A DNA stretch of 64,000 bases. Source: an uncultured delta proteobacterium. GTDB taxonomy: Bacteria; Desulfobacterota; Desulfobacteria; Desulfobacterales; JAHEIW01. A program made the translations under genes and the position numbers. Positions 1 through 64,000 of this stretch are shown here, one piece after another (position 1 is the stretch's first letter; each line of letters opens with the position of its first letter). The notes under the pieces were generated by a model. That model searched no databases and had not been told where the DNA came from. It worked only from the letters and a program-made list of their open reading frames with translations. Location: positions 288,001 through 352,000 of the forward strand of contig CAVPNL010000005.1 of NCBI GenBank assembly GCA_963706575.1. Reading direction: 5' to 3'.

Positions 1-1
1 A

Positions 2-2347
2 GCGGCCGGAAAGCGGGTCCTCGTGCCATTTGGTCAACGCAGGGTAACCGGCTATATTTTGGGACCTTCGCAAGATTCCGCGACGGCTGAAATCAAGCAT
101 ATTTTGGATGTGCTCGATGAACAACCCCTGTTTGAGTCGGCGATGATTTCTTTTTTCAAATGGATTTCAGACTACTATAAACATCCTATCGGTGATGTAA
201 TCAAAAATGCGTTGCCGGGCGGCCTGACGCTTTATGATTATGCCTCGATAACGATTACACCGCAGGGCAAGCAGGTGTTAAAAAGCGATGTGATCAATCC
301 ATTAGAAAGGGCGGTCCTGGAACTGATTGATTCCGGGCCATGTCGTCTGAATTATTTGAACCGCAAGCTGAATCAGGTGGTGCCCGCAGCCCTTATCCAT
401 TCGCTTCAACGCAGTGGATATATATTAAAGACCCGAGAGTTAAGGGAAGCTTCGATAAAGACCCGTCAGGAGCGGTTTTTCGCTCTGACAGATCCTGTTC
501 CCGCTCTGGATCGGCTTTCGAAACCCCGTAAAAAGATCATTGAGATCCTCGGCAATCAGGGCGAAATTTCGATGTCCGAACTCAAAAAGCATGTGCCAAC
601 CGCAGCGCGTCTGGTTCGGGCGCTTGAAAATGACGGATACCTAACGGTTCGGCATAAACGGGTTTATCGAGATCCATTTGGAGAGCCTATTCGCGCTGAC
701 ATCCCCCCCACTCTGAACACCGAGCAGCAAACGGTCGTCTTACAAATCGTTGATTCTCTAAATAAAGGGTTTTCAACCTTTCTCTTGCAGGGGGTCACCG
801 GCAGCGGTAAAACCGAAGTCTACATGCAGGTTGCTGCTGAAACCCTCAAACAGGGAAAGTCCGTTTTAGTGCTGGTACCGGAGATTGCGCTCATCACCCA
901 GATGGAGAGGCGATTTCGAGCCCGATTCGGCCAACGCATTGCCGTGCTTCACAGTGGTCTTTCAGCCGGTGAGCGCTATGATCAATGGAGCCGTATTTTA
1001 CAGCAAAAAGCGGATATAGCCATTGGCGCGCGATCGGCCATTTTCGCCCCGTTTCCAGAAGTGGGGCTTTTGATCGTAGATGAAGAGCACGATAGCTCCT
1101 ATAAACAGGAAAATAATTTGCGGTATAATGCCAGGGATCTTGCAGTGGTCAGGGCTAAACTCAATGATTGCGTGGCCCTGCTGGGATCAGCGACGCCTTC
1201 GATTCAGACCTGTTATAATGCTTTCGCAAAGAAATTTATTCAACTTAACCTAAAGCAGCGCATCGAAAACCGCCCGTTGCCTGATATAAAAATCGTTGAC
1301 CTTCGTGAAAACCTGGGGTACCGGGGAGTGCAGCGGTTCATTACGCCGGTGTTGCAACAGGCCATCAAAGACACGCTTGATCGTGACCAACAGGTGCTGC
1401 TCTTTTTAAACCGCCGCGGGTTTGCCAATTTTGCACTCTGTCAATCATGCGGACAGCCGCAGCGCTGCAAACATTGTGATATTTCCCTTACCTATCATCA
1501 GAAGGCCAATGCATTTAAATGTCATTACTGTGGATTTTCCCGTGCGGCAACATCCCGTTGCGACATTTGCGGATCTTCTAAAATAAGGAAATTGGGGCTC
1601 GGCACCGAAAAAATTGAGACCACGGTCCACAAACTTTTTCCCGACGCCCGGGTTGCCCGCATGGATCGGGATACCACCTCAAGGAAGGGGGCCATTGTCA
1701 AATTGCTTAAAGGTCTCAAAGATCAAACCATTGATATCCTTGTCGGAACTCAAATGGTAGCTAAAGGCCACGATTTTCCAAATATTACCCTGGTGGGAAT
1801 CATCTGCGCTGATCTTTCGCTGAACTTTCCCGATTTTAGAGCCGGCGAACGGACGTTTCAACTTCTGGCGCAGGTGGCCGGGCGGGCGGGAAGAGGGTCT
1901 TTTCCGGGGCGGGTCATTCTGCAAACCTACAATTCGGAACACTTCAGTATATTGGCTGCCAGAGATCAGGATTTTAATTCTTTTTACCATCAGGAGATCA
2001 CTTTTCGCAAAGCCTTAAATTATCCTCCGTTTTCAAGAATGATCCAACTTAAGATCTCCGGCAAAGATCCGGCGCTGACCCGAAATTACGCACACCAATT
2101 GGGCGATAGATGCCGGACGCTGAAAACGTCAAATTCATCGCTTTACGGCAGCGTTGAAATCATGGGACCGATTGAATCATCCCTGACAAAAGTCGCCCGG
2201 CGATATCGATGGCAAATCCTTTTAAAAGGCAGGTATGCCAGGGCCTTGCATCAATTTGCCAGTCAGCTTCTGGCTGAAAATTCCAGCGTGTTTCATAATA
2301 GCCGGGTGAGGGTGGTTGTAGACGTAGATCCCGTCTCTCTCCTGTAA
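2..2347 (+). CDS. priA: Primosomal protein N' (replication restart helicase), 5'-truncated by the window edge
   Basis: Walker A GVTGSGKT, DEEH box, two Cys-rich Zn knuckles (CQSC, CKHC, CHYC, CDIC), QVAGRAGR. The frame is open back to position 2 (AAGKRVLVPFG). Confidence 0.95.
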   Translation, partial: AAGKRVLVPFGQRRVTGYILGPSQDSATAEIKHILDVLDEQPLFESAMISFFKWISDYYKHPIGDVIKNALPGGLTLYDYASITITPQGKQVLKSDVINPLERAVLELIDSGPCRLNYLNRKLNQVVPAALIHSLQRSGYILKTRELREASIKTRQERFFALTDPVPALDRLSKPRKKIIEILGNQGEISMSELKKHVPTAARLVRALENDGYLTVRHKRVYRDPFGEPIRADIPPTLNTEQQTVVLQIVDSLNKGFSTFLLQGVTGSGKTEVYMQVAAETLKQGKSVLVLVPEIALITQMERRFRARFGQRIAVLHSGLSAGERYDQWSRILQQKADIAIGARSAIFAPFPEVGLLIVDEEHDSSYKQENNLRYNARDLAVVRAKLNDCVALLGSATPSIQTCYNAFAKKFIQLNLKQRIENRPLPDIKIVDLRENLGYRGVQRFITPVLQQAIKDTLDRDQQVLLFLNRRGFANFALCQSCGQPQRCKHCDISLTYHQKANAFKCHYCGFSRAATSRCDICGSSKIRKLGLGTEKIETTVHKLFPDARVARMDRDTTSRKGAIVKLLKGLKDQTIDILVGTQMVAKGHDFPNITLVGIICADLSLNFPDFRAGERTFQLLAQVAGRAGRGSFPGRVILQTYNSEHFSILAARDQDFNSFYHQEITFRKALNYPPFSRMIQLKISGKDPALTRNYAHQLGDRCRTLKTSNSSLYGSVEIMGPIESSLTKVARRYRWQILLKGRYARALHQFASQLLAENSSVFHNSRVRVVVDVDPVSLL

Positions 2348-2499
2348 ACCGGTTTAATAGCATTCACCCTTTGCCCGAGGGCTATGCTGCCCCGCAAGCA
2401 TTTGCGGGATTTTACATCGAGCCAACTTGACAGCAATCGTTTGAAATCATAAAATTTATAGATTGGGTAAATTTTGAATCCAGAGAAGGAGTATGGTTA

Positions 2500-3573
2500 A
2501 TGCCAAAAAAGGGACGAGTTGTTCTAATATTGTTATTGGTTGTGGTTTGTCTCAGCGCGTATGCGTATGGGGACAAAAGCGACGACGGGCGCGTCAACCT
2601 ATCAACTGTCTATTTCAAAAAAGATTCTGCGGGGATTGCAACGGAATTCGAAGATGACCTCAAGAAGGTTCAGGCAGCACTCGCAGCGGACCCAGCCATC
2701 GGTTTGCAAATAGAAGGCTATGGCCGGAATTCCGGCACACCTGAAAAAAATCGCACGATTTCGCAGAAACGAGCCGAGGCGGTGCAGCAGTGGTTTGTAA
2801 CCCACGGTGTCGATGCGAGTCGGATGGTGATCAAAAGCTTAGGCGATTCTGAGCCGGCAAGCGGGAAGGATAAGCCCGACGATCCCGCACTGGCCGAGCG
2901 CGTCGAGATTTTGCAGGTTTCTTTAAAACTGCCTTTGGCCCATCTGCCGGCCCTGCGTTATGAATTTGAGCCGATTTTGGAGGGCCGCCAAGTCACTCAC
3001 GATTTTGTCGTTCAGAACAAAGGTTCGGCAACGCTTGAGATTCAAAAAGTCAAAACCGACTGAGGATGCACGGCTGTCTCTTATACGAGGCAGATCCCTC
3101 CCGGCGGCGAGGGAAAAGTTACCCTGAAGGTTAGCACCAATCACAAAGGCGGCAAAAAAATACTAAAGAGCGCGACTATTTATACCAACGACAAAAAGAG
3201 TCCGCGACTGAAGCTTTCAATCATCGGAGAGGTTGAAAAATTTGTTACGATTCATCCCAGCCAGGTTCGATTGCATGGCGTTGCCGGACAAGTGCTAAAA
3301 AGAAGGGTGACCATCATACCCACACCAAAGTATCCTTTCAAAATCATAAAGACTCGTGTCAGGGAGGGCAAGGACATTTCCTATCAACTGTCGGAGGAAA
3401 AAAGTGAAAACGGGCACAAATATGCGCTGACCGTTGAAAATAAAAGGATACAGAAGGGGAGTTATTTCGATATCATTACGCTGGAAACCGACAGCAAGAT
3501 TCAGCCTGAACTTCAAATCCGAGTTTATGGTCAACTCCGGCAGCCAACTGAAAAAGAAAAAAAAGGTGATTAG
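2500..3573 (+). CDS. Exported OmpA-like plus DUF1573/Ig-like protein; predicted selenoprotein (Sec188, UGA 3061-3063), 357 aa
   Basis: ORFs 2500..3063 and 3271..3573 share one frame separated only by TGA. Read-through gives KVKTD-U-GCTAVSYTRQIPPGGEGKVTLKV, matching the DUF1573 'xCGCT...IPPG' pattern. Signal peptide and OmpA C-terminal motif (N..ISQKRAEAV) present. Confidence 0.8.
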
Positions 3574-3889
3574 AAGCTATCTCAAAATTAGCAGTTGACC
3601 TCGGAAGACAGAGAAAAAAAGTTTCCACGGTGCTCTAAATTTAGAATTGCCTAAAATGCCTAAAATGATCTAAAATGCCTAAAGTTGAGGAATTCTTTCC
3701 TATTTATAATAAAAGATGTAGCGACCACCTGGCGTACACGCCGCGTAAGCGCTGGCACAGCGCGAGCGCAATCTTAATTTTAGGCATTTTAGATCATTTT
3801 TAATTTTAGCTCATTTATTGTTATAAGCACCTTTTATAGTTTTAGAACTTTACTATCGGGTGTTAAATATATTTTTGAGATAGCTTCTA
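3571..3889. mobile_element. MITE-like element, copy 1 (17-bp terminal inverted repeats, nested internal palindrome)
   Basis: TAGAAGCTATCTCAAAA (3571-3587) and TTTTGAGATAGCTTCTA (3873-3889) are perfect inverted repeats. Internal CTAAAATG tandem units are mirrored by CATTTTAG units. Homologous to 6422-6727. Confidence 0.7.
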
Positions 3890-3899
3890 TTAGATTCGT

Positions 3900-4517
3900 A
3901 TGAAAAATCTTAAAGTAATTGTCTTTGATTGCGACGGTGTGCTTTTCGATACCGAAGCGGCCAACCGTGCCTATTACAATCAAATCTTAAAGCATTTTGG
4001 CAAACCGGTGATGACAACGGAGCAGTTTGTCTATGCCCATCAGCACACCTTAAATGAAGCCATAGCGCATTTATTTGATAATGAAGAAAACATTGCTGCC
4101 GTACACGCCTATCGCCAGACAATGGATTACAATCGATTTCTTAAATTATTGAGAATTGAGCCTCATCTGGTTGCGCTGCTCTCAAAGATCAAACCCAAAA
4201 TGAAAACCGCCATTGCCACCAACCGTTCCGACTCCATGGACCGGCTGCTGGCTGAATTTAACTTAACCGAACAGTTTGATCTGGTGGTGACTTCATTCGA
4301 TATCCCGCGTCCAAAGCCCCATCCGGACTCACTGCTTAAAATATTGTCCTATTTCAACATTGTGCCCCACCAGGCCCTATACGTCGGTGATTCGCAGGTA
4401 GACGCCGAGGCGGCCGTTGCCGCAGAGATTCCTTTTGTGGCCTATCGCAATGAAACATTGCCTACCCAATATCACATCGAAAACTTAAAAGACCTTGAAG
4501 AATTACTGGAGGTGTAA
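3900..4517 (+). CDS. HAD-family hydrolase (phosphoglycolate phosphatase-like)
   Basis: Motif I FDCDGVLFDT, KPHP, and YVGDSQVD motif IV. Confidence 0.85.
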   Translation: MKNLKVIVFDCDGVLFDTEAANRAYYNQILKHFGKPVMTTEQFVYAHQHTLNEAIAHLFDNEENIAAVHAYRQTMDYNRFLKLLRIEPHLVALLSKIKPKMKTAIATNRSDSMDRLLAEFNLTEQFDLVVTSFDIPRPKPHPDSLLKILSYFNIVPHQALYVGDSQVDAEAAVAAEIPFVAYRNETLPTQYHIENLKDLEELLEV

Positions 4518-4519
4518 AT

Positions 4520-4858
4520 ATGTCGGATGAACCTGCTGAATTAAACAAAGAGGAAGAAATCACTAAGGACGATGATGACTGGGAAAACCGGGTTTTGTGC
4601 AGCGATGAAAGCTGTATCGGCGTGATCGGGCCAGATGGTCGCTGTAAAGAATGCGGCAAATCTTCCAAAGAATCGCCAGTCGGAGAAAAAGAAGCAGCCC
4701 AAAGCGACAACACGCCGCAGGAAGACCTTGATGAGCGGCCGGCGCCTCAGTTCAACGATGATTGGGAGAACCGCACTTTATGCGGTGATGAAAGCTGTAT
4801 CGGCGTGATCGGCCCCGATGGCCGCTGCAAAGAATGCGGCAAGCCATACGATGGATAA
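4520..4858 (+). CDS. Small acidic protein with two tandem Cys4 (putative metal-binding) repeats
   Basis: DDWENRxLCxDESCIGVIGPDGRCKECGK occurs twice; GGAGG RBS upstream. Confidence 0.75.
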   Translation: MSDEPAELNKEEEITKDDDDWENRVLCSDESCIGVIGPDGRCKECGKSSKESPVGEKEAAQSDNTPQEDLDERPAPQFNDDWENRTLCGDESCIGVIGPDGRCKECGKPYDG

Positions 4859-4954
4859 CTTTGACGAATTCACGTTATCCTGCTAAAATTTGCTTAAGGA
4901 CCTGTAGCCGAAAAGAAGCTTAATACACCGAGAGGTTTTCATTTTAAATTAAGT

Positions 4955-5098
4955 TTGGAGTATTGGAGTACTGGAGCACTTAAGATTTCGGAATGCAAAT
5001 TTCGGATTTCGGATTTTGAGCGTGCGATGCATTTGATATTTCAATCCGCAATCTAAAATCCGCAATTGATTTTACTCCATCGCTCCAGTACTCCAGTA
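4955..5098. repeat. Nested inverted short-tandem repeat (8-mer TGGAGTAY outside, 7-mer ATTTCGG/AATCCGC inside)
   Basis: TGGAGTATTGGAGTACTGGAG pairs with CTCCATCGCTCCAGTACTCCA; the inner GATTTCGG units pair with AATCCGCAAT units. Confidence 0.7.
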
Positions 5099-5121
5099 AG
5101 CGTCGAGGACTAAAGCAATCC

Positions 5122-6330
5122 GTGTATTTACTAGATCTCATTCCTGCACCCACCTGGCGAGATATCGTCGATATTCTTTTTCTTACCATTGTTGCCTATC
5201 AACTTTACGTGTGGTTCCGCGAAAGTCGTGCTCTGCGGGTTATCATTGGCCTGGTGGCCCTGGGCGGCATTTATTCGATTGCCAAATTCTGGGATCTTTT
5301 TCTGACGACCTGGGTCTTTCAAATTTTGTGGCAAGTACTTCTCATTCTGTTGCTGATACTGTTCCAGGCAGAAATTCGTCAGGTATTGGAAAAGGTCAGT
5401 CCGATGAGGTATCTGCGTTCTCGCCGGCGTGTCTTTAAAAAAACATTTGCGAAAGAATTAACCCAGACGTTGTTTGAAATGGCGGCAGAGCGAACCGGTG
5501 CGCTCATTGTGCTTGCCCGAAATGACAACCCCTCCGAATTTGTCCGCGCCGGCCAAACGATTATGGCACTTCCGGAGGCGGCGTTGATCAAAAGCATTTT
5601 TAACCGCTATGCCCCTGCTCATGACGGTGCGATCGTTATCGTCCAAGATCGTATCACCCAAATGGGATGCATCCTGCCGCTGTCCGAAGATGAGAGTTTG
5701 CCTGAGAAATACGGCACCCGGCATCGGGCGGCTCTGGGGCTGTCCGAAGTCACAGATGCTATATGCTTGGTGGTATCTGAAGAACGTTCGGAGGTTGCGA
5801 CAGTTGTTGAAGGAAAAATCGCAACCTGGAAGGATCCTGAGGCCCTGATTGGCCATCTCAGCAAAATCGTCAGTGGACCCGAAATCCGGGTGCCGGGCAT
5901 AAAAAGTTTTCTCAAGGGGGTTTTCGTCGAAAATTGGCGGACCAAATTAAGCGCGCTGGCGCTTGTCACCATTGCGTGGCTCGTTTTGGCCAGCCAGCAG
6001 GAAGCAGAGCTTACCATGACCGCACCGGTGCAACACACCAACTTTGAGTCCGATCTGATGTTAGGCCCGGGATCAACGCCCACGGTCGATTTAACCGTAT
6101 CCGGCCGTCGTAATACAATCCGCACCCTGAAGGAGCAGGATGTTCAGGTCAGTGTCGACTTGAGTGGCATCACTTTCGGCCGGCATTTGATCAAGGTATC
6201 AGCCAAAAATATATTTTTGCCTTTCGGCGTCAAAATCGACCGGGTAGCACCGCAAAAAATTATGGTTAATCTGCGGCAGCGCCCCAAAGATTCTGAGCAT
6301 GGCTCCGGTCAACCATCCCCTGATCTGTAG
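5122..6330 (+). CDS. cdaA: Membrane diadenylate cyclase (CdaA/DisA_N) fused to a YbbR/CdaR-like domain
   Basis: Three N-terminal TM helices, HDGA and GTRHRAALG catalytic motifs, then a further TM and a YbbR-like beta domain. Confidence 0.85.
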   Translation: MYLLDLIPAPTWRDIVDILFLTIVAYQLYVWFRESRALRVIIGLVALGGIYSIAKFWDLFLTTWVFQILWQVLLILLLILFQAEIRQVLEKVSPMRYLRSRRRVFKKTFAKELTQTLFEMAAERTGALIVLARNDNPSEFVRAGQTIMALPEAALIKSIFNRYAPAHDGAIVIVQDRITQMGCILPLSEDESLPEKYGTRHRAALGLSEVTDAICLVVSEERSEVATVVEGKIATWKDPEALIGHLSKIVSGPEIRVPGIKSFLKGVFVENWRTKLSALALVTIAWLVLASQQEAELTMTAPVQHTNFESDLMLGPGSTPTVDLTVSGRRNTIRTLKEQDVQVSVDLSGITFGRHLIKVSAKNIFLPFGVKIDRVAPQKIMVNLRQRPKDSEHGSGQPSPDL

Positions 6331-6421
6331 CGCGATTTTAGGCTACCAGATCCACAAACTCTCGCCCTATATTCATTATCCTATTCTATAGCTAATCCAA
6401 AAACTCAGATCTCAGTAAATC

Positions 6422-6727
6422 TATAAGCTATCTCAAAATTAGCAGCTCATCTTGGAAGACAGAGAAAAAAGTTGCAGAGGTGCTTGAAAGTTAGAAGTGC
6501 CTAAAGTGACTAAAATGATCTAAAATGTCTAAAGTTGAAAAATTCTGTCATATTTATAATAAGAGAGGTAGCGCCACGCGGCGCAAACGCCTGCGCTGCG
6601 CGAGCGCGACCATAATTTTAGGCATTTTAGATCATTTTTAATTTTAGCCCATTTGGTGTTGTACAAACTTTTTTTCGATTTAAAACTGTACCATCGGGTG
6701 TTAAATGCATTTTTGAGATGGCTTCTA
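6422..6727. mobile_element. MITE-like element, copy 2
   Basis: TATAAGCTATCTCAAAA ... TTTTGAGATGGCTTCTA; internal sequence colinear with 3571-3889. Confidence 0.7.
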
Positions 6728-6762
6728 ATATATTTATAATCTCTTATAGAAATTTCGGGATG

Positions 6763-8451
6763 TTAATTTGCGGGCAGCCGAATCGTAAAAATCGCTCCAC
6801 CGTCGTTGGAATTTTCAGCAACAATGTAGCCTTTGTGATCCTCAATGATACCATGGCATATGGATAAGCCCACGCCCATACCCATGGTTTTTTTCTTGGT
6901 GAAAAAGGGATCAAAAATGTGCTCCAAATCTTTTTTGGAGATACCCGGCCCGGAGTCTTTGACTTTGATAATCAGTTCCTCATCCTGATTGAAGGTGTCG
7001 ATAAAGATATTTCCGCTATGGGTCGGAACCTCTTTTAGCTTTTCCTGAAATTCCGGAGCCCCGGTAATGGATTCGACCGCATTATTAATCAGATTCATAA
7101 GGACCTGCCCCAGTTGTTGCGGTGAACCCGTCAACCTGGGGAATTTAGCCGCTAGATTCAGATTGATTTTTACGCGGCTTTTTGTCAGATAACTGCGAAC
7201 CAGCATGGAGGTATTCTCGATAATCTGATTGATATCGATCGGTTGTTTTTTCTCTTTGCCCGGCCGATTCAGATCGATCAGGTTTCGTACCGTGTCACGA
7301 ATGCTTTCAAACGCACTTTTAACCAGATCCAGCTTTTCCAATAACTTCTTATCCTTTTTGTATTTTGTTTGAATAACATTGAGCAGCGCTGTAATTCCCT
7401 GAAGCGGTGAATTGATTTCGTGTGCAATAGAGGCCGCCAGCTGGCCGGTGGCTGCCAGCCTTTCGGAGCGGATCAGCTGATTTTGAAGCATTTTCGTCTG
7501 GGTGACATCACGGGCGACACATAGAAAACAAAATTCACCCAGATAGGAAACGTATCGGCAATTGATTTCATTGGGAATAAGACTTTCGTCTTTGGCTTTC
7601 AGGCTCAGTTCAAATCGGTCTTCCTTTTCCCGGCTGACCTGCTTCATCATTTTTTGCACAAAGGGGACTTGATCGGTTTCGACCAGATCGGTGATATTAA
7701 GAGCCAGGAGTTCTTCTTTGCTATATCCCGTGCTTTCAAGAACCCGTTCGTTTGATTCAATCAGCTGTCCGTCGCGATTGAATATAAAAACACCCTCGGC
7801 GACATTGTCAAAAAGTTCTTTATATCGCATGAGCTCTTCGGCTTGCTTGAACTCGGTTGTATTGGTTGCAATGATGGTTGCCGCAACGACTCTGCCGCTG
7901 ATTCGCAGCGGACCGACGCGGTAGGTATGCCAGACGAGGTCGTTGCTTTCGCCCGCCCGGACTTCGAAACTATCGGTTTCTCCAGTGCGAAACACACTTT
8001 CGACACTGTCGATTGCCATCTCCTGATATTCCAACGGCAGAAATTCATAGAAACATCTGCCGATGGTTTGATCTGTTGAAAGCACGCCGGTGGACTGATT
8101 GACAAAGCGGATGATGCCATCGCGATCGACAGTGGTGATGATGTCCGGTGCAGTTTCCACCAGCGAGCGCCACAGTTCTTCTGATTCATCCAACTTTTTT
8201 TTGGCCAGTTTCAGCTTATTGATGATCGACTGCGCATGTGATCCAAAAATAATGAACAGGCATAGCACGACCACCCGGATATAAACATCATAAAGGTCCG
8301 GGCCGAAGAGTTCCGCGATTAAATTAAACTTATTGGAAAAAAACAGATTCAATATCGAATCCAGAACCCAGTAAATGGTCGCAATTAGAGCTACGGCCAG
8401 GACCATATTATCTGATAAACTTTCGCTATCAAATATAAGTTCGGTTTTCAT
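6763..8451 (-). CDS. Membrane PAS-PAS sensor histidine kinase
   Basis: Two TM helices, two PAS domains, H-box AHEINSPL, N/G boxes NLINNA, DSGPG, GMGVGL. Confidence 0.9.
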   Translation of the reverse strand: MKTELIFDSESLSDNMVLAVALIATIYWVLDSILNLFFSNKFNLIAELFGPDLYDVYIRVVVLCLFIIFGSHAQSIINKLKLAKKKLDESEELWRSLVETAPDIITTVDRDGIIRFVNQSTGVLSTDQTIGRCFYEFLPLEYQEMAIDSVESVFRTGETDSFEVRAGESNDLVWHTYRVGPLRISGRVVAATIIATNTTEFKQAEELMRYKELFDNVAEGVFIFNRDGQLIESNERVLESTGYSKEELLALNITDLVETDQVPFVQKMMKQVSREKEDRFELSLKAKDESLIPNEINCRYVSYLGEFCFLCVARDVTQTKMLQNQLIRSERLAATGQLAASIAHEINSPLQGITALLNVIQTKYKKDKKLLEKLDLVKSAFESIRDTVRNLIDLNRPGKEKKQPIDINQIIENTSMLVRSYLTKSRVKINLNLAAKFPRLTGSPQQLGQVLMNLINNAVESITGAPEFQEKLKEVPTHSGNIFIDTFNQDEELIIKVKDSGPGISKKDLEHIFDPFFTKKKTMGMGVGLSICHGIIEDHKGYIVAENSNDGGAIFTIRLPAN

Positions 8452-8654
8452 TTTTCATCTCGCTTTAAAATAATTCCAGATTCTTTTTTTTGTTCGTGTT
8501 TTCCTGCTGGCGGTCAATAAAAATTTTTATGACTGATTTGTTGTACCGGATGGCATAGAATATAGCTTAGATAATAATCGTTTTAGCCTAATTTGAATTT
8601 GATGGAAAATCAATTAAAATAAAAAAGGGAAACCATGCTTTATCGGCTCCGCAT

Positions 8655-8930
8655 TTATTTTCGCGAATTCATATAAAATAACATACGCGCTGCCCACTTT
8701 TCCTTATGCGTCACACACACATCCCCTTGGTCGTCCCGCGTGGCAATGACGACACCAAAATCTTCCGGCGACAGATGGCCGCATGCATCGCCCGACCACT
8801 CAGAAAAGTCCGGGTTCACGGAAATGAATTTTTCCAGGACATCAGCCGTTACTGAGATGCTGCAGCCCATTTCCGGTATTACAATCGTATCATTTTCTTT
8901 TTTATCATCGTGAACGTAAAAGGCAATCAT
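8655..8930 (-). CDS. Hypothetical protein
   Basis: 91-aa ORF with a strong AGGAGG RBS on the minus strand; no recognised domain. Confidence 0.6.
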   Translation of the reverse strand: MIAFYVHDDKKENDTIVIPEMGCSISVTADVLEKFISVNPDFSEWSGDACGHLSPEDFGVVIATRDDQGDVCVTHKEKWAARMLFYMNSRK

Positions 8931-9115
8931 GATTCCTCCTTGTTTGGAAAATGACGGGTTAACTTATTATAAGTCAGGCAGGGTCCAATTGCGAGATCCG
9001 GATCGATCCGATCACCCATCGGTTCGTTTTTGGCAAAGAGAAAAGAAATTTCAGTTGATTTTTGGCGCGAGATGGAATAAAAGAGGCCGTGGTACTTTAA
9101 TGATTGGAGGATTCA

Positions 9116-9298
9116 ATGGGTTTATCGATGGCTGCTGAGAAAACTTCAGATAAAAGGGACCCCGCAAAAGAAAATCGTCGTTCGAAGGTCGATCGGCGTA
9201 GATTTTCTTATACCGAATATATTCCCGAAAGGCGCTCCAACGGGGATCGACGTAAGGATGAAGAGACAAAAACTGAAAAGGTCCAAAACAGGGAGTAA
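9116..9298 (+). CDS. Small Arg-rich hypothetical protein (RR..DRR...ERR..DRR)
   Basis: GGAGG RBS before ATG 9116; followed by a terminator. Confidence 0.55.
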   Translation: MGLSMAAEKTSDKRDPAKENRRSKVDRRRFSYTEYIPERRSNGDRRKDEETKTEKVQNRE

Positions 9299-9329
9299 CC
9301 GGACGTCACTTTTTTTCATCCGCAAAATT

Positions 9330-9363
9330 AAAAAGGGAACCCGTCTAAGCGGGTTCCCTTTTT
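9330..9363. terminator. Intrinsic terminator (possibly bidirectional)
   Basis: AAAAAGGGAACCCG-tctaag-CGGGTTCCCTTTTT. Confidence 0.8.
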
Positions 9364-9387
9364 AATTGTAATTTTGTGAATCTGTAA

Positions 9388-9999
9388 ATGAGAATTTTAA
9401 CACTTTCAGATCGGGTTGAGCCCGTTTTGCATGATCAATTTGATCAACGGCAGTTTGAAGACGCCGACCTGATTCTCGCCTGCGGCGATCTACCACCGGA
9501 ATACCTCTCTTTTGTTTCCGGCAAATTGAACGTACCGCTTTATTTTGTGCGCGGCAACCATGACCTGCGTTATGATGCCGGCCCGCCGCCGGGCTGTGTC
9601 AATCTGGCAGATAAACTGGTTCAATTCAGGGGGAAAAATATTCTCGGGCTGGAAGGTTCTCGCTGGTACAATGGTGGGCCGCACCAGTATACCGAAAGGG
9701 AAATGCACCGGAAGATAAGAGGCTTGCGTCCCCGGATCTGGTGGAAAGGCGGAGTCGACATCGTCATTACGCATGCACCGCCACGGCACATCCATGATGC
9801 AGAAGACAGGTGTCACAGAGGCTTTAAGAGTTTTCGCTGGTTGATTGACAAATATTCACCGCATTATTTCATTCATGGACACATTCACGCGAATTTTAAC
9901 GAGCCGTCCGATCGGGTAACGATCGTTAACCGCACACGCGTTATTAATACCTATGGATATCATCTGTTTGATTTTGACGGCACCGCGGATGCAGAATAA
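9388..9999 (+). CDS. Calcineurin-like metallophosphoesterase
   Basis: SD, CGDL, RGNHD, THAPP and HGHIH metal-binding motifs. Confidence 0.85.
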   Translation: MRILTLSDRVEPVLHDQFDQRQFEDADLILACGDLPPEYLSFVSGKLNVPLYFVRGNHDLRYDAGPPPGCVNLADKLVQFRGKNILGLEGSRWYNGGPHQYTEREMHRKIRGLRPRIWWKGGVDIVITHAPPRHIHDAEDRCHRGFKSFRWLIDKYSPHYFIHGHIHANFNEPSDRVTIVNRTRVINTYGYHLFDFDGTADAE

Positions 10000-10036
10000 T
10001 TATTGAATCGGCGTTGGATACCACTGGATTACCGAA

Positions 10037-11071
10037 ATGCTAAAATCTTTCAAGGAAGTTCAGGAGCAAGAGGCGGCTTTTGATACCCGCGATCGCGGAA
10101 CCCGTATGGTTCCGTTGGACCGAATCGTCGGTAGCGTTGGCCGTTATCAAGATTTTGACGAACGCTTCCGGATCCGGTCCCATCTCCCCCCTGAAAGGCT
10201 GGAAAAAATAAGAAGCAAAATGAGAGCGGGTAAAACGCTGCCGCCGGTTAAGCTGTATCAAATCAAAAATGATTACTATGCCCTGGACGGCAATCATCGA
10301 ATCGCGGCTGCCAATGATCTCGGCTACGGGGAAATCCAAGCTCAAATTCTCGAGTTTCTGCCTTCGAAAGGCTCTAAAGAAAACCTGCTCTACCGTGAAA
10401 AAGCCCAGTTCGACGATCATACCCAGTTACCGTATTCCATTGAGCTGACTGATTTCGGCCAATACGAACACTTAATTGAGCAGATATCCAGACACCGGGA
10501 TTATCTTGAAAAGAACGCCGCCACACCGATTGCTCTTCAAAAAGCGGCCAAAGACTGGTATGAAACCATTTATAAACCGCTAATTGCCATTATTAAAAAA
10601 GGAGATCTGATCGGACACTTCCCGGGCAGAACCCTGGCGGATCTTTATACCTTCATATCCGCTCACCAATGGGAGCGCAAAGACCACGGACTCAGATATG
10701 GAATTGGAATCAGTCAACTGGTTCCCAAGAACATGGAGGATTTTCGGAAAAAAATGGCTAAATTAAAAGAGACCGAATACCCTGAAATGCTGCGGGAGAT
10801 TACCGCTTTTGTGCTGATAAACGCGTCGGCTAAAAAAGAGGTTCGTCTTGTCGACAAACTCATCAACCTTGACGAAGTAAAAGAAGTGCATTCAGTCCAC
10901 GGCAGTGTGGATATTATTGCCAAAATCGTGTTGAGGCGCGATCTGGTCTCCTCGGATGCTGAAACCATCGGAGATTTTATACATAACAAGATCCGGCAAC
11001 TTTCCGGTGTGATCAGTACCCAGACCTTAATCCCGGGCTACTCCAAAATAAAGAAGAAAGATGAAAATTAA
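10037..11071 (+). CDS. ParB/Srx-like N-domain, DUF4032-like middle and Lrp/AsnC ligand-binding C-domain protein
   Basis: IVGSVGRYQDF, LPPVKLY, YYALDGNHR (ParB-like); C-terminal AFVLI...VHSVHGSVDIIAK...GVISTQT (AsnC/RAM domain). Confidence 0.7.
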   Translation: MLKSFKEVQEQEAAFDTRDRGTRMVPLDRIVGSVGRYQDFDERFRIRSHLPPERLEKIRSKMRAGKTLPPVKLYQIKNDYYALDGNHRIAAANDLGYGEIQAQILEFLPSKGSKENLLYREKAQFDDHTQLPYSIELTDFGQYEHLIEQISRHRDYLEKNAATPIALQKAAKDWYETIYKPLIAIIKKGDLIGHFPGRTLADLYTFISAHQWERKDHGLRYGIGISQLVPKNMEDFRKKMAKLKETEYPEMLREITAFVLINASAKKEVRLVDKLINLDEVKEVHSVHGSVDIIAKIVLRRDLVSSDAETIGDFIHNKIRQLSGVISTQTLIPGYSKIKKKDEN

Positions 11072-11079
11072 ATCGGAGT

Positions 11080-11468
11080 TTACGATTCAGGCCATTTAAT
11101 GCCGTTGGACGGTTTGACGAGCTGTTTCCGAATAAACTCGTGAATCTGATCTGAAACATCTTTTGTCCAGGTAGCGAGCGACCCCGGCGCCGGTGCCAAC
11201 GGCGACCTGGGTAAAATTTCGATCCACCCGTTTAACTTCCACCGTGACGGGAGTACCATTCCCACGTCTTGCCAATATTTCGGTTCTTAATTCATCCGCT
11301 TTTTTCATTTAAAATAGATATTTCAAGATTTTCCAATGCATCCGTGCTGGCCTGAACCGCTTCATTATATTGCAATTGGTACGTTTTTATTAATTTGCCC
11401 TGAAGTTCGGCACAGCCGCCGGTCAACAGTGAAACAGACAGGCAGATGATGAGAAAGGCAGATTTCAT
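11080..11468 (-). CDS. DUF3568-like lipoprotein, split by two +1 frameshifts (probably sequencing errors)
   Basis: Lipobox LLTGGC; three overlapping ORF pieces (11292-11495, 11096-11308, 11080-11265) join into one protein of about 128 aa. Confidence 0.55.
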
Positions 11469-11678
11469 GTAATTATAATATCTTATTTTTGTCACGGAGT
11501 CAAAAATGATGCCATTCGAATTTCCAACTGGTTCGCGATCGTGATCTATTTTGTTGCGGTGAAGTGTTAACTTGTTAACTTTACACTTGTTAACATATGT
11601 AAACTAAATGAATCGGCAAGATCACCCCAATAATTAAATTTATATAATAAATACAAATAGATATAATGTTAACAGGGT

Positions 11679-11694
11679 TGGCACGATGATTGCT
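11679..11694 (+). promoter_or_regulatory. Sigma54 (-24/-12) promoter of the cytochrome-rhodanese-otr module
   Basis: TGGCACGATGATTGCT matches TGGCAC-N5-TTGC exactly; AT-rich flanks and upstream TGTTAAC repeats. Confidence 0.8.
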
Positions 11695-11819
11695 ATTTAT
11701 TTTCTTATTTATAAGGTAGCAGCTATGAACCATCCTGCAAACTAGGCGATTGGCATTTAAATTTTCTACTTAAACTCAACAATTATAAATAAACAGAAAT
11801 TTCATTAAAAGGAGGAACC

Positions 11820-12165
11820 ATGTTCAAAAAGATATTTTTAACCATGTTGGCACTTGTTTTTTGTTTTCAGCACCGTGGGGGTCAGCTTTGCGCTGGATAA
11901 AGGCAACAAGCGCAAAGGCAAATACACCTACCGCAAAGTTTACAAGGCCTGTTTTGAGCGCGGAGAGGTTGAATCCAAGGTGCCGCCCATCAGCCCGGCC
12001 GACAAGACCCAGGCGGAGTGGACATCTGTTTTCGAGTCAAAGAAATTTGAGATGTTTGGATGCGATGAAGAGTGGGCACAACTGTCGGAAATTGAAGTTA
12101 CTGATATCTATACGTATTTGCATGATCATGCCTTTGATTCACCCACACCGGCGAAATGCAAATAA
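11820..12165 (+). CDS. Small exported cytochrome-c-like protein lacking a full CxxCH (one +1 frameshift in the signal peptide)
   Basis: AGGAGG RBS and ATG 11820 (MFKKIFLTMLAL) join ORF 11854..12165 across a T-run. GNKRKGKYTYRKVYKAC resembles a class I cytochrome c N-terminus; C-terminus HAFDSPTPAKCK. Confidence 0.55.
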
Positions 12166-12245
12166 CTGCAGGATTCCATCAGGGTCAATTAAAGGAGGGG
12201 GCGTTAATTCCGCTTTCAAACCCATAGAAAATAAAGAAGGAGGTT

Positions 12246-13366
12246 ATGATGCGTTTAACAAAATTGACGGCATTATCTTTTGTGCTCTGCCTAGTTCTGG
12301 CATTCGCTTTTGGATGTGCCGGCACCCAGAAGACAGCCGAGCCGGCCAAAGCCGACTGGCAGTTTCACGACATTGTGGATGTGGGGTTTGTGCAGCCGTA
12401 CGCCACGGTGCCCCAGCCCGAAGGGGTGATGATCATTGATGCGCGGCCCTATCAGCCCAAATACGCCAACGGTCACATTCCCACGGCCATCAGTATTCCG
12501 GACAGCCAGTTTGACAAAATGACCGACAAACTGCCCGAGGATAAGAATGCGCTTCTGATCTTTTATTGCGACGGCCCCACCTGAAAGCTGAGTCACAAAT
12601 CCGCCTGGAAGGCGGAAAAACTGGGTTACAGCAACGTTAAGGTGTTTGCCGCGGGTTTTCCGGCCTGGATGAAAGCCAAAGGCAATTATGCGGCGGTTTC
12701 CGTTGAATACGTGGCCAAACAGGTCGAGTCCAATGCAGGCCATCGTCATCGATTCACGGCCCAAAAAACCCAAGTATGACAAGGGCCATATTCCTTCGGC
12801 CATCAGCATTCCCGACAGCGAGTTTGACAAGCTGCAGGGCAAGTTGCCCCGGGACAGCGAAACACCGCTGATTTTTTACTGTGACGGTTTTACCTGAAAG
12901 TTGAGCCATCAATCCGCCCGGAGGGCGGTCCAGCTGGGCTATACGAATGTCAAGGTGTTTGCCGCGGGCTATCCGGCCTGGAAAAAGGCATACGGTGCAG
13001 CGCCGGCAGCCGTTGCGGTTAAGGCCGGCAGCGCAGAAGGCTCGATCGACATCGCCACCTTTGAAAAGATCATAAAAGAAAATCCGCAGAGCATTATGCT
13101 CATCGATGTGCGCGATCCCGATGAGTTTGCGGCCGGGTCGTTTAAAACCGCCGTTAATATTCCCACCGACGAACTGGAGAAAAAAATTCGCCACCCTGCC
13201 GGCAGATAAACCCATCGTGTTTGTCTGTAACACCGGTGCCAGAAGCGGTGAGGCGTTTTACATGGTCCAGGATATCCGGCCGGAGATGAAAAAGGTCTAT
13301 TACCTGGAAGCTGAAACGATCTATAACAAGGACGGATCGGTTAAGATTACCAAGCCGGCTTCCTAA
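12246..13366 (+). CDS. Three-domain rhodanese lipoprotein with two selenocysteines (UGA 12582-12584 and 12895-12897), about 372 aa; two +1 frameshifts
   Basis: Lipobox LAFAFGC. Domain 1 IFYCDGPT-U-KLSHKSA, domain 2 IFYCDGFT-U-KLSHQSA, domain 3 VFVCNTGARS. GHIP/IDARP rhodanese signatures; a SECIS hairpin follows each UGA. Confidence 0.88.
12600..12616 (+). promoter_or_regulatory. Bacterial SECIS hairpin (rhodanese Sec1)
   Basis: TCCGCCT-GGA-AGGCGGA, starting 15 nt after the UGA. Confidence 0.75.
12914..12928 (+). promoter_or_regulatory. Bacterial SECIS hairpin (rhodanese Sec2)
   Basis: CCGCCC-GGA-GGGCGG, with the loop at the same distance from the UGA as SECIS1 and a compensatory T-A to C-G closing pair. 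Confidence 0.75.
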
Positions 13367-13401
13367 CGTTTAATTGAATACAAGAATGCATAGAGACGAT
13401 T

Positions 13402-13429
13402 GCAGCCGTTCCTTCCGGGGACGGCTGCA
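13402..13429 (+). terminator. Hairpin after the rhodanese gene (weak terminator or stability element)
   Basis: GCAGCCGTTCC-ttcc-GGGGACGGCTGC with only a short U-tract. Confidence 0.45.
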
Positions 13430-13460
13430 TTCACTGATAAGCATAGGGGCTTTGCCCCAG

Positions 13461-13581
13461 TTGGAATGATGGAACAATGGAATGTATGGGATAATGGGTT
13501 TAAAAAAACTGAATTCAGAACGGCAAATTAAGCTTCTTTTCTTACCCAGTATTCCAATTTTCCACTATTCCATTATTCCAT
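13461..13581. repeat. Inverted short-tandem repeat (TGGAAT units versus ATTCCA units)
   Basis: TTGGAATGATGGAACAATGGAAT ... TATTCCAATTTTCCACTATTCCATTATTCCA. Confidence 0.65.
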
Positions 13582-13671
13582 GTGGCTGACAAAAACAGAT
13601 AGCCACAAAAAGTATTACAATTCCAAAAAGTTATAGAAATTCCGAGACGTTTAATTACAGGGGAGTCAACA

Positions 13672-15322
13672 ATGAAAGCAGTAGAAAAGAAGAATTCTTT
13701 TCTTAAATATATTATCCTGATAATGGCCGGGTTGATGCTGTGGTGTACCGTGTTATTTGCTGCACAGAGCGATGAGAGCCAGGCGCCCGGGCGCACCATG
13801 GCCCAGCAGGCCACCAAGGGCCAAAAGGTCTGGAATACCACCGATCATACCAAACACAAAGCCTTGCAGCAAGGATTTTAAATCCGGCCTGGAGGTCACC
13901 CAGGCCTGTCTTTCCTGTCATTCCGAAGCCGAAGCCCAGTTTCACAAAACCGATTCACTGGACCTGGCTGGCCGATCCGGCGGACAAAAACAAACAGTTC
14001 GGCAAAGCCGGAAATTCTCTCAATAATTTCTGTATTTCAACCAACAAAACCAAAGACAAGGGCTGTCTGTCCTGCCATCCGGGATGGGGCACCTCCAGGG
14101 ATAAGGGGATCAACTGTCTGGTCTGTCACAGTCGAAAAGGAAATGAACTGGGATGAAGCCATGACAGATATCAAGGCTTTTCTCGAAGCCGGCGATGAGG
14201 ATTCGCTGGAAATTGCCAGAGAGATCCAGGCCGAGCTGCGCGAAGCGGCCCAGAGCATGTGGTCGACCCGGCCGCAAAAATTGCGGGTCCTGCCATTTTT
14301 ACGGCGGCGGCGGTGACGGGGTGAAACACGGCGACCTGGATACCTCTCTGGCCAAACCCAATAAGGCCCTGGATGTCCACATGGGCGTCGACGGCCGCAA
14401 TTTTGACTTGTGTGCGCTGTCACACCACCAACCTGCATAATATTGCCGGTCGGGTTTATACACTGCCGGCGGCAGCGGAGCGCAAGAGCCTGGTGGAAGA
14501 TGATTTGGCCTCCAAGATCACCTGCGAATCCTGTCACACCCAGTACGCCCCACAAAGCCGGGTCCAAGGCCAACGATCATACGGACAAGGTGGCCTGCCA
14601 GAGCTGTCATATTCCGGAGTTTGCCCGGGTGAATCCCACCAAGATGTCCTGGGATTGGGCCCAGGCCGGCAGAAAAAAAGACGGCAAAAAATACAAGACC
14701 AAAGACGAGTTCGGCAAATTCGATTATATGACCATCAAGGGTCAGATGAAGTGGGCCAAAAATATCAAACCTGAATATCTCTGGTATAACGGCATCATTA
14801 AATCAGTGACGGCCAAGGATCAAATTGATCCCGGCCAGCCGGTAAAAGTTTCCTGGCCAGAGGGCAGCCGGTTGGATCCCAACGCCCGCATCTATCCGTT
14901 TAAAGTCCATCGCGGCAAACAGCCATACGACAAGGAGCACAATACACTGCTGGTACCGCTGCTGTCCGGCAAAGATGGTTACTGGACGACCCTGGATTGG
15001 AATCGGGCCCTGAGTAAAGGCCAGGAAGCTGTGGATCTGCCTTTTTCAGGCCGGTTTGATTTTGTGGAGACCACCTATGTATTTCCGATTACCCATATGG
15101 TGGCGCCCAAAGAAAACGCCCTGGCCTGCAGCGAGTGCCACAGTCGACAGGACAGCCGTCTGGCGAATCTGGGCGGTTTCTACATGCCCGGGCGGGATCG
15201 GGGTCAATTGGCTCGATATCTTGGGCTGGATCGCTGTGTTAGGCGCTTTAGCCGGGGTGGTTCTGCACGGCGCGGGTCGATTTTTTGCCAACGGCAAAAA
15301 CAACAAAAACAGCGCGAAATAA
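13672..15322 (+). CDS. otr: Octaheme tetrathionate-reductase (OTR)-family cytochrome c with C-terminal membrane anchor, about 547 aa; seven +1 frameshifts
   Basis: Reassembled frames give eight CxxCH motifs (CLSCH, CLSCH, CLVCH, CGSCH, CVRCH, CESCH, CQSCH, CSECH) and OTR signatures TTDH, IHWTW, NNFC, GGGGDGVKHGDLD, TKMSWDW, ITHMVAPKE; C-terminal TM WIAVLGALAGVVLH. Confidence 0.85.
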
Positions 15323-15362
15323 TTCATCGCCGTAAAAGGCTTGTCCTAATGGAACGCGGTAC

Positions 15363-15398
15363 AAAAAGGGGGTCCGCCCGAGGCGGATTCCCTTTTTT
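15363..15398 (+). terminator. Intrinsic terminator after otr
   Basis: AAAAAGGGGGTCCGCC-cga-GGCGGATTCCCTTTTTT. Confidence 0.75.
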
Positions 15399-15481
15399 CT
15401 TTTCTGCTTGCAGATTTAATCAAATTGGTTCAAAATTAATCCGCCCGTAAACATCTGACCCCGAAGCATGGAAGCTAAAAA

Positions 15482-15889
15482 ATGGGAAAACCAAAAATCC
15501 TGGTGGTGGATGACGAGCGTGACATGCGCATATTTGTCTCGACAGTCGCCGAAACCCTGGGTTTTGAAGCCATTGTTGCCAAAGATGGAGCCGAAGCGCT
15601 GCTGAAGGCGGGTTCGAACCCGCCCGCGCTGGTCATCCTTGATGTCATGATGCCGAAAATCGACGACGGCATCCAAACCTATCGGCAATTTAGAACCGAC
15701 CCAAATCTTTCGCATATACCGATAATCATGCTGTCGGCCATTGCAGAAAAAACCTTCTTGCACTCCATTAAAATGTTAAGCCCCCAGCAAGGCCATCAGC
15801 TGCCCGACCCCGAGGCCTATATGGAAAAACCACCGGATGCAAATGAGCTAAGCCGGCTGATAAGCACGCTGTTACCGGCCGATACTTAA
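15482..15889 (+). CDS. Single-domain response regulator (DVU0259/DivK-like)
   Basis: VVDDE, ILDVMMP, EKP receiver motifs; no output domain. Confidence 0.88.
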   Translation: MGKPKILVVDDERDMRIFVSTVAETLGFEAIVAKDGAEALLKAGSNPPALVILDVMMPKIDDGIQTYRQFRTDPNLSHIPIIMLSAIAEKTFLHSIKMLSPQQGHQLPDPEAYMEKPPDANELSRLISTLLPADT

Positions 15890-15919
15890 ATTTTTTGAAA
15901 CACCCCAAACGGTATAACC

Positions 15920-18196
15920 ATGGTCGCTGCATTTAAAAAAATTCGCAATAGTATTGTTTCAAAACTCACGATTCTGGTCGGTTTTGTCTTGCTGATCAGC
16001 ATATCGGTGTGGTCCTATTTTAACATCGACTATCAACAAAAGAAGGCGATGGCGGGCATCTTTGAAGCGGCTGATGGATTATCCCACGCCATCAAGCTCG
16101 GCACCCATTATGCCATGATGAACAATTTAAGGGATGATCTGACCCAGATCATCAAAAACATCGCCAGAGAAAAAAAGCTTAAAAACATACGGATTTACAA
16201 TAAAAACGGGGAAATAAAATTTTCAAACATGGATTCGGAACTGGATCGGATGACCAACATAAAAGATGAAGCCTGTTACATCTGCCACCGCACGGATCCG
16301 CCCCTTTCCGAACTGAACCTGTTGGAAAGAACGCGCATTTTTACCTCCCCTCAGGGCTATCGACTTCTGGGTATCATCAGCCCCATATACAGCGAGCCGG
16401 GGTGCGCATCGAGTGCTTGCCACGCCCATCCGGCTGACAAAAAGGTTCTAGGCGCCCTGGATCTGGTGATATCGCTGGACCAGACCGATAAAGAAATAGC
16501 CTTGTTTAAAAACTGGCTGATTGCTTTTGCGGTTTTTGTCTTTGTGATCACTTCGGCGGTGATCATCTTTTTTGTTTTGCGATTTGTGAAACGGCCCATC
16601 AAGCAAATGATAAACGGCACGCACCTGATTGCCAACGGCGAGTATTTGAATCAGATCGATGTGGATCAGGGTGATGAAATGGGGCAGCTGTCGGTTGCGA
16701 TTGACAAGATGGGCAAAAAAATCGGCGAAAAACAGGCCGAACTGAACCGGCAGCGCAATGAATACCAGAATCTGTTCGAACGGGTTCCCTGCATCATCAC
16801 GGTTCAGGATCGCGACTATAAACTGGTCCGGTATAATAAAGAATTTTATGAAAAATTCAAACCCAAGAACGGCGATTATTGTTACGCTGCCTATAAAGGT
16901 CGTAAGGAAAAATGCGTGATCTGCCCGGTTGAAAGAACCTTTGAAGACGGTTTATCGCACTTCAGCGAGGAAAGGGGGGTCAACAAGGATGGGACCCCTA
17001 CCCATTGGATTGTCAATACTTCTCCGATAAAAGATGAAAATGGTGAAATTGTGGCCGCCATGGAGATGAGTCTCGATGTCACCCAAACCAAAATACTGGA
17101 GGAACAACTCGAAAAATCCGAAAAAAAATACTACGCCATATTTGATAACATACCCAATCCGGTTTTTGTTCTGGATATGGATACCCTCAAGATCCTGGAT
17201 TGCAACACCAGCGTTGAAGGGGTTTATGGGTATACCAAGGATGAGATGATTGAAAGATCCTTTTTGGAACTGTTCAGGCAAGAAGAACACGATCATTACA
17301 GGACATTGATAAAAACGACCTCCGTCATAAACCAGGTCAGACATCTGAACAAAAATGGTGGCTCACTTTTCGTTGATATCCGGATATCACCCTCTGAATA
17401 TCCTGGAGAAAAAGTCTATCTGGTAACGACCAGCGATATTACCCAACGGCTGGAAACCGAACAGCAACTCATACAGGCCAGCAAAATGGCAACTTTGGGC
17501 GAAATGGCCACAGGCGTGGCGCATGAGCTCAATCAGCCCCTTTCTGTCATCAAGACGGCCAGTCAGTTTTTTATGAAAAAGATCCGCAAAAAAGAAAAGA
17601 TCGAAGATGATATTCTGTTTAGCATGACAGAGGAGATCGATGCCTATGTTGACCGTGCCGCCAAAATCATCAATCACATGCGCCAATTTGGACGAATGTC
17701 GGATATCACCCTGGAAAAAATTCAGGTTAACACGGTGCTGAAAAATGCGCTCGAAATCCTGGGACAACAGCTGAAAGTCAGGGGAATCGAGGTGATCTGG
17801 GATCTTGAGGATGATCTTCCTTTGATCATGGCGGACTCTGATCGGCTGGAACAGGTTTTTGTCAATCTATTGATTAATGCGCGGGATGCCATCGATGAAC
17901 GCTGGCAATCGCAACCCCATCAAAAGGGTGACAAAAAAATTATTTTGAAAACGAAATCAGGTCCCCGTGAGATTGCCGTGGAGATCAGAGATACGGGAGC
18001 GGGGATCCCGGATCCTATTTTAGAGCGAATATTCGAGCCGTTTTTTACGACCAAAAAAGTGGGGCAGGGTACCGGTCTGGGTCTTTCCATAAGTTACGGA
18101 ATCATCAAGGATTGTAAAGGCCGCATTCAGGCCGTCGCCCGCAAAGATGGCGGCGCCGGTTTTATTATCAAATTTCCCATTGCGGAAGAAGACTGA
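15920..18196 (+). CDS. Sensor histidine kinase: periplasmic heme-c-motif domain, HAMP, PAS-PAS, HisKA-HATPase
   Basis: Two TM helices flank CYICH and CASSACH; HAMP DEMGQL; H-box [14 protein letters not shown]. Confidence 0.9.
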
Positions 18197-19335
18197 TGGA
18201 AAAATCCATTTTACTCGTTGATGATGAAGGCGGCATTCGCAAGGTGCTCGGCATCGCCCTGGCGGATATGGGGTACCAGGTGCGTACTGCCGAAAATGGT
18301 GTGGAAGCCCTGCGCATATTCAAAGATGAGCTGCCGCCGATTGTGCTGACCGATATTAAAATGCCCGAGATGGATGGTATTGAGCTTTTGCGCCGCTTAA
18401 AAAAAATAAGCCCGGATACGGAAGTCATCATGGTTACCGGTCACGGCGATATGGATCTGGCCATTAAAAGCGTTAAATATGAAGCCACCGATTTTGTCAC
18501 CAAACCCATCAACGCTGAAGTGCTGGAAATTGCCTTAAATCGCGCGCAGGAACGAATTGCCATGCGTCGAAAAATCAATGAATACACCCAAAATCTTGAA
18601 CAGCTGGTGCGGGATAAGACCCAAAAACTTCTTGAAGCCGAGCGGCTGGCGGCTGTCGGGCAAACGGTAGCGGGGCTTTCACATGCCATAAAGAATATTA
18701 CCGGGGGTCTTAAAGGGGGTGCATTTGTACTGGAAAAAGGGATCGAGCTCAGTGATCAAAAATATTTGCTGCAGGGCTGGGAAATGATCAGGGGTAATGT
18801 CGATAAGATTACCAACCTGTCTATGGATTTGCTCAATTATGCCAAAGCGACCGACCTGAATGTTCAGCCCTGTGATCCCAGGCAACCGGCTCAGGAAGTC
18901 ATTGATCTCATGCACCCGCGGGCGCAGGAACTGGGCATTGAACTGGTCAGCGATTTTTCGCAAAATCTTAGTCCCTGTCAGTTTGATTCGGATCTCATTT
19001 GCCGCTGCCTGCTGAACCTGGTGACCAATGCCATTGATGCCTGCAGGAATGATAGCCCGGACGCCCCAGCCAAAATGGTGACTGTCCGCATAAAAAAAAC
19101 CCGCGGCTGGGGGGTTGAATACCAGGTGCTGGATAATGGCTGCGGCATGAACGCTGCCACCCAAAAGAACATCTTCAAACAGTTTTTTTCGACCAAAGGG
19201 TCTGAGGGTACCGGCATTGGGCTGATGATCACCAAGAAAATAGTCGATGAACATAACGGTGTGATCAAAGTTGAATCGAAAGAAGGTGCCGGTTCCAAAT
19301 TTTTCATCAAACTCCCCAAAAAGCCAGATGAATGA
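18196..19335 (+). CDS. Receiver-histidine kinase hybrid
   Basis: LVDDE, LTDIKMP receiver followed by SHAIKN H-box and GTGIGL. Confidence 0.9.
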   Translation: MEKSILLVDDEGGIRKVLGIALADMGYQVRTAENGVEALRIFKDELPPIVLTDIKMPEMDGIELLRRLKKISPDTEVIMVTGHGDMDLAIKSVKYEATDFVTKPINAEVLEIALNRAQERIAMRRKINEYTQNLEQLVRDKTQKLLEAERLAAVGQTVAGLSHAIKNITGGLKGGAFVLEKGIELSDQKYLLQGWEMIRGNVDKITNLSMDLLNYAKATDLNVQPCDPRQPAQEVIDLMHPRAQELGIELVSDFSQNLSPCQFDSDLICRCLLNLVTNAIDACRNDSPDAPAKMVTVRIKKTRGWGVEYQVLDNGCGMNAATQKNIFKQFFSTKGSEGTGIGLMITKKIVDEHNGVIKVESKEGAGSKFFIKLPKKPDE

Positions 19336-21052
19336 AATTCTCATAAAATACCGCCAGCTCGGCGACATTTTCGACACCTTTTCTATGGGGGTGATGGTCG
19401 TGGGGGCGGATCACAAAATCATCTCGTTGAACCATTCCGCCGAACTGATTACCGGTTACAACGAGTCTGATCTGCGCGGTAAATACTGCAACCAAATATT
19501 GCTTGATCCTTTATGCGGTGGTGAGTGTCAGTACTTGGCGGCAGTTGAAAGCAGCCGGCAGGCCAGCAGCGTGGATTTTGAGGTCAGCGATCAAAGTAAT
19601 GACAAGCACAGTATCACCCGGATCGTATCCCCCATTTATGGTTCGGACCACACGCCTCTGGGCTGCATCGAAGTTTTTCAGGATCATACCGTCTTCAAGG
19701 ATCTTCTTGAACGCGTCAGGCATGATGACCGGCGCCTAAAAATCATCCTGGATAACCTTGACCTCGGCGTGTTGACCGTTGATCGTGGGGGTCATATTAC
19801 CTTTTTCAATAACCGGGCTGAAACCATCACCGGATTTAACCGGGGGGATGTCCTGGGAAAATCCTGCAGCATGATCTTTGGTAAAACCGCCAGTCAGGAC
19901 CTGTTGCTGCTTAACGAAACCATTGCCGACGGCCGTGCGCGTTCGACCACCGAAGGAGAGATCAAGACCCGAGAAGGGCAGGCCATTCCCATGCGCGCCA
20001 ATTACATGGCGCTTAAAAATGAAGATGGACGCATTGTCGGTGGCCTGGCAACCGTTGCTGATTTATCGTTGAAGTATCAATTTAACAGCGAAATAAAAGG
20101 CCGCTATACCTTTTATGATATGGTTGGCAAAGATCCGGCCATTCAGAAAATTTTTGAAATTGTGCCCGTAGTGGCTTCAAGCGATGCCACCATCCTGATC
20201 GAAGGCCCGACCGGCACCGGAAAAGATGTTTTAGCGAAGGTCATTCACAACGCCAGTCAGCGTTCAAAAAAGCCGCTGGTCAAAGTAAACTGCGCGGCAT
20301 TGCCGGATAATCTTCTCGAATCAGAGATGTTTGGTTATGTTAAAGGGGCCTTTACCGGAGCAGAAAAGGATAAACCGGGCAGATTCCAGGAAGCAGACGG
20401 CGGGACTATTTTTCTGGATGAAATCGGAGACCTGCCTCTATCGCTGCAGGCCAAGTTGTTGCGGGTGCTGGAAGACAAAGAATTTTATCCCCTGGGCAGC
20501 AGAAAAACCACCAAAGTGGATGTGCGTATCATTTCAGCCACCAACCAAAACCTGGGGCAGCTGGTTGCAGAAAAACGCTTTCGCGAAGATCTTTTCTACC
20601 GGCTGAATGTGATGCGGCTGGATTTGCCCCCTCTGAAAGATAGGAGGGGTGATATTCCGCTTTTAATATCCCATATTTTAAAGCGGCTGTGTGCAACCCG
20701 GGATACGATGGTTGAAAAATTTTCCAACGATGCCATGGAAGTGCTTCTGAATTACGATTATCCCGGAAATGTCAGAGAACTTGAAAACATCATCGAGCAT
20801 GCCCTGATTGTCTGTCAGGATAAAATCATTGAACGAATCCATCTGCCCCTTTCACTCCAGGACGGCATTTCATCTCCGTTGCCGGCAGAAGAAAAACGAC
20901 CGTTTGATAGAGAAATCGAATTCAGCGAGAAAACCCTCATTTTAGATACGCTGAGAAAATACAACTGGAATAAAGGCAAAACCGCCTCGGCCCTCGATAT
21001 CAACCGCACCACCCTGTGGCGTAAGATTAAAAAATACAATATTTCCTATTAA
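19328..21052 (+). CDS. PAS-PAS sigma54-dependent activator with CX8CX3C motif (OrpR-like)
   Basis: GPTGTGKD, GAFTGA, FLDEIG, Fis-type HTH; CNQILLDPLCGGEC in PAS1; ATG 19328 overlaps the upstream gene end. Confidence 0.9.
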   Translation: MNEILIKYRQLGDIFDTFSMGVMVVGADHKIISLNHSAELITGYNESDLRGKYCNQILLDPLCGGECQYLAAVESSRQASSVDFEVSDQSNDKHSITRIVSPIYGSDHTPLGCIEVFQDHTVFKDLLERVRHDDRRLKIILDNLDLGVLTVDRGGHITFFNNRAETITGFNRGDVLGKSCSMIFGKTASQDLLLLNETIADGRARSTTEGEIKTREGQAIPMRANYMALKNEDGRIVGGLATVADLSLKYQFNSEIKGRYTFYDMVGKDPAIQKIFEIVPVVASSDATILIEGPTGTGKDVLAKVIHNASQRSKKPLVKVNCAALPDNLLESEMFGYVKGAFTGAEKDKPGRFQEADGGTIFLDEIGDLPLSLQAKLLRVLEDKEFYPLGSRKTTKVDVRIISATNQNLGQLVAEKRFREDLFYRLNVMRLDLPPLKDRRGDIPLLISHILKRLCATRDTMVEKFSNDAMEVLLNYDYPGNVRELENIIEHALIVCQDKIIERIHLPLSLQDGISSPLPAEEKRPFDREIEFSEKTLILDTLRKYNWNKGKTASALDINRTTLWRKIKKYNISY

Positions 21053-21193
21053 TTTTGATTTCCCATGTCCGTGTTCTGATAATCCCGCTCTGAGGGTATC
21101 ATACCAATCCCGCTGTCATATCCCAAAGATATTGCTGAAAATGAATCAAAAGATAGAATAGCGCATTAAAATGATGCATAATGATGCATTGAG

Positions 21194-21358
21194 TGTTGCA
21201 TTTCATTGCAATCATTCTTTTTATGTTGTTTAAGATCAAATAAAAATTATAACTTACTATAAATATTAAATAATAAGTTATAAGTGCACATAATTACTCG
21301 CATAATTAGAACCGTTAATCGATCCCACTAGGCAAACTGGTGTTGCATTTATGCAACG
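21194..21358. promoter_or_regulatory. Candidate enhancer (UAS) palindromes TGTTGCA-N4/6-TGCAAC
   Basis: TGTTGCAtttcatTGCAATCA (21194) and TGTTGCAtttaTGCAACG (21341), 100-270 nt upstream of a sigma54 site. Confidence 0.6.
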
Positions 21359-21457
21359 TTTGTCTCAGCCATTTTATCCTAACCATCAGGTCAGCTTTAT
21401 ATTTAACATATTAAAATTATTATTTAATTTAATATTTTGGTTTCAAAAAAGACTTTC

Positions 21458-21473
21458 TGGCACGTTTGATGCT
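21458..21473 (+). promoter_or_regulatory. Sigma54 promoter of the usp-tmc operon
   Basis: TGGCACGTTTGATGCT (GG-N10-GC). Confidence 0.75.
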
Positions 21474-21552
21474 CAGGGTATTGACAGGCAGTTGATCAAA
21501 TCGATCAAAACAGAAACCATAAACCGCAGGTTGCAACAATTGAGAGACCGCC

Positions 21553-22086
21553 ATGAATGCTGTTACCCTAAAAAAAGATGGCGCCATTAACCTCAACGGA
21601 AAAACAGTGGCAACTGAGGCGCTCGATTTACTCAGCTGCCAGATCGCGCTTGAAGACGTTTACACCCTGAGAAGTTTCTTTAAGATGCTAAATAAATATA
21701 CGCTGCTTGCAAAGCTGAATGCTTTTTCTCCCTCCTCTATCGAGCAGTACGATAGCTGTCCGGAACAGGGATGCGATGCGGGTTTGCTCGACTATCTTGA
21801 ATTCGGCAAAACGGTCGAGATGATCGGCGTTCCGGACAAGCGCCTGGAGATCTACAACTCTCTTTTTGGCGTCCAGGCCGGGGAGACCACTGAGATTAAG
21901 TCCATGCAGTTAGCCAGTCTGCTGGATTTACCGCTCAAGCTCGGCAAACTGAAACACATCGTTTTCGGAGACCGCGTCGACATCTTCGAATTTGACACGG
22001 TGTACACGCTGTTTGAATTCATCGATGGGATTGCGTGGCAACTGGGCTTCCACGCCACCCCGGAACAATGCGAGTTAAGGAGGTAA
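21553..22086 (+). CDS. Hypothetical protein, first gene of the tmc operon
   Basis: 177-aa ORF directly after the sigma54 promoter and tightly coupled to the usp gene. Confidence 0.65.
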   Translation: MNAVTLKKDGAINLNGKTVATEALDLLSCQIALEDVYTLRSFFKMLNKYTLLAKLNAFSPSSIEQYDSCPEQGCDAGLLDYLEFGKTVEMIGVPDKRLEIYNSLFGVQAGETTEIKSMQLASLLDLPLKLGKLKHIVFGDRVDIFEFDTVYTLFEFIDGIAWQLGFHATPEQCELRR

Positions 22087-22089
22087 GCT

Positions 22090-23013
22090 ATGTTTAAAAA
22101 AATCCTTTTTGCCACAACGGCTTCCCCCACCTGCGATAATGCCGCCAAGGTGGCCTTTGATCTGGAATTGAAATGGGACGCGAAGCTTTATGTCTTTCAC
22201 GTACTGGGCATCCCGAGTCGCGGTTATAGCCCATTTGTTACCGACGTGAGAACCGGTGAGCTCATGGAGCCGGATGCGGATTATATCGAGTGGGTCAGAG
22301 AAGAAATGAAAAACACCTACGGCGCATTGCTGGCCGACAGTGAAAATTCCGTGATTGAAGCTGCCGTCGGGGTCCCCTACCGGGAAATCCTAAGAAAGGC
22401 CCGCAAGGAAGACATTGATCTCATCATTATGGGGGCGCATACCCGGCAGGAGGATGTCGGTGCGACGCGCTACCGCAGCATCGTTGGAAGTACGATGCAA
22501 AAGGTCGCCAAATCCGCCCGCTGCCCGGTGGTTATCATCAGCCGGCCGTGCACCACCTGTTGGAAGTTGTTTTCCAATATTGTTTTCGGAACCGATTTTT
22601 CCAAGGCCGCGGATTATGCTTATAAGTGGGCTTACGGCTTAGCCAAACAAGTCGGTGCCAAGCTGCATCTTTTTCACGCCTGCGATATCAACACGAGCGC
22701 GGCCGGAGTGGTGATGGGGCAAGCGGAGATTGAAAATCAGATTCAAACGGCCAAGCAAAAGATAGAAAAGCGCTATATCGCCAAGATGAATGGATATGAC
22801 AATTTTGAAGTCGAAGTCCGTGAAGGAATTCCGTATGTTGAAATATTGAAGTTCGCTCGTGAAAAGACAGGCGATCTCATTGTTATGGCCCATCATACCC
22901 GGGAGATCGATCCCGAAAAAGCGGTATTGGGAAGCACGGTCGAGCAGGTGGTGTTGCGATCCGCCTGCCCGGTGGCCAGCGTTAATCATCCTGACAAAGT
23001 CGCTGATCTATAA
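22090..23013 (+). CDS. Tandem-domain universal stress protein
   Basis: Two USP repeats (KILFAT...DLIIMG...GST; NIVFGTDFS...DLIVMA...LGSTVEQV). Confidence 0.9.
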   Translation: MFKKILFATTASPTCDNAAKVAFDLELKWDAKLYVFHVLGIPSRGYSPFVTDVRTGELMEPDADYIEWVREEMKNTYGALLADSENSVIEAAVGVPYREILRKARKEDIDLIIMGAHTRQEDVGATRYRSIVGSTMQKVAKSARCPVVIISRPCTTCWKLFSNIVFGTDFSKAADYAYKWAYGLAKQVGAKLHLFHACDINTSAAGVVMGQAEIENQIQTAKQKIEKRYIAKMNGYDNFEVEVREGIPYVEILKFAREKTGDLIVMAHHTREIDPEKAVLGSTVEQVVLRSACPVASVNHPDKVADL

Positions 23014-23058
23014 GTCTTCAATTTCAGCAACGGTCATAGTCAGGGATGGAGTTTGTAT

Positions 23059-23454
23059 ATGAAAAAGAAAACGGTTCTTATCGTCGAAGATGAATTGGAT
23101 ATGAGAATTTTCATATCCACCCTGCTTGAAACCAGCGGATATCAACCGATTATGACCCGAGATGGAACCGAAGGCCTGCTCAAAGCCAAAGACATTAGAC
23201 CGGATCTGATCATTTTAGATGTGATGATGCCCGGAGAGGGCGGAGTTCAGATGTACCGGCAGCTAAAAACCGATAAGACCCTGTGTGACATACCGGTGAT
23301 CATGCTTTCAGCCGTGACCCGCAAAACATTTGCCCATTATTTAAATATGGTCAACGCACGGCTGAAAGATGCCATACCGGATCCGGACGCCTATATCGAA
23401 AAACCGCCGGAAGCAGAAGATTTGCTGAAAATGACCACCGCTCTCATCGGTTAG
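23059..23454 (+). CDS. Single-domain response regulator
   Basis: IVEDE, ILDVMMP, EKP; paralog of 15482 and 42213. Confidence 0.88.
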   Translation: MKKKTVLIVEDELDMRIFISTLLETSGYQPIMTRDGTEGLLKAKDIRPDLIILDVMMPGEGGVQMYRQLKTDKTLCDIPVIMLSAVTRKTFAHYLNMVNARLKDAIPDPDAYIEKPPEAEDLLKMTTALIG

Positions 23455-23523
23455 CATCATCTTTACCAAAGCGGGCTACACAGGGTGGTCCTAAAGCCAA
23501 ACCAAGCAAAGAGGAGTCGATCA

Positions 23524-24783
23524 ATGCTTACACGAATTGACTGGGATTGGGAGCCCGGCAGCAGAGATATTGCGAATATCAGCCAGTGGCAAAGAAAGTT
23601 TAACTGGGTCGAGGAACCCTATGCCAGTCCGAATGGTGAAAAAATAGCCGCCATTGTTAACCTGGCAGAAGGCGAATTCAATGTCTGTGTTAACGGTGAT
23701 ACCTGGCAGACGGTTTTTGATAAAATCTGGAATCTGCGGTTTGCGCCCGATGGCCGGCTAACTGCCATTGTGTCTGAAACGGGTGAATGGACCGTGGCGG
23801 TGGACGGCACACCCTGGGATAATAGATTCGGATATGTCTGGAATCTGATGTTTAGCCCCGACGGGAACAACATCGCTGTCGCGGTGCAGCAGGATATGGC
23901 TTACGGCATGGCGTTAAATAACGCCGTCTGGGAGGAAACCTTTTCCAATATGACCCACCCCACCCTCAGTCCGGACGGCACCCGGACCGCAGCCGCCGTT
24001 CAGGTGGCCGATTTTGGCGAAGGCGAAATTCATAAATTCCAGGAGGGCGTTTTCAGCGCTGCCCTGGACGGCACACCCTGGGACACGCAGTTTGTCAATG
24101 TCTGGGAAATGGCCATTAGCGCTGACGGCCAAAAACTGGCGGCCGAGGTCCGGCTCAATCTTTACGATTATACGATTGCCGTCAATGGAATACCCTGGGA
24201 ACAAACCTTTGATTGTGTCTGGCAGCCGATTTTTCATCCGCAGAACGGTGCCGTGATCGCTCCCGTCAGGACCGGTGGCGGTTGGTTTCTGGCGCAGGAC
24301 GGACAGATTATCTGGGATCGGAAATTCGTGCAGCTCTGGCATCCGATGGTCAGCAAAAACAGCAAAAAACTGGCGGCCATCGTTGCGCCCAAATATGGCA
24401 AATGGACCATCGCGGTCGACGGCAAGCCCTGGTCCGTTTTATTTGGGGATTTGCTGACGGATCCGGTTTTTAGCCCCGATGGCAACCGGGTAGCGGCGGT
24501 CGCCAAAAATGATGGGCACTGGCGGGTTGTCGTCGACGGCGTGGTTTGGCAAAATACTTTTGATCGCGTCTGGCCGCCGGTCTTCAGCGCCGGCAGCGAA
24601 GCGGTTGCCGTGAAAATCGAAAGAAACGGTAAATACAGTATCGCCCTAAATGATCGCGTATGGGATCAAGCGTGCGATGCCATCTGGGATCCCGTATTCA
24701 GCCCTGAGGGCGATAAAATTTTGCTGCGGACTTTGCAGGATGGCATCTATATGCGCAGCGTTTTATCCGTCGAAGATATTTGA
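23524..24783 (+). CDS. tmcD: Tmc complex subunit D (Trp-rich beta-propeller-like repeats)
   Basis: Repeated FSPDG...AA...WTVAVDGxPW units; lies directly upstream of tmcCBA; GAGGAG RBS. Confidence 0.8.
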   Translation: MLTRIDWDWEPGSRDIANISQWQRKFNWVEEPYASPNGEKIAAIVNLAEGEFNVCVNGDTWQTVFDKIWNLRFAPDGRLTAIVSETGEWTVAVDGTPWDNRFGYVWNLMFSPDGNNIAVAVQQDMAYGMALNNAVWEETFSNMTHPTLSPDGTRTAAAVQVADFGEGEIHKFQEGVFSAALDGTPWDTQFVNVWEMAISADGQKLAAEVRLNLYDYTIAVNGIPWEQTFDCVWQPIFHPQNGAVIAPVRTGGGWFLAQDGQIIWDRKFVQLWHPMVSKNSKKLAAIVAPKYGKWTIAVDGKPWSVLFGDLLTDPVFSPDGNRVAAVAKNDGHWRVVVDGVVWQNTFDRVWPPVFSAGSEAVAVKIERNGKYSIALNDRVWDQACDAIWDPVFSPEGDKILLRTLQDGIYMRSVLSVEDI

Positions 24784-24801
24784 CGCTAAAGAGGGGGGTG
24801 C

Positions 24802-25461
24802 ATGAACACGATATACAATTTTGTGAGTGGCCCGTTAGCCTGGCTGGCATTTATTCTTTTCATCGGCGGCAGCCTTTACCGGCTCATAAGCCTGATGGTG
24901 CTGGTCCATAAAAAAGAAAAATTTATTTACTCTTACATGAGCTTGAAATACGGCCTGCGTTCCATTCTTCGCTGGAGTACGCCCTTTGCCACCGAAAATA
25001 TGCGAAGGCATCCGGCGTTGACGATCGCCACCTTTGCCTTTCACATCTGCCTGATACTGACGCCGATTTTTTTACTGGCACATGTGACCCTGATCGATGA
25101 ATCCTGGAACCTCAGCTGGTGGACGCTGCCCGACGGTGCGGCGGAGATCATGACCTTGATCGTTATTGCCGCTTGTGTTTTTTTCCTTGTACGGCGCTTG
25201 GTCAATCCGGAAGTTCAATATGTCACCTCAGCATCGGATTATATTATCCTGGGTATCGTGGCGGCACCGTTTATTACCGGATTTTTGGCCTATTACCAGT
25301 GGTTTGGGTATCAGGTATTTCTGATTCTGCATATCCTTTCAGGAGAAGTTATGCTGGTGGCCATTCCGTTTACGCGGTTGAGCCACATGCTGTTTGCACC
25401 GCTGACCCGGGCTTATATGGGCTCGGAATTCGGGGGGATCAGGCATGCTAAAGACTGGTAA
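24802..25461 (+). CDS. tmcC: Tmc complex membrane cytochrome b subunit (NarI-like)
   Basis: Five TM helices with His ligands (FHI, AHV, LHI, SHM) and IPFTRLSH. Confidence 0.85.
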   Translation: MNTIYNFVSGPLAWLAFILFIGGSLYRLISLMVLVHKKEKFIYSYMSLKYGLRSILRWSTPFATENMRRHPALTIATFAFHICLILTPIFLLAHVTLIDESWNLSWWTLPDGAAEIMTLIVIAACVFFLVRRLVNPEVQYVTSASDYIILGIVAAPFITGFLAYYQWFGYQVFLILHILSGEVMLVAIPFTRLSHMLFAPLTRAYMGSEFGGIRHAKDW

Positions 25462-25470
25462 GTGCAAAGA

Positions 25471-25570
25471 TGAATATCGAATATCGAACAAGGAATGTAG
25501 AAGTAAGAAGTATTTTGGTTCGTCAATACTTCGACATTCATAATTCCTTGTTCGGTGTTCTGCGGTTCAA
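25471..25570. repeat. Inverted 7-mer repeat hairpin between tmcC and tmcB
   Basis: GAATATCGAATATCGAACAAGGAAT ... ATTCCTTGTTCGGTGTTC. Confidence 0.65.
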
Positions 25571-25602
25571 CTAAAACAGATTAAACAAAAGGAATTGAGA
25601 CA

Positions 25603-26940
25603 ATGGCTGAGCCTGCAAAGCAAATTGAAAGGAAAATCGTGGATGAAGGCCTGGAAGTCGGTGTACAAAATCTGACCGAAGAACGGATCACAAAAGTGAT
25701 CAACCGCGTTTTAAAGGGTGAATCCGGCGCGCGCCTCAAAGCCTATGTCAATACCTGTATCCACTGCGGTCTGTGTTCCGAAGCCTGCCACTATTATCTT
25801 TCCCACGATAATAACCCGCAATATTCACCGGTGGGGAAAGTCAAACAAACCCTGTGGGAAATGCTAAAAACCAAAGGCAAAGTCAGTGCCGATTTTATCA
25901 AAAGAGCCTCTCTGATTGCCTCCACGGAGTGCAACGCCTGTAAGCGCTGTGCCATGTATTGTCCCTTTGGAATTGATATCGCCTACATGATGCTTACCGT
26001 AAGGCGCATCTGTCATCTACTGGGCGTAACCCCACTGTATATTCAAGATACGGCCCACAGTCATGCGGTTACCATGAACCAGATGTGGGTCAAAGATGAC
26101 GAGTGGATTGATACCCTGCAGTGGCAGGAAGAAGAGGCCCAGGACGAAATCCCCACCCTGCGGATCCCGCTTGAAAAAGAAGGGGCAGATATCATGTATT
26201 CGGTCATCGGCCCGGAACCCAAATTCCAGGCCCAGCTGATTTATCAGGCCGCGGTCATTATGGATGTGGCCGGTGTCAACTGGACAATGCCTGCCACCCC
26301 CGGCTGGGATAATAGCGATATGGCCATGTATACCGGCGACAATGAAATTATGGGGCGCGTAAAGCGGACTCATTTCGAAACCGCTCTTCGATTAAGGGTT
26401 AAACGGATTGTCATGGGTGAATGCGGCCATGCGTTTCGCTCGGTTTATGATATGGGCAACCGCTGGCTGGGATGGCGCATGCCCCCCATACCCGTCGTGC
26501 ATGCCATTGATTTCTACTATGAATTGATCAAAGACAAAAAGATCACGATTGCTGAAAAATTTAAAGAGCCCGTTACCCTGCACGATCCGTGTAATGTGAT
26601 TAGGGGCGGCGGTCTGGCAGAAAAGGCCCGCTATGTGGTCAATGCCATCTGTGAACAACTGATCGAGATGCACCCCAACCGCGAACACAATTACTGCTGC
26701 TGCGCCGGCGGTGGGGTCATCAATTGCGGGCCGCCTTACAAAAACACCCGCATGGATGGCAACCGCATTAAGGCCGAACAGTTATTTGCGGCCAAATCCA
26801 GGGGCGCCAAGATACTGATCGCGCCCTGTCACAATTGCCACAGCGGCCTTGAAGATATCAACCATCACTATGGCCTCGGTTATGACATTAAATTTATCAG
26901 CGATATTCTTTATGATGTTATGGAAAAGGAGACCGCATGA
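25603..26940 (+). CDS. tmcB: Tmc complex Fe-S/CCG-domain subunit
   Basis: [44 protein letters not shown]. Confidence 0.88.
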
Positions 26941-27320
26941 TGAAAAAGGGAATATTCCTCCTGATGGCTCCCCTGCTTGTTGGTATTTTACTGATACCCG
27001 CATTTTCACAGGAAGACATGGAAGTGGTGGATAATGAAGGGTTTAGCAAAAAACAGCGTCCGCCGGCTGTTTTCCGACATGATGAACACAACGAGAAAGC
27101 TGAAATAGAAGATTGTCGTGAATGCCACCATATTTATGAAGATGGAGAGAAATTGGAAGACGAGTCATCGGAAGACCAAAGTTGTTCTGATTGCCATGAC
27201 GAAAAAAGCAGGGATCAGAAACCGGGTTTGAGAAAGGCCTTTCATACAAACTGCAAAGGGTGTCACCGCACAAAAAACCAAGGACCTGTTATGTGCGGCA
27301 AATGCCATGTCAGGAATTAG
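26937..27320 (+). CDS. tmcA: Acidic tetraheme cytochrome c3
   Basis: Signal peptide, FRHDEH and four heme motifs (CRECHH, CSDCH, CKGCH, CGKCH). Confidence 0.88.
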
Positions 27321-27492
27321 AAGTTATTTGTTATGGGTTGATCGTTCGCAAGGGACAAACTCGGTTGATGTTTGCTCTCAATTGCCAAATTATAGTATAA
27401 AAAAATTGATAAATTCTAATGACGAATAACAAATAACGATTAACTCCGGATCGAGTGCTTGAACTCGATCCGGCCTGAAAGAGAGGAAAGCC

Positions 27493-27843
27493 ATGCCCAA
27501 GAAGATTTTGATTGTTGACGATGATCCGGCGATTGTCAAATATCTGAAGGCTGTATTTAGCGACAATGGATATGCAACCTGCAGTGCCTCGAGCAGCATG
27601 GAAGGGCTGGATGTTGTCAGAACCGAAAAACCGGATCTGATCTGCCTTGATTTACAGATGCCCGGTGAATGGGGCCCCCGGTTTTACCGCAAGCTCAGAA
27701 AAGATAAAGTGTTAAGGGATACACCGGTTATCGTGGTCAGCGGGATTGACGGTGACCATGCCATTAAAGATGCGGTGGCCTTTGTTAAAAAACCCTTTGA
27801 TCCGGAGAAACTGATAGGCATTGTTAAAAATACAATCGGCTAA
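27493..27843 (+). CDS. Single-domain response regulator (DVU0259-like)
   Basis: IVDDD, CLDLQMPGEWGPRFYR, KKPF. Confidence 0.88.
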   Translation: MPKKILIVDDDPAIVKYLKAVFSDNGYATCSASSSMEGLDVVRTEKPDLICLDLQMPGEWGPRFYRKLRKDKVLRDTPVIVVSGIDGDHAIKDAVAFVKKPFDPEKLIGIVKNTIG

Positions 27844-28044
27844 AACCTATCTCAAAAATGCATCTAAGCGCCCAGGGCCGCGTTGCCCCGCGAATTGAAA
27901 TACTCACCTACTCCGTGTACGCTCGGACAAACGGGTTTCAATTCGCGGGACGCCTTGATGCATACAATAACTTTTTAAGATAAGATATGTAATCCCGCTA
28001 TCGCGGGGCCCTGAACCCTTAGCCACAGTTTTGAGATAGGTTTT
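27841..28044. mobile_element. MITE-like element with termini related to the 3571 element
   Basis: AAAACCTATCTCAAAA (27842-27857) and TTTTGAGATAGGTTTT (28029-28044); internal hairpin CCCGCGAATTGAAA...TTTCAATTCGCGGG. Confidence 0.6.
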
Positions 28045-28108
28045 CGAAAATCATCGGGTTTCATAGAACAGTGTAGACCATCGAGTTTGCTTTTTTTGGA
28101 TGATAACT

Positions 28109-30055
28109 ATGGATAAGAAACTTTTACTCGTCGATGATGAAGAAGGTATTCGCAAAGTCCTCGGCATTGCATTATCCGACGCCGGATATACGGTTTTTAC
28201 CGCAAAAAATGGTGCAGAAGCCCTCGAAATCTTCCGCAAAGAAATCCCGCCGATTGTCCTGACCGATATAAAAATGCCGGGAATGGACGGCATCCAACTA
28301 TTGCAAAAGATAAAACATGAAAACCCCGATACCGAGGTCATCATGATCACCGGTCATGGGGATATGGACCTGGCCATTAAAAGCCTCAAGTATCAGGCCA
28401 TTGATTTTGTCACCAAACCGATCAACGATGATGTTTTAGAAATTGCACTCAACCGGGCGCACGAAAAGATCCGCATGCGTCAGCAGCTGCGGGAATACAC
28501 TGAAAACCTTGAAACCCTGGTCAGTGAAAAATCAGCAAAGCTGATAGAAGTCGAACGTCAGGTTGCCGTCGGCCAGGCGGTTGAAGGTCTGTCTTCAGCC
28601 ATGCGCAATATTGCCGGGGACCTGGAAGGGGGGTTGACCTATTTCAACGAAATGCCATGCTTTGTCTCGGTTCACAATCCCAAGTTAAAGATTATTGCGG
28701 TAAACCCCCTGTATAAGGAACGTCTGGGGGATAAGGTCGGTCATAACAGTTGGGATGTTTATACGGCGAAAAGCGGTGCCGGGTTCACCTGCCCTGCTGA
28801 AAAGACATTTAAAACCGGCAAAGGCCTGCGAACGAAAGCAACCGTTAATACTGCAAATGGTGATAAGGCTCCGGTGATCGTGCACACCGCACCGATTCGC
28901 AATCAGGACGGTGCGGTGGAACTGGTCGTAGAGATATCGGCTGATATTACCGAAGTCAAGCGTCTGCGGGAAGAATTGCACCGCACCCAGCAGCGCTACC
29001 AGCAGCTTTTTGATGAAGTGCCCTGTTATATATCGGTTCAGGATCGGCAGTTCCAGCTGACGGCAACCAACCGACGGTTTAAAGAAGATTTTGACGTCGA
29101 AATCGGTGCCTTCTGTCATGAAGTTTACAAGCATCGGGGTGAGCCCTGCCCCAACTGCCCGGTTGCCAAAACATTTGAAGACGGGCAGTCCCACCAGACA
29201 GAAATGGTGGTCACCGCCAAAACCGGTGAGCAATACAACGTGTTGATCTGGACGGCGCCGTTAAGGAATCCGGCCGGAGAGATCACCCACGTCATGGAAA
29301 TGTCCACTAACATTACCGAGATTCGCAAGCTGCAAGATAATCTGTCATCCTTGGGGTTGAAAATTAGCTCGATCTCACACGGCATCAAAGGCATGCTGAC
29401 GGGCCTGGACGGTGGTATGTATTTGATGGAGACTGGTTTTGCCGAAGCAAAACCCGAAAGAGTCGAAGCGGGTTGGGAGGATTTAAAAACCATCGTCAGA
29501 CGCATCCGCAAGTTGGTTCAAAATATCCTGTTTTTTGCCAAGGAAAGAGAGTTGAAACGCGATCGTGTCGATGTATTGAACTTCGTTGAAGATGTGGCTT
29601 CAACGGTTGAACCCAAAATAAAAGCTGACGGAATCGAATTAGTCCGTGACTTCGACACCCTGCCGGCAGAGATTGAAATTGATGCCGGCGTTTTGCGCCT
29701 GGCGTTGATCAATATTTTGGAAAACGCGTTAGACGCTTGTGCCGAAGATGCTGCCCGCAAGCGTCATAAGATCGTTTTCAGCGTTCAAGGGGACGATAAT
29801 CAGATTAGATTTGAAATAAAGGACAATGGCATCGGAATGGATCGGGAGACGCGTGAAAGTTTGTTCACGCTGTTTTTTTCATCTAAAGGCAACAAAGGAA
29901 CGGGCCTCGGGCTTTTTATTGCCGACAAAATTATTGATCAGCACGGCGGTAAAATAGCTGTAGCGTCCAGTCCCGGTCAGGGATCAAACTTTAAAATTAC
30001 GATTCCGGGATCTGTTCGAAACGACATCCGGAATCCCAAGGAGAAAACCGAATGA
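28109..30055 (+). CDS. Receiver-PAS-PAS-histidine kinase hybrid
   Basis: LVDDE, LTDIKMP receiver; two PAS domains (second with C..YKH..CPNCP); SHGIKG H-box; GTGLGL. Confidence 0.9.
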   Translation: MDKKLLLVDDEEGIRKVLGIALSDAGYTVFTAKNGAEALEIFRKEIPPIVLTDIKMPGMDGIQLLQKIKHENPDTEVIMITGHGDMDLAIKSLKYQAIDFVTKPINDDVLEIALNRAHEKIRMRQQLREYTENLETLVSEKSAKLIEVERQVAVGQAVEGLSSAMRNIAGDLEGGLTYFNEMPCFVSVHNPKLKIIAVNPLYKERLGDKVGHNSWDVYTAKSGAGFTCPAEKTFKTGKGLRTKATVNTANGDKAPVIVHTAPIRNQDGAVELVVEISADITEVKRLREELHRTQQRYQQLFDEVPCYISVQDRQFQLTATNRRFKEDFDVEIGAFCHEVYKHRGEPCPNCPVAKTFEDGQSHQTEMVVTAKTGEQYNVLIWTAPLRNPAGEITHVMEMSTNITEIRKLQDNLSSLGLKISSISHGIKGMLTGLDGGMYLMETGFAEAKPERVEAGWEDLKTIVRRIRKLVQNILFFAKERELKRDRVDVLNFVEDVASTVEPKIKADGIELVRDFDTLPAEIEIDAGVLRLALINILENALDACAEDAARKRHKIVFSVQGDDNQIRFEIKDNGIGMDRETRESLFTLFFSSKGNKGTGLGLFIADKIIDQHGGKIAVASSPGQGSNFKITIPGSVRNDIRNPKEKTE

Positions 30056-30564
30056 AACTAACCGACATCGCACCGTTGGACAAATGGCTTGAACTCGAAC
30101 AAAAGATCAATGAACGCACCGGTTTAAATGCTTCGGTATTTAATGACGACGGGATGCGCATTACCAATTTTAAACGCTGGGCCAACAAACTCTGCCCGGT
30201 CATCAAAGCCGATGAAAAAGGGCAGAATTATATCTGTGCCGTTGCGCACCAAAATATTGCGGCCGAAGCTCAACGCTCGCACCAGCCGGTCATCGCTGAA
30301 TGTGATGCCGGTTTGATGAAAATGGTGGTCCCTATTTTCGTAAATGATGAATTCCTGGGGGTTGCCGGTGGTTGTGGTTATATAATGGAAAATGGTGAAG
30401 TCGATACCTTTATGGTCAACAAAACCATCGGCATTGCAGATGAGAAGCTAAAGAATCTGCTAGATGACATTCCCGTAATGACCCCGGATGAGGCCCAATC
30501 CCACACCGGGTTTATCCAAAATGAAGTGGACCAAATTTTAAAAGCATACGAGAATACTTCATAA
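30052..30564 (+). CDS. Stand-alone PocR ligand-binding domain protein
   Basis: Three spaced Cys (LCPVIK, YICAV, ECDAGL) and VPIFVNDEFLG, typical of PocR. Confidence 0.75.
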   Translation: MKLTDIAPLDKWLELEQKINERTGLNASVFNDDGMRITNFKRWANKLCPVIKADEKGQNYICAVAHQNIAAEAQRSHQPVIAECDAGLMKMVVPIFVNDEFLGVAGGCGYIMENGEVDTFMVNKTIGIADEKLKNLLDDIPVMTPDEAQSHTGFIQNEVDQILKAYENTS

Positions 30565-30722
30565 ATCGAGATCCATTTTCTTTGAGAGCAGCTGCCGAAG
30601 CGGTTTCACATGAGATCTGCTTTTCATATCCACGGCAACATCGCCAACGCAACATCCATTGCTGAAAACTTTCGCGCTCCTAAAAGAATGAGTTTGATAA
30701 AACCACTCAGAAAGGAAAAAAA

Positions 30723-32180
30723 ATGGCTTTAATGACACCGGATCAGTTTGAAGAGAGTTTGAAAGCGCTCAAGCCAAGGGTATTTATGAATGGGAAACAG
30801 GTAAAGAATATCCTTGAAAACCGAAACACCCGAACCGTAGTAGAAGCAAACAAGGCCAGCTATGCCTGGGCGCTGGATCCGCAATATAAGGATATCATGT
30901 CCTGTTATTCCCCGCTGATAGACGATCAGGTCAACCGCTACACTCATATAAGTGCCAGCACCGACGATCTGGTCAAAAAGGCTCAAGCCGGTACGTTTAC
31001 TGCTGAAATGCTGGGGACGTGCATCTACCGGTGTGTCGGATACGATGCGTTTCATTCCCTGGCCAGTACCTGCTGGGAGATGGATAACGATCTGGGGACC
31101 GATTATCATCCGCGCTTTATGGAATACCTTAAAATGGTGCAGACAAAGGATCTCTCCGTCGCCGGAGCGCTTACCGAGCCAAGGGGTAAACGCAGCCAAA
31201 AGACCTTGGACTGGCCGGATCCCTATCTTTCATTAAAGTTGGTGGATAAAAACAAAGACGGTATCATTGTCCGTGGGGCTAAAATAAACATCAGTGGTGC
31301 CTATGCCAGCCATGAGCTTGTGGTTTTACCGCAGGCCGCGCATTTCGAGGGTGAGGAAGACTATGCCATCGCATTTGCGACACCCAGCGATGCAGACGGG
31401 ATTACTTATGTGTGCCAGTATTCACCCTATTCCGCGGAGAGGGATTTAGCCGATGATCTCTCAGAACTTGGAAATCCCGTGTTTGGTCAGAGAGAGACAG
31501 CCATGGTCATTTTTAATGACGTATTTGTTCCCTGGGAAAGGGTTTTTCACTGTGGCGAGTGCAACTATTCTTTAAAGCTCGTTAGCCGATTTGCCAAGAC
31601 CCACCGGATGACATGTGGCGGCACCTGTAAGGTGGGTTTCCTGAATCAGATTATCGGGGCCTCGAAATTGATACAGGAATACAAAGGGCTTGAAGAGGCC
31701 ACCCATATCAATGATCAGTTGATGGAGATGGTCGTTTTACGGGAAACCGGTCGAGCCTGCGGCCTGGCCTCTGCCACCGAGGGTGCAGAGGAACCCCTCG
31801 GCTCGGGCGTATTCTTGCCGGATGAACTCATGAGCAATGTGGCCAAATTAAATATTTGCAATGCCTTCTGGCGGGTTATGGCACTGGCAGGTGATATCGG
31901 GGGGGGATTGATTGTCACCCTGCCCTCTCTAAAAGAGCTGAAAAATCCTGAAGTTAAGGACTATGTGAAGGAGTTTTACAGCTTTGGCTCCGATGTGCCC
32001 ACCGAAAGTATTATGAAAGTCCATAAACTTTTACAACACTGGACGGCCGGCCAGCATGGCGTCGCCACCTGGCATGGCGCCGGGCCGGTTATGGCCAACA
32101 AGATTATGCTGCAACGGGTGATTGACTACGAACGGGATAAAAAAATTGTAAGGCAAACATTAGATTTGAAAGAAATTTAG
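30723..32180 (+). CDS. 4-hydroxybutyryl-CoA dehydratase (AbfD)-like / HpaB-family flavoprotein
   Basis: GTCIYRCVG and HRMTCGGTCKVG retain the three Cys plus His Fe-S ligands of AbfD; IIVRGAK, VFVPWERVF. Confidence 0.75.
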   Translation: MALMTPDQFEESLKALKPRVFMNGKQVKNILENRNTRTVVEANKASYAWALDPQYKDIMSCYSPLIDDQVNRYTHISASTDDLVKKAQAGTFTAEMLGTCIYRCVGYDAFHSLASTCWEMDNDLGTDYHPRFMEYLKMVQTKDLSVAGALTEPRGKRSQKTLDWPDPYLSLKLVDKNKDGIIVRGAKINISGAYASHELVVLPQAAHFEGEEDYAIAFATPSDADGITYVCQYSPYSAERDLADDLSELGNPVFGQRETAMVIFNDVFVPWERVFHCGECNYSLKLVSRFAKTHRMTCGGTCKVGFLNQIIGASKLIQEYKGLEEATHINDQLMEMVVLRETGRACGLASATEGAEEPLGSGVFLPDELMSNVAKLNICNAFWRVMALAGDIGGGLIVTLPSLKELKNPEVKDYVKEFYSFGSDVPTESIMKVHKLLQHWTAGQHGVATWHGAGPVMANKIMLQRVIDYERDKKIVRQTLDLKEI

Positions 32181-32327
32181 CGTAATGAATATTGACTTCT
32201 ACTTCGAGATGCTAATGTTTCCTGTATAATTGCCCAGCGAACCTGAATCTGGGCAAATTTTTCAACAGAATCATCGTCAACCCAAGTTTGAAACCATCAG
32301 GATGCATCTCAATGAAGGGAGGCCGTC

Positions 32328-32531
32328 ATGTCCGTCGCTAAAATTACCGAAATCTCAGCTACCTCAAAAGAAAGTTTTGATGATGCCTTGAACGCCGGCG
32401 TTGCGCGGGCCAACAAAACATTAAAAAATGTTAAGAGCGTCTGGGTTAAAGATCAACAGGTCGATGTTGAAAACGGAAAGATCTCCGAGTACAAGGTGCT
32501 TTTGAAAGTGACTTTTGTGCTCGAAGACTAG
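32328..32531 (+). CDS. Dodecin family flavin-binding protein
   Basis: SVAKITEISATS..SFDDA..G..RA.KTL.NV...WV...EYKV.LKVTF. Confidence 0.88.
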   Translation: MSVAKITEISATSKESFDDALNAGVARANKTLKNVKSVWVKDQQVDVENGKISEYKVLLKVTFVLED

Positions 32532-32575
32532 AAGCCGTCAATTTTTTAAGATCCGTCAAACTATCCAACAAAAAC

Positions 32576-32609
32576 AAAAGGAATCCACCTCAAGGGGATT
32601 CCTTTTTTT
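32576..32609 (+). terminator. Intrinsic terminator
   Basis: AAAAGGAATCC...GGATTCCTTTTTTT. Confidence 0.75.
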
Positions 32610-32807
32610 ATTCTATACAGTGGCAATTGAAAAGCGGTGTGTCAAGTATGCTGAAGATGTATCATCCAGCCAAGGGTCTGACCCTGCTTATTTATAGATA
32701 ATAGTGTATTTTAGATATTGTCAGAACCAATCAAAAACGGTACCAATATAAACACCCAAATCGCGCCGGCGCGCAATTTAACCATCTTGATCAGAAAGGA
32801 AAACGAA

Positions 32808-33833
32808 TTGGCAATTCCTGGCAATTTATTGACAACCGCCATGGCGGTTATGCCCCATACCGATGTCGAGCGCGCACTTGAAATGGCGTTATCGCTGGAT
32901 GTGCCTTTCTGGCCTCAGCTGCCCAACACCAGTTACTATGAAGATATGTATGTACAGGCGGCCGAGCATTTTCCGGGCATTTTGCTGGATATGGAAAAGC
33001 GGACCCTGAGGTTTTCGCTGGAAAAATTTATCGACGAATTTGAAGACACCATGGCCCATTTTGAAGAGCCGCAATACTTTGACATCAGTGAGACCTATTC
33101 GGTTGTCTATCACCGCTTTTTATCGATGGCGCTGGCGGATCGCCCGGCGATTCGGGGCCAGCTCGAAGGCCCGATCAGTTTCGGGTTCAATATTCTGGAT
33201 CAAGATGAACGCCCGATTCTGTTTGACGATACGGTGCGGCCCTTTATGCTGGAGTTTTTAGCCCGGCGGGTAAATGTCCAGCTGCAGCGCCTTAAAACCC
33301 TCAACGAAAATGCCTTTATGTTTATTGACGAACCCGGCCTGCAGTTTCTTTTTTCGGCCATGGCCGGCTATGGGGATGTGAAAGCCAAAACAGATCTGGA
33401 TCTGTTTTTTTCGATGGTCGACAGACCGCGCGGTATTCATCTCTGCGGTAATCCGGATTGGGATTTTCTGCTGGGGTTGGATCTGGATGTCCTGTCGATG
33501 GATATCTACACCAACGCTGAAATATTCTCCTCCTATGCTTCGTCAATTAAGCGTTTTATTGAAAGGGGCGGCGTGCTGGTCTGGGGAATTGTGCCGACCG
33601 GGACGGAATTTTTTGAAAAAGAAAACATCGACTCATTGATTGCCCAGATGGAGGGTGTCTGGCAAATCCTGGGCAAAAAAGGCATCGATATGGAGCACCT
33701 GCTGGCCCGCAGCCAGCTTTCTCCGGCCACTTGCTGTCTGGTCAATCCGGACAAGGAAAAAACGGTTGAAAAGGCATTTGCGTTAATTAATCATTTATCA
33801 CAGGTGTTGAAGGAAAAATATAATCTCATTTGA
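32808..33833 (+). CDS. Core (single-barrel) methionine-synthase-II/MetE-like protein
   Basis: FWPQLP, FIDEP, GIHLCGN, WGIVPT, SPATCCL; TTG start after AGAAAGGA. Confidence 0.6.
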   Translation: MAIPGNLLTTAMAVMPHTDVERALEMALSLDVPFWPQLPNTSYYEDMYVQAAEHFPGILLDMEKRTLRFSLEKFIDEFEDTMAHFEEPQYFDISETYSVVYHRFLSMALADRPAIRGQLEGPISFGFNILDQDERPILFDDTVRPFMLEFLARRVNVQLQRLKTLNENAFMFIDEPGLQFLFSAMAGYGDVKAKTDLDLFFSMVDRPRGIHLCGNPDWDFLLGLDLDVLSMDIYTNAEIFSSYASSIKRFIERGGVLVWGIVPTGTEFFEKENIDSLIAQMEGVWQILGKKGIDMEHLLARSQLSPATCCLVNPDKEKTVEKAFALINHLSQVLKEKYNLI

Positions 33834-33878
33834 AGTGGGTTTTATTGATGTGCCCTAAAAATAAGTTTAAAAATGACC

Positions 33879-33943
33879 GTCACTCCCGCGCAGGCGGGAG
33901 TCCAGTTCAAAGACCTCTGGATTCCCGCCTGCGCGGGAATGAC
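33879..33943. repeat. REP-like palindromic doublet
   Basis: GTCACTCCCGCGCAGGCGGGAGTCCAG ... CTGGATTCCCGCCTGCGCGGGAATGAC, nested in a weaker outer inverted repeat (about 33849-34000). Confidence 0.8.
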
Positions 33944-34067
33944 AAATGGGTAGCACGCCTCAGTACTTATTAATATTTTAGACAATATTTCAGGGACACA
34001 AAACTAGTACATAGGAAGCATGGTAGAGAAAAAAGCAGATGATGCGCCGCCATTCAGGAGTAATACT

Positions 34068-35310
34068 ATGAAGGCCTTAACGCGTGAAGATTTTCAGAAA
34101 CTTGACCACGACGATCCTCTGGCTGGTTTCCGGGAGGAATTTTTTATCCCGCCAGATGTGATCTATATGGACGGCAACTCCTTGGGGGCCATGCCAAAGG
34201 CCGCCGCCCGGCGCGTGGGCCAGGTGACAGAACGGGAATGGGGGGTTGACCTTATCAAAAGTTGGAATACCGCCGACTGGTTTACTGCCCCGCAGCGCGT
34301 TGGGGACAAAATCGCCAAAATCATCGGTGCGGACTTGGGTGAAGTCGTCGCAACGGATTCAACGAGCATCAACCTTTTCAAAGTGCTGGCTGCTGCGCTG
34401 ATGATCAATTCTGATCGGTCCGTGATCGTCATGGAGGGCAGCAATTTTCCCACCGACAATTACATTGCCCAGGGCCTGATCGAATTTCTGGGGCGGCAGC
34501 ACCGGATCCGGTTTGTGGAAAAAGACGGCGTGATGGACGCGCTTGATGAACGGGTGGCGGTCGTATCTCTGACCGACGTACATTACAAAACCGGACACCG
34601 GCTGGATATGGATGCCATTACCGCCAGGGCTCATCAACATGGCGTACTGACCGTCTGGGACCTGTGCCATAGTGCCGGTGCCGTTCCCGTTGACCTGAAC
34701 GGTTCCGGTGCCGACTTCGCAGTGGGATGCGGCTATAAGTATCTTAACGGGGGTCCGGGGGCCCCGGCTTTTCTTTTTGTGGCCAGACGGCACCAGGACC
34801 AAGTGAGGCAGCCGCTGACGGGCTGGTGGAGCCACAGCGCGCCCTTTGGCTTCACCAGAGATTATGAAAGCACTGAAGGTATCAGCCGCATGCTGTGCGG
34901 CACGCAGCCGATTATCAGCCTCTGTGCGCTGGAGGTGGGGGTGGATATCATGGTAGAGCGCAGACCTTTACAAAATTAGAGAAAAGTCCAAAAAAATGGG
35001 CGACCTGTTCATCGCCCTGACTGAGCAGAAGTGCGCTGAATACGGCTTTGGCATCGCCAGCCCCCGCAAGGCAGACACGCGCGGCAGTCAGGTCTCCTTG
35101 GTGCACCCGAACGGTTATGCCATCATGCAGGCCCTGATCGAACGGGGTGTGATCGGTGATTTTCGCGCCCCGGATATCCTGCGCTTTGGTTTCACGCCGC
35201 TTTACCTCAGATATGTGGATGTGTGGGATGCCATGGATATTCTGGCGGATATCATGGCCAATGAGATCTGGCAGGATCCCAAATACCAGGTCCGGGCGGC
35301 AGTAACCTGA
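34068..35310 (+). CDS. kynU: Kynureninase, one +1 frameshift near 34960
   Basis: IYMDGNSLG, WDLCHSAG, GCGYKYLNGGPG (PLP Lys); C-terminal RGSQV and GVIGDFRAPDILRFG lie in ORF 34996..35310. Confidence 0.88.
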
Positions 35311-35434
35311 CCTGCAGGTAAGGATTATAATAAAGAGAGAAAAATTTGTGAAAGCGCCGGCCTGACGCCGGTCAAAGGGCCGCCTTCGCTTAATAACCGT
35401 TATGTTACCGAAGATATTCCATTAACTAAATCTT

Positions 35435-36295
35435 TCATACCCCGTGGCTGCGCGGATAGGCTGACGGCTCGGGGGGCACCCAATCCACGAGCGCCTTCGG
35501 GTCGGGGCGGTAAATCTCGACCTTCAACGGGTAACAGGCCGCCGCGTCGCTGGAATGCTCGCTGCTGCAATCACCGCCGGGGCAGGCCGACAGCGCAGCC
35601 AGCAGGTCGATCTCGGCAAAAAATTCGATATAATCGCCGGGGCGCGCCGGGCTTGCCTTCATGAAATACAGATGCGTGTCAAGGGTGAAACCCGTGCACA
35701 TGAAGACGTTGAGCACATCATGCACATGTGTTTCGGCCTCATGCGGCGGTAGCCCGGTTTCAGAGGCCAGGGCGCGGGTCAGGTTCGAATGGCAGCAATG
35801 GTGATAATCCTGCCCGCTCAGCAACCGGTTGGTATAGGGATCGCAGCGCGTGCCGATCACGTCATGCACCCCGCCGCCATAAGCATCGAAACCATACCAA
35901 TCGAGTGAGTCATAGGTGATCGTCGCCATCGGTCGCATATAAGGAAAACTGCTCCACATGCGGTCACCGGTACTCAGGTGGGTACCATGCATCGCACGGG
36001 TCTTACCGCTGTAGAAGCGTTCTGACAGGTCATCCGCCGACCAGAGATTTAAATCGCCCACCTGTGGGCCGTCAACGCTGACGATCCGGAAAAAATTTCC
36101 TGAAGGAACCCGAAAGGTTCTGGCATCACGCGGCGGCACGATCAGTTCATCCGTCAATTCCATCGTTTTGCGTGCGGCGGCATAGGTGGCCATGTCCGGT
36201 GCGGGCAGGGTATCGATTGTGTAGACGGTTACAGGCTTGATCGCCCTGCGGGCGTCGGCATCGGCTGGAGCTTGGCTTTGGGCAGTGCGTTTCAT
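35435..36295 (-). CDS. DUF1989 / urea carboxylase-associated family protein
   Basis: GPQVGDLN, HDVIGTRCDPY, CCHSNL, LNVFMC, SACPGGD; the 5' extension in the ORF track looks non-coding. Confidence 0.8.
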   Translation of the reverse strand: MKRTAQSQAPADADARRAIKPVTVYTIDTLPAPDMATYAAARKTMELTDELIVPPRDARTFRVPSGNFFRIVSVDGPQVGDLNLWSADDLSERFYSGKTRAMHGTHLSTGDRMWSSFPYMRPMATITYDSLDWYGFDAYGGGVHDVIGTRCDPYTNRLLSGQDYHHCCHSNLTRALASETGLPPHEAETHVHDVLNVFMCTGFTLDTHLYFMKASPARPGDYIEFFAEIDLLAALSACPGGDCSSEHSSDAAACYPLKVEIYRPDPKALVDWVPPEPSAYPRSHGV

Positions 36296-36644
36296 GGGTG
36301 GTCTTTCAGTAAAGGTTCGTGTAACTATTTTAGGCAGATGCGGGCTTAGCCACCTGGATTGCATAGAGGCGCGGCCATGAAAAAGCTCCGAATATCCACC
36401 AAAGCATTTTACACAGCGGCCACGAGTTCCTTTATCACCGGCATATATAATGGTCAAGCAAGAATGACCACCCAGGTTAAGCTGTATTGGAGTTTTAATT
36501 TTATTGCATCCAAAATCTAAAATCATAAATCTACAAATTTTCTAAGAATTAACAATTTGACCGTAGCCTGCATGTTCGGGTATTAATATGATAATTATCA
36601 TACCGAGCGCATGAATATTCACTATGAATGTTGATGGTATATTC

Positions 36645-36790
36645 GAAGTGGTTTCAAAATTCCAGATCAGGTTTCCAGCGGCAAGACGCAGGCCGATTGG
36701 GACAGCGCAGCATACATGGGTATGTGAGCAATTACAGGAGGTCTGCAATCCCGGCCATTGGGCCGTGAGATGGGGTTTTGATACCACTTC
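36645..36790. mobile_element. Short MITE-like element
   Basis: GAAGTGGTTTCAAAA and TTTTGATACCACTTC (1 mismatch), with a central CATAC-atgg-GTATG hairpin. Confidence 0.55.
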
Positions 36791-36818
36791 TAGAATATAT
36801 ACCATGGAACGGAGGCTT

Positions 36819-38096
36819 ATGAGTGAAGAAAAGCTTGAAAAGGCATTGCGCTATCGATGGCTGATTTTCTGGATTCTTGCATTCAGCTATATACTGGTCT
36901 ACTTTCACCGCCTTTGCCCCGCTGTGGTGGCCGAAGACATGAGAAGGGATCTGGCTACTGGAGGCGGGCTTTTGGGTCTTTTAGGATCCGCCTATTTTTA
37001 TCCCTATGCCCTGATGCAGCTGCCTGCCGGCCTGCTTTCAGATTCCTGGGGGCCACGAAAGACGATTTCGCTTTTTTTCTGTGTGGCTTTTGCCGGTTCC
37101 GTAATCCTGGGTATGGCGCCAAATGTCTATACTGCCATTGTGGGTAGAACGCTTGTGGGTTTGGGAGTGGCCATGCTTTTTGCGCCGACCCTGAAAGTGC
37201 TGGCAGAGTGGTTTCGAGTGAAAGAATTTGCGATGATGACTGGAATCCTTATGGCGATGGGCGGGATCGGGTCTTACAGCGCAGCAACACCCCTTGCCTA
37301 TATCAGCAACTGGATCGGCTGGCGCCAGTCTTTTGTGTTGGTCGGAATTTTAACATTGGGATTGGCTGCACTGGTATGGGCCTTTGTGCGAGACCGGCCG
37401 GCTGACATGGGCTGGCCCTCTCCTTCAGACCCCTCAGGACCTGCCGGCGAGTCTGCCGGCCTGATGCAAGGGGTGAAAATGGTCCTTATTCACCCGCGTT
37501 TCTGGGCTCTCGCATGCTGGTTCTTTTTTTCCTATGCGATATTTTTCTCCTTCATCGGCCTTTGGGGCGGTCCATTTCTGATACAGATCTACGACCTTAG
37601 CAAAACCAAGGCAGGCCATGTCCTTTCCATGTCGGCCATTGGCATGATTGCGGGTAGTCCCATTCTGAGCTATCTTTCCAACAATATTTTCAAGGCCCGA
37701 AAACCGATTCTGATTCTATCGAGTATCTTAACGGTGATCATCACAGGCAGCCTCTATATTTTTACCCAGAATATTCCAATTCCGCTACTCTACTTGATTT
37801 GCTTAGGAATCGGTATTTTTTTAGGCGCTGTCACAACCATCGGATTTACCACGAATAAAGAGCTGTTTCCGGTTTCGATTGCCGGCACAGCCACAGGATT
37901 GATCAACATTTTCCCCTTTCTCGGCGGAGCCATATTTCAGATCATATTGGGCGCTGTATTGGACAGTCAGGGAATTACCCCATCGGGAGGGTTTACCCTT
38001 CAGGGATTCAGGTACGCATTTCTGGTACTCTTTCTCTGTGGATGGGTAGCTTGTATCTTCAGCTTCCTTATTCAAGAAACCCTGAAGACAAGATAA
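36819..38096 (+). CDS. MFS transporter
   Basis: About 12 hydrophobic helices, GLLSDSWGPRK motif A; GGAGG RBS before ATG 36819. Confidence 0.88.
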   Translation: MSEEKLEKALRYRWLIFWILAFSYILVYFHRLCPAVVAEDMRRDLATGGGLLGLLGSAYFYPYALMQLPAGLLSDSWGPRKTISLFFCVAFAGSVILGMAPNVYTAIVGRTLVGLGVAMLFAPTLKVLAEWFRVKEFAMMTGILMAMGGIGSYSAATPLAYISNWIGWRQSFVLVGILTLGLAALVWAFVRDRPADMGWPSPSDPSGPAGESAGLMQGVKMVLIHPRFWALACWFFFSYAIFFSFIGLWGGPFLIQIYDLSKTKAGHVLSMSAIGMIAGSPILSYLSNNIFKARKPILILSSILTVIITGSLYIFTQNIPIPLLYLICLGIGIFLGAVTTIGFTTNKELFPVSIAGTATGLINIFPFLGGAIFQIILGAVLDSQGITPSGGFTLQGFRYAFLVLFLCGWVACIFSFLIQETLKTR

Positions 38097-38540
38097 GGGT
38101 TTTATCCTTAAGTTTAATCTGACAGGTCGAACAAGATCTAGGTGAATTGATTGACCTTACAACGCCTTTGCTTATCCAAATTTAAAAATCTTTTAACACA
38201 TCTATGAATTTTTGAACGATTCATCAGTGATCAGTATTCAAAATTATCAAACTTTTAATAAGATAAGCTTCAATGATCACAGACGTTAGCACGGGTCATC
38301 AGCGTTTTATTTAGATAGCTACTGACGCGCTCTTCCGGTTTCAGTGTGGGGGCTCAGGAGACCACCTTGATGCCCTTTTCACCCTAAAGGTCAACAGTTC
38401 CGGTGTTTGATAGTTTACATAAAGTGTTGCCTCAAACTCTATTTCTGATTATAAATAATTCAGAGAAAAGACATTCAGGTAATAATTAAGCGGTTGGATA
38501 TCGTAATGTATCGACCACAACAACCAATGAGGATTCAGTA

Positions 38541-40107
38541 ATGGCCACTTCTTCGCCTTGGAAAATCGTCCTGATTGATGACGAAAAAGATATCCGGGAA
38601 GTAATGGCCATTGCCCTTCAGGACGCCGGCTACACGGTTGATATTGCAGCTGACGGTGCCACAGGCCTTAAGCTCTGTGAAGACAGCTCCCCCCAGATCG
38701 TGATCACCGATATTCGTATGCCGGGCATGGACGGCCTCCAGGTGCTGGAAACCATTAAAAAGAAATATCCGGATATTGAAGTTATTGTCGCCACCGCTTT
38801 TGGTGAGATAGACCTTGCTATCCGTGCCCTCCAGCTAGACGCTTCAGACTTTATTACCAAACCGATCAGCGATGAGGCTCTGTATCTTGCTTTGAATCGA
38901 GCCAGGGAGCGATTTAATTCCAGAAAGCAACTCAAGGATTACACGGCCCTTTTGGAAAAGGAAAAAGCAGAAACCAGTCAGGAACTTCTAAAGAGCATTG
39001 CCTTTCAAAGAAATCTGATTGATAGCTCGATGGATGGTATCCTGGGCTGCGATGACAACGATACAGTGGTAACCTACAATCAGAGTATGGAACAGATACT
39101 GGGTTATGCAAAGACAGAAGTTCTTCATAAAATGACCATTAAGCAATTTTTCCCTGCAGGGAAACTGGCGCACTTTAAGGCAGAATTGTCCAGTGATACC
39201 TATGGTGGAGAAAACCGGTTGATTCTTTATGAAACGAGTCTACTGGAGAAATCCGGACATGAAATACCGGTTCAGGTTTCGGCCAACCTGCTGTTTGAGC
39301 AGGGGCGTGCAAAACGGACTGGTCTGCTTTTTCAGGGATCTGCGCAAAATTCGCAAACTCGAACGGGAAGTTTCGGATCAAGCCCGCATCCTTCACCAGG
39401 ACAAAATGATGTCTCTGGGAAGACTGGCCGCCAGCGTCGTCCATGAAATAAACAACCCGTTGTCCGGAATTCTAAATTATCTTCGCCTGATGAGCCGAAT
39501 TTTGGGTAAAGGTTCTTTGTCAGAGAATCATAAAGAAAAATTCCAACGCTACTTGGACTTGGTAGAGAATGAAACCCATCGCTGTTCCCAGATCGTTTCC
39601 GGCCTGCTCAGTTTTTCTCGCATGTCGCCACCGTCTTTTGGACAGGTCCAAATCGATGAACTTCTGCAACGATGTATCCTCTTAAGCCAGCATAAACTGG
39701 AATTGAGTAACATTCGACTCGAATCCAGTGTCCAATCGAATCTGCCGCCGGTTACTGGAGATTTCAATCAGCTTCAGCAGTGTGTGATTAACCTTATTTT
39801 TAATGCCATCGATGCCATGCCAGACGGTGGAACTCTTGAATTAAGTTGTCGCTACGATACAGATCGAGATGTGGTGATTGTCAGGGTAAAAGACTCGGGT
39901 TGCGGGATTCCCAGGGAGGATCTGGCGCACATCTTCGAGCCATTTTACACCACCAAAAAAGAAGGCTATGGGGTGGGACTCGGTCTTTCCACTGTTTACG
40001 GGATTATGGAGCAACACCATGGCAGCGTTAATGTTGAGAGCCGGTCAGGAGCGGGGACTGCAATTATGCTCGAATTGCCCGTTTGCGATTCGAATAAAGG
40101 CGGATGA
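38541..40107 (+). CDS. Receiver-PAS-histidine kinase hybrid, one +1 frameshift near 39310
   Basis: LIDDE, ITDIRMP in 38541..39446; HEINNPL H-box and GVGLGL in 39229..40107. Confidence 0.85.
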
Positions 40108-40195
40108 AAAAATTGCTTAATTATTTTGATAACCGATACAAAACCCGCTCGTTAAAAACGGTTATTTCTGAATTTTTAGACAACCATCAATAACA

Positions 40196-41935
40196 ATGGA
40201 AGCTACCATCAAACAATTCGGCGACAGCATCTCCTGCGAACATTGGCTGCAAATTCTGGATGAATTAAATATTGGTGCATTCACGGTCGATGAGAAACGA
40301 CATGTCTCAGCCATGAATTTCAGCGCCCAAGCTTTGATCGGGCAAAAAGACACTGAAGCAATTGGCAAGGACTGTCGGGAAGTATTTGTGGGGGTTCCGT
40401 GTTTTGCGAAATGCCCCTTTAAAACCCCTGAAGACCTGATTACCGATGAGCCCGTCATCCAGATCGAGGATGAAGATCAAACCACCCACTTCGTGACCCG
40501 GATGGCCGCGCCTGTTTTTGGATCCGATCACCAGGTCGTCGGATGTATGACGATCTTGCAGGATCATTCTCCGATTGCCGACCTCATTGACCGAATTCAT
40601 TATGAAGAACGCAGCTTAAAGATAATCCTTGATAACTTAGATGTCGGGATCTTCACTGTCGATAAGGGGGGACGCGTAACATTTTTTAACACAGCGGCTG
40701 AAAAGATCTCGGGTTTTAATCGGCGCAAAATATTGGGCGAATCGTGTTCAATCATTTTTGGAGAGGAAAAAGCCCAGGAAGTTTGTTCAATGCAAGATAC
40801 GATCGTCAATGGCCAACCGCGCAGCAGCCGACAGGGCAAAATAATAACACGTGACGGAGGGTCCATCCCCATTCGAGCCGACTACATGGCGCTTCGAAAT
40901 GAAAAAGGAATTATTGTCGGCGGGTTGACGACCTTTCATGATCTCACCCTGGTGCAGCAACTTAAACAGGCCATGCGGGACCGCTACACCTTCCATGATA
41001 TGATCGGCAAGAGCCCGGCAATGCAGAAAATTTTCGAGATGATCAATGTGGTGGCCACCACGGATGCCACCATTTTGATTGAAGGCGCGACCGGAACCGG
41101 AAAAGACCTGTTGGCGAAAGTGATACATTCCGCCAGTCGAAGATTTGAGCAGCCATTTGTCAAAGTGAACTGTGCCGCAATTCCGGACAACTTGCTCGAA
41201 TCGGAAATGTTTGGTTATGTGAAAGGCGCGTTTACCGGCGCCGAAAGAGACAAAACCGGGCGTTTTCAGGAGGCTGATGGCGGAACCATTTTTCTAGATG
41301 AAATCGGGGATCTGCCGCTTGGCTTGCAAGCCAAACTTCTGCGGGTTCTGGAAGATAAGGAATTCTATCGTTTGGGAAGTCGACACACGGTTAAAGTCAA
41401 CGTTCGTATTATCTCCGCATCGAATCGTAATTTAGAAAACCTCGTTGCAAAACGACTTTTCAGAGAGGATCTTTTTTATCGGTTGAATCTATTTCAAATT
41501 GAACTCCCAGAGCTCAAAGACCGCAAGGTGGACCTTCCTATTCTTATCGGGCATATTTTGAGACGCCTGAGCGCTGCCAGCGGCAGCCGGCTGCCGGAAG
41601 TCTCTGAAAAAGTGATGGAGATTTTGCTCAATTATGACTATCCGGGCAATGTCAGAGAACTCGAAAATATTCTCGAACATGCCCTGATTATCTGTCAGGA
41701 AGAGACCATCCAGACGCGACATCTGCCTGAATATCTGCGGGTCGGCCGCGCCATCCGCAAGCCCTCTGCCAGAAGAAGCATTAGACCGTTACAGGTCTCA
41801 GATGACGAGGAACGCGATAAAATTATTTCTGCGTTGCAACAACACAACGGGCATCGCGCCAAGACGGCCAGGGCTTTAGGCATGGACCGCACTACTCTAT
41901 GGCGTAAGATCAAAAACTATGGAATCAATCCGTGA
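40196..41935 (+). CDS. PAS-PAS sigma54-dependent activator with CX8CX3C motif; paralog of 19328
   Basis: GATGTGKD, GAFTGA, Fis-type HTH; CREVFVGVPCFAKC in PAS1. Confidence 0.9.
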   Translation: MEATIKQFGDSISCEHWLQILDELNIGAFTVDEKRHVSAMNFSAQALIGQKDTEAIGKDCREVFVGVPCFAKCPFKTPEDLITDEPVIQIEDEDQTTHFVTRMAAPVFGSDHQVVGCMTILQDHSPIADLIDRIHYEERSLKIILDNLDVGIFTVDKGGRVTFFNTAAEKISGFNRRKILGESCSIIFGEEKAQEVCSMQDTIVNGQPRSSRQGKIITRDGGSIPIRADYMALRNEKGIIVGGLTTFHDLTLVQQLKQAMRDRYTFHDMIGKSPAMQKIFEMINVVATTDATILIEGATGTGKDLLAKVIHSASRRFEQPFVKVNCAAIPDNLLESEMFGYVKGAFTGAERDKTGRFQEADGGTIFLDEIGDLPLGLQAKLLRVLEDKEFYRLGSRHTVKVNVRIISASNRNLENLVAKRLFREDLFYRLNLFQIELPELKDRKVDLPILIGHILRRLSAASGSRLPEVSEKVMEILLNYDYPGNVRELENILEHALIICQEETIQTRHLPEYLRVGRAIRKPSARRSIRPLQVSDDEERDKIISALQQHNGHRAKTARALGMDRTTLWRKIKNYGINP

Positions 41936-41952
41936 TCTGAATGTTCTGGGAA

Positions 41953-42083
41953 CGTTGCACAATTGCTTGCAACATTGTTTTGCAACATAATCAAACTCAC
42001 CTCTGCACTCTTTATTCTAACCTATTATAATTTAATCATAATTCTGTAAAATTGGCTTTGAAATGTTGCATTATTCTGCAACA
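41953..42083. promoter_or_regulatory. Candidate enhancer palindromes
   Basis: CGTTGCA...TGCAACA (41953-41974), TGCAACA (41981) and TGTTGCAttattcTGCAACA (42064-42083). Confidence 0.6.
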
Positions 42084-42172
42084 GCATGATCTCTTCCGTA
42101 TGCCCAATGGATTCCCTCGATTTATCCCTAACTAATCTGTAATCATATATAAATTTTTAAATACCACCCTTC

Positions 42173-42188
42173 TGGCATATTCTATGCT
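42173..42188 (+). promoter_or_regulatory. Sigma54 promoter of the hdr-like cluster
   Basis: TGGCATATTCTATGCT (GG-N10-GC). Confidence 0.7.
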
Positions 42189-42212
42189 CTTTATCCAGAC
42201 AACAGGTGCAAC

Positions 42213-42701
42213 ATGTCGTTAAATTTGTCTGCTATCCCCCCTAACAATGCAGAGGTCTTCTTGGCTCCAGAGTTTCAAAGAAAAAAAATACTCATCGTTG
42301 ATGATGAATTGGATATGCGGATTTTCCTCTGCAATCTGCTGGGCAACTGCGGATATGAGCCCATTGAAGCAAATGATAGGACAGAGGGGATGCAAAAGGC
42401 GGAAAAAGAAAAGCCGGCGTTGATCATTTTGGATGTCATGATGCCCAAGGAAGACGGCATTCTAATGTATCGAGCGCTCAAGGCGCATGAAGAACTGAAG
42501 CATGTGCCGGTGATTATGGTGTCAACCATCGATCAGAAAATGTTTTCATTCTACCATAAATTGCAAATGTCCTCTCGGGATAAAGCCATTTCTGAATCGG
42601 GAGCTTATTTAGAGAAACCGTTGCAAACCGAAAAACTCATCCAACTGGTCCGGAGATTTACCGATGCAGATGAATTCGCGATTACACGAGATGAAAAATA
42701 A
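42213..42701 (+). CDS. Single-domain response regulator
   Basis: IVDDE, ILDVMMP, EKP. Confidence 0.85.
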   Translation: MSLNLSAIPPNNAEVFLAPEFQRKKILIVDDELDMRIFLCNLLGNCGYEPIEANDRTEGMQKAEKEKPALIILDVMMPKEDGILMYRALKAHEELKHVPVIMVSTIDQKMFSFYHKLQMSSRDKAISESGAYLEKPLQTEKLIQLVRRFTDADEFAITRDEK

Positions 42702-42716
42702 AAGAAGGGGTCTGAA

Positions 42717-45007
42717 TTGATAACAGGTATTGATTCCGAACTTTATCGCGAGCTGGCTAAATTCGGAGCCAAGGATATGGAGATCTGCATGCAGTGCGGT
42801 ACCTGCAGTGCATCGTGTCCCCTGTCTAGCGGGATGCATGCGTTTCCACGTAAGATATATCGTTATCTTCAACTTGGCCTGAGGGACAAGCTGCTCAAAT
42901 CGTCTGTACCCTGGCTGTGCTATTACTGCGGTGACTGCAATACGGACTGTCCGCGGGGGGCCGAGCCGGCCGAGACGATGATGGCCACCCGCCGCTGGCT
43001 GACCGCCCAGTACGACTGGACCGGGCTCGCCAGGCGGTTCTATCTTTCCGAGGCCTGGGAAATCGGTGCGCTAATTACCGTTGCCCTGGGAATCATTGTG
43101 CTCTTCGCACTTTTTCACGGGCCGGTGGTCACCGATCGTGTTGCCGTTAATACCTTCGCACCGGTTATGTGGATTGAGATCGGCGATTTGGCAATGGCCG
43201 CCATCCTGTCAGCTTTCCTGCTGTCAAACGCATTTAGAATGTATCGCTTCATCATGAGCGACATAAAGGTGCCGTTTTGGCTTTATATTACAGAAGCCAG
43301 AGCCTTTGTCCTCAACTTTGTAACCCAGAAACGCTGGCGGAAATGCGGGGAAGACCGCAGTCGTTGGCTGAAGCACTTTATTCTGGTGAGCGGTTATCTG
43401 ACCATGATGTCGCTGGTCATTGTTTTTATCCGCTGGTTCCAGGTCGACGACAGCAGCTGGCATTTCACGAGTATTTTCGGTTATTACGCCACCGGTGTCC
43501 TGCTTGTCATTACGGTGGAGATGTTCCGCAGCCGGCTTAAGAAAGAGGAATCCATCCATCGCTATTCAGCGTTTTCCGACTGGCTTTTTTTGATTCTACT
43601 TTTCTTTACGACGCTAACCGGCATTATGATGCACGCCCTGCGCATTGCCGGGTGGCCGATGGGAACATATGTCATGTATGTCATCCATCTGGCAGTGGCC
43701 GTACCGATGCTGATCATCGAGGTCCCTTTTGGAAAATGGTCCCATCTTTTCTACAGGCCGCTGGCCATATTTTTGGCGAACGTCAGGGAGAAGGCCTCAA
43801 AAGACTCCGGGGTCGAGGTTGAGGATGTCATTGCCGAAGCCAGCGAAATTTTCATGAGCTGCCTACAATGCGGTACCTGCACGAGCGTATGCCCGTGGAA
43901 TGCGGTTATGTCCTACAGCCCGCGCCGGATTCTGCGGCAGCTCACTTTGGAAACCGGAACCGAACAGTCCATTGACCAAGCTGTCTGGAGCTGTGTGACG
44001 TGCAATGCGTGCGGTGTGAACTGTCCGCGCGGTATCGAGATCATCGATGTCATCAAAGCGGTGCGGGGGCTCAATGTCAGCGGCGGAAAAATACCGGCGT
44101 CCTTGGTGGCGCCGCTTGATAGCCTGAAGGCCAGCGGTAACCCCTGGGGCGGTGATCGCACAAAGCGGCTGGAATGGGCCGGAGACCGGAACCTGCCGGT
44201 GTTTACACCTGAGCACGAGTACTGCCTGTTTGCCTGTTGTACAACCGCTTATGACCCCGGCAACCGCAAAGCCGGCCAGGCGATCTTCCAACTGCTGGAA
44301 TATGCGGGCATTGCTTTTGGCACCCTCGGTGCTGAAGAAAGTTGCTGCGGCGATCCGGCTTACAGGCTGGGGGCGAATGAAATTTTCTCGGAGCTTGCCC
44401 TTAAAAATACCGATTTTTTCCTGCAGGCCGGCGTACAGAAGATACTGACCACCTCGCCCCACTGCCTGAACACATTTAAAAATAGCTATGACCGGCTTGA
44501 AAGATTCATGTTGCCAGTGAGCATTACACGGAGGTTCTCGACCGGCTGGTCATGCAGGGCTGCTTAAAACCGACCCTGGAAGTGCCCGCCACGGTCACCT
44601 ATCACGACCCCTGCTATCTGGGGCGTCACCAAGGCATCTACGAAGCGCCCCGCCGGGTTTTGATGAAAATTCCCGGGCTTACACTGGTCGAGATGGCAAG
44701 CACGAAAGAAAACAGTTTGTGCTGCGGGGGCGGCGGCGGCGGAGCCTGGGGCGATTATCCCCGCAATCAGCGCTTGGATGTGCTGCGTGTCAAAGAAGCG
44801 CTCAGCACCGGCGCTGAGGTGATTGCCACAGCCTGTCCCTATTGCCTCCGCATGCTGAACGATGCTGTCAGGGCACTGGGTGTCGGGGATCGAATTGTCG
44901 TCCGGGACCTGGCTGAGTTGCTATTGCAGTCGGTGATGATGAAAGATGAGGCCAAGATGACGGAACACGTTGATTTGGATGTTGATCGGGAGGTCTGCCA
45001 TGTCTGA
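42717..45007 (+). CDS. QmoC-like (2x4Fe-4S plus membrane heme b) fused to HdrD-like (2x4Fe-4S plus 2 CCG) protein; frameshift near 44500
   Basis: CMQCGTCSASCP/CYYCGDCNTDCP, about 6 TM helices ending VPFGKWSH, then CLQCGTCTSVCP/CVTCNACGVNCP, GNPWG, ESCCG; continues YHDPCYLGR, CCGGGGG, ACPYC in ORF 44552..45007. Confidence 0.8.
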
Positions 45008-48000
45008 ACGAATCGGTTTTTATATTTGCCACTGCGGCATCAATATCGCTTATCGGGTTCGGGTGCAGGAAGTCGCTGCGTACGTGGCGGCTTTGCCGAA
45101 TGTGGTCATTTCGCGGGATTACCTGTTCATGTGCTCCGATCCCGGGCAGGAACTTATTGAAAATGATATTCAAGACTACCAACTTACGCGTGTGGTTGTG
45201 GCCTCCTGTTCCCCGCGCATGCACGAAAAAACCTTTCGGGCGGCCTGCCAGCGGGCCGGTCTCAATCCCTATCGGGCGTTTCACATGGTGTGCGTGCGAG
45301 AGCATGTTTCGTGGGTCACCGAGGATGAAGACGAGGCCACCCAAAAGGCCAAGACCCTGGCGGTCGCAGGTATCTTACGGGTTGCCTACCAATATGATCT
45401 AACACCGGCCACGTTTCCGGTATGCACCAACACCCTGATCGTGGGCGGGGGCATCGCCGGCATGCAGGCCGCTCTTGATATTGCCAAGGCCGGGTTTAAA
45501 GCTTACCTGGTGGAAAGACAGCCCACCGTCGGCGGACACATGCTCCAATACGACAAAACCTTTCCTACCCTTGACTGCGCGGCCTGCATCGGTACGCCCA
45601 AGATGGTCTCCGTGGCCCAGGAAGCAAAGATCGAGCTGCTCTCATACAGCGAGGTGGAGGATGTCAGCGGCTTTATCGGCAACTTCAAGGTAAAAGTCCG
45701 CCGCAAATCGCGCTACATAGAGGATAGCTGTACCGGGTGCGGCGAGTGCGAAAAGGTTTGCCCGATCGAGTTTCCCAATGAATGGGACGTGGGCACAAAG
45801 ACCAGAAAGGCGATCTACCGGCCCTTCCCCCAGGCCGTACCCATCACCTACTGTATCGACAAGTACGACCGTGCCCCGTGTGTTCAGACTTGCCCGGCCG
45901 GCACCAATGTACAGGGCTACGTATCGCTGGTTAAATCGGGCAGGTACCGGGAAGCGGTCAATCTCATCATGCAGAAATTACCTCTGCCGGGAACCCTCGG
46001 ACGCATCTGCCCGGCCCCCTGTGAAAAAGAATGTCGCCGCGCCGAGGTGGACTCCGCCATAGCCATCCGTGATCTGAAACGGTTTGCAGCAGACCAGGTG
46101 GACCTTTCCGAGCTACCCCTGCCGGAGATCGAAGACCGGCCGGAGAAGATAGCGGTTATCGGTTCAGGGCCCGCCGGTCTGACTGTCGCATATTATATGC
46201 GATTAAAAGGTTACGCGGTCAGCATTTTCGAGGCGCTGGATCAAGCCGGCGGGATGCTGCGGGTAGGGATTCCAGACTACCGTCTGCCGCCGGAGATACT
46301 GGACAATGAAATCAATTTTATTCTCAAACACGGGATAGAAATCAGAACCGGCGTTCGATTCGGATCGGACCTGTCCCTGGAAGGTCTCCGCCAAGACGGC
46401 TTTGCCGCCATATTTTTGGGAATTGGCGCCCATGACGCCATCCGGATGAACATTCCGGGAGAAGAGCAGGCCGCAGGCGTCATCGATGCCCTCGCTTTTT
46501 TAAGAGAGGTAAACCTGGGCAAAGGAGAGGTTCCCGGCAAGCAGGTCATTGTCATCGGCGGCGGCAATGTGGCCATAGACGCCGCCCGGGTGGCAAAACG
46601 TCTGGGGGCCGAAAAGGTGACGGTGGTTTACCGCCGCTCCGAGCGGGAAATGCCGGCCTATCCTGAAGAATTACACGGCGCCAGGGAGGAAGGTATTGAA
46701 TTTTCATACCTGACTGCTCCGGTAAGTATCCATCGTCAGGGCGGAAAGGTGACCGGGTTTGAATGCATTCGCACCGAACTCGGCCCGCCGGATGCCAGCG
46801 GGCGAAGGCGACCGCTGCCGGTTGAGGGATCTGAATTCGTCATGGCGTGTGATGCGGTCATACCGGCCATCGGTCAGAAAATTGATGTAACCTGGAGCGC
46901 AGGGGAGCCCGATCTCAAACTGACTTCGCGAAACACTTTTACGGTAAATACCACCACTTTGCAAACCAGCCTTCCCGATGTATTTGCCGCCGGTGATGCC
47001 GTGACCGGCCCGGCGACGGTCATCGAAGCCGTGGCGGACGGGCACAAGGCGGTGGCGGCCATGCACCGCTTTATCAGCGGTGAGGATCTGGATCAGTACG
47101 CCGCCGAACGGGTTGCCGAAGAACCTCCGGGAACCAAATGGCAGGCAATTCCCGAAAAGATCAAAAATACTGCCCGGGTGGTATCCGAACATCTGGATCC
47201 CGCCCAACGGGCTAAAAATTTCGATGAGGTTGACCGCAATTTTTCCGAGGCGGCAGCCAGGCAAGAAGCCGCCCGCTGTGTGGATTGCGGAGGATGTTGC
47301 GAATGCAAGCTCTGCGTGGACGCCTGTGAAGCCAAAGCGATCAATCACGAAATGGCGGATAGGGTCGAAGAAATCGAGGTGGGCTCAATCATTGTCGCTA
47401 CCGGCTTCGATCCCCTCGACCCGACCCCGATGCAGCAATACGGATACGGCAGGTACGCCAATGTTTTCACCAATCTGGAGTTCGAGCGGCTTTCCAACGC
47501 CACCGGACCGACGGGCGGCAAGCTCCTTAAGCGGGATCCCAACGACCGCTTGAAATTCAGCGCGGCGCCGAAAAGCGTGGCGATCCTTCATTGCATCGGC
47601 AGCCGCGATATCAACTACCACGAGTATTGCTCGCGCACCTGCTGTATGTATGCGCTCAAGTATGCCCATCTTCTCAAAGACAAGTGTGGACACGACACGC
47701 AAGTTTACAATTTCTACATCGACATGCGTTGCTTTGGCAAAGGGTATGAGGAGTTTTACAAGCGCGTCCAGAGCGAGGGTGTGCGCATGGTTCGCGGCAA
47801 GGCTGCGCGGGTGGAAGAAAACGACGGTATCCTGACGGTAACCGCCGAAGATACACTTTCGGACCGAATTGTGAAAGTTCCGGTAGAGATGGTGATCCTG
47901 TGCACCGCCATGGAGGCCCGTTCGGACGCCAACACCGTGTCGCGTATCTTTGGGATCAGCCTTGGAAGTGACGGTTTCTTTCAAGAGGAACACCCTAAAC

Positions 48001-48380
48001 TTGAACCTGTGTCGACTCCTACCAGCGGTGTTTTTTTGGCCGGAGCCTGTCAGGGACCCAAGGATATTCCTGATACGGTGGCGCAGGCCAAGGGAGCCGC
48101 GGCCGAGGCGCTGGCCCTTAGCGCCTCCGGAGAGGTCGCGGTGGCCCCGATGATTTCATTCATCGACCCGGACATATGTATCGGCTGCCAGGCATGTATC
48201 GGACTGTGCGCCTACACGGCTATCGAATTCAATGAGCTCAAAGGGGTTAGCGAGGTAAACGAAGCCGTGTGTAAGGGTTGCGGTAGTTGTTCCGCCCACT
48301 GCCCCAGCGGGGCTGCCAAGGTTCGGCACTTCACCGACAAGCAGGTTTTTGCGGAAATCGATGGTTTATTAGCCGGTTAG
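45000..48380 (+). CDS. hdrA: HdrA-family flavoprotein with inserted GltD-like NAD(P)H/FAD module (HdrL type)
   Basis: RIGFYICHCG, GGGIAG, KTFPTLDCAAC, inserted CPAG...GSGPAG...GGGNVAIDAAR module, HCIGSRD/CSRTCC, C-terminal 2x4Fe-4S. Confidence 0.88.
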   Translation: MSERIGFYICHCGINIAYRVRVQEVAAYVAALPNVVISRDYLFMCSDPGQELIENDIQDYQLTRVVVASCSPRMHEKTFRAACQRAGLNPYRAFHMVCVREHVSWVTEDEDEATQKAKTLAVAGILRVAYQYDLTPATFPVCTNTLIVGGGIAGMQAALDIAKAGFKAYLVERQPTVGGHMLQYDKTFPTLDCAACIGTPKMVSVAQEAKIELLSYSEVEDVSGFIGNFKVKVRRKSRYIEDSCTGCGECEKVCPIEFPNEWDVGTKTRKAIYRPFPQAVPITYCIDKYDRAPCVQTCPAGTNVQGYVSLVKSGRYREAVNLIMQKLPLPGTLGRICPAPCEKECRRAEVDSAIAIRDLKRFAADQVDLSELPLPEIEDRPEKIAVIGSGPAGLTVAYYMRLKGYAVSIFEALDQAGGMLRVGIPDYRLPPEILDNEINFILKHGIEIRTGVRFGSDLSLEGLRQDGFAAIFLGIGAHDAIRMNIPGEEQAAGVIDALAFLREVNLGKGEVPGKQVIVIGGGNVAIDAARVAKRLGAEKVTVVYRRSEREMPAYPEELHGAREEGIEFSYLTAPVSIHRQGGKVTGFECIRTELGPPDASGRRRPLPVEGSEFVMACDAVIPAIGQKIDVTWSAGEPDLKLTSRNTFTVNTTTLQTSLPDVFAAGDAVTGPATVIEAVADGHKAVAAMHRFISGEDLDQYAAERVAEEPPGTKWQAIPEKIKNTARVVSEHLDPAQRAKNFDEVDRNFSEAAARQEAARCVDCGGCCECKLCVDACEAKAINHEMADRVEEIEVGSIIVATGFDPLDPTPMQQYGYGRYANVFTNLEFERLSNATGPTGGKLLKRDPNDRLKFSAAPKSVAILHCIGSRDINYHEYCSRTCCMYALKYAHLLKDKCGHDTQVYNFYIDMRCFGKGYEEFYKRVQSEGVRMVRGKAARVEENDGILTVTAEDTLSDRIVKVPVEMVILCTAMEARSDANTVSRIFGISLGSDGFFQEEHPKLEPVSTPTSGVFLAGACQGPKDIPDTVAQAKGAAAEALALSASGEVAVAPMISFIDPDICIGCQACIGLCAYTAIEFNELKGVSEVNEAVCKGCGSCSAHCPSGAAKVRHFTDKQVFAEIDGLLAG

Positions 48381-48394
48381 AAAGGAGTTATCAG

Positions 48395-48817
48395 ATGAGC
48401 GAATTTGAACCGACAATTGTAGCCTTTTTTTGCAACTGGTGCACCTATACGGCGGCGGATTTAGCGGGTACGTCGCGCCTGTCATATCCTCCCAATGTAA
48501 AAAGCATTCGGGTGATGTGCACCGGTATGGTGGATCCCCAATATGTGATCAAAGCCTTTCTGGAGGGGGCTGACGGGGTGTTGATCAGCGGGTGCCATCC
48601 GGGTGATTGCCATTATATCAACGGGAATTATAAAGCCCGCCGGCGGATAAAGCTGCTCAAGGAGATTCTGCCGAAATTCGGTTTTGATCAACAACGGTTG
48701 CGCTTAACCTGGATCGGTGCCAGTGACGGCATCCAGCTTGCCGAGGTCATGCGTGATTTGGTTGCTCAAATCAAGGCTTTGGGACCCAGCCAGGCCAAGT
48801 TGAAGATGGTGATTTGA
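48395..48817 (+). CDS. mvhD: MvhD-type [2Fe-2S] subunit
   Basis: FFCNWCTYTAADLAG, RVMCTG, GCHPGDCHY. Confidence 0.9.
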   Translation: MSEFEPTIVAFFCNWCTYTAADLAGTSRLSYPPNVKSIRVMCTGMVDPQYVIKAFLEGADGVLISGCHPGDCHYINGNYKARRRIKLLKEILPKFGFDQQRLRLTWIGASDGIQLAEVMRDLVAQIKALGPSQAKLKMVI

Positions 48818-48829
48818 GCCACGGGTTTT

Positions 48830-48970
48830 TCGATTGTGGATTGCAGATTTTGGATTTCGGATTGAAAAGACCTTGGGCAGCCGGAAACATAGGTATCTAT
48901 AATTGAGCTGCCCGTAAACCGTAACCAGGGACAAGAGGCAAGCTGCCAGTGACCAGAGGCCAGTGACAGG
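48830..48970. repeat. Intergenic 7-mer tandem repeats
   Basis: GATTGTG-GATTGCA-GATTTTG-GATTTCG-GATTG, then CCGTAAA-CCGTAA and CCAGTGA-CCAGAGG-CCAGTGA units. Confidence 0.6.
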
Positions 48971-48984
48971 TAAAGGAGATAACA

Positions 48985-50127
48985 ATGGCGATTACGGCTA
49001 AAATTGATGTGAAAGATAAAGACATTTTAGGATCTCTGCAGGGTTTTTTTAAGAATATTCTTGAAACTGATGAAATCCAATCACTGCTGGTGCCCCAGCA
49101 TTTGCCGATGAAAAACATGGTTATGCCGACCCTGGTGACCGATCCGAATCATCTGAATGGGGTTGATCCGCTATCGCCGGCCTTTCCGATGAACGCCGCC
49201 AAGATTGTTTCACGGCTGACCCGCAAGCCGATGGGCGCGAAGGTCGCGGCGGTATTGCGACCGTGCGAGATTCGGGCCTTTGTTGAGCTCGTGAAACTTA
49301 AGCAAGGGCGCACCGAGGAAGTTATTCTGATTGGAGTGGATTGCCTGGGAGCCTTCCAAAACAAAGATTATTTTCAGCTGGTGGGACAGAACGCAGCCGA
49401 GTCGACGGTCGTGTTCCATGAAAACGTGTTGCGCGGCAAAAGCACCGAGATTGACGGTTTGGACCTGGCGCCCGCCTGCAAGGCCTGTGAATATCCGGTG
49501 GCAGACAATGCCGATATTCTCATCGGCCTATACGGTATGGATATCGACCAATTTCTGCTGGTCCAGTCGCAAACTGAGGCTGGAGATCAGATCCTAAAGC
49601 AGATGAATCTTTCGACTACAGAGGCGCCCCGCGCCCGCCAGGATGCCATCAATGCCCTAATTACCCAACGCACCAAGTACCGGGATGACATGTTTGCCAG
49701 GACGCGTGAGGCGACCGACAGTCTGGAAAAAATGTCGAGCTACTTTGCCACCTGCGTCAACTGCTATAACTGCCGGGTGGCCTGTCCGGTTTGTTACTGT
49801 AAGGAGTGCGTTTTTGTCACCGATGTATTTAACCATGATCCGTCTCAGTATTTGCAGTGGGCCAATCGCAAAGGGATTATTAAGATGCCGACCGATACAC
49901 TTTTCTACCACTTAACCCGATTGGCACATATGAGCACGGCCTGTGTGGGCTGCGGCCAGTGTTCCAATGCCTGCCCGAATGATATTGCGGTCATGGAGCT
50001 GTTTCGAACTATCGCCCACGACACTCAGAAAGCTTTTGACTATGAGGCAGGCAAAAGTATTGAGCAAGAACCACCACTTTCGGTATTTCGTGAGGACGAA
50101 TTTGCCGAGGTTGTGGGCATAAATTAA
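48985..50127 (+). CDS. FdhB/FrhB-like Fe-S subunit
   Basis: LRPCEIRA, GVDCLG, ACKAC, CVNCYNCRVACPVCYCKEC, CVGCGQCSNACP. Confidence 0.8.
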   Translation: MAITAKIDVKDKDILGSLQGFFKNILETDEIQSLLVPQHLPMKNMVMPTLVTDPNHLNGVDPLSPAFPMNAAKIVSRLTRKPMGAKVAAVLRPCEIRAFVELVKLKQGRTEEVILIGVDCLGAFQNKDYFQLVGQNAAESTVVFHENVLRGKSTEIDGLDLAPACKACEYPVADNADILIGLYGMDIDQFLLVQSQTEAGDQILKQMNLSTTEAPRARQDAINALITQRTKYRDDMFARTREATDSLEKMSSYFATCVNCYNCRVACPVCYCKECVFVTDVFNHDPSQYLQWANRKGIIKMPTDTLFYHLTRLAHMSTACVGCGQCSNACPNDIAVMELFRTIAHDTQKAFDYEAGKSIEQEPPLSVFREDEFAEVVGIN

Positions 50128-50170
50128 GGGGTCATTGCGCGAAACGAACCAACGAAAAGGTGAGGGTTAT

Positions 50171-53100
50171 ATGACCAAAAAAATTGGTAAAGCCCTGGTT
50201 GTCGGAGCCGGCATCAGCGGTATCCGCTCGGCATTGGACCTGGCTGAATATGGTTACGGCGTTACCCTGATAGACCGGTCCTGCCATATCGGCGGCATTT
50301 TGAGTCAACTCGACTATCAGTTTCCCACAGACAGGTGCGGTATGTGCAAAATGCTTCCTTTAGTCGATCGAGATGCAAGCTCGCAATATTGCCTTCGCAA
50401 GGGGCTTTTTCATGAAAATATCGACATTCTGCTTGGCACCGAGCTGGTTTCAATCGACGGTGAGCCCGGCCGTTTCCAGGTCCAGCTGAAGGAGCATCCC
50501 AATTGGGTCAATTCCGATCTGTGCACCGGTTGTGGAGAGTGTACCCAGGTTTGCCCCGTGGAGGTCCCCGACGAATTCAATGCCGGGCTGGCAAAGCGCA
50601 AAGCAATATACCTTCCGGTCCCCCATGCCATTCCCAACACCTATATTATTGATGTTACTTCCTGTAACGACTGCAGGGCCTGTATCGAGGCTTGCCCAAC
50701 AGATGCCATTCACCTGCCCGAGCAGAAACGCGAGGGATTTCGCATTCTTGTGGTCGATGATGAACTCATCGTGCGCGATTCCCTCAAGGAATGGTTGCAA
50801 GAGGAAGGCTTTGCGGTGGACATGGCCGCCTCCGGTTCGGAAGCTTTAGATCAACTGACAAAACAGGAATATCAATTAATGCTGCTGGATATCAAGATGC
50901 CGGGCATGGACGGTGTCGAGGTCCTGCAAAAGGCCAGAGAAAGCTTCGCGGATATCAATGTGATTATGATGACCGCTTATGCAACCGTTGAAACCGCTGT
51001 TGAAGCCATGAAAATAGGGGCTCTGGATTATCTGATAAAACCATTTGATCCCGAAACCCTGATCCCCATGGTCCTGAGAATATACCAGGATATGACGGCG
51101 GCTGAAGGCCGACAGTTAGAAGTTGGGGCCATCGTACTTAGCGGTGGCACGGCCTTTTTCGACCCGGCCGGCGGGAAAAACACGTTTGGCTACGGGATGT
51201 ATCCGAACGTTGTCACCAGCCTTGAGTTTGAACGCATATTAAGTGGTACCGGCCCCTTTGAGGGACGGCCGCTGCGGCCGCTGGACGGAAAACCGGTTCA
51301 TAAAGTCGCCTGGATTCAATGCGTAGGCTCGCGCGATTTGCAAACGGATGCAGACTTTTGTTCAAATATCTGTTGCATGGTGGCCATTAAAGAAGCTGTC
51401 CTGGCCAAAGAAAAAATCGACGCGGATTTGGAAACAACCCTTTTTTATATGGATATGCGTACGTTTGGCAAAAGCTTTCAACGCTACCGGGAGCAGGCTG
51501 AAAGCCTTCATGGTGTGCGATTCGAAAGGGGTCGGGTCCACTCTGTCATACAGGATGAAGAAAGCGGAGATATGATTATCCGCAGTGTGGCCATTTCCGG
51601 AAAATCCACTGAATCACATTTTGACATGGTGGTGCTCACCGTCGGCCAGCGTCCGGCCGGTGGCACCTCTGAATTGGGCGAAATGCTGGGGCTGGAGCTG
51701 AATCCATGGGGCTTTGGAAACACTATCCCTTTTTCCCTGACGCGAACCAACCGCAGCGGGATTTTGCTGGGCGGTTCATTCGCGGGTCTCAAAGACATCG
51801 GTGACTCGGTGACCCAGGCCTCGGCGGCTGCCTTATCGGCATCCCAGGTGATTCATTCCAGTGGGGGTAGCCTATCGTTGGAGTCGCCGCCAGCCCTGCC
51901 CATAGCTGCTCTGGCGCGTGAAATCCCCAGAATTATGGCGGTCGTCTGTACCTGCGGGGGCAAACTTTCAGGATTTAATGACCCGGCAGAAATTGTTCAA
52001 CACCTTAAAACCAACCCTGTGGTGAAACAGGTTGAATTTCTGGAACACATCTGCACGGCCGACGGCTGGGCACAGCTGGCGGAAATGGTGGAAACGAACA
52101 AACCGAACCGGCTTTTGATTGGCACTTGCATGCCCTATGTCTATCAACGCAAACTCCAGGAGTTCGGCCGGCAGGTGGGTATAGATCCTGCCCTGATGGA
52201 AGTGGTTGATGTAAATACGGAATTAAAGGACAAACGGCTACTTTTGCGCAATATGCTTTCTGCTTTAGAGATGGGGATTTCCAAGCTCAAATGGGTGGAC
52301 CCATCTTCAACCGTTACAATTCCAGTCGCTCAACGTGCTTTGGTCATCGGTGGCGGTATTGCCGGCATGACGGCTGCTCTGGCAATTGCCGATCATGGAT
52401 TTCAGGTGGATCTTGTGGAACAGGCAGAACAGTTGGGAGGAAATCTGAACTGGCTGCAGCGCACCCTGGAGGGGTATTCGATAGAGACATTGCTGGGGGA
52501 CACCCGTCTCCTGGTTGAAAGGCATCCCAAGATTGGCGTTCATATCCAGTCCCAGGTTATTAGTTCTGTTGGCCAGGTAGGGAGTTTTTTGACTACCTTG
52601 GAAGGCCCGCAAAATTCGGTCCAAGCCTTGGAGCATGGTGTGACTATTTTAGCCACCGGCGGGGCGGAAGCCGTAACCGTTTCTTATGGATATGGTACAA
52701 ATCCGTCGATTATCACCCAGAAAGAATTAGAGCAAAAGCTATCTGCCGGCAAGATCGAACCCGAGCAGCTCGATTCGGTAGTGATGATTCAATGTGTGGA
52801 CTCGCGCGAGGAACCGCGCAATTATTGCAGTCGGGTGTGTTGTGCCAATTCGCTCAAGCAAGCCCTGGATCTCAAGGAAAAAAACCCTGAACTTTCAGTA
52901 TACATTCTTTATCGGGACATGATGGCCTACGGATTTGCCGAGGCTTATTACACCCGGGCCCGCAAAGCCGGTGTGATCTTCATCCAGTATCAGATTGATG
53001 AAAAACCCCGGGTCCAATGCGACCCGGCAAGCCTGGAGGTGGCCGTTTTTGAGCCCATCCTCGGTCGGCCGCTTCAAATTCAGACGGATCTTGTGGTTTT

Positions 53101-53575
53101 AGCCACCGGCGTTGTTCCAAATCTTCCTCAGGGCTTGGTGGAAATTTTTGGCGTAACACTTGATCAGGACGGCTTTTTCCAGGAGGCCGAATCCAAGTGG
53201 CGCCCGGTTGACGCCCTGAAAGAGGGCGTTTTTGCCTGCGGTCTGGCCCACTCCCCTCGAAACATACCGGAAGCAATTACCACTGCCGAGGCCGCCGCCG
53301 CAAGAGCCTTGAGAATACTTGCCCGTGAGCGCTTGCGGTCGGGAAAAGTAGTGGCCACTGTCCGTCACAGTCTGTGCAGTCTGTGTGAACAATGCATTGA
53401 TGCATGTCCATACGGTGCTCGCGTGCTGGATCTTGATCATGAAAAGGTACTGGTAAATCCGGCAATGTGCCAGGGGTGTGGGTCCTGTGCGGCAGTCTGC
53501 CCCAACAGCGCATCCGTTTTGGAGGGTTTTCAGGAACAGCAAATGTTTGAGGTAATTGATGCCGCCATTGGATGA
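50171..53575 (+). CDS. hdrA: Double-FAD HdrA-like protein with an internal response-regulator receiver domain (about 50741-51090)
   Basis: VVGAGISG...FPTDRCGMC, ferredoxin insert, then RILVVDDE...LLDIKMPGMDG...MMTAY...IKPF, then QCVGSRD/CSNICC, a second GGGIAG, QCVDSR/CSRVCC, and C-terminal 2x4Fe-4S. Confidence 0.88.
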   Translation: MTKKIGKALVVGAGISGIRSALDLAEYGYGVTLIDRSCHIGGILSQLDYQFPTDRCGMCKMLPLVDRDASSQYCLRKGLFHENIDILLGTELVSIDGEPGRFQVQLKEHPNWVNSDLCTGCGECTQVCPVEVPDEFNAGLAKRKAIYLPVPHAIPNTYIIDVTSCNDCRACIEACPTDAIHLPEQKREGFRILVVDDELIVRDSLKEWLQEEGFAVDMAASGSEALDQLTKQEYQLMLLDIKMPGMDGVEVLQKARESFADINVIMMTAYATVETAVEAMKIGALDYLIKPFDPETLIPMVLRIYQDMTAAEGRQLEVGAIVLSGGTAFFDPAGGKNTFGYGMYPNVVTSLEFERILSGTGPFEGRPLRPLDGKPVHKVAWIQCVGSRDLQTDADFCSNICCMVAIKEAVLAKEKIDADLETTLFYMDMRTFGKSFQRYREQAESLHGVRFERGRVHSVIQDEESGDMIIRSVAISGKSTESHFDMVVLTVGQRPAGGTSELGEMLGLELNPWGFGNTIPFSLTRTNRSGILLGGSFAGLKDIGDSVTQASAAALSASQVIHSSGGSLSLESPPALPIAALAREIPRIMAVVCTCGGKLSGFNDPAEIVQHLKTNPVVKQVEFLEHICTADGWAQLAEMVETNKPNRLLIGTCMPYVYQRKLQEFGRQVGIDPALMEVVDVNTELKDKRLLLRNMLSALEMGISKLKWVDPSSTVTIPVAQRALVIGGGIAGMTAALAIADHGFQVDLVEQAEQLGGNLNWLQRTLEGYSIETLLGDTRLLVERHPKIGVHIQSQVISSVGQVGSFLTTLEGPQNSVQALEHGVTILATGGAEAVTVSYGYGTNPSIITQKELEQKLSAGKIEPEQLDSVVMIQCVDSREEPRNYCSRVCCANSLKQALDLKEKNPELSVYILYRDMMAYGFAEAYYTRARKAGVIFIQYQIDEKPRVQCDPASLEVAVFEPILGRPLQIQTDLVVLATGVVPNLPQGLVEIFGVTLDQDGFFQEAESKWRPVDALKEGVFACGLAHSPRNIPEAITTAEAAAARALRILARERLRSGKVVATVRHSLCSLCEQCIDACPYGARVLDLDHEKVLVNPAMCQGCGSCAAVCPNSASVLEGFQEQQMFEVIDAAIG

Positions 53576-53596
53576 ACGGCTTAAAAAAAATTAAAA

Positions 53597-55900
53597 ATGT
53601 TCAAGTTTATCAAAAATATCCGGCGTCGGTTGGCGACCAAGCTCATTTTAACAGTCGGCCTGACCCTGCTCATTACGATTTCTACCTGGGCTTACTTTAA
53701 TATCAATTATCAGGAAAAAAAGCTCATGGAGAATATTGTAGAAGGAACCGATCGGTTAACCAATACCATCAAACTCGGCACGCACTATGCCATGATGCTA
53801 AACTCGCGGGATGATATCAACCAGATCATTAATAATATCGGTAGGCAGAAAGAGATCGAAACCATTCGTATTTATAATAAGGGCGGGAAAATCAAATATT
53901 CCAACCAGCCGACGGAAATTGATACCGCCACCAATATAAAAGATGAAGCTTGTTATATCTGTCACCGGACGGAACCACCGCTGTTTGAACTCAGCCTGGA
54001 AGAAAGAACACGTATCTTTACCTCTGCCAAAGGCTATCGTTTACTTGGAATTATTAGCCCTATTTGTAATGAGCCTGGGTGTGCGACCGATGCCTGTCAT
54101 ATACATCCGAAAGGCAAAAAAATTCTTGGAGCGCTAGATGTGGTGGTCTCTCTGGAAGATGCGGATAAAGAAATCTTCATGACCCAAAAAGAAGCGTTTG
54201 GTTTGGCGGGTGCTATTTTCCTGGTGACATCCACCATTATTTTTCTTTTCCAGTTGCGGTTTGTCAATCAACCGATCCGGAAATTAATCGATGGAACCCG
54301 TACCATCGCAGAGGGGATTCATCCCAGCAGAGTCGACATTGACCAGGACGATGAGATGGGAAAACTTGCGGTTGCCATCAATCAGATGAGTAAAAAAATT
54401 GCCGAAAAACAGGCCGAACTGAATGAACAAAGAGACGAATACCAGACCCTCTTTGAAAGGGCACCCTGCCTGATTACGGTTCAGGATCGAAATTATAAGT
54501 TGCTAAGATATAATCGCGAATTCGCAAAACAGTTTGATCCTCAGCCCGGCGAACATTGCTATCATTCATATAAAGGGCAAGATCAGAAATGTGAAAATTG
54601 CCCGGTTGAACACACATTTGAAGATGGTCAAACCCATTATGGTGAGGAGACCGGGCTTAACAAAGACGGTACCCCGGTTCATTGGATTCTGCGAGCATCT
54701 CCGATTAAAAATGCGAAGGGTGAAATTGTTGCCGCCATCGAGATGAGCCTAGACATTACACAGCGCAAACAGCTTGAGGACAAACTGGAAAAGTCTGAGA
54801 AGAAATATCACGAAATTTTCAACAATATGCCAAACCCCGTTTTTGTATTGGACCTGGCGTCATTGAAGATACTCGACTGCAATGAGAGTGTAAAACCAGT
54901 ATACGGATTTGATAAAGATGAAGTCATTAACAGATCCTTTTTGGATCTCTTCATCGGAAAAGACCGTGATGAATATGCGTCAAAGCTAAAAAACGTTTCC
55001 GTGATCAACCAGGCAAAACAGCAGAACAAAAATGGCAAGACACTTTTTGTGACCATCAGAATTTCGCCTTCGGATTATTCGGGCAATAAGGTGCTTCTCG
55101 TGAGCACCAGCGATATCACCAAACGGCTCGAAACCGAGCAGCAGTTAATCCAGGCCAGCAAGATGGCAACCTTGGGAGAGATGGCCACCGGAGTTGCCCA
55201 CGAGCTCAATCAGCCGCTTTCGGTGATAAAAACCGCCAGCAGTTTTTCCATAAAAAAAATAAATAAAAACGAGCCGATCGAAGCGGAAATCTTGTTCAAA
55301 ATTCTGGCAAAGATAGACAGTAATGTGGATCGAGCGACAAAAATAATTAACCATATGCGGCAATTTGCGCGTAAATCTGAGATGGATTTGGAGAAAGTCC
55401 AGATCAACGACATTCTCGAAAGGGCTTTTGAGATTTTCAGCCAACAGCTTAAGTTAAGAGGGATTGAAGTCATCTGGTCCATCGACAAGAAATTACCGAA
55501 GATCAATGCGGATCCCGGTCGCATGGAGCAGGTGTTTATCAACCTTTTATTGAATGCCAGAGACGCAATTGAGGATAGATGGGGTAATCAAGAGCCGCAA
55601 TCAAGTGAAAAAAAGATTATTCTAAAAACAGTCTGTGATGGGCACAACGTCATCTGCGAGGTCTGTGATACCGGCATAGGGATTTCGGAATCTATTTCAG
55701 ATAAAATATTTGAACCTTTTTTCACGACGAAGGAAGTCGGCATGGGCACGGGGCTGGGGTTATCCATCAGTTATGGGATCGTGAAAGATTGCGGTGGTAG
55801 TATACAGGTCGTTCCCAACAAGCCAGAGGGCGCCTGTTTTGTTTTAAAATTTCCGCTGCAGGATATAAACGATGCAAAAGAAATTACTACTCGTCGATGA
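53597..55900 (+). CDS. Heme-c-motif HAMP PAS-PAS sensor histidine kinase; paralog of 15920
   Basis: CYICH and CATDACH between two TM helices; [14 protein letters not shown]. Confidence 0.9.
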   Translation: MFKFIKNIRRRLATKLILTVGLTLLITISTWAYFNINYQEKKLMENIVEGTDRLTNTIKLGTHYAMMLNSRDDINQIINNIGRQKEIETIRIYNKGGKIKYSNQPTEIDTATNIKDEACYICHRTEPPLFELSLEERTRIFTSAKGYRLLGIISPICNEPGCATDACHIHPKGKKILGALDVVVSLEDADKEIFMTQKEAFGLAGAIFLVTSTIIFLFQLRFVNQPIRKLIDGTRTIAEGIHPSRVDIDQDDEMGKLAVAINQMSKKIAEKQAELNEQRDEYQTLFERAPCLITVQDRNYKLLRYNREFAKQFDPQPGEHCYHSYKGQDQKCENCPVEHTFEDGQTHYGEETGLNKDGTPVHWILRASPIKNAKGEIVAAIEMSLDITQRKQLEDKLEKSEKKYHEIFNNMPNPVFVLDLASLKILDCNESVKPVYGFDKDEVINRSFLDLFIGKDRDEYASKLKNVSVINQAKQQNKNGKTLFVTIRISPSDYSGNKVLLVSTSDITKRLETEQQLIQASKMATLGEMATGVAHELNQPLSVIKTASSFSIKKINKNEPIEAEILFKILAKIDSNVDRATKIINHMRQFARKSEMDLEKVQINDILERAFEIFSQQLKLRGIEVIWSIDKKLPKINADPGRMEQVFINLLLNARDAIEDRWGNQEPQSSEKKIILKTVCDGHNVICEVCDTGIGISESISDKIFEPFFTTKEVGMGTGLGLSISYGIVKDCGGSIQVVPNKPEGACFVLKFPLQDINDAKEITTRR

Positions 55901-56993
55901 TGAAAAGGATGTCCGCGAGGTTCTGCTCTTACCCTTGTCGGATTTCGGATACCATATTTTCGAAGCCGAAAATGGAGAGGAAGCTTTGCGCCTTTTTAAG
56001 GAAGTCCAGCCGCCGATCGTTATGACTGATATTAAAATGCCGGGCATTGATGGTATCGAGCTGCTGCGAAAGATAAAACATGAAAATCCGGAGACCGAAG
56101 TCATTATGATCACCGGGCATGGGGATATGGATCTGGCAATTAAAAGTCTTAAATATGAAGCCACAGATTTTATCACGAAACCAATTAACGTCGATGCTCT
56201 GGAAATCGCACTCCAAAGGGCTATGGATCGAATTATTACCCGACAAAAACTACGCGAGTATACCGAAAACCTCGAGCAGCTTATACGCGAGAAAACCGAG
56301 TTGCAGAGCCATTTATCTTCGCTAGGTTTGATGATTGGATCCATATCTCATGGAATAAAAGGCCTGTTGACCGGATTAGATGGCGGTATGTATCTGCTGA
56401 ACTCAGGTTTTTCGAAAAAAAACAAAGACCAGACTGAAGAGGGGTGGGAAATCGTAAAGTCGATGGTCGAACGAATCCGCAAGATGATTATGGATATCCT
56501 TTTTTATGCCAAGGAAAGAGATCTCAAATTGGAGCGCATCGATATCCGAAATTTTGTCGAAGAGGTGGTCAAAGAACTTGAACCAAAAATGAAAAGTCAA
56601 AACATTAAATTCATAAAGAATTTCGATACTGATCTAGGAGAGCTCGAAGTTGACGCAACCTATGTCCATTCTGCCCTGATTAATATCATTGAAAATGCAA
56701 TAGAAGCCTGCAGCCAAGACCAAACAAAAAACTCGCCTGAAATTGTTTTCAGCGTCAAAGCGCACAAAAAAAGCGTCATCTTTGAAATTGCTGATAATGG
56801 CATTGGTATGAATCGTGAAACTCAGGAAAGAATTTTTACACCATTTTTTTCGTCCAAAGGGAGCAAAGGAACCGGACTAGGGCTTTTTGTCTCCAACACC
56901 ATCATCCAGCAGCATGGTGGTGTAATCAATGTGAAATCCACCTCCGGTCAAGGTGCTGTTTTTCAGGTAAAAATTCCGAAACAGGAGGGATAA
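55872..56993 (+). CDS. Receiver-histidine kinase hybrid
   Basis: LVDDE, MTDIKMP; SHGIKG H-box; GTGLGL. Confidence 0.9.
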   Translation: MQKKLLLVDDEKDVREVLLLPLSDFGYHIFEAENGEEALRLFKEVQPPIVMTDIKMPGIDGIELLRKIKHENPETEVIMITGHGDMDLAIKSLKYEATDFITKPINVDALEIALQRAMDRIITRQKLREYTENLEQLIREKTELQSHLSSLGLMIGSISHGIKGLLTGLDGGMYLLNSGFSKKNKDQTEEGWEIVKSMVERIRKMIMDILFYAKERDLKLERIDIRNFVEEVVKELEPKMKSQNIKFIKNFDTDLGELEVDATYVHSALINIIENAIEACSQDQTKNSPEIVFSVKAHKKSVIFEIADNGIGMNRETQERIFTPFFSSKGSKGTGLGLFVSNTIIQQHGGVINVKSTSGQGAVFQVKIPKQEG

Positions 56994-58124
56994 TGAGAAC
57001 TTTCGACGATTTAATTAAAGAAGTGCAAAACCCCGGACTTTGTCATCGTTGTGGTGCTTGTGTCGCCTTTTGTGCAGCCATTAACTACGGGGCTTTAGAG
57101 TTAGATTCAGAAGGGCAACCAAGATATGCGGATAAAGATAGATGTATCAAGGGTGGGCTGTGCTATGTAATCTGCCCGGCGATCGATGAGTTAAAAGAAG
57201 AAACAAAAAGAAAGGTGGATTGGGCCGCGCCCATGGGGCGGGTATCCGATATCCGTATTGCGCGTGCGAAAGACCCGGCTATCCGCAACGCAGCTACGGA
57301 TGGGGGCGTTGTCACCGCGTTACTGGTTTATTTATTTCAAAAGCGTCAGATAGATGCCGCTGTCGTGACAAAGCCTGTCGGGCCATTCAAGCGTGAATCG
57401 TTTTTAGCCGCAACTGAGGAGGATATTCGCAGTTCAGCCGGATCTTTCTTTGATATCTCATATGGCATGAAAAGCTTAAGCGACCATTACTCGACTTATT
57501 CCCAGATAGGCGCATTTCATTCTAATATCAAAAATGGATTTCAACGTGTTGCCTTCGTCGGGACTCCCTGCCAGATACAGGCCATTCGCAAAATGCAAGC
57601 GATCAATATCTTCCCGTCGGATGCCGTCAAGTTATGTTTGGGACTGTTATGTTCGGGAAACTTCATTTTTGGAGAAAAACAACGGCGCCAGGTTGCCCAA
57701 ATTGGCAATTTTCAATGGGAGCGTGTCAAGAAAATTAATATCAAAGAAAAGCTGATGGTGCATTTAAAAGGCGGTGAAGTGAAAACAATTAAGCTAAACG
57801 ATCTTAACTTCATGAAGCGGTTTCCTTGTAATTTCTGTGATGACTTTTCGGCCGAGTATGCCGACATTTCATTTGGCGGGCTGGGTGCAGATGAAGGGTG
57901 GACCACCGTTATTATACGCTCCCCGATAGGAAGGAAATATTTTTCATGGGCTAAGTCCAAAGCAATTGAAGAAAACGAGGAGGGTCGCCATCTGCATCAT
58001 ACCTAGTAAGGCACTCAACAGGGTCAGACATTGGTCGCAGAAGAAGAAAACATTGGCCCTTGAAAGTCGAAAAACGCTGAGTAGTAAATTTCCAGACCTA
58101 AAGCTGGAAGATTGTTCTTTATAA
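56993..58124 (+). CDS. FrhB/FdhB-family (F420 hydrogenase beta-like) flavoprotein; C-terminus probably extended by a +1 frameshift near 58000
   Basis: CHRCGACVAFC, TDGGVVTALL, VGTPCQ, GLLC, CNFCDDFSAEYADISFG; the +1 frame continues SKALNRVRHWSQKKK to TAA 58124. Confidence 0.75.
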
Positions 58125-58131
58125 AGGGAGA

Positions 58132-58410
58132 ATGAAAATGGCGAAGATGCAAAAATACATGGTGGTTCACAGCGATACCACTATTCCGTGGGAAAAAGTT
58201 GAAGAAAATTGGGCAAAACTCACCAATGTCGGAAATGCAATATGGGTGCGAACCTATTTTAATAAAGAAAAAGGCGTGCGATATTGCTTGTGGATAGCTC
58301 CAGACGAAACCGTGTTGAAAACAATCTTTTCTAATCTGGATATTTCCTGGGAGTCTCTGATAGAGGTCGAAAAAACAGATCCAGATCTCTGGGATCAGAA
58401 GAAAGGGTAG
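58132..58410 (+). CDS. DUF4242-like small protein, copy 1 (ends at an apparently premature TAG)
   Basis: WVRTYFNKEKGVRYCLWIAPDE; close paralog of 58690. Confidence 0.6.
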   Translation: MKMAKMQKYMVVHSDTTIPWEKVEENWAKLTNVGNAIWVRTYFNKEKGVRYCLWIAPDETVLKTIFSNLDISWESLIEVEKTDPDLWDQKKG

Positions 58411-58689
58411 GAACATTTAGAAGCAGAAGGGTCTGACAACTGTAAAGTCACGTTTTGTTCAGGACACTTTAACTTAATATTTAGGCAGAGATTCAATGAA
58501 GAAACCTCTCAAAATGTGCATATCTTGCTCCTGACAGGAGATAAATCGTTCAGTCTGGAGCCTCTATGCACGTTCAGTATTCGTTGGCCTTACTTTCCTA
58601 TTTCCTCTTGTCAGGAGACACTTTGGTTGTTTCAGGCACGGTGAGATATTGAGATTATTTATTAACATCTCACTTGAGGAGGATCTGTC

Positions 58690-59004
58690 ATGGAAAAAAT
58701 GTTAACATACATGATCGTCCACAATGATCCCAACATTTCATGGGAAAAGGTGGAGGAAAACTGGGGAAAACTCGCAAATGTCGAAACGTGTACATGGGTG
58801 CGGACTTGTTTTAATAAAGATAAGGGGCTGCGCTATTGTGTATGGTTGGCTCCCGATGAGCGTACATTAAAATCGATTTTTACTGATCTTAATATCTCTT
58901 ATGAATCGATAATAGAAGTTGAAGAAACGGTTCCAGATCTGTGGGGCAAGAGATGGGAAGAGCACCTCGCTGCAGAAGAAACGGCTAGCACACGGGGATT
59001 TTAA
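58690..59004 (+). CDS. DUF4242-like small protein, copy 2
   Basis: WVRTCFNKDKGLRYCVWLAPDE; GAGGAGG RBS. Confidence 0.65.
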   Translation: MEKMLTYMIVHNDPNISWEKVEENWGKLANVETCTWVRTCFNKDKGLRYCVWLAPDERTLKSIFTDLNISYESIIEVEETVPDLWGKRWEEHLAAEETASTRGF

Positions 59005-59056
59005 TAAAAATTCCCTAATTTGAATGTTAATTTACATCCTATGTGGTGAGTACTGA

Positions 59057-59087
59057 AGGCAGGGTCAGCAATGGCCCTGCCTATTTT
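59057..59087 (+). terminator. Intrinsic terminator
   Basis: AGGCAGGGTCA-gcaa-TGGCCCTGCCT-ATTTT. Confidence 0.7.
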
Positions 59088-59238
59088 ATCTTTAACTTTT
59101 GAGTTGCCATTTATCTGCATAAAAGTAGTCTTTATGAATTGCGGATTATGCCAGCATATCAAAGGTCTGCAGGTCGTCATCCCTTTCCTTCATTTACAAA
59201 AATGCTTGACAACCCATTCGTAAACGCTCAGGGTTATT

Positions 59239-59254
59239 ATGAGCATATGCTTAT
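59239..59254. promoter_or_regulatory. Palindromic operator candidate (ATG-NN-CATATG-NN-CAT)
   Basis: ATGAGCATATGCTTAT; related boxes at 61402, 61447 and 61684. Confidence 0.55.
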
Positions 59255-59353
59255 AATCTAAGAGCCACTATCTCCGCAAATATTGATAATATTAGATACT
59301 TACTCGTGCAAAATTCAGGTAACAACAAATGATCGAGTTTTTGGAGGGATCGC

Positions 59354-59611
59354 ATGCCTTTGTTTGATTATCTCTGTGAGAAATGTGGAAGCGTTAATGA
59401 ACTACTGATGACAGCAACGTCTGATCGACCGCAATGTCATTTCTGTGGCAGTCAAGAACTTAAAAAACTCATTTCGGCCCATTCTTCTGCATCCGGAGGA
59501 TCTCAAATTCGTTTGCCGGCAGCGGGTGACACGGGTTGCTGCGGGTCGCAACCACACCAGGTCGACTGCGAAGGGCCAGGAAGCTGCTGCGGAAAAGTTG
59601 CTAAGCGTTAA
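59354..59611 (+). CDS. FmdB-family zinc-ribbon protein with Cys-rich tail
   Basis: MPLFDYLCEKCG...CHFCGS..LKKLIS; tail CCG...C..PGSCCG. Confidence 0.85.
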   Translation: MPLFDYLCEKCGSVNELLMTATSDRPQCHFCGSQELKKLISAHSSASGGSQIRLPAAGDTGCCGSQPHQVDCEGPGSCCGKVAKR

Positions 59612-59644
59612 AAGGCGGGCTATTTTTTATTGTCAGACATATAA

Positions 59645-60070
59645 ATGGAACAGAAAAAATTTGATTTTTGGCAGGATTATTCCCTGCGTTATCTGGAAAT
59701 GGCCTTTCGTACTGACCGCCGAGGAATTGTTAAACATTCGGATGGTTACGGAAAGAGAACCGGTGTCTGCGGTGATAGCGTTGCAATGTATTTGACGATT
59801 CGTGGCGGTCGCATCCAATCGGTGTCATATGAAACCAATGGATGCCTGAGTACCAACGCCTGTGCCAACACGGTTGCTGAATTGATCGAAGGTAAGGATA
59901 TGGGATCGGCCTGGGAGCTAACACCCGAAGATGTGATGAAATACCTGGAAACATTACCCTCGGAAAATGCCCATTGTGCCGAACTTGCGACCGGGGGCCT
60001 TTATCTGGCGCTACAAAATTTTCGGGAATTCAAGCATGATCCGAGAAAGAAGCTGTATGGGGGAAGTTGA
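59645..60070 (+). CDS. IscU/NifU-N-like Fe-S scaffold protein
   Basis: TGVCGDS, TNGC, HCAELA. Confidence 0.85.
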   Translation: MEQKKFDFWQDYSLRYLEMAFRTDRRGIVKHSDGYGKRTGVCGDSVAMYLTIRGGRIQSVSYETNGCLSTNACANTVAELIEGKDMGSAWELTPEDVMKYLETLPSENAHCAELATGGLYLALQNFREFKHDPRKKLYGGS

Positions 60071-60144
60071 CCGTTTTGCATGTTTGAGTGGGGTGCAAAA
60101 ATTTAGGTGATCGAGGACCATACACGCAAGGTGTCGAATTTAAC

Positions 60145-60180
60145 AAAATAAGGGGTGGTAAATTAGCCACCCCTTATTTT
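60145..60180. terminator. Bidirectional terminator between convergent genes
   Basis: AAAATAAGGGGTGG...CCACCCCTTATTTT. Confidence 0.8.
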
Positions 60181-60217
60181 CTGGTGTATTCAATCGCTTC
60201 TTACCCCGGCCACCCAC

Positions 60218-60583
60218 TTAAGATTCTTCAGCAGATTTATTTTCCAGGGCATCGATGCGCGCGTTGATTGCATCGAATGACTTTTTTAAGTAATCCGCCT
60301 CGGCTTTCAACATGTCCATTTCATCGGCTGCGTTCGCCGGATACACCGGACCCGCCACGGGTGGGTACCATTCCCATCCGTAACCCCTGCCATAACCGCG
60401 CCGCAGGCCGGCACCGGTATTAAATCCGCCTCTGAAACCGCGTCTCAACCCCAAACCGCGGCCATACCCGTAGCCTCTGGCGTAAGTGGGAATGGTTTCA
60501 GCTCTTGCCGGGTTGCAGCGCCCTTTGGTTCCGCCGGTCATGGGGCCAGCACCCATAGGACCTGTTCGATCAAAACCTGGCAT
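60218..60583 (-). CDS. DUF5320-family Gly/Arg-rich protein with C-terminal coiled coil
   Basis: MPGFDRTGPMGAGPMTG..GRC, GRG repeats, E..MLKAEA.YLK...I.ARI..LE; AAAGGAGG RBS. Confidence 0.8.
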   Translation of the reverse strand: MPGFDRTGPMGAGPMTGGTKGRCNPARAETIPTYARGYGYGRGLGLRRGFRGGFNTGAGLRRGYGRGYGWEWYPPVAGPVYPANAADEMDMLKAEADYLKKSFDAINARIDALENKSAEES

Positions 60584-60739
60584 AGGATCACCTCCTTTCG
60601 CTATCATTATAGCGGTTTTCAAAAAAACGTTCCACTATTCAAACGTTTGTTTCTACAACCACTTATGCCGCATTTCCGCAATTCGGAACATTATTATGAA
60701 AAGCGGTATAATTCGTAAAAGGTTTGATTTATAGATTAT

Positions 60740-60940
60740 TTAAGACCGCTTGCCGCGGCCCTGTCCAGCACTGCTGCCTTCGCCCTGACTTCGGCCGGCA
60801 CCTCTGCCTGATCTCCGGCCGCGGCCTCTGCCGCCCTGTTCCTGCGGTTTGGAAGTTCCGCCATTTCGGCCACATTTCCCCTGGCCTTTTCCCGTTTTAG
60901 GACCCTGGCCCTGCGGACCGGTTCGATCTCCTTGTGGCAT
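60740..60940 (-). CDS. Short DUF5320-like Gly/Arg-rich protein
   Basis: MPQGDRTGPQGQGPKTGKGQGKC; AGAGGAGG RBS. Confidence 0.7.
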   Translation of the reverse strand: MPQGDRTGPQGQGPKTGKGQGKCGRNGGTSKPQEQGGRGRGRRSGRGAGRSQGEGSSAGQGRGKRS

Positions 60941-61047
60941 AATTCTAACCTCCTCTTTGAGTAAAGTCATGGATTAATTGTTATTCATTATTTGGTTTAG
61001 CCGATGCTGCATAAGACACAACGGGCTGCAAATTCTTGCCGGCCAGC

Positions 61048-61383
61048 TTATGCGCCGCGCCGCCGCCGTCCTCTTCCGCGGCGCCTGCGGCTTCTAACGC
61101 GGAATTCATATGTTCCGCCCTCGATTTTCAGGGCTTTGCCGGTAACCAGGGCGTCAGCCACGATACTGCGGGCACTGGCGAGAATTCGGCCGTATGTGTG
61201 GCGCGACACCTCCATCATATTGGCGGCTGTTTCCTGATCCAGGTGCTCAAAATCACTCAGCCGGATGGCTTCCAGTTCCTCCACGGACATAAACACCTCT
61301 CCGCTGATGTTCAAGCCATGGGGGACAAAAGCAGCGATGGCGGGATATCCGGATACGAATCTGAGCTTTTTGGGTCGGGGCAT
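61048..61383 (-). CDS. DUF134 (UPF0251) HTH DNA-binding protein
   Basis: MPRPKK.R, EELEAIRL.D...LDQE.AA.MM.VSR.T..RIL..AR..VADALV.GKAL.IEGG. Confidence 0.9.
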   Translation of the reverse strand: MPRPKKLRFVSGYPAIAAFVPHGLNISGEVFMSVEELEAIRLSDFEHLDQETAANMMEVSRHTYGRILASARSIVADALVTGKALKIEGGTYEFRVRSRRRRGRGRRRRGA

Positions 61384-61683
61384 TGGGGCTAATCTCCTAT
61401 TACGCTCATTTGAGCATAATATAATACCTTAAAAAATTAAAGTCAAGAGAGAATATGCTCATAAGAGCAAAATATTTTATCCAGGACCGCTGTGTATTGA
61501 TTGACCTGCTGTACGGGGCGAGGCCTTTGATTTCTAACTTGAATTGATAAACGAGTCAGGCTGTGAAAATGCCGGCATTGCCCCTTTACCGCATATTCAA
61601 AAAATCGATCAATCAAGCCGGAATTATTGAAAATTTCGATTTGACCTATCACCGAATATCGATTATTAAGTCCTAGTGAGGAT

Positions 61684-61699
61684 ATGAGAATATGCTCAT
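61684..61699. promoter_or_regulatory. Palindromic operator candidate upstream of selD
   Basis: ATGAGAATATGCTCAT, 75 nt before the selD start. Confidence 0.55.
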
Positions 61700-61774
61700 T
61701 TTAAATTTTTACGGTGATGTGGAGCACCGGCCTTGGAAGAGGCTATCGAATACGTATTGATAAAGGAGAAAATA

Positions 61775-62824
61775 ATGATCGATTTGAAAAAGCCGCGCTT
61801 GACCGAAACCGTGGCCGGTTCCGGGTGAGCTTCCAAGCTGCCGCCAGGGGACCTGGAGCAAGCATTGTGCGGGTTGGAGATTCCAACCAACGAGCGTGTG
61901 ATTGTCGGCATGGACAGTCTGGACGATGCCGGCGTATATAAAATTTCCGATGATCTGGCCATTATCCAGACCGTGGATTTTTTTACACCGATTGTAGACG
62001 ACCCGTACTGGTTCGGCCAAATCGCTGCCGCCAATGCGCTGAGCGATATCTACGCCATGGGCGGGACTCCCAAAACAGCCATGAATCTGGTGGGCTTTCC
62101 GCTGAAGCAAATGGATATCTCAATTTTGCGGCAGATCCTTCAGGGCGGTCTGGATAAAATGAAGGAGGCCGGTGTCATGCTGGTGGGGGGGCACAGCGTG
62201 GAAGACAGCGAGCTGAAATACGGCCTTTCAGTGACCGGATTCGTCCATCCGGACCGCATTCTGACAAAGAAGAATTTAAACGCCGGTGATCGTCTTGTGC
62301 TAACCAAGCCACTCGGCACCGGTGTTATCAATACGGCCATTAAAGGCGGCGTGGCTTCAGTCAAAGTAATTGATAAGATAACTCGATTGATGGCAACGCT
62401 TAACCGGAATGCGGCTGAGATAATGAAACAATATTCGGTGCACGCCTGCACGGATATTACCGGTTTCGGCTTGCTGGGGCATCTGGCAGAGATGGTGGAC
62501 GGTACCGGGCTGGGTGCCGTCCTGGATTCTAAAAGAATTCCCATCTTGTCTGAGGCTGTGGATTACGCGGCCATGGGGATGCTGCCGGCGGGTGCAAATA
62601 AAAACAAGATCTTTCGGGAGTCGATGGTTGAATTTTATTCTTCCGTGAACCCGCTGATACGGGATCTTTTATTTGATCCCCAGACATCCGGTGGTTTGCT
62701 GATCTGCATCGATAGGGATGACTCCGATGAACTGGTTGAGGAGCTTATTCAAAAAGGCAGTGACTCATCGGCCGTTATTGGAGAGGTGGTTTCAGCACCG
62801 CAAGAGAAAATTGTGGTCAATTAG
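61775..62824 (+). CDS. selD: Selenide, water dikinase; Sec-containing form (U18, UGA 61826-61828), 349 aa
   Basis: AAGGAG RBS, MIDLKKPRLTETVAGSG-U-ASKL in frame with ORF 61865..62824 (DDAGVY, QTVDFFTP, GGHS, TDITGFGLLGH, DPQTSGGLL). Confidence 0.95.
61844..61856 (+). promoter_or_regulatory. Bacterial SECIS hairpin of selD
   Basis: CCAGG-GGA-CCTGG, starting 15 nt after the UGA. Confidence 0.75.
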
Positions 62825-62899
62825 TAAGCGGAGTAAAATATTCCATTCATCTCGATACACCTCCCCGCTGACGATACAGCAATAGAAAAGGAGATTGAA

Positions 62900-63496
62900 G
62901 TGAAGGAGATCGATGCCAGAGGATTATCCTGCCCTGCGCCGGTGGTGCAAACCAGAATTGCCATTGAAGAAGGATACTTGAAAGCCATCAGGGTGGTCGT
63001 GGACAACGAAGCTGCCCAGCAAAATGTCAAACGTTTCCTTGAATCTCAGGGTTTTGACGTCGCTCTGGAAAAAGTTGATGATCATTATTCCGTGACGGGC
63101 CAATGCGATAAAGTAACTGCCAAACAACCATCGGAAGCCTCTGAAGCGGAAGCCCGGCAGACGAAAATCATGATCATGATCGCTACGGATCGGATCGGAT
63201 ATGGGGATGACGAACTGGGATTGAAGCTGATGGTCAGCTTCATCCGCACTTTAAAAGAGATGGGTCCGGATCTGTGGCGGCTGGTTTTTGTCAACAACGG
63301 TGTAAATCTGGCCATTCAGAGCTCAGAAGTCCTTGTCGATCTCAAAGAACTGGAAGACAGTGGGCTTCAGATTCTGGTTTGCGGAACCTGCCTCACCCAT
63401 TTCCATCTTCTCGAGCAAAAGCGGGTCGGTGAAACTACGAATATGTTGGATATTGTTACCGCCATGCAGCTTGCCGATAAAGTAATTAATATTTAA
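62900..63496 (+). CDS. yedF: Sulfurtransferase-like selenium metabolism protein (TusA/SirA plus DsrE domains)
   Basis: IDARGLSCPAPVV; IGYGDDELG..L, VCGTCL, VGETTNM; directly downstream of selD. Confidence 0.85.
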   Translation: MKEIDARGLSCPAPVVQTRIAIEEGYLKAIRVVVDNEAAQQNVKRFLESQGFDVALEKVDDHYSVTGQCDKVTAKQPSEASEAEARQTKIMIMIATDRIGYGDDELGLKLMVSFIRTLKEMGPDLWRLVFVNNGVNLAIQSSEVLVDLKELEDSGLQILVCGTCLTHFHLLEQKRVGETTNMLDIVTAMQLADKVINI

Positions 63497-63607
63497 CTAT
63501 TTCAGATGGCGTGCTTTCCACAGCTAATTTAAGAATTTTGTTAACCGACCTAATTTGTGAAAGCGACTCAAATTCCATTCCGGCCAGACACATATCCGCA
63601 ATATCCC

Positions 63608-64000
63608 CTAATTTTTTTCTTCTTTGTCTATTTCTTTCAGCCGGCGCAATATTTCTCTGGGGGAACCGGACAAAGAAATCTTCAGCAATTCATCCATCTT
63701 TTTTTCCTCTATTTTTTTCTTATTCATGACTTTCTTTTTGTACGCATTTTTAAGCGCTTCTAGAAGCTGGTCGAGGTCGCAGGGTTTTTGCAAATAGGAA
63801 TAGGCACCGCTTCGGGTGCACTCCACCGCCGAATCGATTGTTCCGTGACCGGTAAGAATAACAACTTCCATCCATTTATGTTCGCTTTTTAGCGTCTTCA
63901 GCGTTTCTTCGCCGTTTATTCCCGGCATTTTCAAATCCACAAGAGCGACGTCAATGGAAGCCGTTCGCGCTGCTTCTATTGCTTTTTCCCCCCGGTTTAC
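63608..64000 (-). CDS. Response regulator, 5'-truncated by the window edge
   Basis: VALVDLKMPGING, ILTGHG, QKPC; short helical C-terminal tail. Confidence 0.8.
   Translation of the reverse strand, partial: VNRGEKAIEAARTASIDVALVDLKMPGINGEETLKTLKSEHKWMEVVILTGHGTIDSAVECTRSGAYSYLQKPCDLDQLLEALKNAYKKKVMNKKKIEEKKMDELLKISLSGSPREILRRLKEIDKEEKN

What the first reader, a model, noticed from the sequence alone, without database searches (positions are those of the whole stretch)
2500..3573. OmpA-like peptidoglycan-binding domain fused to a DUF1573 domain with a UGC (Sec-Gly-Cys) motif
Seen: a single TGA (3061) interrupts an otherwise open 357-codon frame exactly where DUF1573 proteins have the first Cys of CGC. 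A hairpin follows (CTGTCTC-ttatac-GAGGCAG, 3074-3093, extended by GGAT/ATCC), but its loop lacks the GGA of the other three SECIS. Inference: a cell-wall-anchored periplasmic selenoprotein with a UxC redox or metal site. The OmpA fusion is unusual.
Basis: partly seen in the sequence, partly recalled or inferred. Interest (0 to 1): 0.72.

Follow-up and report, generated by a model that had tools for sequence, protein, structure and literature searches.

The report
Known selenoprotein with two-hairpin recoding signal
This gene's internal stop codon is very likely read as selenocysteine, as was already predicted for its protein family, but it is followed by two conserved RNA hairpins instead of the usual one, the first of which likely folds to bring the second within reach of the decoding factor, and its cell-wall-binding domain has lost a key residue.

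Summary
The open frame, single TGA (3061) and domains are confirmed. The Sec-Gly-Cys DUF1573 protein is not new: it is the predicted OS_HP2 selenoprotein family (NCBIfam NF041425, 144 bits, cut-off 100; described 2007), and this scan found the same gene before on other DNA (e1-4700615). Recoding is well supported: 69 of 81 homologous sites are TGA, 12 Cys, none TAA/TAG; the genome has selA-D.

Both hairpins are selected in Sec genes and absent from Cys genes, and an unrelated DsbA-like selenoprotein family has the same layout. The first hairpin likely shortens the spacer for the second. This is untested, and I did not find it in print. (2) The OmpA-like domain is a mostly genus-level fusion whose peptidoglycan-binding Asp is replaced (Arg76), and some relatives have deleted it, so 'cell-wall-anchored' is doubtful.

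The parts
2486..2491 (+). Shine-Dalgarno-like AAGGAG, 8 nt before the ATG
   Evidence: sequence; the start aligns with homologues' starts
2500..3573 (+). Whole CDS, 357 aa by read-through, ends at TAG 3571-3573
   Evidence: full-length orthologues with one TGA
2500..2571 (+). Predicted cleavable signal peptide, about residues 1-24 (basic N-end, hydrophobic helix, A-Y-A); no lipobox
   Evidence: sequence; helix 3-21 in the model; no signal-peptide predictor was run
2596..2922 (+). OmpA-like domain, residues 33-141, with a degenerate peptidoglycan site
   Evidence: (Z 14.3, rmsd 4.0, 114 aligned to 3TD3)
2725..2727 (+). Arg76, in the column of the DAP-binding Asp; the partner Arg91 (2770-2772) is kept
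   Evidence: alignment to Pal 2AIZ
2932..3237 (+). First Ig (ASH/PapD-like) domain = DUF1573 / OS_HP2, residues 145-246
   Evidence: VesB Ig Z 12.2, rmsd 1.9, 96 aligned
3061..3069 (+). U188-G189-C190; TGA at 3061-3063, at the turn between strands 179-186 and 190-195 of the model
3074..3093 (+). Hairpin H1 (+11 to +30 after UGA), 7 bp, loop UUAUAC without G; proposed spacer hairpin
3095..3114 (+). Hairpin H2 (+32 to +51), 8 bp with bulged C3108, loop GGC at 3103-3105; proposed SelB-binding hairpin
3238..3540 (+). Second Ig-like domain, residues 247-347
   Evidence: purifying selection downstream of the TGA, dN/dS 0.14

Best explanation
The gene very likely makes one exported 357-residue OS_HP2/DUF1573 selenoprotein, with UGA188 read as selenocysteine under a two-hairpin signal in which the G-less first hairpin likely folds just outside the ribosome and brings the GGC-loop second hairpin, the predicted SelB site, to the usual distance from the UGA. 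Shown: the frame, the Sec/Cys column, the Sec machinery, and both hairpins conserved in Sec genes only. Inferred: Sec insertion itself (about 0.97), H2 as the SelB site and H1 as spacer (about 0.6). The mature protein is predicted to be an OmpA-like domain plus two Ig domains, with U-G-C at a beta-hairpin tip. It likely works as a periplasmic selenol-thiol redox or soft-metal site with Dsb/MauE/rhodanese-type partners (about 0.5). Its OmpA-like domain likely binds peptidoglycan weakly or not at all (about 0.7).
For: Recoding: 69 TGA, 12 Cys, 0 TAA/TAG of 81 sites, while the same genes' terminal stops vary (TAA 32, TAG 21, TGA 14, 2 cut by contig ends). U-G-C is present in 69 of 69. selA, selB, two selD and tRNA-Sec are in the genome. 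In a phylum sample, 39 of 39 genomes with a TGA-bearing match have selA, and 0 of 5 selA-negative genomes with the family show an internal stop (Fisher p 0.027, kin not independent). dN/dS downstream of the TGA is 0.14. Hairpins against a synonymous-codon null: Sec genes H1 -9.2 vs -2.5 and H2 -10.1 vs -5.2 kcal/mol, each better than its null mean in 69 of 69 (p<=0.1 in 67 and 61); Cys genes -1.6 vs -1.2 and -3.05 vs -2.98 (p<=0.1 in 2 of 12 each). With +1 to +9 masked, both form in 63 of 69 Sec and 0 of 12 Cys genes. dS over codons 189-205 is 0.32 against 1.0-1.5 elsewhere. G lies in the first two loop positions in 1 of 69 H1 loops and 66 of 69 H2 loops. In this genome 19 of 21 GG-loop hairpins at candidate Sec sites lie at +18 to +28 with no strong hairpin in front; the two distal ones (+35, +40) both have one, against 17 of 34,817 open-frame TGAs genome-wide. 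The DsbA-like family repeats the layout in 28 Sec genes. Loop position minus H1 span has median 20 and 21, against 23 for single hairpins. Held-out genes from other orders: 17 of 18 fold into two hairpins with a G-led distal loop (my count). OmpA site. Redox neighbours.
Against: No experiment shows Sec insertion or SelB binding. H2's loop GG is a conserved Gly codon, so its conservation cannot be separated from protein constraint. In fixed register H2 shows little covariation (2 double-change cells, 73 of 500 shuffles as high); its support comes from codon choice and re-registered stems. In the held-out set H2 beats the null at p<=0.1 in only 9 of 18 genes and both hairpins in 7 of 18; one gene (L137) has no G-led distal loop; one Cys gene (L144) keeps a weak two-hairpin fold. 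The 32 reference Sec sites were hand-picked by recalled motifs, and 11 had no GG-loop hairpin under my definition. The DsbA-like H2 (34 nt) fits the published model without H1. The OmpA-like domain is still under purifying selection (dN/dS 0.23) and keeps Arg91 in 95 of 95. The commonest neighbours are housekeeping genes (priA at 41, a HAD phosphatase at 35 of 81 sites), which say nothing about function.
Confidence: 0.6

Rival explanations
1. H2 alone is a slightly long-range SECIS. H1 is a separate enhancer that pauses the ribosome or hinders release factor 2 at the UGA, rather than a spacer.
For: H1 starts at +11/+12, near where mRNA leaves the ribosome (recalled geometry). The DsbA-like H2 at 34 nt is inside the published 16-37 nt range without H1. 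H1 is conserved as structure, not sequence.
Against: Genes with a proximal GG hairpin need no extra hairpin (19 of 19 lack a strong one, though most have no room for it). H1's span matches the excess distance in two unrelated families (20 nt for +40, 14 nt for +35).
Confidence: 0.22
2. H1, extended by a lower stem over the UGA region, is itself a G-less SECIS. H2 is a by-product of the I-P-P-G-G-E-G codons.
For: H1 has the normal spacing (17 nt) and the stronger covariation. A lower stem is possible (probability above 0.5 in 12 of 69 free RNAs). Reviews state that some bacterial SECIS do not fit the G-loop model.
Against: H1's loop has no conserved base beyond codon needs (36 position-and-loop combinations in 69 genes). 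H2 beats the synonymous null in Sec but not Cys genes that encode the same peptide. H2 loops switch among GGC, GGU, GGA, AGGU and GGGC, the loop types of this genome's other SECIS.
Confidence: 0.12
3. The OmpA-like domain still tethers the selenoprotein to peptidoglycan.
For: The fold is intact (pLDDT about 90, Z 14-15). Arg91 is invariant and dN/dS is 0.23. Fusions in other lineages keep G-H/Y-T/S-D (L034, L037, L043, L082).
Against: Asp is replaced by Arg, His, Leu or a gap in 13 of 17 genus members and is Asp in 3 of 95 database homologues, against 6 of 9 other OmpA-like domains of this genome. The domain is deleted in frame in G003, G021 and G024.
Confidence: 0.27
4. The TGA is a true stop, a nonsense change or a sequencing error, and the product is the 187-residue 'OmpA family protein' that databases list.
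For: 93 of 95 database homologues end at this codon. The assembly has frameshifts nearby.
Against: Those ends are gene-caller truncations. The TGA is never swapped for TAA/TAG, it bisects a domain, the downstream frame is under purifying selection, and metagenome contigs show no other letter.
Confidence: 0.03

Closest known systems
OS_HP2 / DUF1573 UGC predicted selenoprotein (NCBIfam NF041425; Zhang and Gladyshev 2007, PMC1976440; catalogued in PMC9312934 and PMC13188914)
   Same: Above the family cut-off; U-G-C at the same column; same order of sulfate-reducer relatives.
   Different: It carries an N-terminal OmpA-like domain, which most members lack. 'OmpA' does not occur in the main text of those three papers. 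No SECIS for this family appears in the passages and figure legends I saw.
Consensus bacterial SECIS (bSECISearch model as summarised in PMC13188914 section 5)
   Same: In-frame stem-loop after UGA; H2 has a G-led small loop and stem like the genome's other SECIS.
   Different: Neither hairpin alone fits: H1 has the spacing but no G, H2 has the G but a 39-nt spacing. Two adjacent hairpins are selected together.
OmpA C-terminal / Pal / MotB peptidoglycan-binding domain (PF00691; A. baumannii OmpA Asp271 and Arg286 per PMC5974059)
   Same: Same fold (Z 14-15) and the conserved Arg.
   Different: The Asp column holds Arg; there is no beta-barrel or lipobox; relatives delete the domain.
Tandem ASH/PapD-like Ig proteins (HYDIN, VesB Ig domain, P. 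gingivalis 2QSV)
   Same: Two tandem Ig domains of this fold (Z 10-12.7).
   Different: Identity is 9-16%. A shared fold shows no function; the Sec/Cys motif was not examined in these structures.

Membership tests
OS_HP2 (seleno)protein NF041425 | Score above the curated cut-off | tested here: met
   144.1 bits vs 100, residues 150-246
OS_HP2 (seleno)protein NF041425 | UGC motif, TGA aligned to Cys of homologues | tested here: met
   69 UGC, 11 CGC, 1 CGV of 81 sites
Bacterial selenoprotein | selA, selB, selC, selD in the genome | tested here: met
Bacterial selenoprotein | Sec actually inserted | not testable with these tools
   needs 75Se labelling or mass spectrometry
Consensus bSECIS (H1 as candidate) | G in the first two loop positions | tested here: not met
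   loop UUAUAC; 1 of 69 homologues
Consensus bSECIS (H1 as candidate) | 16-37 nt spacing, 4-16 bp stem, 3-9 nt loop, <= -7.5 kcal/mol | tested here: met
   17 nt, 7 bp, 6 nt, -10.0
Consensus bSECIS (H2 as candidate) | G in the first two loop positions, stem and energy | tested here: met
   loop GGC, 8 bp, -10.4 to -11.2; 66 of 69 homologues
Consensus bSECIS (H2 as candidate) | 16-37 nt between UGA and apical loop | tested here: not met
   39 nt here; loop starts at +38 to +43 in all 69, at +40 in 58
Consensus bSECIS | SelB binding | not testable with these tools
   needs binding or reporter assay
OmpA-like peptidoglycan-binding domain | OmpA C-terminal fold | tested here: met
OmpA-like peptidoglycan-binding domain | DAP-binding Arg (AbOmpA Arg286) | tested here: met
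   Arg91, 95 of 95 homologues
OmpA-like peptidoglycan-binding domain | DAP-binding Asp (AbOmpA Asp271), 15 residues before the Arg | tested here: not met
   Arg76; column set by the Pal 2AIZ alignment and spacing, not by a printed alignment to AbOmpA
OmpA-like peptidoglycan-binding domain | Binds peptidoglycan | not testable with these tools
   needs pull-down
Pal-type lipoprotein | Lipobox Cys after the signal peptide (definition recalled) | tested here: not met
   Cys17 follows V-V-V inside the hydrophobic helix and is Gly in 12 of 95 homologues; Pal model 54 bits vs cut-off 125
Thioredoxin-fold UxxC selenoproteins | Thioredoxin fold with UxxC | tested here: not met
   all-beta Ig fold, UxC at a strand turn

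The most novel reading that the evidence does not exclude
Sulfate-reducer relatives use a second class of bacterial SECIS built from two adjacent hairpins. A sequence-free spacer hairpin starting 11-12 nt after the UGA takes up 14-20 nt, so that a GG-loop SelB hairpin can sit 34-42 nt away, wherever the protein's codons allow one. It occurs independently in at least two unrelated families (OS_HP2 and a DsbA-like UxxC protein) and would explain part of the 'atypical' SECIS that predictors miss.
Probability: 0.55. Interest if true: 0.72.

Novelty: new variant of a known kind. Interest (0 to 1): 0.52.

Why it matters
Reviews state that a subset of bacterial SECIS elements break the consensus model and that other classes must exist. 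This gene gives a concrete candidate class with sharp, cheap predictions. If right, the UGA-to-loop rule is about folded distance rather than nucleotide count. That would improve selenoprotein prediction and give more freedom when placing a SECIS inside a coding sequence for recombinant selenoproteins. Separately, some ninety database clusters annotated as 187-residue OmpA or hypothetical proteins are truncated halves of this selenoprotein. The protein family itself is known and adds little.

Tried and rejected
Rfam gathering search of the window: 0 matches. Single-sequence folding z-scores were not significant, so I relied on covariation and codon-aware nulls. A Sec-positive versus Sec-negative contrast within the order was uninformative because 57 of 61 genomes have selA, including those where only Cys forms were found; the phylum sample gave a small contrast. 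RNA runs X15 and X16 hold only short low-depth pieces, so expression is not shown. Fold searches gave OmpA and generic ASH/PapD Ig matches and no functional lead. The tree was the quick version: fusion and Cys forms are scattered, and it does not settle one versus several fusion origins. The genome-wide two-hairpin scan gave 17 hits; I printed only the 7 with a Cys/Ser/Thr pattern near the TGA, and of those only the target and the DsbA-like gene look like real genes. No language-model look-alike search was obtained, so that line is open. Literature: DUF1573, OS_HP2 and SECIS-layout searches showed no two-hairpin bacterial SECIS and no OmpA fusion. The 2005 bSECISearch paper was not seen, the 1998 minimal-SECIS paper is not held, and no supplements were opened; any of these could already show such structures.

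Full report
Observation. Window 2500-3573(+) is open for 357 codons apart from one TGA at 3061-3063. It lies between priA and a HAD phosphatase. Pfam places OmpA at 38-128 and DUF1573 at 153-245, across the TGA. NCBIfam names the second domain OS_HP2 family (seleno)protein, 144 bits against a cut-off of 100. The model (pLDDT 90, 83-row alignment) has a signal helix, an OmpA-like domain and two Ig domains, with U-G-C at the turn between strands 179-186 and 190-195. Fold matches are OmpA/Pal domains and ASH/PapD-like Ig domains.

What is known. OS_HP2 was listed as a new selenoprotein of Olavius symbionts in 2007 (PMC1976440, passages incl. Table 2). Two reviews list 'DUF1573 domain-containing protein, UGC' under that reference (PMC9312934 and PMC13188914, passages). 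An earlier report of this scan filed the same gene in another genome as known (e1-4700615). So the selenoprotein call is correct but not new.

Is the UGA recoded? From I took 81 distinct homologous sites, after dropping six duplicate loci, five sel-gene loci, one locus with no match and one hit to a second Ig domain. They give 69 TGA, 12 TGC/TGT and no TAA/TAG, while the genes' real stops vary. The genome (order Desulfobacterales by its named relatives) has selA, selB, two selD and tRNA-Sec. In 201 genomes across the phylum, 78 have the family; all 39 with a TGA-bearing match have selA, and the 5 selA-negative ones show no internal stop. TGA position was checked only for the loci I fetched. 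Downstream dN/dS is 0.14. Contigs of four metagenomes show no other letter at the TGA, and their cover peaks over about 3044-3117, the TGA plus both hairpins. Databases cut these genes at the TGA: 93 of 95 homologues of the first half end there.

The recoding signal. I folded 33 candidate Sec sites of this genome, picked by recalled motifs from a coding-potential scan, and scored 32 of them. 21 have a GG-loop hairpin, 19 with the loop at +18 to +28. The two exceptions are this gene (+40) and a DsbA-like UxxC gene (+35), and both have a strong G-less hairpin in front; 17 of 34,817 open-frame TGAs show that pattern. Here H2 spans 3095-3114 with loop GGC. The published model asks for a G in the first two loop positions and 16-37 nt of spacing (PMC13188914 section 5 passages; also PMC10778597 passage). 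H1 fails the first test and H2 the second.

Both hairpins are tied to Sec. Against synonymous-codon nulls, H1 and H2 each beat the null mean in 69 of 69 Sec genes, against 7 and 6 of 12 Cys genes. The 33 Sec genes from families other than the window's give p<=0.1 in 31 and 29. Tandem Sec/Cys paralogues in L010 and L058 show the loss directly (H1 -6.0 to 0 and -11.3 to -3.1; H2 -11.2 to -4.8 and -12.8 to -6.1). With the ribosome-covered bases masked, both hairpins form in 63 of 69 Sec and 0 of 12 Cys genes. The DsbA-like family repeats this in 28 Sec genes, not in 2 Cys genes, with double changes in both helices. Subtracting H1's span puts the GG loop at a median of 20 and 21, close to the single-hairpin median of 23. 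In 18 held-out Sec genes from the phylum sample, H1 often has a different sequence yet 17 fold as two hairpins with a G-led distal loop (my count). Against this: H2's fixed-register covariation is weak, its GG is also a Gly codon, H2 passes p<=0.1 in only 9 of 18 held-out genes, and two of the nine 'Cys' rows were spurious hits. The spacer role is an inference; a pausing role for H1 is the main rival. After forming this idea I saw an unchecked note on a distal SECIS drawn in by a long-range helix in another phylum (e1-914675), a lead only.

The OmpA fusion. It is present in 18 of the 20 genus members whose N-terminus could be read; G003 and G021 have deleted it in frame, as has G024 in the sister genus. 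It also occurs in G023, G045, G043 and, frameshifted, G025. A. baumannii OmpA binds diaminopimelate with Asp271 and Arg286 (PMC5974059, one passage). Aligned to Pal, the Arg is Arg91 and the Asp column is Arg76. Asp survives in 4 of 17 genus members and both outgroup fusions of the alignment, in 3 of 95 database homologues, and in 6 of 9 other OmpA-like domains of this genome. The domain is less conserved than the Ig pair (56% vs 73%) but still under purifying selection. The likely history is a cell-wall tether that is decaying or changing use in this lineage.

Function. Most copies sit by priA (41 of 81 sites) or the HAD gene (35), which is uninformative. A minority sit with periplasmic thiol and metal genes: cation efflux or MauE with an Fe-S protein and rhodanese in L015, L044 and L083 (MauE fused in frame in L083); the DsbA-like selenoprotein directly downstream in L012 and, by its N-terminal part, L014; a methyltransferase and thioredoxin in L075 (30 of 64 neighbour frames were scanned). 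With an exposed U-x-C this points to a periplasmic selenol-thiol redox or soft-metal site, at about even odds.

Novelty and score. The protein is known as a prediction, and the fusion is a minor variant. The two-hairpin SECIS was not found in the searches, or in passages of PMC12013277 and bioRxiv 10.64898/2026.03.03.709296. The primary SECIS papers and all supplements were unseen. It bears on a stated open question and is directly testable. Verdict: new variant of a known kind, interest 0.52.

Noticed in passing
G000:C4:194664-195614 (+), locus L092, TGA at 195171: Exported beta-propeller-like plus DsbA-like UxxC selenoprotein gene with the same two-hairpin layout (loops at +17 and +35, AGGU); only a weak NCBIfam match (NF041057, 81 bits vs 190), so it may lack a model of its own.
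   Followed up: yes
window 12246-13366 (+): Multi-rhodanese selenoprotein gene with two TGA codons (12582, 12895), each with a GGA-loop SECIS, broken by two frameshifts as assembled.
   Followed up: partly
window 13700-15450 (+): Multiheme cytochrome c gene (CxxCH motifs) split over three frames; with the rhodanese breaks this suggests assembly indels in this stretch.
   Followed up: partly
window 61796-62824 (+): selD with Sec at TGA 61826 and a GGA-loop SECIS; a second selD with TGA lies on C3.
   Followed up: yes
window 3574-3899: About 320-bp intergenic element with internal short repeats and inverted ends; 201 blastn pieces in the genome, 15 to 40 covering its flanks, likely a MITE-like repeat.
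   Followed up: partly
window 4520-4858 (+): 112-aa acidic protein with two C-x4-C-x9-C-x2-C repeats, no Pfam or NCBIfam match, conserved two genes downstream in 24 loci.
   Followed up: no
G000 genome-wide: At least 30 candidate selenoprotein genes, some with motifs I could not name (C21:+3924, C15:-166453, C16:-2961, C9:+9211); two of them have clear GGA-loop hairpins.
   Followed up: no
L083 (G053), L015, L044: A second OS_HP2 context with MauE, an Fe-S protein and rhodanese, with a cation efflux gene in L015 and L083; MauE is fused in frame to the Sec protein in L083.
   Followed up: partly
L012, L014, L073: OS_HP2 Sec proteins extended by one or two further Ig repeats.
   Followed up: no

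Follow-up and report, generated by a model that had tools for sequence, protein, structure and literature searches.

A conserved gene unit behind a sigma-54 consensus box, encoding a haem-less small protein, a putative selenocysteine rhodanese and an octahaem OTR cytochrome, as a candidate periplasmic sulfane-sulfur reductase

The window, a 64,000-nucleotide stretch of contig CAVPNL010000005.1 (GCA_963706575.1) from an uncultured marine sulfate reducer of the Desulfobacterales, holds three consecutive + strand genes, in the order small protein, rhodanese and otr, behind a sigma-54 consensus box. Comparison with related loci identifies the three genes and the box as a conserved unit, with the following features.

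11679–11693, + strand: sigma-54 (-24/-12) consensus TGGCAC-N5-TTGC, a promoter predicted from sequence
11820–12165, + strand: small exported protein of about 114 aa, with one extra base near 11853–11859
12246–13366, + strand: three-domain rhodanese lipoprotein, with extra bases near 12736 and 13190
12582–12584, + strand: first UGA codon (Cys in aligned homologues), with a SECIS-like hairpin at 12600–12616 (-11.3 kcal/mol)
12895–12897, + strand: second UGA codon (Cys in aligned homologues), with a SECIS-like hairpin at 12913–12929
13398–13432, + strand: GC-rich hairpin without a T tail, 3′ of the rhodanese gene (-26 kcal/mol)
about 13451–13590, no strand assigned: dispersed inverted-repeat element
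13672–15322, + strand: OTR-family octahaem cytochrome c with a signal peptide, eight CXXCH motifs and a C-terminal membrane helix with LHG
near 13872, 13952, 14135, 14260, 14406, 14543 and 15206, + strand: seven extra bases (frameshifts) in otr
15363–15397, + strand: intrinsic terminator-like hairpin of 16 pairs plus a T run, from the terminator list

The first-pass annotation described a sigma-54 promoter, three co-oriented exported proteins and a closing terminator, all of which hold up. The 5.67 Mb genome contains 25 copies of the strict sigma-54 motif on its two strands together, and at 52 of 67 related loci a slightly relaxed form is found no more than 450 nt upstream of the first gene detected, against a chance expectation of about 0.04 per 450 nt. 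Reading of the sequences by eye predicts export of all three products, by a signal peptide (small protein), a lipobox, AFGC (rhodanese), and a signal peptide together with a C-terminal hydrophobic helix (OTR). RNA-library contigs from relatives, which indicate neither one transcript nor transcript level, cover all three genes, and two of them bridge the small-protein and rhodanese genes. A hairpin and a repeat had also been placed between the rhodanese gene and otr; both exist, but the repeat is present at 26 places in the genome and, in a motif test, in none of 70 related rhodanese–otr spacers, and we therefore place it outside the system. It was rejected as a regulatory part, being a dispersed element that the contigs of relatives skip. 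The hairpin, found also in two of four relatives checked, possibly serves mRNA stabilization or processing. It was ruled out as a terminator, since it lacks a T tail and is absent from the terminator list, and as a SECIS, since each UGA has a hairpin of its own.

A neighborhood survey bears out the proposed linkage between rhodanese and otr. Among 80 related loci ranked by similarity, which are not independent of one another, otr lies directly 3′ of the rhodanese gene in 70; in a sample of 150 genomes drawn evenly from the order it directly follows 27 of 43 rhodanese copies, and 10 further copies have an OTR-domain gene no more than about 6 kb away (counted by hand from coordinates). These comparisons indicate that the link is lineage-bound: OTR genes are present in 101 of 151 sampled genomes of the order, whose members are sulfate reducers of sediments, only 27 of these 101 have the link, and at none of 40 phylum-wide OTR loci does this rhodanese lie directly upstream of OTR. 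The rhodanese-linked OTRs occupy one side of one branch in an OTR tree built from a random 20 of the 61 complete linked sequences, G019 and all 40 phylum loci. In G019, a close relative, otr is split from the small-protein and rhodanese genes, with the break within the same spacer; the split may be real or, alternatively, a mis-assembly.

A membrane cytochrome b gene is next in 52 of the 70 linked loci (13 of the remaining 18 meet a contig edge there), and a divergent sigma-54 activator gene precedes 49; the first-pass annotation had overlooked both. Other partners at the 70 loci are DsrE-like (21), DUF3373 (15), TusA (3) and YeeE (2) proteins. In NCBIfam the partner cytochrome b best matches the thiosulfate reductase subunit PhsC, with a score under the cut-off. 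Here its gene and that of the activator lie on contig C6, where the promoter box is degenerate, and because they lie on another contig we can only infer the electron input of the present unit. The response regulator, kinases and sigma-54 activator encoded downstream (15482–21052) are unlikely to be its dedicated regulators, because in all four congeners with both flanks the flanks lie 0.7–1.1 kb apart and the operon is absent.

Frameshifts had been noted in otr and are present, but they are not confined to it: this assembly has one in the small-protein gene, two in the rhodanese gene and seven in otr. They could mark this genome's copy as a decaying pseudo-operon, severed from a cytochrome b and an activator that sit on another contig, and their density (ten in 3.1 kb, where 202 kb of other sequence has 31 single-base insertions, a roughly 20-fold difference) points that way. 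However, all ten are net +1, with zero deletions and no premature stop; dN/dS of the unit genes (0.12–0.23) resembles that of controls (0.11–0.19); and all eight haem motifs and both UGA hairpins are intact. The assembly is insertion-biased genome-wide, with a net shift in 27 of 182 compared genes, extra bases fall also in the neighboring opposite-strand gene and in spacers, and the contigs of relatives have no bases at the extra-base positions. Because the shifts are all +1, bring no premature stops and accompany normal dN/dS, we read the ten as most likely assembly errors, and decay of this copy as very unlikely.

The small protein was first described as cytochrome-like, which is probably correct, but by descent only. 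It has YxxCF where a haem motif would be and no CXXCH, a point overlooked in the first pass, and it keeps three invariant Cys residues, one within a C-terminal PTPAKCK tail. The cultured Desulfosarcina widdelii also has this small protein. Tyr replaces the first Cys of CXXCH in all 120 best homologues, and His is kept in six; alignable relatives that do bear CXXCH match PF13442/PF00034. The predicted structure (pLDDT 88) may have a class I cytochrome c fold. Its best structural match is the diheme cytochrome c 2fwt (Z 5.3, rmsd 3.0, 63 aligned), and most of the listed matches are cytochromes c; Foldseek returned no match at E ≤ 0.001. A role as monohaem electron carrier at this locus was rejected, as CXXCH is absent, and non-covalent or single-Cys haem binding may occur. 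Complex prediction for the rhodanese and the small protein, in two species, gave 0.32 against 0.00 for the best control, with at least 90% of contacts shared between runs and a partner pLDDT of at least 86. Of 157 solved complexes 116 attain the mark used, as do 2 of 215 mismatches; with a value at or below 0.60 only 18 solved complexes do so, along with both mismatches. The modelling thus hints that the two proteins may form a complex.

The loops of the three rhodanese domains read C-x4-U, C-x4-U and CNTGAR. The earlier assignment of a selenocysteine rhodanese is upheld, both UGA codons aligning to Cys and both being followed by SECIS-like hairpins. Of 15 distinct UGA contexts 13 show the hairpin motif, compared with 6 of 122 Cys contexts, and mean downstream hairpin energy is -10.6 and -6.9 kcal/mol, respectively, in a comparison of related and thus non-independent sequences. 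With selA, selB, selD and tRNA-Sec all present in the genome, the lipoprotein is very likely to contain two selenocysteines. At the two loop positions, 80 rhodanese homologues have CC in 63 (plus one incomplete), UC in 11 and UU in five. An intact two-Sec orthologue scored 119.5 against TsoB NF045694 (cut-off 805) and 79.8 against NF041203 (cut-off 115), reaching neither cut-off, and Sud is not among the 11 PDB matches of the rhodanese at E ≤ 1e-6. A quick tree places the window's rhodanese in a supported group containing both otr-linked and molybdoenzyme-cluster copies.

Selenium in the protein raises the possibility, mooted in the first-pass annotation, that the unit reduces or detoxifies selenite. 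The haem selenoenzyme MccSep reduces selenite in vitro (PMC13510729, in excerpt), and matches under the cut-off link YeeE relatives to the YedE models of selenium metabolism. Selenocysteine content is, however, uninformative on substrate, the 63 homologues with Cys in both loops speak against a selenite role, and MccSep itself favors polysulfide; we regard this as the least probable of the readings considered.

The octahaem protein was correctly recognized as an OTR. An intact orthologue (87% identical) matches the full TIGR04315 model at 528.9 bits (cut-off 375) and PDB 1SP3 at E 5e-100. The window's otr pieces, each below the TIGR04315 cut-off when scored alone, cover model positions 38–105, 135–195, 185–227 and 229–440 in order. 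The segment GKAGNSLNNFC at 14001 keeps the positions of Lys56 and Cys64, numbered by counting off the 1SP3 alignment; the former is reportedly the haem 2 ligand and the latter an active-site residue (Mowat 2004). The C-terminal hydrophobic helix, with a mean hydropathy of 2.08 in the window, occurs in all 58 complete rhodanese-linked OTRs, 56 of which have the His motif. Of the 37 phylum OTRs that could be read, 17 have cytochrome b and 20 do not; 14 of the former and none of the latter carry the helix.

At 18 of the 40 phylum-wide OTR loci a UGA stands at the conserved Cys64 position, and in these forms, which are spread over several branches of the OTR tree, the downstream hairpins are stronger than in Cys forms. 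Because UGA recurs there, Cys64 is likely to be a catalytic nucleophile, and the substitution points to sulfur–sulfur bond cleavage. Sec is absent from all 70 rhodanese-linked OTRs, and a rhodanese match is absent from all 18 Sec-OTR loci. Mutual exclusivity of Sec-OTR and Sec-rhodanese is not upheld: since the linked OTRs form one branch, the pattern amounts to about one event, and in G329 a UGA-bearing OTR lies 1.5 kb beyond the rhodanese-linked OTR.

The first-pass proposal that OTR makes thiosulfate from tetrathionate fares poorly, since in the available part of a 2026 deletion study in Shewanella ANA-3 loss of otr gave no tetrathionate phenotype and no role for otr in tetrathionate respiration is reported (PMC12949373). 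In sediment given tetrathionate, otr rose 36-fold at day 8, as the accessible text has it (PMC8528874). The excerpted deletion study describes OTRs in vitro as mainly nitrite and hydroxylamine reductases, these being their top activities (PMC12949373), and a Deferribacter OTR has been proposed as a nitrite reductase (PMC6896113, part seen). OTR might accordingly detoxify or respire nitrite or hydroxylamine, the sulfur-transfer genes being co-regulated passengers, but among the identified neighbors at 80 loci a fixed reference protein set detected zero nitrogen-oxide genes, and the partner genes are of sulfur-carrier types. We consider this reading highly improbable.

A sulfur role for the unit, as suggested from the outset, is supported instead by its partners, namely the PhsC-like cytochrome b, DsrE, TusA, YeeE and a PhsA/PsrA-like enzyme. 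The same partners leave room for molybdenum-free thiosulfate reduction, in which the rhodanese would split thiosulfate into sulfite and persulfide, C-x4-U would free sulfide and the OTR haem would reduce sulfite. The likeness of cytochrome b to PhsC and the YeeE, TusA and DsrE genes of some related operons fit such a route, as does the slight sulfite accumulation in a ttr otr double mutant, from which OTR was suggested to be a sulfite reductase (PMC12949373, in the part available). Yet DsrA is already present in this organism's genome, and Sec at Cys64 in 18 of 40 OTRs suits nucleophilic S–S cleavage better than oxyanion binding (an argument after the excerpted PMC13510729); we judge thiosulfate reduction rather unlikely.

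In relatives, related rhodaneses also cluster with a PhsA/PsrA-like molybdoenzyme, an FeS subunit and TorD. In gene content these sister clusters are similar to the MOLY cluster (molybdoenzyme A, B, TorD), and YTD-type genes occur in some operons; both have been put forward as markers of disproportionation (PMC12998232, partial text). The unit might then work in disproportionation or in the oxidative direction, mobilizing periplasmic elemental sulfur and feeding electrons to the quinone pool. Against this, molybdopterin subunit, FeS subunit and TorD are all missing from the locus, the protein of this genome most similar to the sister molybdoenzyme is 32% identical to it, and non-disproportionators also carry the YTD cluster (PMC12998232, same portion); this direction appears unlikely. 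That OTR simply replaces the molybdoenzyme is too simple, as most sister clusters in the genus hold an NrfD–tetrahaem–OTR fusion scoring past TIGR04315.

We favor, with moderate confidence and from sequence evidence, a quinol-fed, membrane-anchored periplasmic sulfane-sulfur reductase, with polysulfide or polythionates as the most likely substrates. A sigma-54 activator, encoded divergently in relatives and on C6 here, would turn the unit on, and the PhsC-like cytochrome b, also on C6, would oxidize menaquinol and pass electrons to the C-terminal His-bearing helix of OTR and on to its haem chain. The rhodanese lipoprotein would take up sulfane sulfur in persulfide form, in the manner of Sud with polysulfide reductase, with its C-x4-U pairs attacking or resolving S–S bonds, and the haem-less small protein could shuttle sulfur or a disulfide between rhodanese and OTR on its C-terminal Cys. 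OTR would then reduce the bound sulfur next to haem 2, at the Cys64 site, yielding sulfide or thiosulfate. Electron transfer from menaquinol to polysulfide is energetically uphill, so polythionates would be the easier acceptor. More tentatively, OTRs as a family might be thiol/selenol sulfur–sulfur reductases and the operon a molybdenum-free counterpart of polysulfide reductase, with Sec placed either at OTR Cys64 or in the partner rhodanese and a former cytochrome c, now devoid of haem, serving as a periplasmic carrier of sulfur like SoxY.

What OTR does in nature has gone unexplained for twenty years. Metagenome studies routinely score OTR genes as 'tetrathionate reduction', so an answer would affect the interpretation of sulfur-intermediate cycling from genome data. 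A fixed partner set (cytochrome b, selenium rhodanese, Cys carrier) together with Sec at Cys64 points to testable substrates, residues and partners. If the wider, more tentative reading is true, respiration of sulfur-cycle intermediates in common marine sulfate reducers would follow a route that is so far undescribed.

No description of this operon was found in the literature searched. The accessible table of PMC13188914 lists a rhodanese-like selenoprotein 'form 1' with UxxS and one Sec (WP_010941598.1), which the present U-K-L-S fits, a likeness by motif alone, whereas the present protein has two Sec in three domains; it also lists a Sec-containing TIGR04315 protein, WP_331457571.1, a GenBank annotation. 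MccSep (ExtKL) and ExtH of Geobacter sulfurreducens are likewise encoded in a single cluster that combines a multihaem enzyme of the periplasm with selenocysteine and a rhodanese-like lipoprotein, and polysulfide reduction there combines Sec and haem (PMC13510729, excerpt). The cytochrome family differs, however, the ExtKL family model giving no match to the intact OTR orthologue at E ≤ 1e-5, and here Sec is placed in the rhodanese while OTR has Cys. Polysulfide and thiosulfate reductase operons (Wolinella Sud with Psr, Desulfurivibrio dismutans, MOLY) share a secreted rhodanese adjoining a quinone-linked periplasmic reductase. In the present unit, by contrast, the catalytic partner is a multihaem cytochrome, molybdoenzyme, FeS subunit and TorD are absent, and C-x4-U loops occur twice in the rhodanese. 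Sud is a single-domain dimer. The D. dismutans Psr operon encodes RS06465, a secreted three-rhodanese lipoprotein upregulated in sulfur disproportionation (PMC12142623, part available), which we liken to the present rhodanese by description. OTR of Shewanella oneidensis (1SP3, TIGR04315) shares the eight CXXCH motifs and the Lys56 and Cys64 positions with the present protein and is described as soluble (PMC12949373, in excerpt), whereas the C-terminal His-bearing membrane helix and the partner cytochrome b belong only to the present type, in which a rhodanese and a small Cys protein are encoded upstream.

Three genes, all on the + strand, lie between a sigma-54 box and a terminator-like hairpin, the promoter-to-terminator module that the first-pass annotation had proposed:

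11679-11693, + strand, sigma-54 box TGGCAC-N5-TTGC, from sequence
11820-12165, + strand, small protein
12246-13366, + strand, rhodanese lipoprotein
13672-15322, + strand, otr (octaheme cytochrome c)
15363-15397, + strand, terminator-like hairpin, from sequence

The rhodanese gene encodes three rhodanese domains, and the otr pieces are consecutive parts of the OTR family model TIGR04315 (Pfam, NCBIfam); export signals of the three proteins were assessed by eye from the sequence. The window's own genome, G000, contains dsrA, marking it as that of a sulfate reducer, and encodes selA, selB, selD, and tRNA-Sec. A dispersed inverted-repeat element with TGGAAT-like units (window 13451-13590) recurs at 25 other places in G000 and is also abundant in sediment contigs.

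The proposed OTR-rhodanese linkage is conserved. Among the 80 loci retrieved with a rhodanese alignment, otr lies directly downstream of the rhodanese in 70, and the small protein is the preceding gene, likewise, in 70. Cytochrome b then follows otr in 52 of 70; 13 of the remaining 18 stop at a contig edge, and in five the gene is genuinely absent. At 49 loci a divergent sigma-54 activator is present, and the sigma-54 box occurs in 52 of 67 testable loci, the misses falling mostly where the first gene sat further upstream. Across 150 genomes drawn evenly from the order, with arrangements counted by hand, otr is directly downstream of 27 of the 43 rhodanese copies, upstream of one, and not near six (two at contig ends), while nine copies lie 4-5 kb downstream of a fused OTR-domain gene, the molybdoenzyme-cluster layout. 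The link is narrower from the OTR side than from the rhodanese side: among the 101 genomes of the order that contain an OTR, 27 have it, against none of the 40 loci of a phylum-wide OTR draw (39 of the 41 above the cut-off plus one below), and in the tree the linked OTRs occupy one side of one branch. In the close relative G019 the small protein and rhodanese stand apart from otr, split at the repeat-bearing rhodanese-otr spacer:

L044:2909-3022 and L016:6978-7450, split unit of G019

In genome G329, ~1.5 kb separates a rhodanese-linked Cys OTR from a UGA-bearing OTR downstream of it (G329:C72:76777-81003).

Alignment of the window copy to intact relatives revealed breaks in the small gene (one), rhodanese (two), and otr (seven), each a net +1 shift; none of the three genes has a premature stop. 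These breaks are ~20 times denser in the unit than elsewhere in the assembly, as a decaying pseudo-operon might display, and very recent loss would be invisible to pairwise dN/dS. However, dN/dS (small gene 0.12-0.15, rhodanese 0.19-0.23, otr 0.12-0.15; controls between relatives 0.11-0.19) is similar to the controls, and otr keeps all eight haem motifs; decay, the feared pseudogene, appears very unlikely. We took 291 ORFs (400 kb) from congener G005; the 182 with adequate alignments showed 31 single-base insertions and nine deletions in the G000 assembly, and 27 of these genes had a net shift. Because the assembly is insertion-biased, extra bases also occur in the adjacent opposite-strand gene and spacers, and contigs of relatives lack the bases at the frameshift places, the ten breaks are most likely long-read errors. 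A small conserved gene without a Pfam match (window 11096-11308, - strand) has one extra base relative to two relatives.

The genes that flank the unit in congeners lie elsewhere in G000 (75% identical), adjacent to each other at 318 nt and with a degenerate promoter box:

G000:C6:946973-949350 (L156), orphan divergent sigma-54 activator and PhsC-like cytochrome b

Between this pair, where congeners carry the three unit genes, no remnant of them was found, and the window insertion site is empty in 4/4 congeners holding both flanks; the block therefore appears to have moved or been re-acquired in the G000 lineage. The host site receiving the operon is the stretch 15482-26940, which encodes a response regulator, two kinases, a sigma-54 activator, and then tmcD, tmcC, and tmcB above cut-off. 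Adjacent cytochrome b is missing at five other loci as well. Another cluster on contig C6 (852233-856839) encodes a membrane protein and an FeS protein surrounded by TusA-like and DsrE-like genes; its DsrE-like protein shares 67% identity with the type encoded ahead of the operon in relatives.

Partner genes in relatives are sulfur-type (PhsC-like cytochrome b, DsrE-like, TusA, YeeE). Elsewhere the same rhodanese accompanies a PhsA/PsrA-like enzyme, an FeS subunit, and TorD, in many cases downstream of an NrfD-tetrahaem-OTR fusion; by a quick tree, it moves between OTR and molybdoenzyme cluster types:

L036:4665-13353, L038, L039, sister (molybdoenzyme) cluster

The sister cluster encodes a HybA-like FeS protein, a 1095-aa fusion with 12 haem motifs, the PhsA/PsrA-like enzyme, a haem-bearing small-protein form, an FeS subunit, a two-Sec rhodanese, and TorD. 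In one genome (G035) the rhodaneses of the two cluster types (L026 and L039) are nearly identical, which suggests recent duplication or gene conversion.

The small protein had been called cytochrome-like. A structure prediction (pLDDT 88) suggests a class I cytochrome c fold, at a weak structural match of Z 5.3, and the protein has CXXCH-bearing relatives, but the motif itself is lost in 70/70 copies at loci where otr or a contig end follows the rhodanese. CXXCH is present in six copies, five of them in molybdoenzyme clusters and one in a rearranged otr cluster. Three cysteines, one within a terminal PAKCK tail, are invariant across 97 aligned small proteins, and by analogy with SoxY we infer a carrier; a divergent soxY adjoins otr in lucinid symbionts, according to a passage of PMC11237559. 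Complex prediction for rhodanese plus small protein gave weak support (0.32 versus 0.00 for the best control).

Each of the two UGA codons of the rhodanese closes a C-x4-C/U loop, at a position where Cys alternates in homologues (Cys/Cys 63, Sec/Cys 11, Sec/Sec 5, and one locus cut short, among 80). A CCGCC-loop-GGCGG hairpin lies downstream of 13/15 UGA contexts versus 6/122 Cys contexts. The rhodanese passed none of the named NCBIfam Sec-rhodanese models. Elsewhere in the window, selD (61796-62719) has an in-frame TGA. An OmpA-domain ORF (2500-3063) ends in 38 residues that align with the beginning of the OS_HP2 (seleno)protein model NF041425, and it may extend past a UGA.

OTR itself bears UGA at the Cys64 equivalent (alignment to the Shewanella oneidensis structure 1SP3) in 18/40 phylum-wide loci, exactly at the conserved N-N-F/Y-C cysteine, on several branches (L157-L196) and with stronger hairpins downstream; selenocysteine OTRs are thus probably widespread, and one is already in GenBank as annotation. 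Cys/Sec exchange is the usual mark of a catalytic redox residue.

We somewhat favor a model in which quinol electrons would pass through cytochrome b to the OTR haems, while rhodanese and small protein would deliver sulfane sulfur for reductive cleavage. In vivo data on OTR and tetrathionate conflict: otr increased in sediment after tetrathionate addition (part of PMC8528874), whereas Shewanella ANA-3 lacking otr showed no change in tetrathionate use (part of PMC12949373). The latter work hints at sulfite reduction, which would suit thiosulfate cleavage coupled to sulfite reduction, an unlikely alternative; disproportionation or oxidation is less likely again, and a nitrite role improbable. 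The suggestion of a polythionate, polysulfide, or selenite unit survives for sulfur, given the partner genes, and fades for selenite, the least probable role.

Searches of open-access papers, at the level of abstract openings and selected passages, yielded no description of the operon. Its components each fall within, or look like, families already known. By motif, the rhodanese UxxS matches "form 1" of a review table (PMC13188914). Excerpts of other reports describe an upregulated Psr operon with a three-rhodanese lipoprotein in D. dismutans (PMC12142623), high-affinity polysulfide binding by Sud, the Wolinella polysulfide-sulfur transferase (PMC6378623), and polysulfide cleavage by haem plus Sec in MccSep of Geobacter sulfurreducens (PMC13510729). 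Judged from its sequence, the unit is real and conserved, a variant of known periplasmic sulfur-reduction modules.

Follow-up and report, generated by a model that had tools for sequence, protein, structure and literature searches.

A three-domain rhodanese gene whose two in-frame UGA codons almost certainly encode selenocysteine, found beside an Otr-family octaheme cytochrome gene in an uncultured delta proteobacterium

In a stretch of DNA from an uncultured delta proteobacterium related to sulfate reducers (GCA_963706575.1 CAVPNL010000005.1:288001-352000; 64,000 nucleotides, hereafter the window), two repeated rhodanese domains are each interrupted by an in-frame TGA in the active-site loop. 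Are these codons stops, or do they encode selenocysteine (Sec) in a single protein, and what would such a protein do? Direct reading of the sequence placed the start of a three-domain rhodanese frame at ATG 12246 and its end at TAA 13364–13366, on the plus strand like all features given below. Comparison with intact relatives defined a gene of about 372 codons (12246–13366) with two Sec codons and two single extra bases. Loop 1 (12567–12584) runs from TGC at 12567 to TGA at 12582–12584 and reads C-D-G-P-T-U in the context FYCDGPT-U-KLSHKS; loop 2 (12880–12897) runs from TGT at 12880 to TGA at 12895–12897 and reads C-D-G-F-T-U in the context FYCDGFT-U-KLSHQS. Both loops were supported by homologue alignment, and the TGAs at 12582 and 12895 occupy the same position (CxGxxU), as an earlier note on this DNA had observed. 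Its claim that the domains continue past each TGA was borne out by the identity of domains 1 and 2, which spans the codon (58 of 85 residues, 68%). The third domain has the proposed Cys-only loop, C-N-T-G-A-R (13226–13243), whose Cys is invariant in 121 aligned rows; a loop of this type was matched by pattern in 35 of 37 full-length relatives. The CxGxxC motif that the note had given as the Cys form of the rhodanese loop holds for this subfamily but not for rhodaneses generally, the third domain itself having the ordinary CxxGxR. Standard gene calling (table 11) reproduced the predicted break-up into four ORFs (12246–12584, 12688–12897, 12901–13209 and 13106–13366).

Judging from its sequence, this is probably a single gene for an exported product of about 40 kDa with three rhodanese domains and a lipid anchor. 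The predicted signal peptide (12246–12317) ends in a lipobox-like AFG-C with a putatively lipidated Cys24 at 12315–12317; by pattern reading, the AFGC box is non-canonical and a hydrophobic leader precedes Cys24. Among relatives with a start, the lipobox Cys is present in 20 of 22 Sec/Sec, 6 of 10 Sec/Cys and 1 of 9 Cys/Cys proteins (loops 1 and 2, in that order). The rhodanese profile PF00581 matched the intact relative L009 in three stretches (157.7 bits), compared to 19.6 bits for the window's cut third piece alone, where the gathering score is 22.2. A structural model of L009 showed three rhodanese domains (pLDDT 86.6, pTM 0.58) joined by low-confidence linkers at residues 23–30 and 250–253. 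In domains 1 and 2 of the model, Cys ends a strand and Sec closes the six-residue loop just before a helix, a placement that puts Cys at the usual catalytic position and Sec at the position of Arg in domain 3. A fold search returned only generic multi-domain rhodaneses (TM ~0.25), and a sequence search of solved structures returned distant rhodaneses and no close relative.

A two-stem hairpin lies 3' of each UGA, with an upper stem of 6–7 bp and a GGA loop 22 nt after the codon, in agreement with the SECIS-like elements described in the earlier note. Hairpin 1 (12586–12627; upper stem 12600–12616) folds at −16.1 kcal/mol with a z of −3.36 against dinucleotide shuffles. Hairpin 2 (12899–12940; upper stem 12914–12928) folds at −18.3 kcal/mol with a z of −1.31, which alone is not significant, 22 of 200 dinucleotide shuffles folding as well. 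When the codons were exchanged for synonyms, only 6 of 500 recodings for hairpin 1 and 3 of 500 for hairpin 2 folded as well as the native sequence. The comparison across related loci was sharper: an apical hairpin at −7 kcal/mol or better lies 3' of 168 of 169 TGA sites versus 5 of 48 Cys sites, counts that are inflated by kinship. Five upper-stem pairs are kept in 167–169 of the 169 TGA sites; a C-G pair has become T-A in 15 and in 4 sequences. The GGA loop occurs at 155 of the TGA sites, whereas none of the eight loops most often seen at Cys sites has it. Within Sec/Cys genes, domains 1 and 2 show the same contrast. The bSECIS model, as given in the accessible part of PMC13188914, specifies a loop of 3–9 nt, G in the first two loop places, a distance of 16–37 nt from the UGA, and a stem of 4–16 bp at no more than −7.5 kcal/mol; both window hairpins lie within these limits.

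The genome encodes a full Sec system. Profile searches found selA (604.8 bits, cut-off 267.9), selB (376.5 bits, cut-off 242.25) and selD (380.3 bits, cut-off 125; a second copy lies on contig C3), and tRNA-Sec (selC) scored 75.2 bits against a cut-off of 47, with ARAGORN in agreement. The earlier note had named a genome lacking selA, selB or selC as grounds for giving up its reading; all of them, and selD, lie above their curated cut-offs. It is thus strongly supported that SelB reads both UGAs as selenocysteine via the hairpin 3' of each, and the two apparent stop codons almost certainly encode Sec in one exported sulfur-transfer protein. The selD gene that the note had pointed to is indeed in the window (61775–62824, by profile search) and carries its own in-frame TGA (61826–61828), giving unlinked support for Sec decoding, but a link to the rhodanese gene was rejected, as some 48 kb separate the two and none of the neighbour clusters common to at least three related loci contains selD. 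The genome contains other Sec rhodaneses, one with a TsoB-like UxxxxU loop (G000:C6:243370-243642) and two with a CxU loop (C12:216031-216279 and C4:552743-552979). ARAGORN also reported a tRNA-Pyl at G000:C15:118432-118505, so this genome may decode both Sec and Pyl.

In relatives from a first set of 40 related genomes, the gene is one uninterrupted frame of 367–386 codons whose first two loops are Sec/Sec, Sec/Cys or Cys/Cys; over all relatives the frame spans 367–391 amino acids. Among the 120 distinct two-loop cores of the related loci (L001–L305), 79 are Sec/Sec, 32 Sec/Cys, 9 Cys/Cys and none Cys/Sec, counts that are neither independent nor frequencies, since the loci are related to one another and most were retrieved with patterns that demand a TGA (at least 119 and at least 120 matches). 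Sec in domain 2 was seen only together with Sec in domain 1, and the absence of Cys/Sec carries some weight because one TGA pattern fits either domain. The 217 distinct loop sites of these loci have TGA (169), TGC (43) or TGT (5). A protein search gave 3,281 matches at E 1e-20 or better among 8,000 scored, of which the best 120 were examined. An alignment of 121 rows combined 13 loci, 7 of them with Sec entered as Cys, with 108 of these 120 proteins and left out six Trp-bearing proteins and six that were near-duplicates or of odd length; all five of its loop Cys/Sec columns, including all three loop Cys, are invariant. Cys opposite both UGAs, which the earlier note had proposed to look for, was therefore found in both the related loci and the protein alignment.

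Named Sec/Sec carriers are mostly Desulfobacterales and Desulfobacteraceae genomes, together with Desulfobacula, one Desulfarculaceae genome and the Olavius Delta 4 symbiont; single Sec/Sec records in other phyla may be binning errors. A narrow DNA pattern matched 1 of 300 other genomes in a phylum sample, being too narrow to give the range of the gene. On a quick tree of 65 rows, the allele labels need at least nine changes and are clustered beyond 200 shuffles. Because this tree was midpoint-rooted, we make no claim on the order of Sec gain or loss; Sec was entered as Cys, and residues constrained by the SECIS element may introduce a bias. At one locus (L044, G005:C48), the flanks are 88–97% identical to window 9371–14449 and the rhodanese gene 61–79%, suggesting that the rhodanese allele was exchanged there; the L044 gene is a Cys/Cys allele that has no lipobox Cys. 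One genome carries two Sec/Sec copies with the same core, one in each of the operon layouts described below (L042, G035:C54 and L043, G035:C30), and in another (G034) the PhsA-layout copy is Sec/Sec and the Otr-layout copy Sec/Cys.

The operon, which the earlier note had overlooked, is the best clue to function and, in our view, more worth an experiment than the recoding. It is preceded by a pattern match to a sigma-54-type site (TGGC-N7-TTGC, 11679–11693), which we take to fit the −24/−12 consensus; 17 of 25 related loci have the same pattern upstream of the small gene. The small gene (11821–12165, with an extra base near 11850) encodes an exported protein with a cytochrome c fold, by family and Atlas matches, that has no haem motif and ends in DSPTPAKCK. 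In 81 distinct copies, a C-terminal Cys is always present, mostly as DSPTPAKCK, and CxxCH is present in 14 and lost in 67, making this Cys-tailed protein a candidate swinging-arm sulfur carrier. Downstream of the rhodanese gene is an Otr-family octaheme cytochrome (TIGR04315; 13672–15325, end approximate, about seven extra bases), assigned by profile and structure match. Intact relatives of the Otr protein scored 511 and 527 bits against the TIGR04315 cut-off of 375 and matched 1SP3 at E 2e-101; the window's gene has seven CxxCH motifs across three frames, compared to eight in 17 of 17 relatives checked. A terminator-like hairpin (15363–15397, pattern match) lies 3' of the Otr gene. Between the rhodanese and Otr genes is a short repeated element (13536–13650), with similar stretches on contigs C15, C6 and C3 and a high contig depth in two runs.

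Related loci have two layouts. In the first, a divergent sigma-54 activator gene is followed by genes for the small protein, the rhodanese, Otr and cytochrome b; in the second, an NrfD-Otr fusion, the small protein, a PhsA-like molybdoenzyme, a 4Fe-4S subunit and the rhodanese are encoded, with a TorD-like gene on the opposite strand. The best NCBIfam match of the molybdoenzyme is PhsA, at 573 bits against a cut-off of 694. Two different operon types thus retain the same trio. We counted neighbours in 112 of the 305 loci (L035–L146), using distinct cores with at least 1.5 kb of upstream and 3 kb of downstream flank: an Otr and/or PhsA-like gene lies within 6.5 kb of 25 of 27 two-loop genes versus 5 of 35 single-Sec relatives, one of these five (L096) being of the short two-domain layout by length and probably misfiled. 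The small Cys-tailed gene is near 25 of 27 two-loop genes versus 2 of 35 single-Sec relatives. In this genome the operon has no cytochrome b and activator genes; their homologues adjoin on contig C6 (~G000:C6:946975-949350), where the pair stands without small protein, rhodanese and Otr genes. One related locus (L039, G019:C181) shares upstream synteny with the window and has a Sec/Sec gene that is followed not by Otr but, within 5 kb, by selD and a TorD-like gene. Elsewhere in the window, a long cluster (20000–58000) with two-component and sigma-54 regulators holds genes that, from their translations, are presumably NarI-like, HdrA-like, MvhD-like and CCG-domain genes.

What would a double-Sec rhodanese do in such an operon? 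Its constant association with genes for sulfur-reducing enzymes suggests a role in delivering sulfur to reductases, and we consider it rather likely that it is a carrier like Sud, the periplasmic partner of polysulfide reductase, taking up sulfane sulfur and handing it to the reductase encoded next to it. Polysulfide, thiosulfate or tetrathionate would donate sulfane sulfur to the first Cys of a loop, forming a persulfide there, as is standard in rhodanese chemistry. In domains 1 and 2, the Sec that ends the loop would then attack or resolve the persulfide through an Se-S bond, a step that we propose would allow fast release of the sulfur or its handover to the adjacent-encoded reductase. The receiving enzyme would be the Otr octaheme cytochrome here and a PhsA/PsrA-type molybdoenzyme in many relatives, and the small cytochrome-like protein may relay the sulfur on its Cys tail. 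Sec would improve the rhodanese site rather than be required for it, since Cys/Cys alleles occupy the same operon slot. In the accessible parts of the sources, Sud is reported to bind polysulfide with high affinity and rhodaneses to supply reductases with sulfur (PMC6378623), and Sec is reported to drive polysulfide reduction in MccSep (PMC13510729). The weak point of the carrier model is the substrate of Otr. As described in the available part of PMC12949373, deletion of Otr in Shewanella ANA-3 left tetrathionate respiration unaffected, sulfite or nitrite reduction is proposed instead, and the physiological function is not established; sulfite and nitrite present no obvious need for a sulfane carrier.

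A more specific form of the carrier model, which we put forward only tentatively, is a previously undescribed relay in the periplasm, made up of the double-Sec rhodanese and the Cys-tailed protein, in which sulfur would move from persulfide sites to a swinging Cys and on to the Otr or PhsA-type enzyme. If so, Otr in marine Desulfobacterales would naturally act on sulfane sulfur bound to protein, and close relatives, with Sec/Sec, Sec/Cys and Cys/Cys alleles swapped at a single locus, would offer a natural series for measuring the contribution of selenium.

The same selenoprotein could instead be a redox or protective helper, whose CxxxxU pairs, as centres of the thiol-disulfide type, would strip stuck sulfur from the catalytic Cys of Otr or the molybdoenzyme or re-reduce it, or would serve in maturation. 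The two chalcogen residues of each of these loops are invariant, a TorD-like chaperone gene adjoins many PhsA-type loci, and an NNFCI motif is conserved in the Otr protein of 16 of the 17 relatives examined; Sec, moreover, usually marks redox catalysis (accessible part of PMC13188914). However, the rhodanese fold is kept throughout, the third domain has an ordinary sulfurtransferase loop, and the shared neighbourhood clusters contain no thioredoxin-like or DsbD-like partner, which makes the helper and maturation roles, taken together, rather unlikely and leaves the Sud-like carrier as the preferred reading.

The frame of the window's own copy is broken by two +1 shifts, raising the question of assembly error or decay. 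The insertions that the earlier note had placed at about 12735 and 13185 were located by comparison with relatives at 12736 and within 13181–13189, the latter in or just after an A run; both are probable assembly errors. The first falls in the 6-base bin at ~12736 in 23 of 29 covering loci and in the next bin in 4, the second in two bins spanning 13181–13189 in 7 and 18 of 27. Related contigs from three of four sequencing runs (X1, X16 and X18) also leave out the first extra base, and the second was not among the matches listed for run contigs. The contigs of the four runs examined are from relatives, mostly at less than 95% identity, and reveal neither the bases of this strain nor how strongly the gene is expressed; those of the RNA run, which cover the rhodanese gene, are no proof of transcription. 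The neighbouring genes have extra bases near 11850, 13870, 13950, 14135, 14256, 14406 and 14540, and weakly near 15204, giving about ten insertions within 3.4 kb (11.8–15.3 kb).

Such clustering in three adjacent genes is what would be seen if the family were real and this copy lay in a recently inactivated operon with genuine frameshifts. Further downstream, no indel interrupts a gene across 10,272 coding bases, so any assembly errors are local, and general assembly noise as the full account of the frameshifts is unsupported. Inactivation would also accord with the cytochrome b and activator homologues lying elsewhere, on C6, and with our search for reads of this strain, which found none: of the 24 runs listed, 20 match in part, with a best word share of 0.27. 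Several observations argue against decay. First, every uncompensated change is an insertion of one base, and the three pieces contain neither a deletion nor a new stop; one-way insertions are typical of unpolished long reads. Second, the window's pieces differ at 4 of 149 conserved columns, compared to a family median of 3. Third, synonymous codon changes exceed replacement changes against each of three relatives (70:45, 70:58 and 86:43). Lastly, both SECIS hairpins and the sigma-54 site are intact. Four close relatives, at 81–85% DNA identity over the region, have intact Sec/Sec frames. We therefore regard the two shifts as very probably assembly errors and recent inactivation of the operon as unlikely.

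The protein might alternatively handle selenium, binding selenite-derived selenium or passing it on for detoxification or delivery to SelD. ExtH, a rhodanese-like lipoprotein of Geobacter, is reportedly tied to selenite uptake, and in L039 selD lies 3.9 kb downstream of the Sec/Sec gene. Given, however, that selD is distant here and no shared neighbour elsewhere, that the conserved partners are sulfur-reductase genes with Cys/Cys alleles in the same slot, and that no ExtH family model appears among the NCBIfam matches, we consider this role improbable.

As to the codons themselves, relatives differ in how much of the Sec system was recovered. selA was found in three of five Sec/Sec relative genomes (fragmented assemblies), the other two having selB, and in four of five Cys/Cys relative genomes, indicating that Cys/Cys alleles occur in Sec-capable cells. 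In five further genomes, four Sec/Sec and one Cys/Cys, selB was found in 4/5 and tRNA-Sec in 1/5; among the four Sec/Sec genomes, selB was missing in one and tRNA-Sec in three. The assemblies of these relatives are fragmented, one of the Sec/Sec genomes being 97% complete. All five genomes carrying named related loci have selB. The Trp-bearing database proteins, six of the best 120 with Trp at both sites, come from contigs of 1.3–2.7 kb and look like gene calls made with code 4, one of them having the same loop residues as locus L153, whose DNA has TGA. Despite these Trp copies and the selA or tRNA-Sec genes undetected in some Sec/Sec genomes, it is extremely unlikely that the UGAs are stops or Trp codons in separate small proteins or a pseudogene, and we rejected this reading: a metagenome DNA scan with the same pattern found TGG 0 times and TGA at least 120 times, no codon other than TGA, TGC and TGT occurs at the 217 loop sites, SECIS hairpins are tied to the codon, and this genome has the full Sec system. 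Homologues with Trp or another non-Cys residue, the other ground on which the earlier note would have been abandoned, are therefore probably miscalls.

How does the gene compare with known Sec rhodaneses? Table 1 of PMC13188914, in the part accessible to us, gives five rhodanese selenoprotein forms, of which form 1 (PF00581, UxxS, exemplar WP_010941598.1) has one Sec. The loop of this exemplar, FYCGGVT-U-VLSPKS (supplement 3 of PMC12013277), has the same loop type and Sec position as ours (FYCGGVT-U-VLS versus FYCDGPT-U-KLS), and form 1 proteins are likewise exported, with three rhodanese domains and a Cys loop in the last. A protein with the form 1 layout (L056) is collinear with L009 (115 of 317 residues identical, E 4e-46). 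Form 1 differs in having an extra N-terminal domain, a middle domain without the Cys loop and one listed Sec; the two-Sec subfamily has no extra domain, and a second Sec domain, 68% identical to the first, replaces the inactive middle one. The CxGxxU and xxS motif of form 1 is therefore present and the one-Sec layout of its exemplar is not matched, and the rhodanese gene is filed as a variant of form 1 with a different layout. Form 1-layout proteins were common in the DNA pattern scan, and the Geobacter exemplar was not among the at least 119 pattern matches listed. The Sec site was already known, since form 1 has the same loop position once, and because the single-Sec form has been predicted since 2005 (as cited in the available part of PMC13188914), the chemistry of the Sec site is not new in kind and the gain is moderate. 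The word 'hidden' in the earlier note makes the find sound newer than it is, the Sec site being catalogued as part of a single-Sec family.

TsoB (NF045694, form 5) is the best NCBIfam match and the only two-Sec rhodanese in the accessible Table 1 of PMC13188914. It shares Sec at the last loop position and two Sec per chain, but has both Sec in one UxxxxU loop of a 572-position model, whereas the loops here are CxxxxU; membership was rejected at 119.5 bits for an intact relative against a cut-off of 805. NF041203 (form 3, CxU) and the COG0607 and COG2897 Sec rhodaneses (forms 2 and 4) share the fold and a Sec in the active-site loop, but at loop position 1 or 3 rather than 6, and membership of NF041203 was rejected at 79.8 bits against a cut-off of 115. 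The two-Sec form is absent from the 2026 table of 119 families in the accessible part of PMC13188914. Supplements 1 and 3 of PMC12013277 yielded no KLSH-type Sec sequence, the supplement of PMC8318568 gave no match, and a literature search whose scope did not extend to Zhang and Gladyshev 2005, Haft and Tolstoy 2025 and RefSeq annotations returned no paper on this form. Sec sulfurtransferases were counted in Olavius symbionts (PMC1976440, available part), where the two-Sec gene also occurs (L097).

Sud of Wolinella succinogenes (PDB 1QXN) resembles our protein as a polysulfide-binding rhodanese of a sulfur-reducing cell (PMC6378623, in the part available) and differs in being a single domain of 137 residues without Sec. 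Its profile match to domain 3 is weak (E 1.6e-5, rank 19 of 22), and we treat it as a putative functional analogue and assign no family. Otr (TIGR04315, 1SP3) is accompanied here by the Sec rhodanese and the Cys-tailed small protein. Few selenoproteins carry two Sec in repeated domains. This conserved sulfur-reductase partner is missing from the annotations of marine sediment Desulfobacterales because gene callers cut the gene in three (four here) or read Trp. Its fixed tie to Otr and PhsA-type genes, 25 of 27 for the two-loop genes versus 5 of 35 for single-Sec relatives, raises the question of whether a Sec rhodanese feeds sulfane sulfur to these enzymes. The Sec site was known before; what differs here is the loss of the N-terminal domain, the second Sec domain and the tie to sulfur reductases.

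Follow-up and report, generated by a model that had tools for sequence, protein, structure and literature searches.

In methane-metabolising archaea, type II HdrA possesses two thioredoxin-reductase domains and type III HdrA a GltD insert; the available text of the survey that describes them lists 28 classes and returns no match for "receiver" (PMC12054007). A fused HdrA dimer with an MvhD-type adaptor, as found here, is exemplified by BamE of the class II benzoyl-CoA reductase of Geobacter metallireducens, and the inserted ferredoxin domain is the low-potential exit in HdrA and BamE alike (bioRxiv 10.64898/2026.04.10.717634, whose main text, as available, does not contain "receiver"). Neither BamB/BamC (tungstopterin) nor BamGHI is found among the open reading frames of positions 38500-58000 of the window, the 64,000-nucleotide stretch from an uncultured delta proteobacterium analysed here. 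The HdrABC/HdrL cluster Sfum_0819-0824 of Syntrophobacter fumaroxidans (PMC5947623) shares with the window the order hdrL-mvhD-fdhB-like-hdrA, and the hdrL/hdrA locus VIII of Desulfobacterium autotrophicum (PMC2702500) is grouped with it as a near system. Clusters of the Sfum_0819-0824 type harbor separate hdrC and hdrB genes behind hdrA, as do, with hdrC-like genes, most relatives of the window locus; in the window their role falls to an HdrF-like gene located upstream.

The supplement of PMC5947623 gives Sfum_0821, equated with the window HdrA by name and gene order, an automatic name that includes "receiver modulated", and shows that the protein is produced, with mean iBAQ values of 6.6 and 6.7 with sulfate versus 4.5-5.2 without. 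No discussion of the receiver was found in the available main text of that paper, and the word has no match in those of PMC2702500, PMC5109826, PMC10553843 and bioRxiv 10.1101/2024.09.26.615249. Literature searches yielded no paper on a receiver in HdrA, which agrees with the initial annotation's remark that no characterised example was known, although the domain combination itself had already surfaced in automatic annotation (Sfum_0821). Cultured carriers are represented by Sfum_0821 (by name) and by a Desulfatirhabdium butyrativorans entry in the P0128 cluster.

The receiver-thioredoxin reductase also joins a receiver to a metabolic enzyme of the thioredoxin-reductase fold (PMC5847659). The response regulators in the available parts of that paper are terminal fusions to simple enzymes, whereas the receiver described below interrupts a flavoprotein that holds several clusters and belongs to a respiratory complex; unlike that of the receiver-thioredoxin reductase, it is proposed to be the last station of a cascade of several kinases.

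The fused-dimer HdrA and its receiver

The locus comprises the following features:

38541..40107, + strand: REC-(PAS)-HisKA-HATPase hybrid kinase, candidate direct phosphodonor, His at 39442
40196..41935, + strand: PAS-PAS sigma-54 activator without receiver
41955..42187, + strand: TTGCA-N-TGCAA inverted repeat in two copies (41955, 42066), plus one sigma-54-like -24/-12 site (42173), of putative function
42213..42701, + strand: single-domain receiver whose gene opens the operon
42717..45007, + strand: membrane QmoC/HdrC/CCG (HdrF-like) subunit
45003..48380, + strand: HdrL (type III HdrA), whose ferredoxin domain is interrupted by a GltD-like NAD(P)H module
48395..48817, + strand: MvhD/FlpD [2Fe-2S] adaptor (profile)
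48985..50127, + strand: FdhB-like iron-sulfur protein (profile)
50171..53575, + strand: fused-dimer HdrA, 1134 residues (profile matches, structural alignments, AlphaFold model, conservation)
50486..50719, + strand: inserted 2x[4Fe-4S] ferredoxin domain of HdrA (profile, alignment, conservation)
50735..51100, + strand: receiver domain of HdrA (Pfam, conservation, AlphaFold model)
51230..51391, + strand: E354 and K407, first-FAD equivalents of HdrA E356/K409 (5ODC alignment, conservation)
53597..55900, + strand: membrane sensor kinase with a periplasmic sCache/PAS-like domain, HAMP, two PAS and a HELNQP His-box (55199)
55872..56993, + strand: REC-kinase hybrid of the HGIKG class (profile, His-box, neighbours)

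The HdrA gene is a single open frame (50135/50171-53575) coding for 1134 residues counted from the ATG at 50171. By its sequence, the product is a fused-dimer (BamE/type II) HdrA, a feature absent from the initial annotation. Its domains follow the order FAD1a, inserted ferredoxin, receiver, FAD1b, N-terminal-type four-cysteine domain, FAD2, and C-terminal ferredoxin. Each of the two thioredoxin-reductase-like FAD domains has a four-cysteine cluster site (C384/397/401/402 and C875/886/890/891), kept in 48/48 HdrA proteins; the inserted, N-terminal-type, and C-terminal ferredoxin cluster domains are all found, the N-terminal-type cysteines being kept in 42-43 of the 48. Domains, cluster cysteines, and equivalents of E356/K409 are all shared with HdrA of HdrABC-MvhAGD and its relatives (PDB 5ODC, 8RVY, 7BKB). 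No solved structure of the HdrA-receiver architecture is present in the PDB copies searched, and scores on the methanogen HdrA equivalogs stay under cut-off (NF040770 692/1100, NF041778 542/1400, NF041891 519/1300).

K407 and E354 occupy the bifurcating-flavin position in 88/88 proteins. Matched by motif and position, K407 corresponds to K280 of BamE, and the C56/C59 pair (50336/50345) to its C59/C62. The second FAD site of BamE holds a Gln and is non-bifurcating, whereas Lys is found here in 43/48 (K896; E854 in 36/48), these BamE features being taken from the available part of the preprint (bioRxiv 10.64898/2026.04.10.717634). Together, these residues suggest that the enzyme may bifurcate electrons, the K409/E356 equivalents being necessary signs only.

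The intact receiver in one frame reported by the initial annotation was recovered, with its residues and codons as claimed. Pfam Response_reg (PF00072) covers HdrA residues 192-300 (model positions 1-109 of 111, E 2.4e-32), with the acidic pocket D196/D197/E198 (codons 50756-50764), the phospho-acceptor D240 (GAT at 50888), T268 (50972), K290 (AAA at 51038), and W208 in helix 1 (50792). As also proposed, the insert lies between the ferredoxin domain and EVGAIV, where the HdrA fold resumes (51119), that is, ahead of FAD1b. Compared with receiver-less relatives, it lengthens a 6-residue linker cleanly by 125 residues (gap 131 vs 6). The GltD-like module of the neighbouring HdrL is present but occupies a near yet different site rather than the same region: it sits inside the ferredoxin domain, between both cluster motifs (residues ~288-765), whereas the receiver lies past the second motif. 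In the AlphaFold model of a single HdrA chain (pLDDT 89.7), the receiver displays five strands and five helices, the pTM of 0.87 being no proof of where this 120-residue domain packs.

Conservation of the acceptor Asp, Thr, and Lys is complete: D196, D197, E198, D240, T268, Y287, K290, and P291 are found in 120/120 of the best homologues listed, which share 70-96% identity over residues 100-420. D240, T268, and K290 also persist in 48/48 diverse proteins with identities down to 45%, collected with a pattern from which these three residues were absent. A chimeric assembly was considered and rejected, because the 120 best homologues listed, from independent assemblies, all have PF00072 in this position; among the aligned contig records listed, none spans either junction. 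Comparative evidence gives good support to a receiver that still functions as phospho-acceptor and is maintained by selection; it may also gate electron flow or assembly of the complex.

Among the neighbouring genes, HdrL displays a GxGxxA and a YRR motif that point to NADP(H), according to a motif rule given in the available text of PMC12054007. The HdrF-like gene, frameshifted near 44500 in the assembly, takes the place of the hdrC-hdrB genes that most relatives have downstream; its score of 221/300 on the QmoC equivalog NF038018 and its extra HdrC/CCG domains set it apart from QmoABC. Scanned with a strict sigma-54 consensus, the window gives 9 matches versus 5.4 expected, which is chance level. 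In five metatranscriptome runs, 6-9% of the sequence words are present; in one of them (X16), the operon is covered by pieces of relatives, evidence for neither expression level nor strain.

Distribution of the receiver and its candidate phosphodonor

The search for Response_reg inside HdrA suggested by the initial annotation finds the long, receiver-bearing form in 160 of the 401 sampled genomes of the class (~40%), a count based on an N-terminal HdrA query that omits the selenocysteine-type paralogues G511 and G756, G501 (truncated by a contig end, receiver present), and 26 genomes whose frames are truncated or intermediate. A GTDB pattern scan returns the fusion in 18/80 loci, the remainder being unrelated receivers. 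On receiver-free trees, the second of which was made without 21 rows, the receiver-bearing proteins form one clade (support 1.0 and 0.993). A second, independent receiver-HdrA fusion also exists. Furthermore, the receiver of a Usp-REC-Usp gene nests within the HdrA receiver clade (100/99), and this gene lies directly behind the counterpart of the REC-PAS kinase 38541-40107 in G649, G477, G668, G621, G535, L018, and G397.

The upstream hybrid kinase 38541-40107, and not the downstream kinases, is likely the direct phosphodonor of the HdrA receiver; this assignment is new here and fits four independent lines of evidence. In the assembly a single-base frameshift near 39310, probably an error, breaks the gene in two; relatives are intact. 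No Pfam PAS match is found at 1e-7 in its two fragments, the domain being assigned from orthologue length and sequence. The genome contains exactly two receivers with the helix-1 signature R.S...W and exactly two kinases with the His-box HE(I/L)NNP..G(I/L)L(N/T), which make up one adjacent pair on C4, plus HdrA and 38541-40107. Across 43 adjacent kinase-regulator pairs, a sample enriched by searches using the 38541-40107 kinase and sorted into classes post hoc, a W-type regulator accompanies 25/26 kinases of this class and 1/17 others, the single exception (L222) having the same His-box. A DHp tree groups the kinases of the class (89/78).

The kinase is found in 144/160 long-form genomes at E<=1e-70, in 152/160 after deeper checks, and in 0/22 receiver-less genomes, a two-by-two count that overstates the association because most of the 22 represent few outgroup clades. 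The fair measure of co-loss is the four nested, independent events of receiver loss or decay (G657; G783 and G628; G398 and G038; G504), in 4/4 of which the kinase is missing. After re-checks, eight of the 160 long-form genomes are kinase-less (G604, G553, G599, G761, G504, G416, G706, and G667); G604 and G553 carry a related kinase with the same His-box in the locus, the receiver of G504 is decayed, and G416, G706, and G667 are draft assemblies. The kinase also occurs in 18/189 genomes without a detected HdrA orthologue.

The receiver has a mean identity of 65%, versus 52% for the FAD1b and 51% for the FAD2 region. Where the kinase is gone, the order is reversed, with 67% for the receiver versus 74-88% (G552/G504) and 41% versus 60-78% (G398/G038), and the receiver shifts from the slowest- to the fastest-evolving part of HdrA. 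Receiver-less enzymes share the same operon type, and the site is a tolerant insertion point; the enzyme can therefore do without the receiver. No core residue is convincingly kept solely with the receiver (three weak columns are kept in loss lineages too), and hence no docking surface is evident.

Downstream kinases and alternative readings

The downstream sensor kinase 53597 harbors in its periplasmic domain two haem motifs, CxxCH (53951) and Cx4CHxH (54080). The former is found in 32/35 orthologues and is invariant in 67/67 aligned sensor domains of this type; the latter, as Cx3-5CHxH, in 33/35. The periplasmic domains of Geobacter GSU0935 and GSU0582 presumably bind c-type haem. The 53597 sensor matches their folds (PDB 3B42, E 2.4e-6, and 3B47, E 2.8e-4, both outscored by WalK-type domains) and shares CxxCH with them; it differs in belonging to a kinase with a second Cx3-5CHxH motif, whereas GSU0935 and GSU0582 are of chemoreceptor type. 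Kinase 53597 is a putative c-type haem periplasmic sensor kinase, probably acting in the pathway one step before 38541-40107. Among 62 loci picked by receiver likeness alone, mostly from other phyla, 48 harbor a kinase with the 53597 sensor domain, which in 45 of these 48 is joined to the 38541-40107 His-box class with an adjacent W-type regulator.

The initial annotation had named 53597 and 55872 as plausible donors for a receiver gating the enzyme. A 53597-type gene does stand behind the operon in most loci, and the link between its sensor domain and W-type receivers is ancestral. However, judged by their His-boxes, 53597 (HELNQP class) and 55872 (HGIKG class) belong to kinase clades other than that of 38541-40107, and they are paired with other receiver classes: genes of the 53597 type are followed by REC-kinase hybrids whose helix 1 differs, and kinases of the 55872 type adjoin single-domain receivers, which 55872 itself probably serves rather than HdrA. 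Moreover, a 53597-type kinase also adjoins receiver-less HdrA (G612, G462), and a similar cassette (15920-19335) lies at tmc genes without any HdrA. Direct donation by either kinase is, on balance, improbable. Even harder to defend is the view that the receiver no longer signals and is merely tolerated, as a passenger or a structural spacer: clean deletions and decayed copies are known and the hinge tolerates insertions, but the active-site residues are invariant, the receiver is conserved like the FAD-binding N-terminus, and its evolution is relaxed only where the kinase is missing.

The receiver might instead act as a redox reporter or phosphate sink. In that case the rate at which D240 is loaded or unloaded would depend on the redox or assembly state of HdrA; this would drain the kinase network and so tune transcription of the hdr and tmc operons from sigma-54 promoters, while the enzyme is not switched. 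All the co-loss evidence is compatible with such a role, as are the many hybrid kinases and single receivers of the locus, its pair of PAS-sigma-54 activators, the inverted repeats and sigma-54-like sites common to both operon fronts, the enzyme's lack of a co-conserved docking surface, and the reuse of the same receiver in a Usp protein without catalytic output. There would, however, be little to drain, because 38541-40107 has no other evident target: the only other candidate in the genome is a regulator with its own kinase. A sink has no need of a position at the hinge of the low-potential arm, and the second independent fusion fits selection for control of the enzyme. We regard this alternative as unlikely.

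Proposed control of the low-potential arm

The reading we favour, and consider reasonably probable, is that the receiver is a phospho-switch in a bifurcating-type HdrA, loaded via 53597, then 38541-40107, then D240. The fusion itself is confirmed, and the initial interpretation finds partial support. The complex would consist of HdrL-MvhD-FdhB-like-HdrA-HdrCB/HdrF, probably with NAD(P)H as input and ferredoxin plus DsrC or the membrane as outputs. The cascade would start at the periplasmic haem-motif sensor kinase 53597, which would phosphorylate the receiver of the hybrid kinase; the His of the latter would then load D240 of HdrA. Since the chain leaves the inserted ferredoxin domain through the receiver in place of a short hinge, phosphorylation would most likely shift the position or accessibility of the low-potential arm, or else affect complex assembly via the alpha4-beta5-alpha5 face. 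Because kinase-less lineages keep the enzyme core intact while their receiver drifts or is cleanly deleted, we lean slightly towards the unphosphorylated form being "on" and phosphorylation acting as a brake on this arm.

In its fullest form, the proposal is a widespread three-step cascade, from a periplasmic di-haem redox sensor through a receiver-gated hybrid kinase to the HdrA receiver, that would switch the low-potential arm within seconds and probably shut it under an oxidising periplasm; it would be the first two-component control exerted directly on a flavin-bifurcating enzyme, evolved twice independently in Desulfobacterota. We put this forward tentatively, at slightly short of an even chance. 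The low-potential electrons of bifurcating enzymes are costly if left running and dangerous once oxidants come, and the control described in the available parts of the published accounts lies at the level of gene expression. The co-retention of kinase and receiver suggests that cells may tune an energy-metabolism enzyme directly, beyond gene control. With a likely kinase and natural receiver-less variants named, first experiments are simple. If true, a phospho-switch at the hinge of the low-potential arm would offer direct experimental access to HdrA gating and to the fast re-routing of electrons by sediment sulfate reducers.

Architecture and genomic setting of the receiver-bearing HdrA

The HdrA at 50171-53575 (+) is encoded by an uninterrupted reading frame of 1134 residues and, aligned to the HdrA of PDB 5ODC, is a fused HdrA dimer. 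The first half carries the first FAD half, an inserted ferredoxin domain, the receiver, and the remainder of the first FAD domain. The second half comprises a four-cysteine domain of the N-terminal type, then a second FAD domain that has no ferredoxin insert in this alignment, and a C-terminal ferredoxin domain. The receiver is complete (residues 192-300, Pfam E 2.4e-32), and the initial annotation is borne out in both the single open frame and the intact acidic pocket, D240, T268, and K290, found at the codons it named. Relative to receiver-less relatives, it is a 125-residue insertion in a 6-residue linker. The AlphaFold model (pLDDT 89.7, pTM 0.87) has methanogen HdrA structures as top fold matches, and its confidence drops at both receiver junctions. 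E354 and K407, equivalents of E356 and K409 in the 5ODC HdrA, are kept in 88/88 aligned proteins; at the second FAD site, equivalent residues are less strictly kept. The GltD-like module of the neighbouring HdrL (45003-48380 (+)), first placed in the same region, lies nearby, but ~25 residues earlier in the HdrA frame, and breaks up the ferredoxin domain itself.

For BamE, also a fused HdrA dimer, a cryo-EM preprint assigns bifurcation to the first FAD and has low-potential electrons leave through the inserted ferredoxin domain, which is 23 Å from the neighbouring cluster in one state and 12 Å in another (bioRxiv 10.64898/2026.04.10.717634). By homology, the receiver lies at the hinge exiting this inserted domain.

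The order hdrL-mvhD-fdhB-like-hdrA is invariant across the loci read. In most, hdrC-like genes follow hdrA; the window and some relatives have instead an upstream membrane HdrF-like gene. Of 39 loci, 14 carry inverted repeats TTGCA-N5-9-TGCAA ahead of the operon, where shuffled sequence would give 0-7% per locus, and 11 carry sigma-54-like sites there. The same pair precedes the tmc genes of the window, and these elements point to a putative parallel transcriptional branch. A second cassette lies ahead of the tmc cluster (15920-30564 together):

15920, haem-motif kinase, second cassette
18196, REC-kinase, second cassette
19271, PAS-sigma-54 activator, second cassette
21196, inverted repeat before the tmc genes, mirroring that before the hdr operon
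21458, sigma-54-like site before the tmc genes, likewise mirrored
21553, protein of no assigned family, tmc cluster
22090, tandem Usp, tmc cluster
23485-27320, tmcDCBA, tmc cluster
27493, DivK-like receiver, tmc cluster
28100, hybrid kinase, tmc cluster
30052, PocR-domain protein, tmc cluster

A sister cluster that lacks the receiver but shares the operon type (L243-L263; G611, G755, G561, G544, G427, G442, G409, G576, and others) often has a PocR-domain sensory gene resembling 30052 at its flank. The window also holds an HpaB/4-hydroxybutyryl-CoA-dehydratase-like gene, a class V aminotransferase, presumably kynureninase-like, that seems to end early at 34979, and an MFS transporter (30723-38096); an FrhB-like protein convergent on the downstream kinase pair (56993-58006 (-)); and NifU-like and selenophosphate-synthetase-like (AIRS domains) genes followed by one that we take to be YedF-like (59645-63496). 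Two further receiver-less fused-dimer HdrA genes of this genome (C4:340612-347226 and C15:253245-258574) each have an in-frame TGA; behind the former are putative flx genes.

Distribution and history of the fusion

The fusion is real and widespread. The receiver and its active-site residues are retained in 120/120 HdrA homologues among the matches listed. Searched with the N-terminal 188 residues of HdrA, 212 of the 401 class genomes gave an orthologue-level match; the 211 listed frames include 160 of at least 1120 residues, 25 of 950-1090, and 26 cut or intermediate. The insert is present in every long form translated and absent from the 22 short ones checked. Matches in the phylum sample come from 30 of 401 genomes. 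Beyond the window's order, G163, G139, G330, and G281 have an intact receiver, and G398 and G038 a decayed one. Receiver-bearing HdrAs form a single clade in two trees built without the receiver columns (support 1.0 and 0.993). Since deletions (G657; G783 and G628; P0131 and P0135; P0136) and decayed copies (G398, G038, P0134, P0139; G504) are nested within it, the receiver is, as judged from these trees, gained once and lost several times. In G657 (L261), a low-complexity repeated linker of ~45 residues replaces it, a deletion seen in progress.

In a separate family (P0158, P0296-P0302), two or three tandem receivers are fused to the N-terminus of another HdrA, one similar to the N-terminal part of the window's HdrL; this family shows that the receiver-HdrA link arose twice, independently. 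The fusion already bears an automatic-annotation name and is expressed; no discussion of it was found in the literature searched, which did not reach three reviews.

A near-copy of the HdrA receiver separates the paired domains of a tandem Usp protein whose gene stands immediately behind that of the candidate kinase (38541-40107 type) in seven genomes. These receivers branch within the HdrA receiver clade (100/99). At E<=1e-120 there are 79 homologues, none found in the window's genome. Their tandem Usp is related to that of the tmc cluster. Examples are:

L341:13157-14488, Usp-REC-Usp
L342:7143-8468, Usp-REC-Usp
L346:6325-7722, Usp-REC-Usp
L018:10796-12112, Usp-REC-Usp
L159:5067-6377, Usp-REC-Usp

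The candidate kinase and its proposed cascade

38541-40107 (+), hybrid REC-PAS kinase, ten kilobases upstream of hdrA
53597, membrane sensor kinase, downstream
55872, REC-kinase hybrid, downstream

Helix 1 of the HdrA receiver (IVRDSLKEWL) is W-type (R.S...W), shared in this genome only with a sigma-54 regulator on contig C4. Only two kinases of the genome have the box HE(I/L)NNP..G(I/L)L(N/T), namely that regulator's partner and 38541-40107. Among 43 adjacent kinase-regulator pairs, from this genome and the collected loci (an enriched sample, with classes set after the data were seen), 25 of 26 kinases of this box class have a W-type partner; among the remaining 17, L222 is the sole kinase with such a partner, and it has this kind of box as well. 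In the tree of the kinase His-box region (DHp), 38541-40107 groups with W-type-partner kinases (89/78). The C4 pair (C4:4074-11896), whose kinase has a Rossmann-like N-terminal domain, lies head to head with a further fused HdrA; this one contains a GltD-like insert and, in frame, a TGA that may encode selenocysteine.

This kinase type lies within 16-20 kb either side of hdrA in 15 of 18 intact-receiver genomes, and elsewhere in the other three. A search of the class sample at E<=1e-70 detects it in 144 of 160 long-form genomes, a figure that rises to 152 with deeper checks. None of the 22 receiver-less genomes has it, and 18 of the 189 with no detected HdrA orthologue do; these counts include kin and are not independent, the fair count being four nested loss or decay events with genome data, with the kinase missing in 4/4. 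Three draft long-form genomes without it (G416, G706, G667) are unexplained. Where the kinase is present, receiver conservation matches that of the FAD-binding N-terminus; in its absence, the receiver is the fastest-changing part of the protein.

The window copy of 38541-40107 is frameshifted, probably by assembly error, because a base at 39308 is missing from contigs of two other studies and orthologues have open frames. The HdrF-like gene is frameshifted at ~44490-44560; as contigs of other runs lack the bases at 39308 and 44492, both are probably long-read indels. The gene for an octahaem cytochrome, which ends at 15450, likewise seems fragmented.

38541-40107 has its own N-terminal receiver, with a helix 1 of the type found in 55872, 28100, and 18196, and 53597-type genes usually directly precede such REC-kinase hybrids. 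The periplasmic domain of 53597, whose fold resembles WalK and the Geobacter sensors GSU0935 and GSU0582, has CxxCH in 32/35 orthologues and Cx3-5CHxH in 33/35. It recurs in 48 of 62 loci, mostly from Acidobacteriota and Bacteroidota, selected solely by likeness to the HdrA receiver; in 45 of these 48, the sensor is fused to a His-box of the 38541-40107 class and followed by a W-type regulator. The simplest history would be that a one-step haem-sensor system was divided into two steps in Desulfobacterota and that its receiver was transplanted into HdrA; 53597 is therefore likely in the pathway, one step before the direct donor. A pair of two-haem-motif periplasmic kinase and W-type sigma-54 regulator is widespread in Acidobacteriota, Bacteroidota, and others (L022-L080).

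Proposed mechanism and alternatives

The favoured reading, held with reasonable though not strong confidence, is that 38541-40107 would phosphorylate D240, altering how the low-potential arm is positioned, accessed, or assembled. Against it, a search for core residues co-varying with the receiver found no co-conserved docking surface on the enzyme core, and the three draft genomes above are unexplained. The initial annotation had proposed the downstream kinases as donors; 53597 keeps a likely place in the pathway, but direct donation by 53597 or 55872 is improbable, their His-boxes falling outside the W-type-partner clade. That the receiver acts as a phosphate sink or redox reporter is unlikely, if less so than direct donation. 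A mere passenger is very improbable.

Under phosphorylation by 38541-40107, unphosphorylated HdrA may be the working state and phosphorylation a brake. We lean slightly to this direction because kinase-less lineages keep the enzyme core while their receiver drifts or is excised, which is easier if the unphosphorylated state works.

The receiver-HdrA is a variant within the known classes of receiver-enzyme fusions and fused HdrA; what is new is the proposed kinase assignment with its co-loss, the relaxed selection, the Usp-REC-Usp sibling, and the putative ancestral one-step system.
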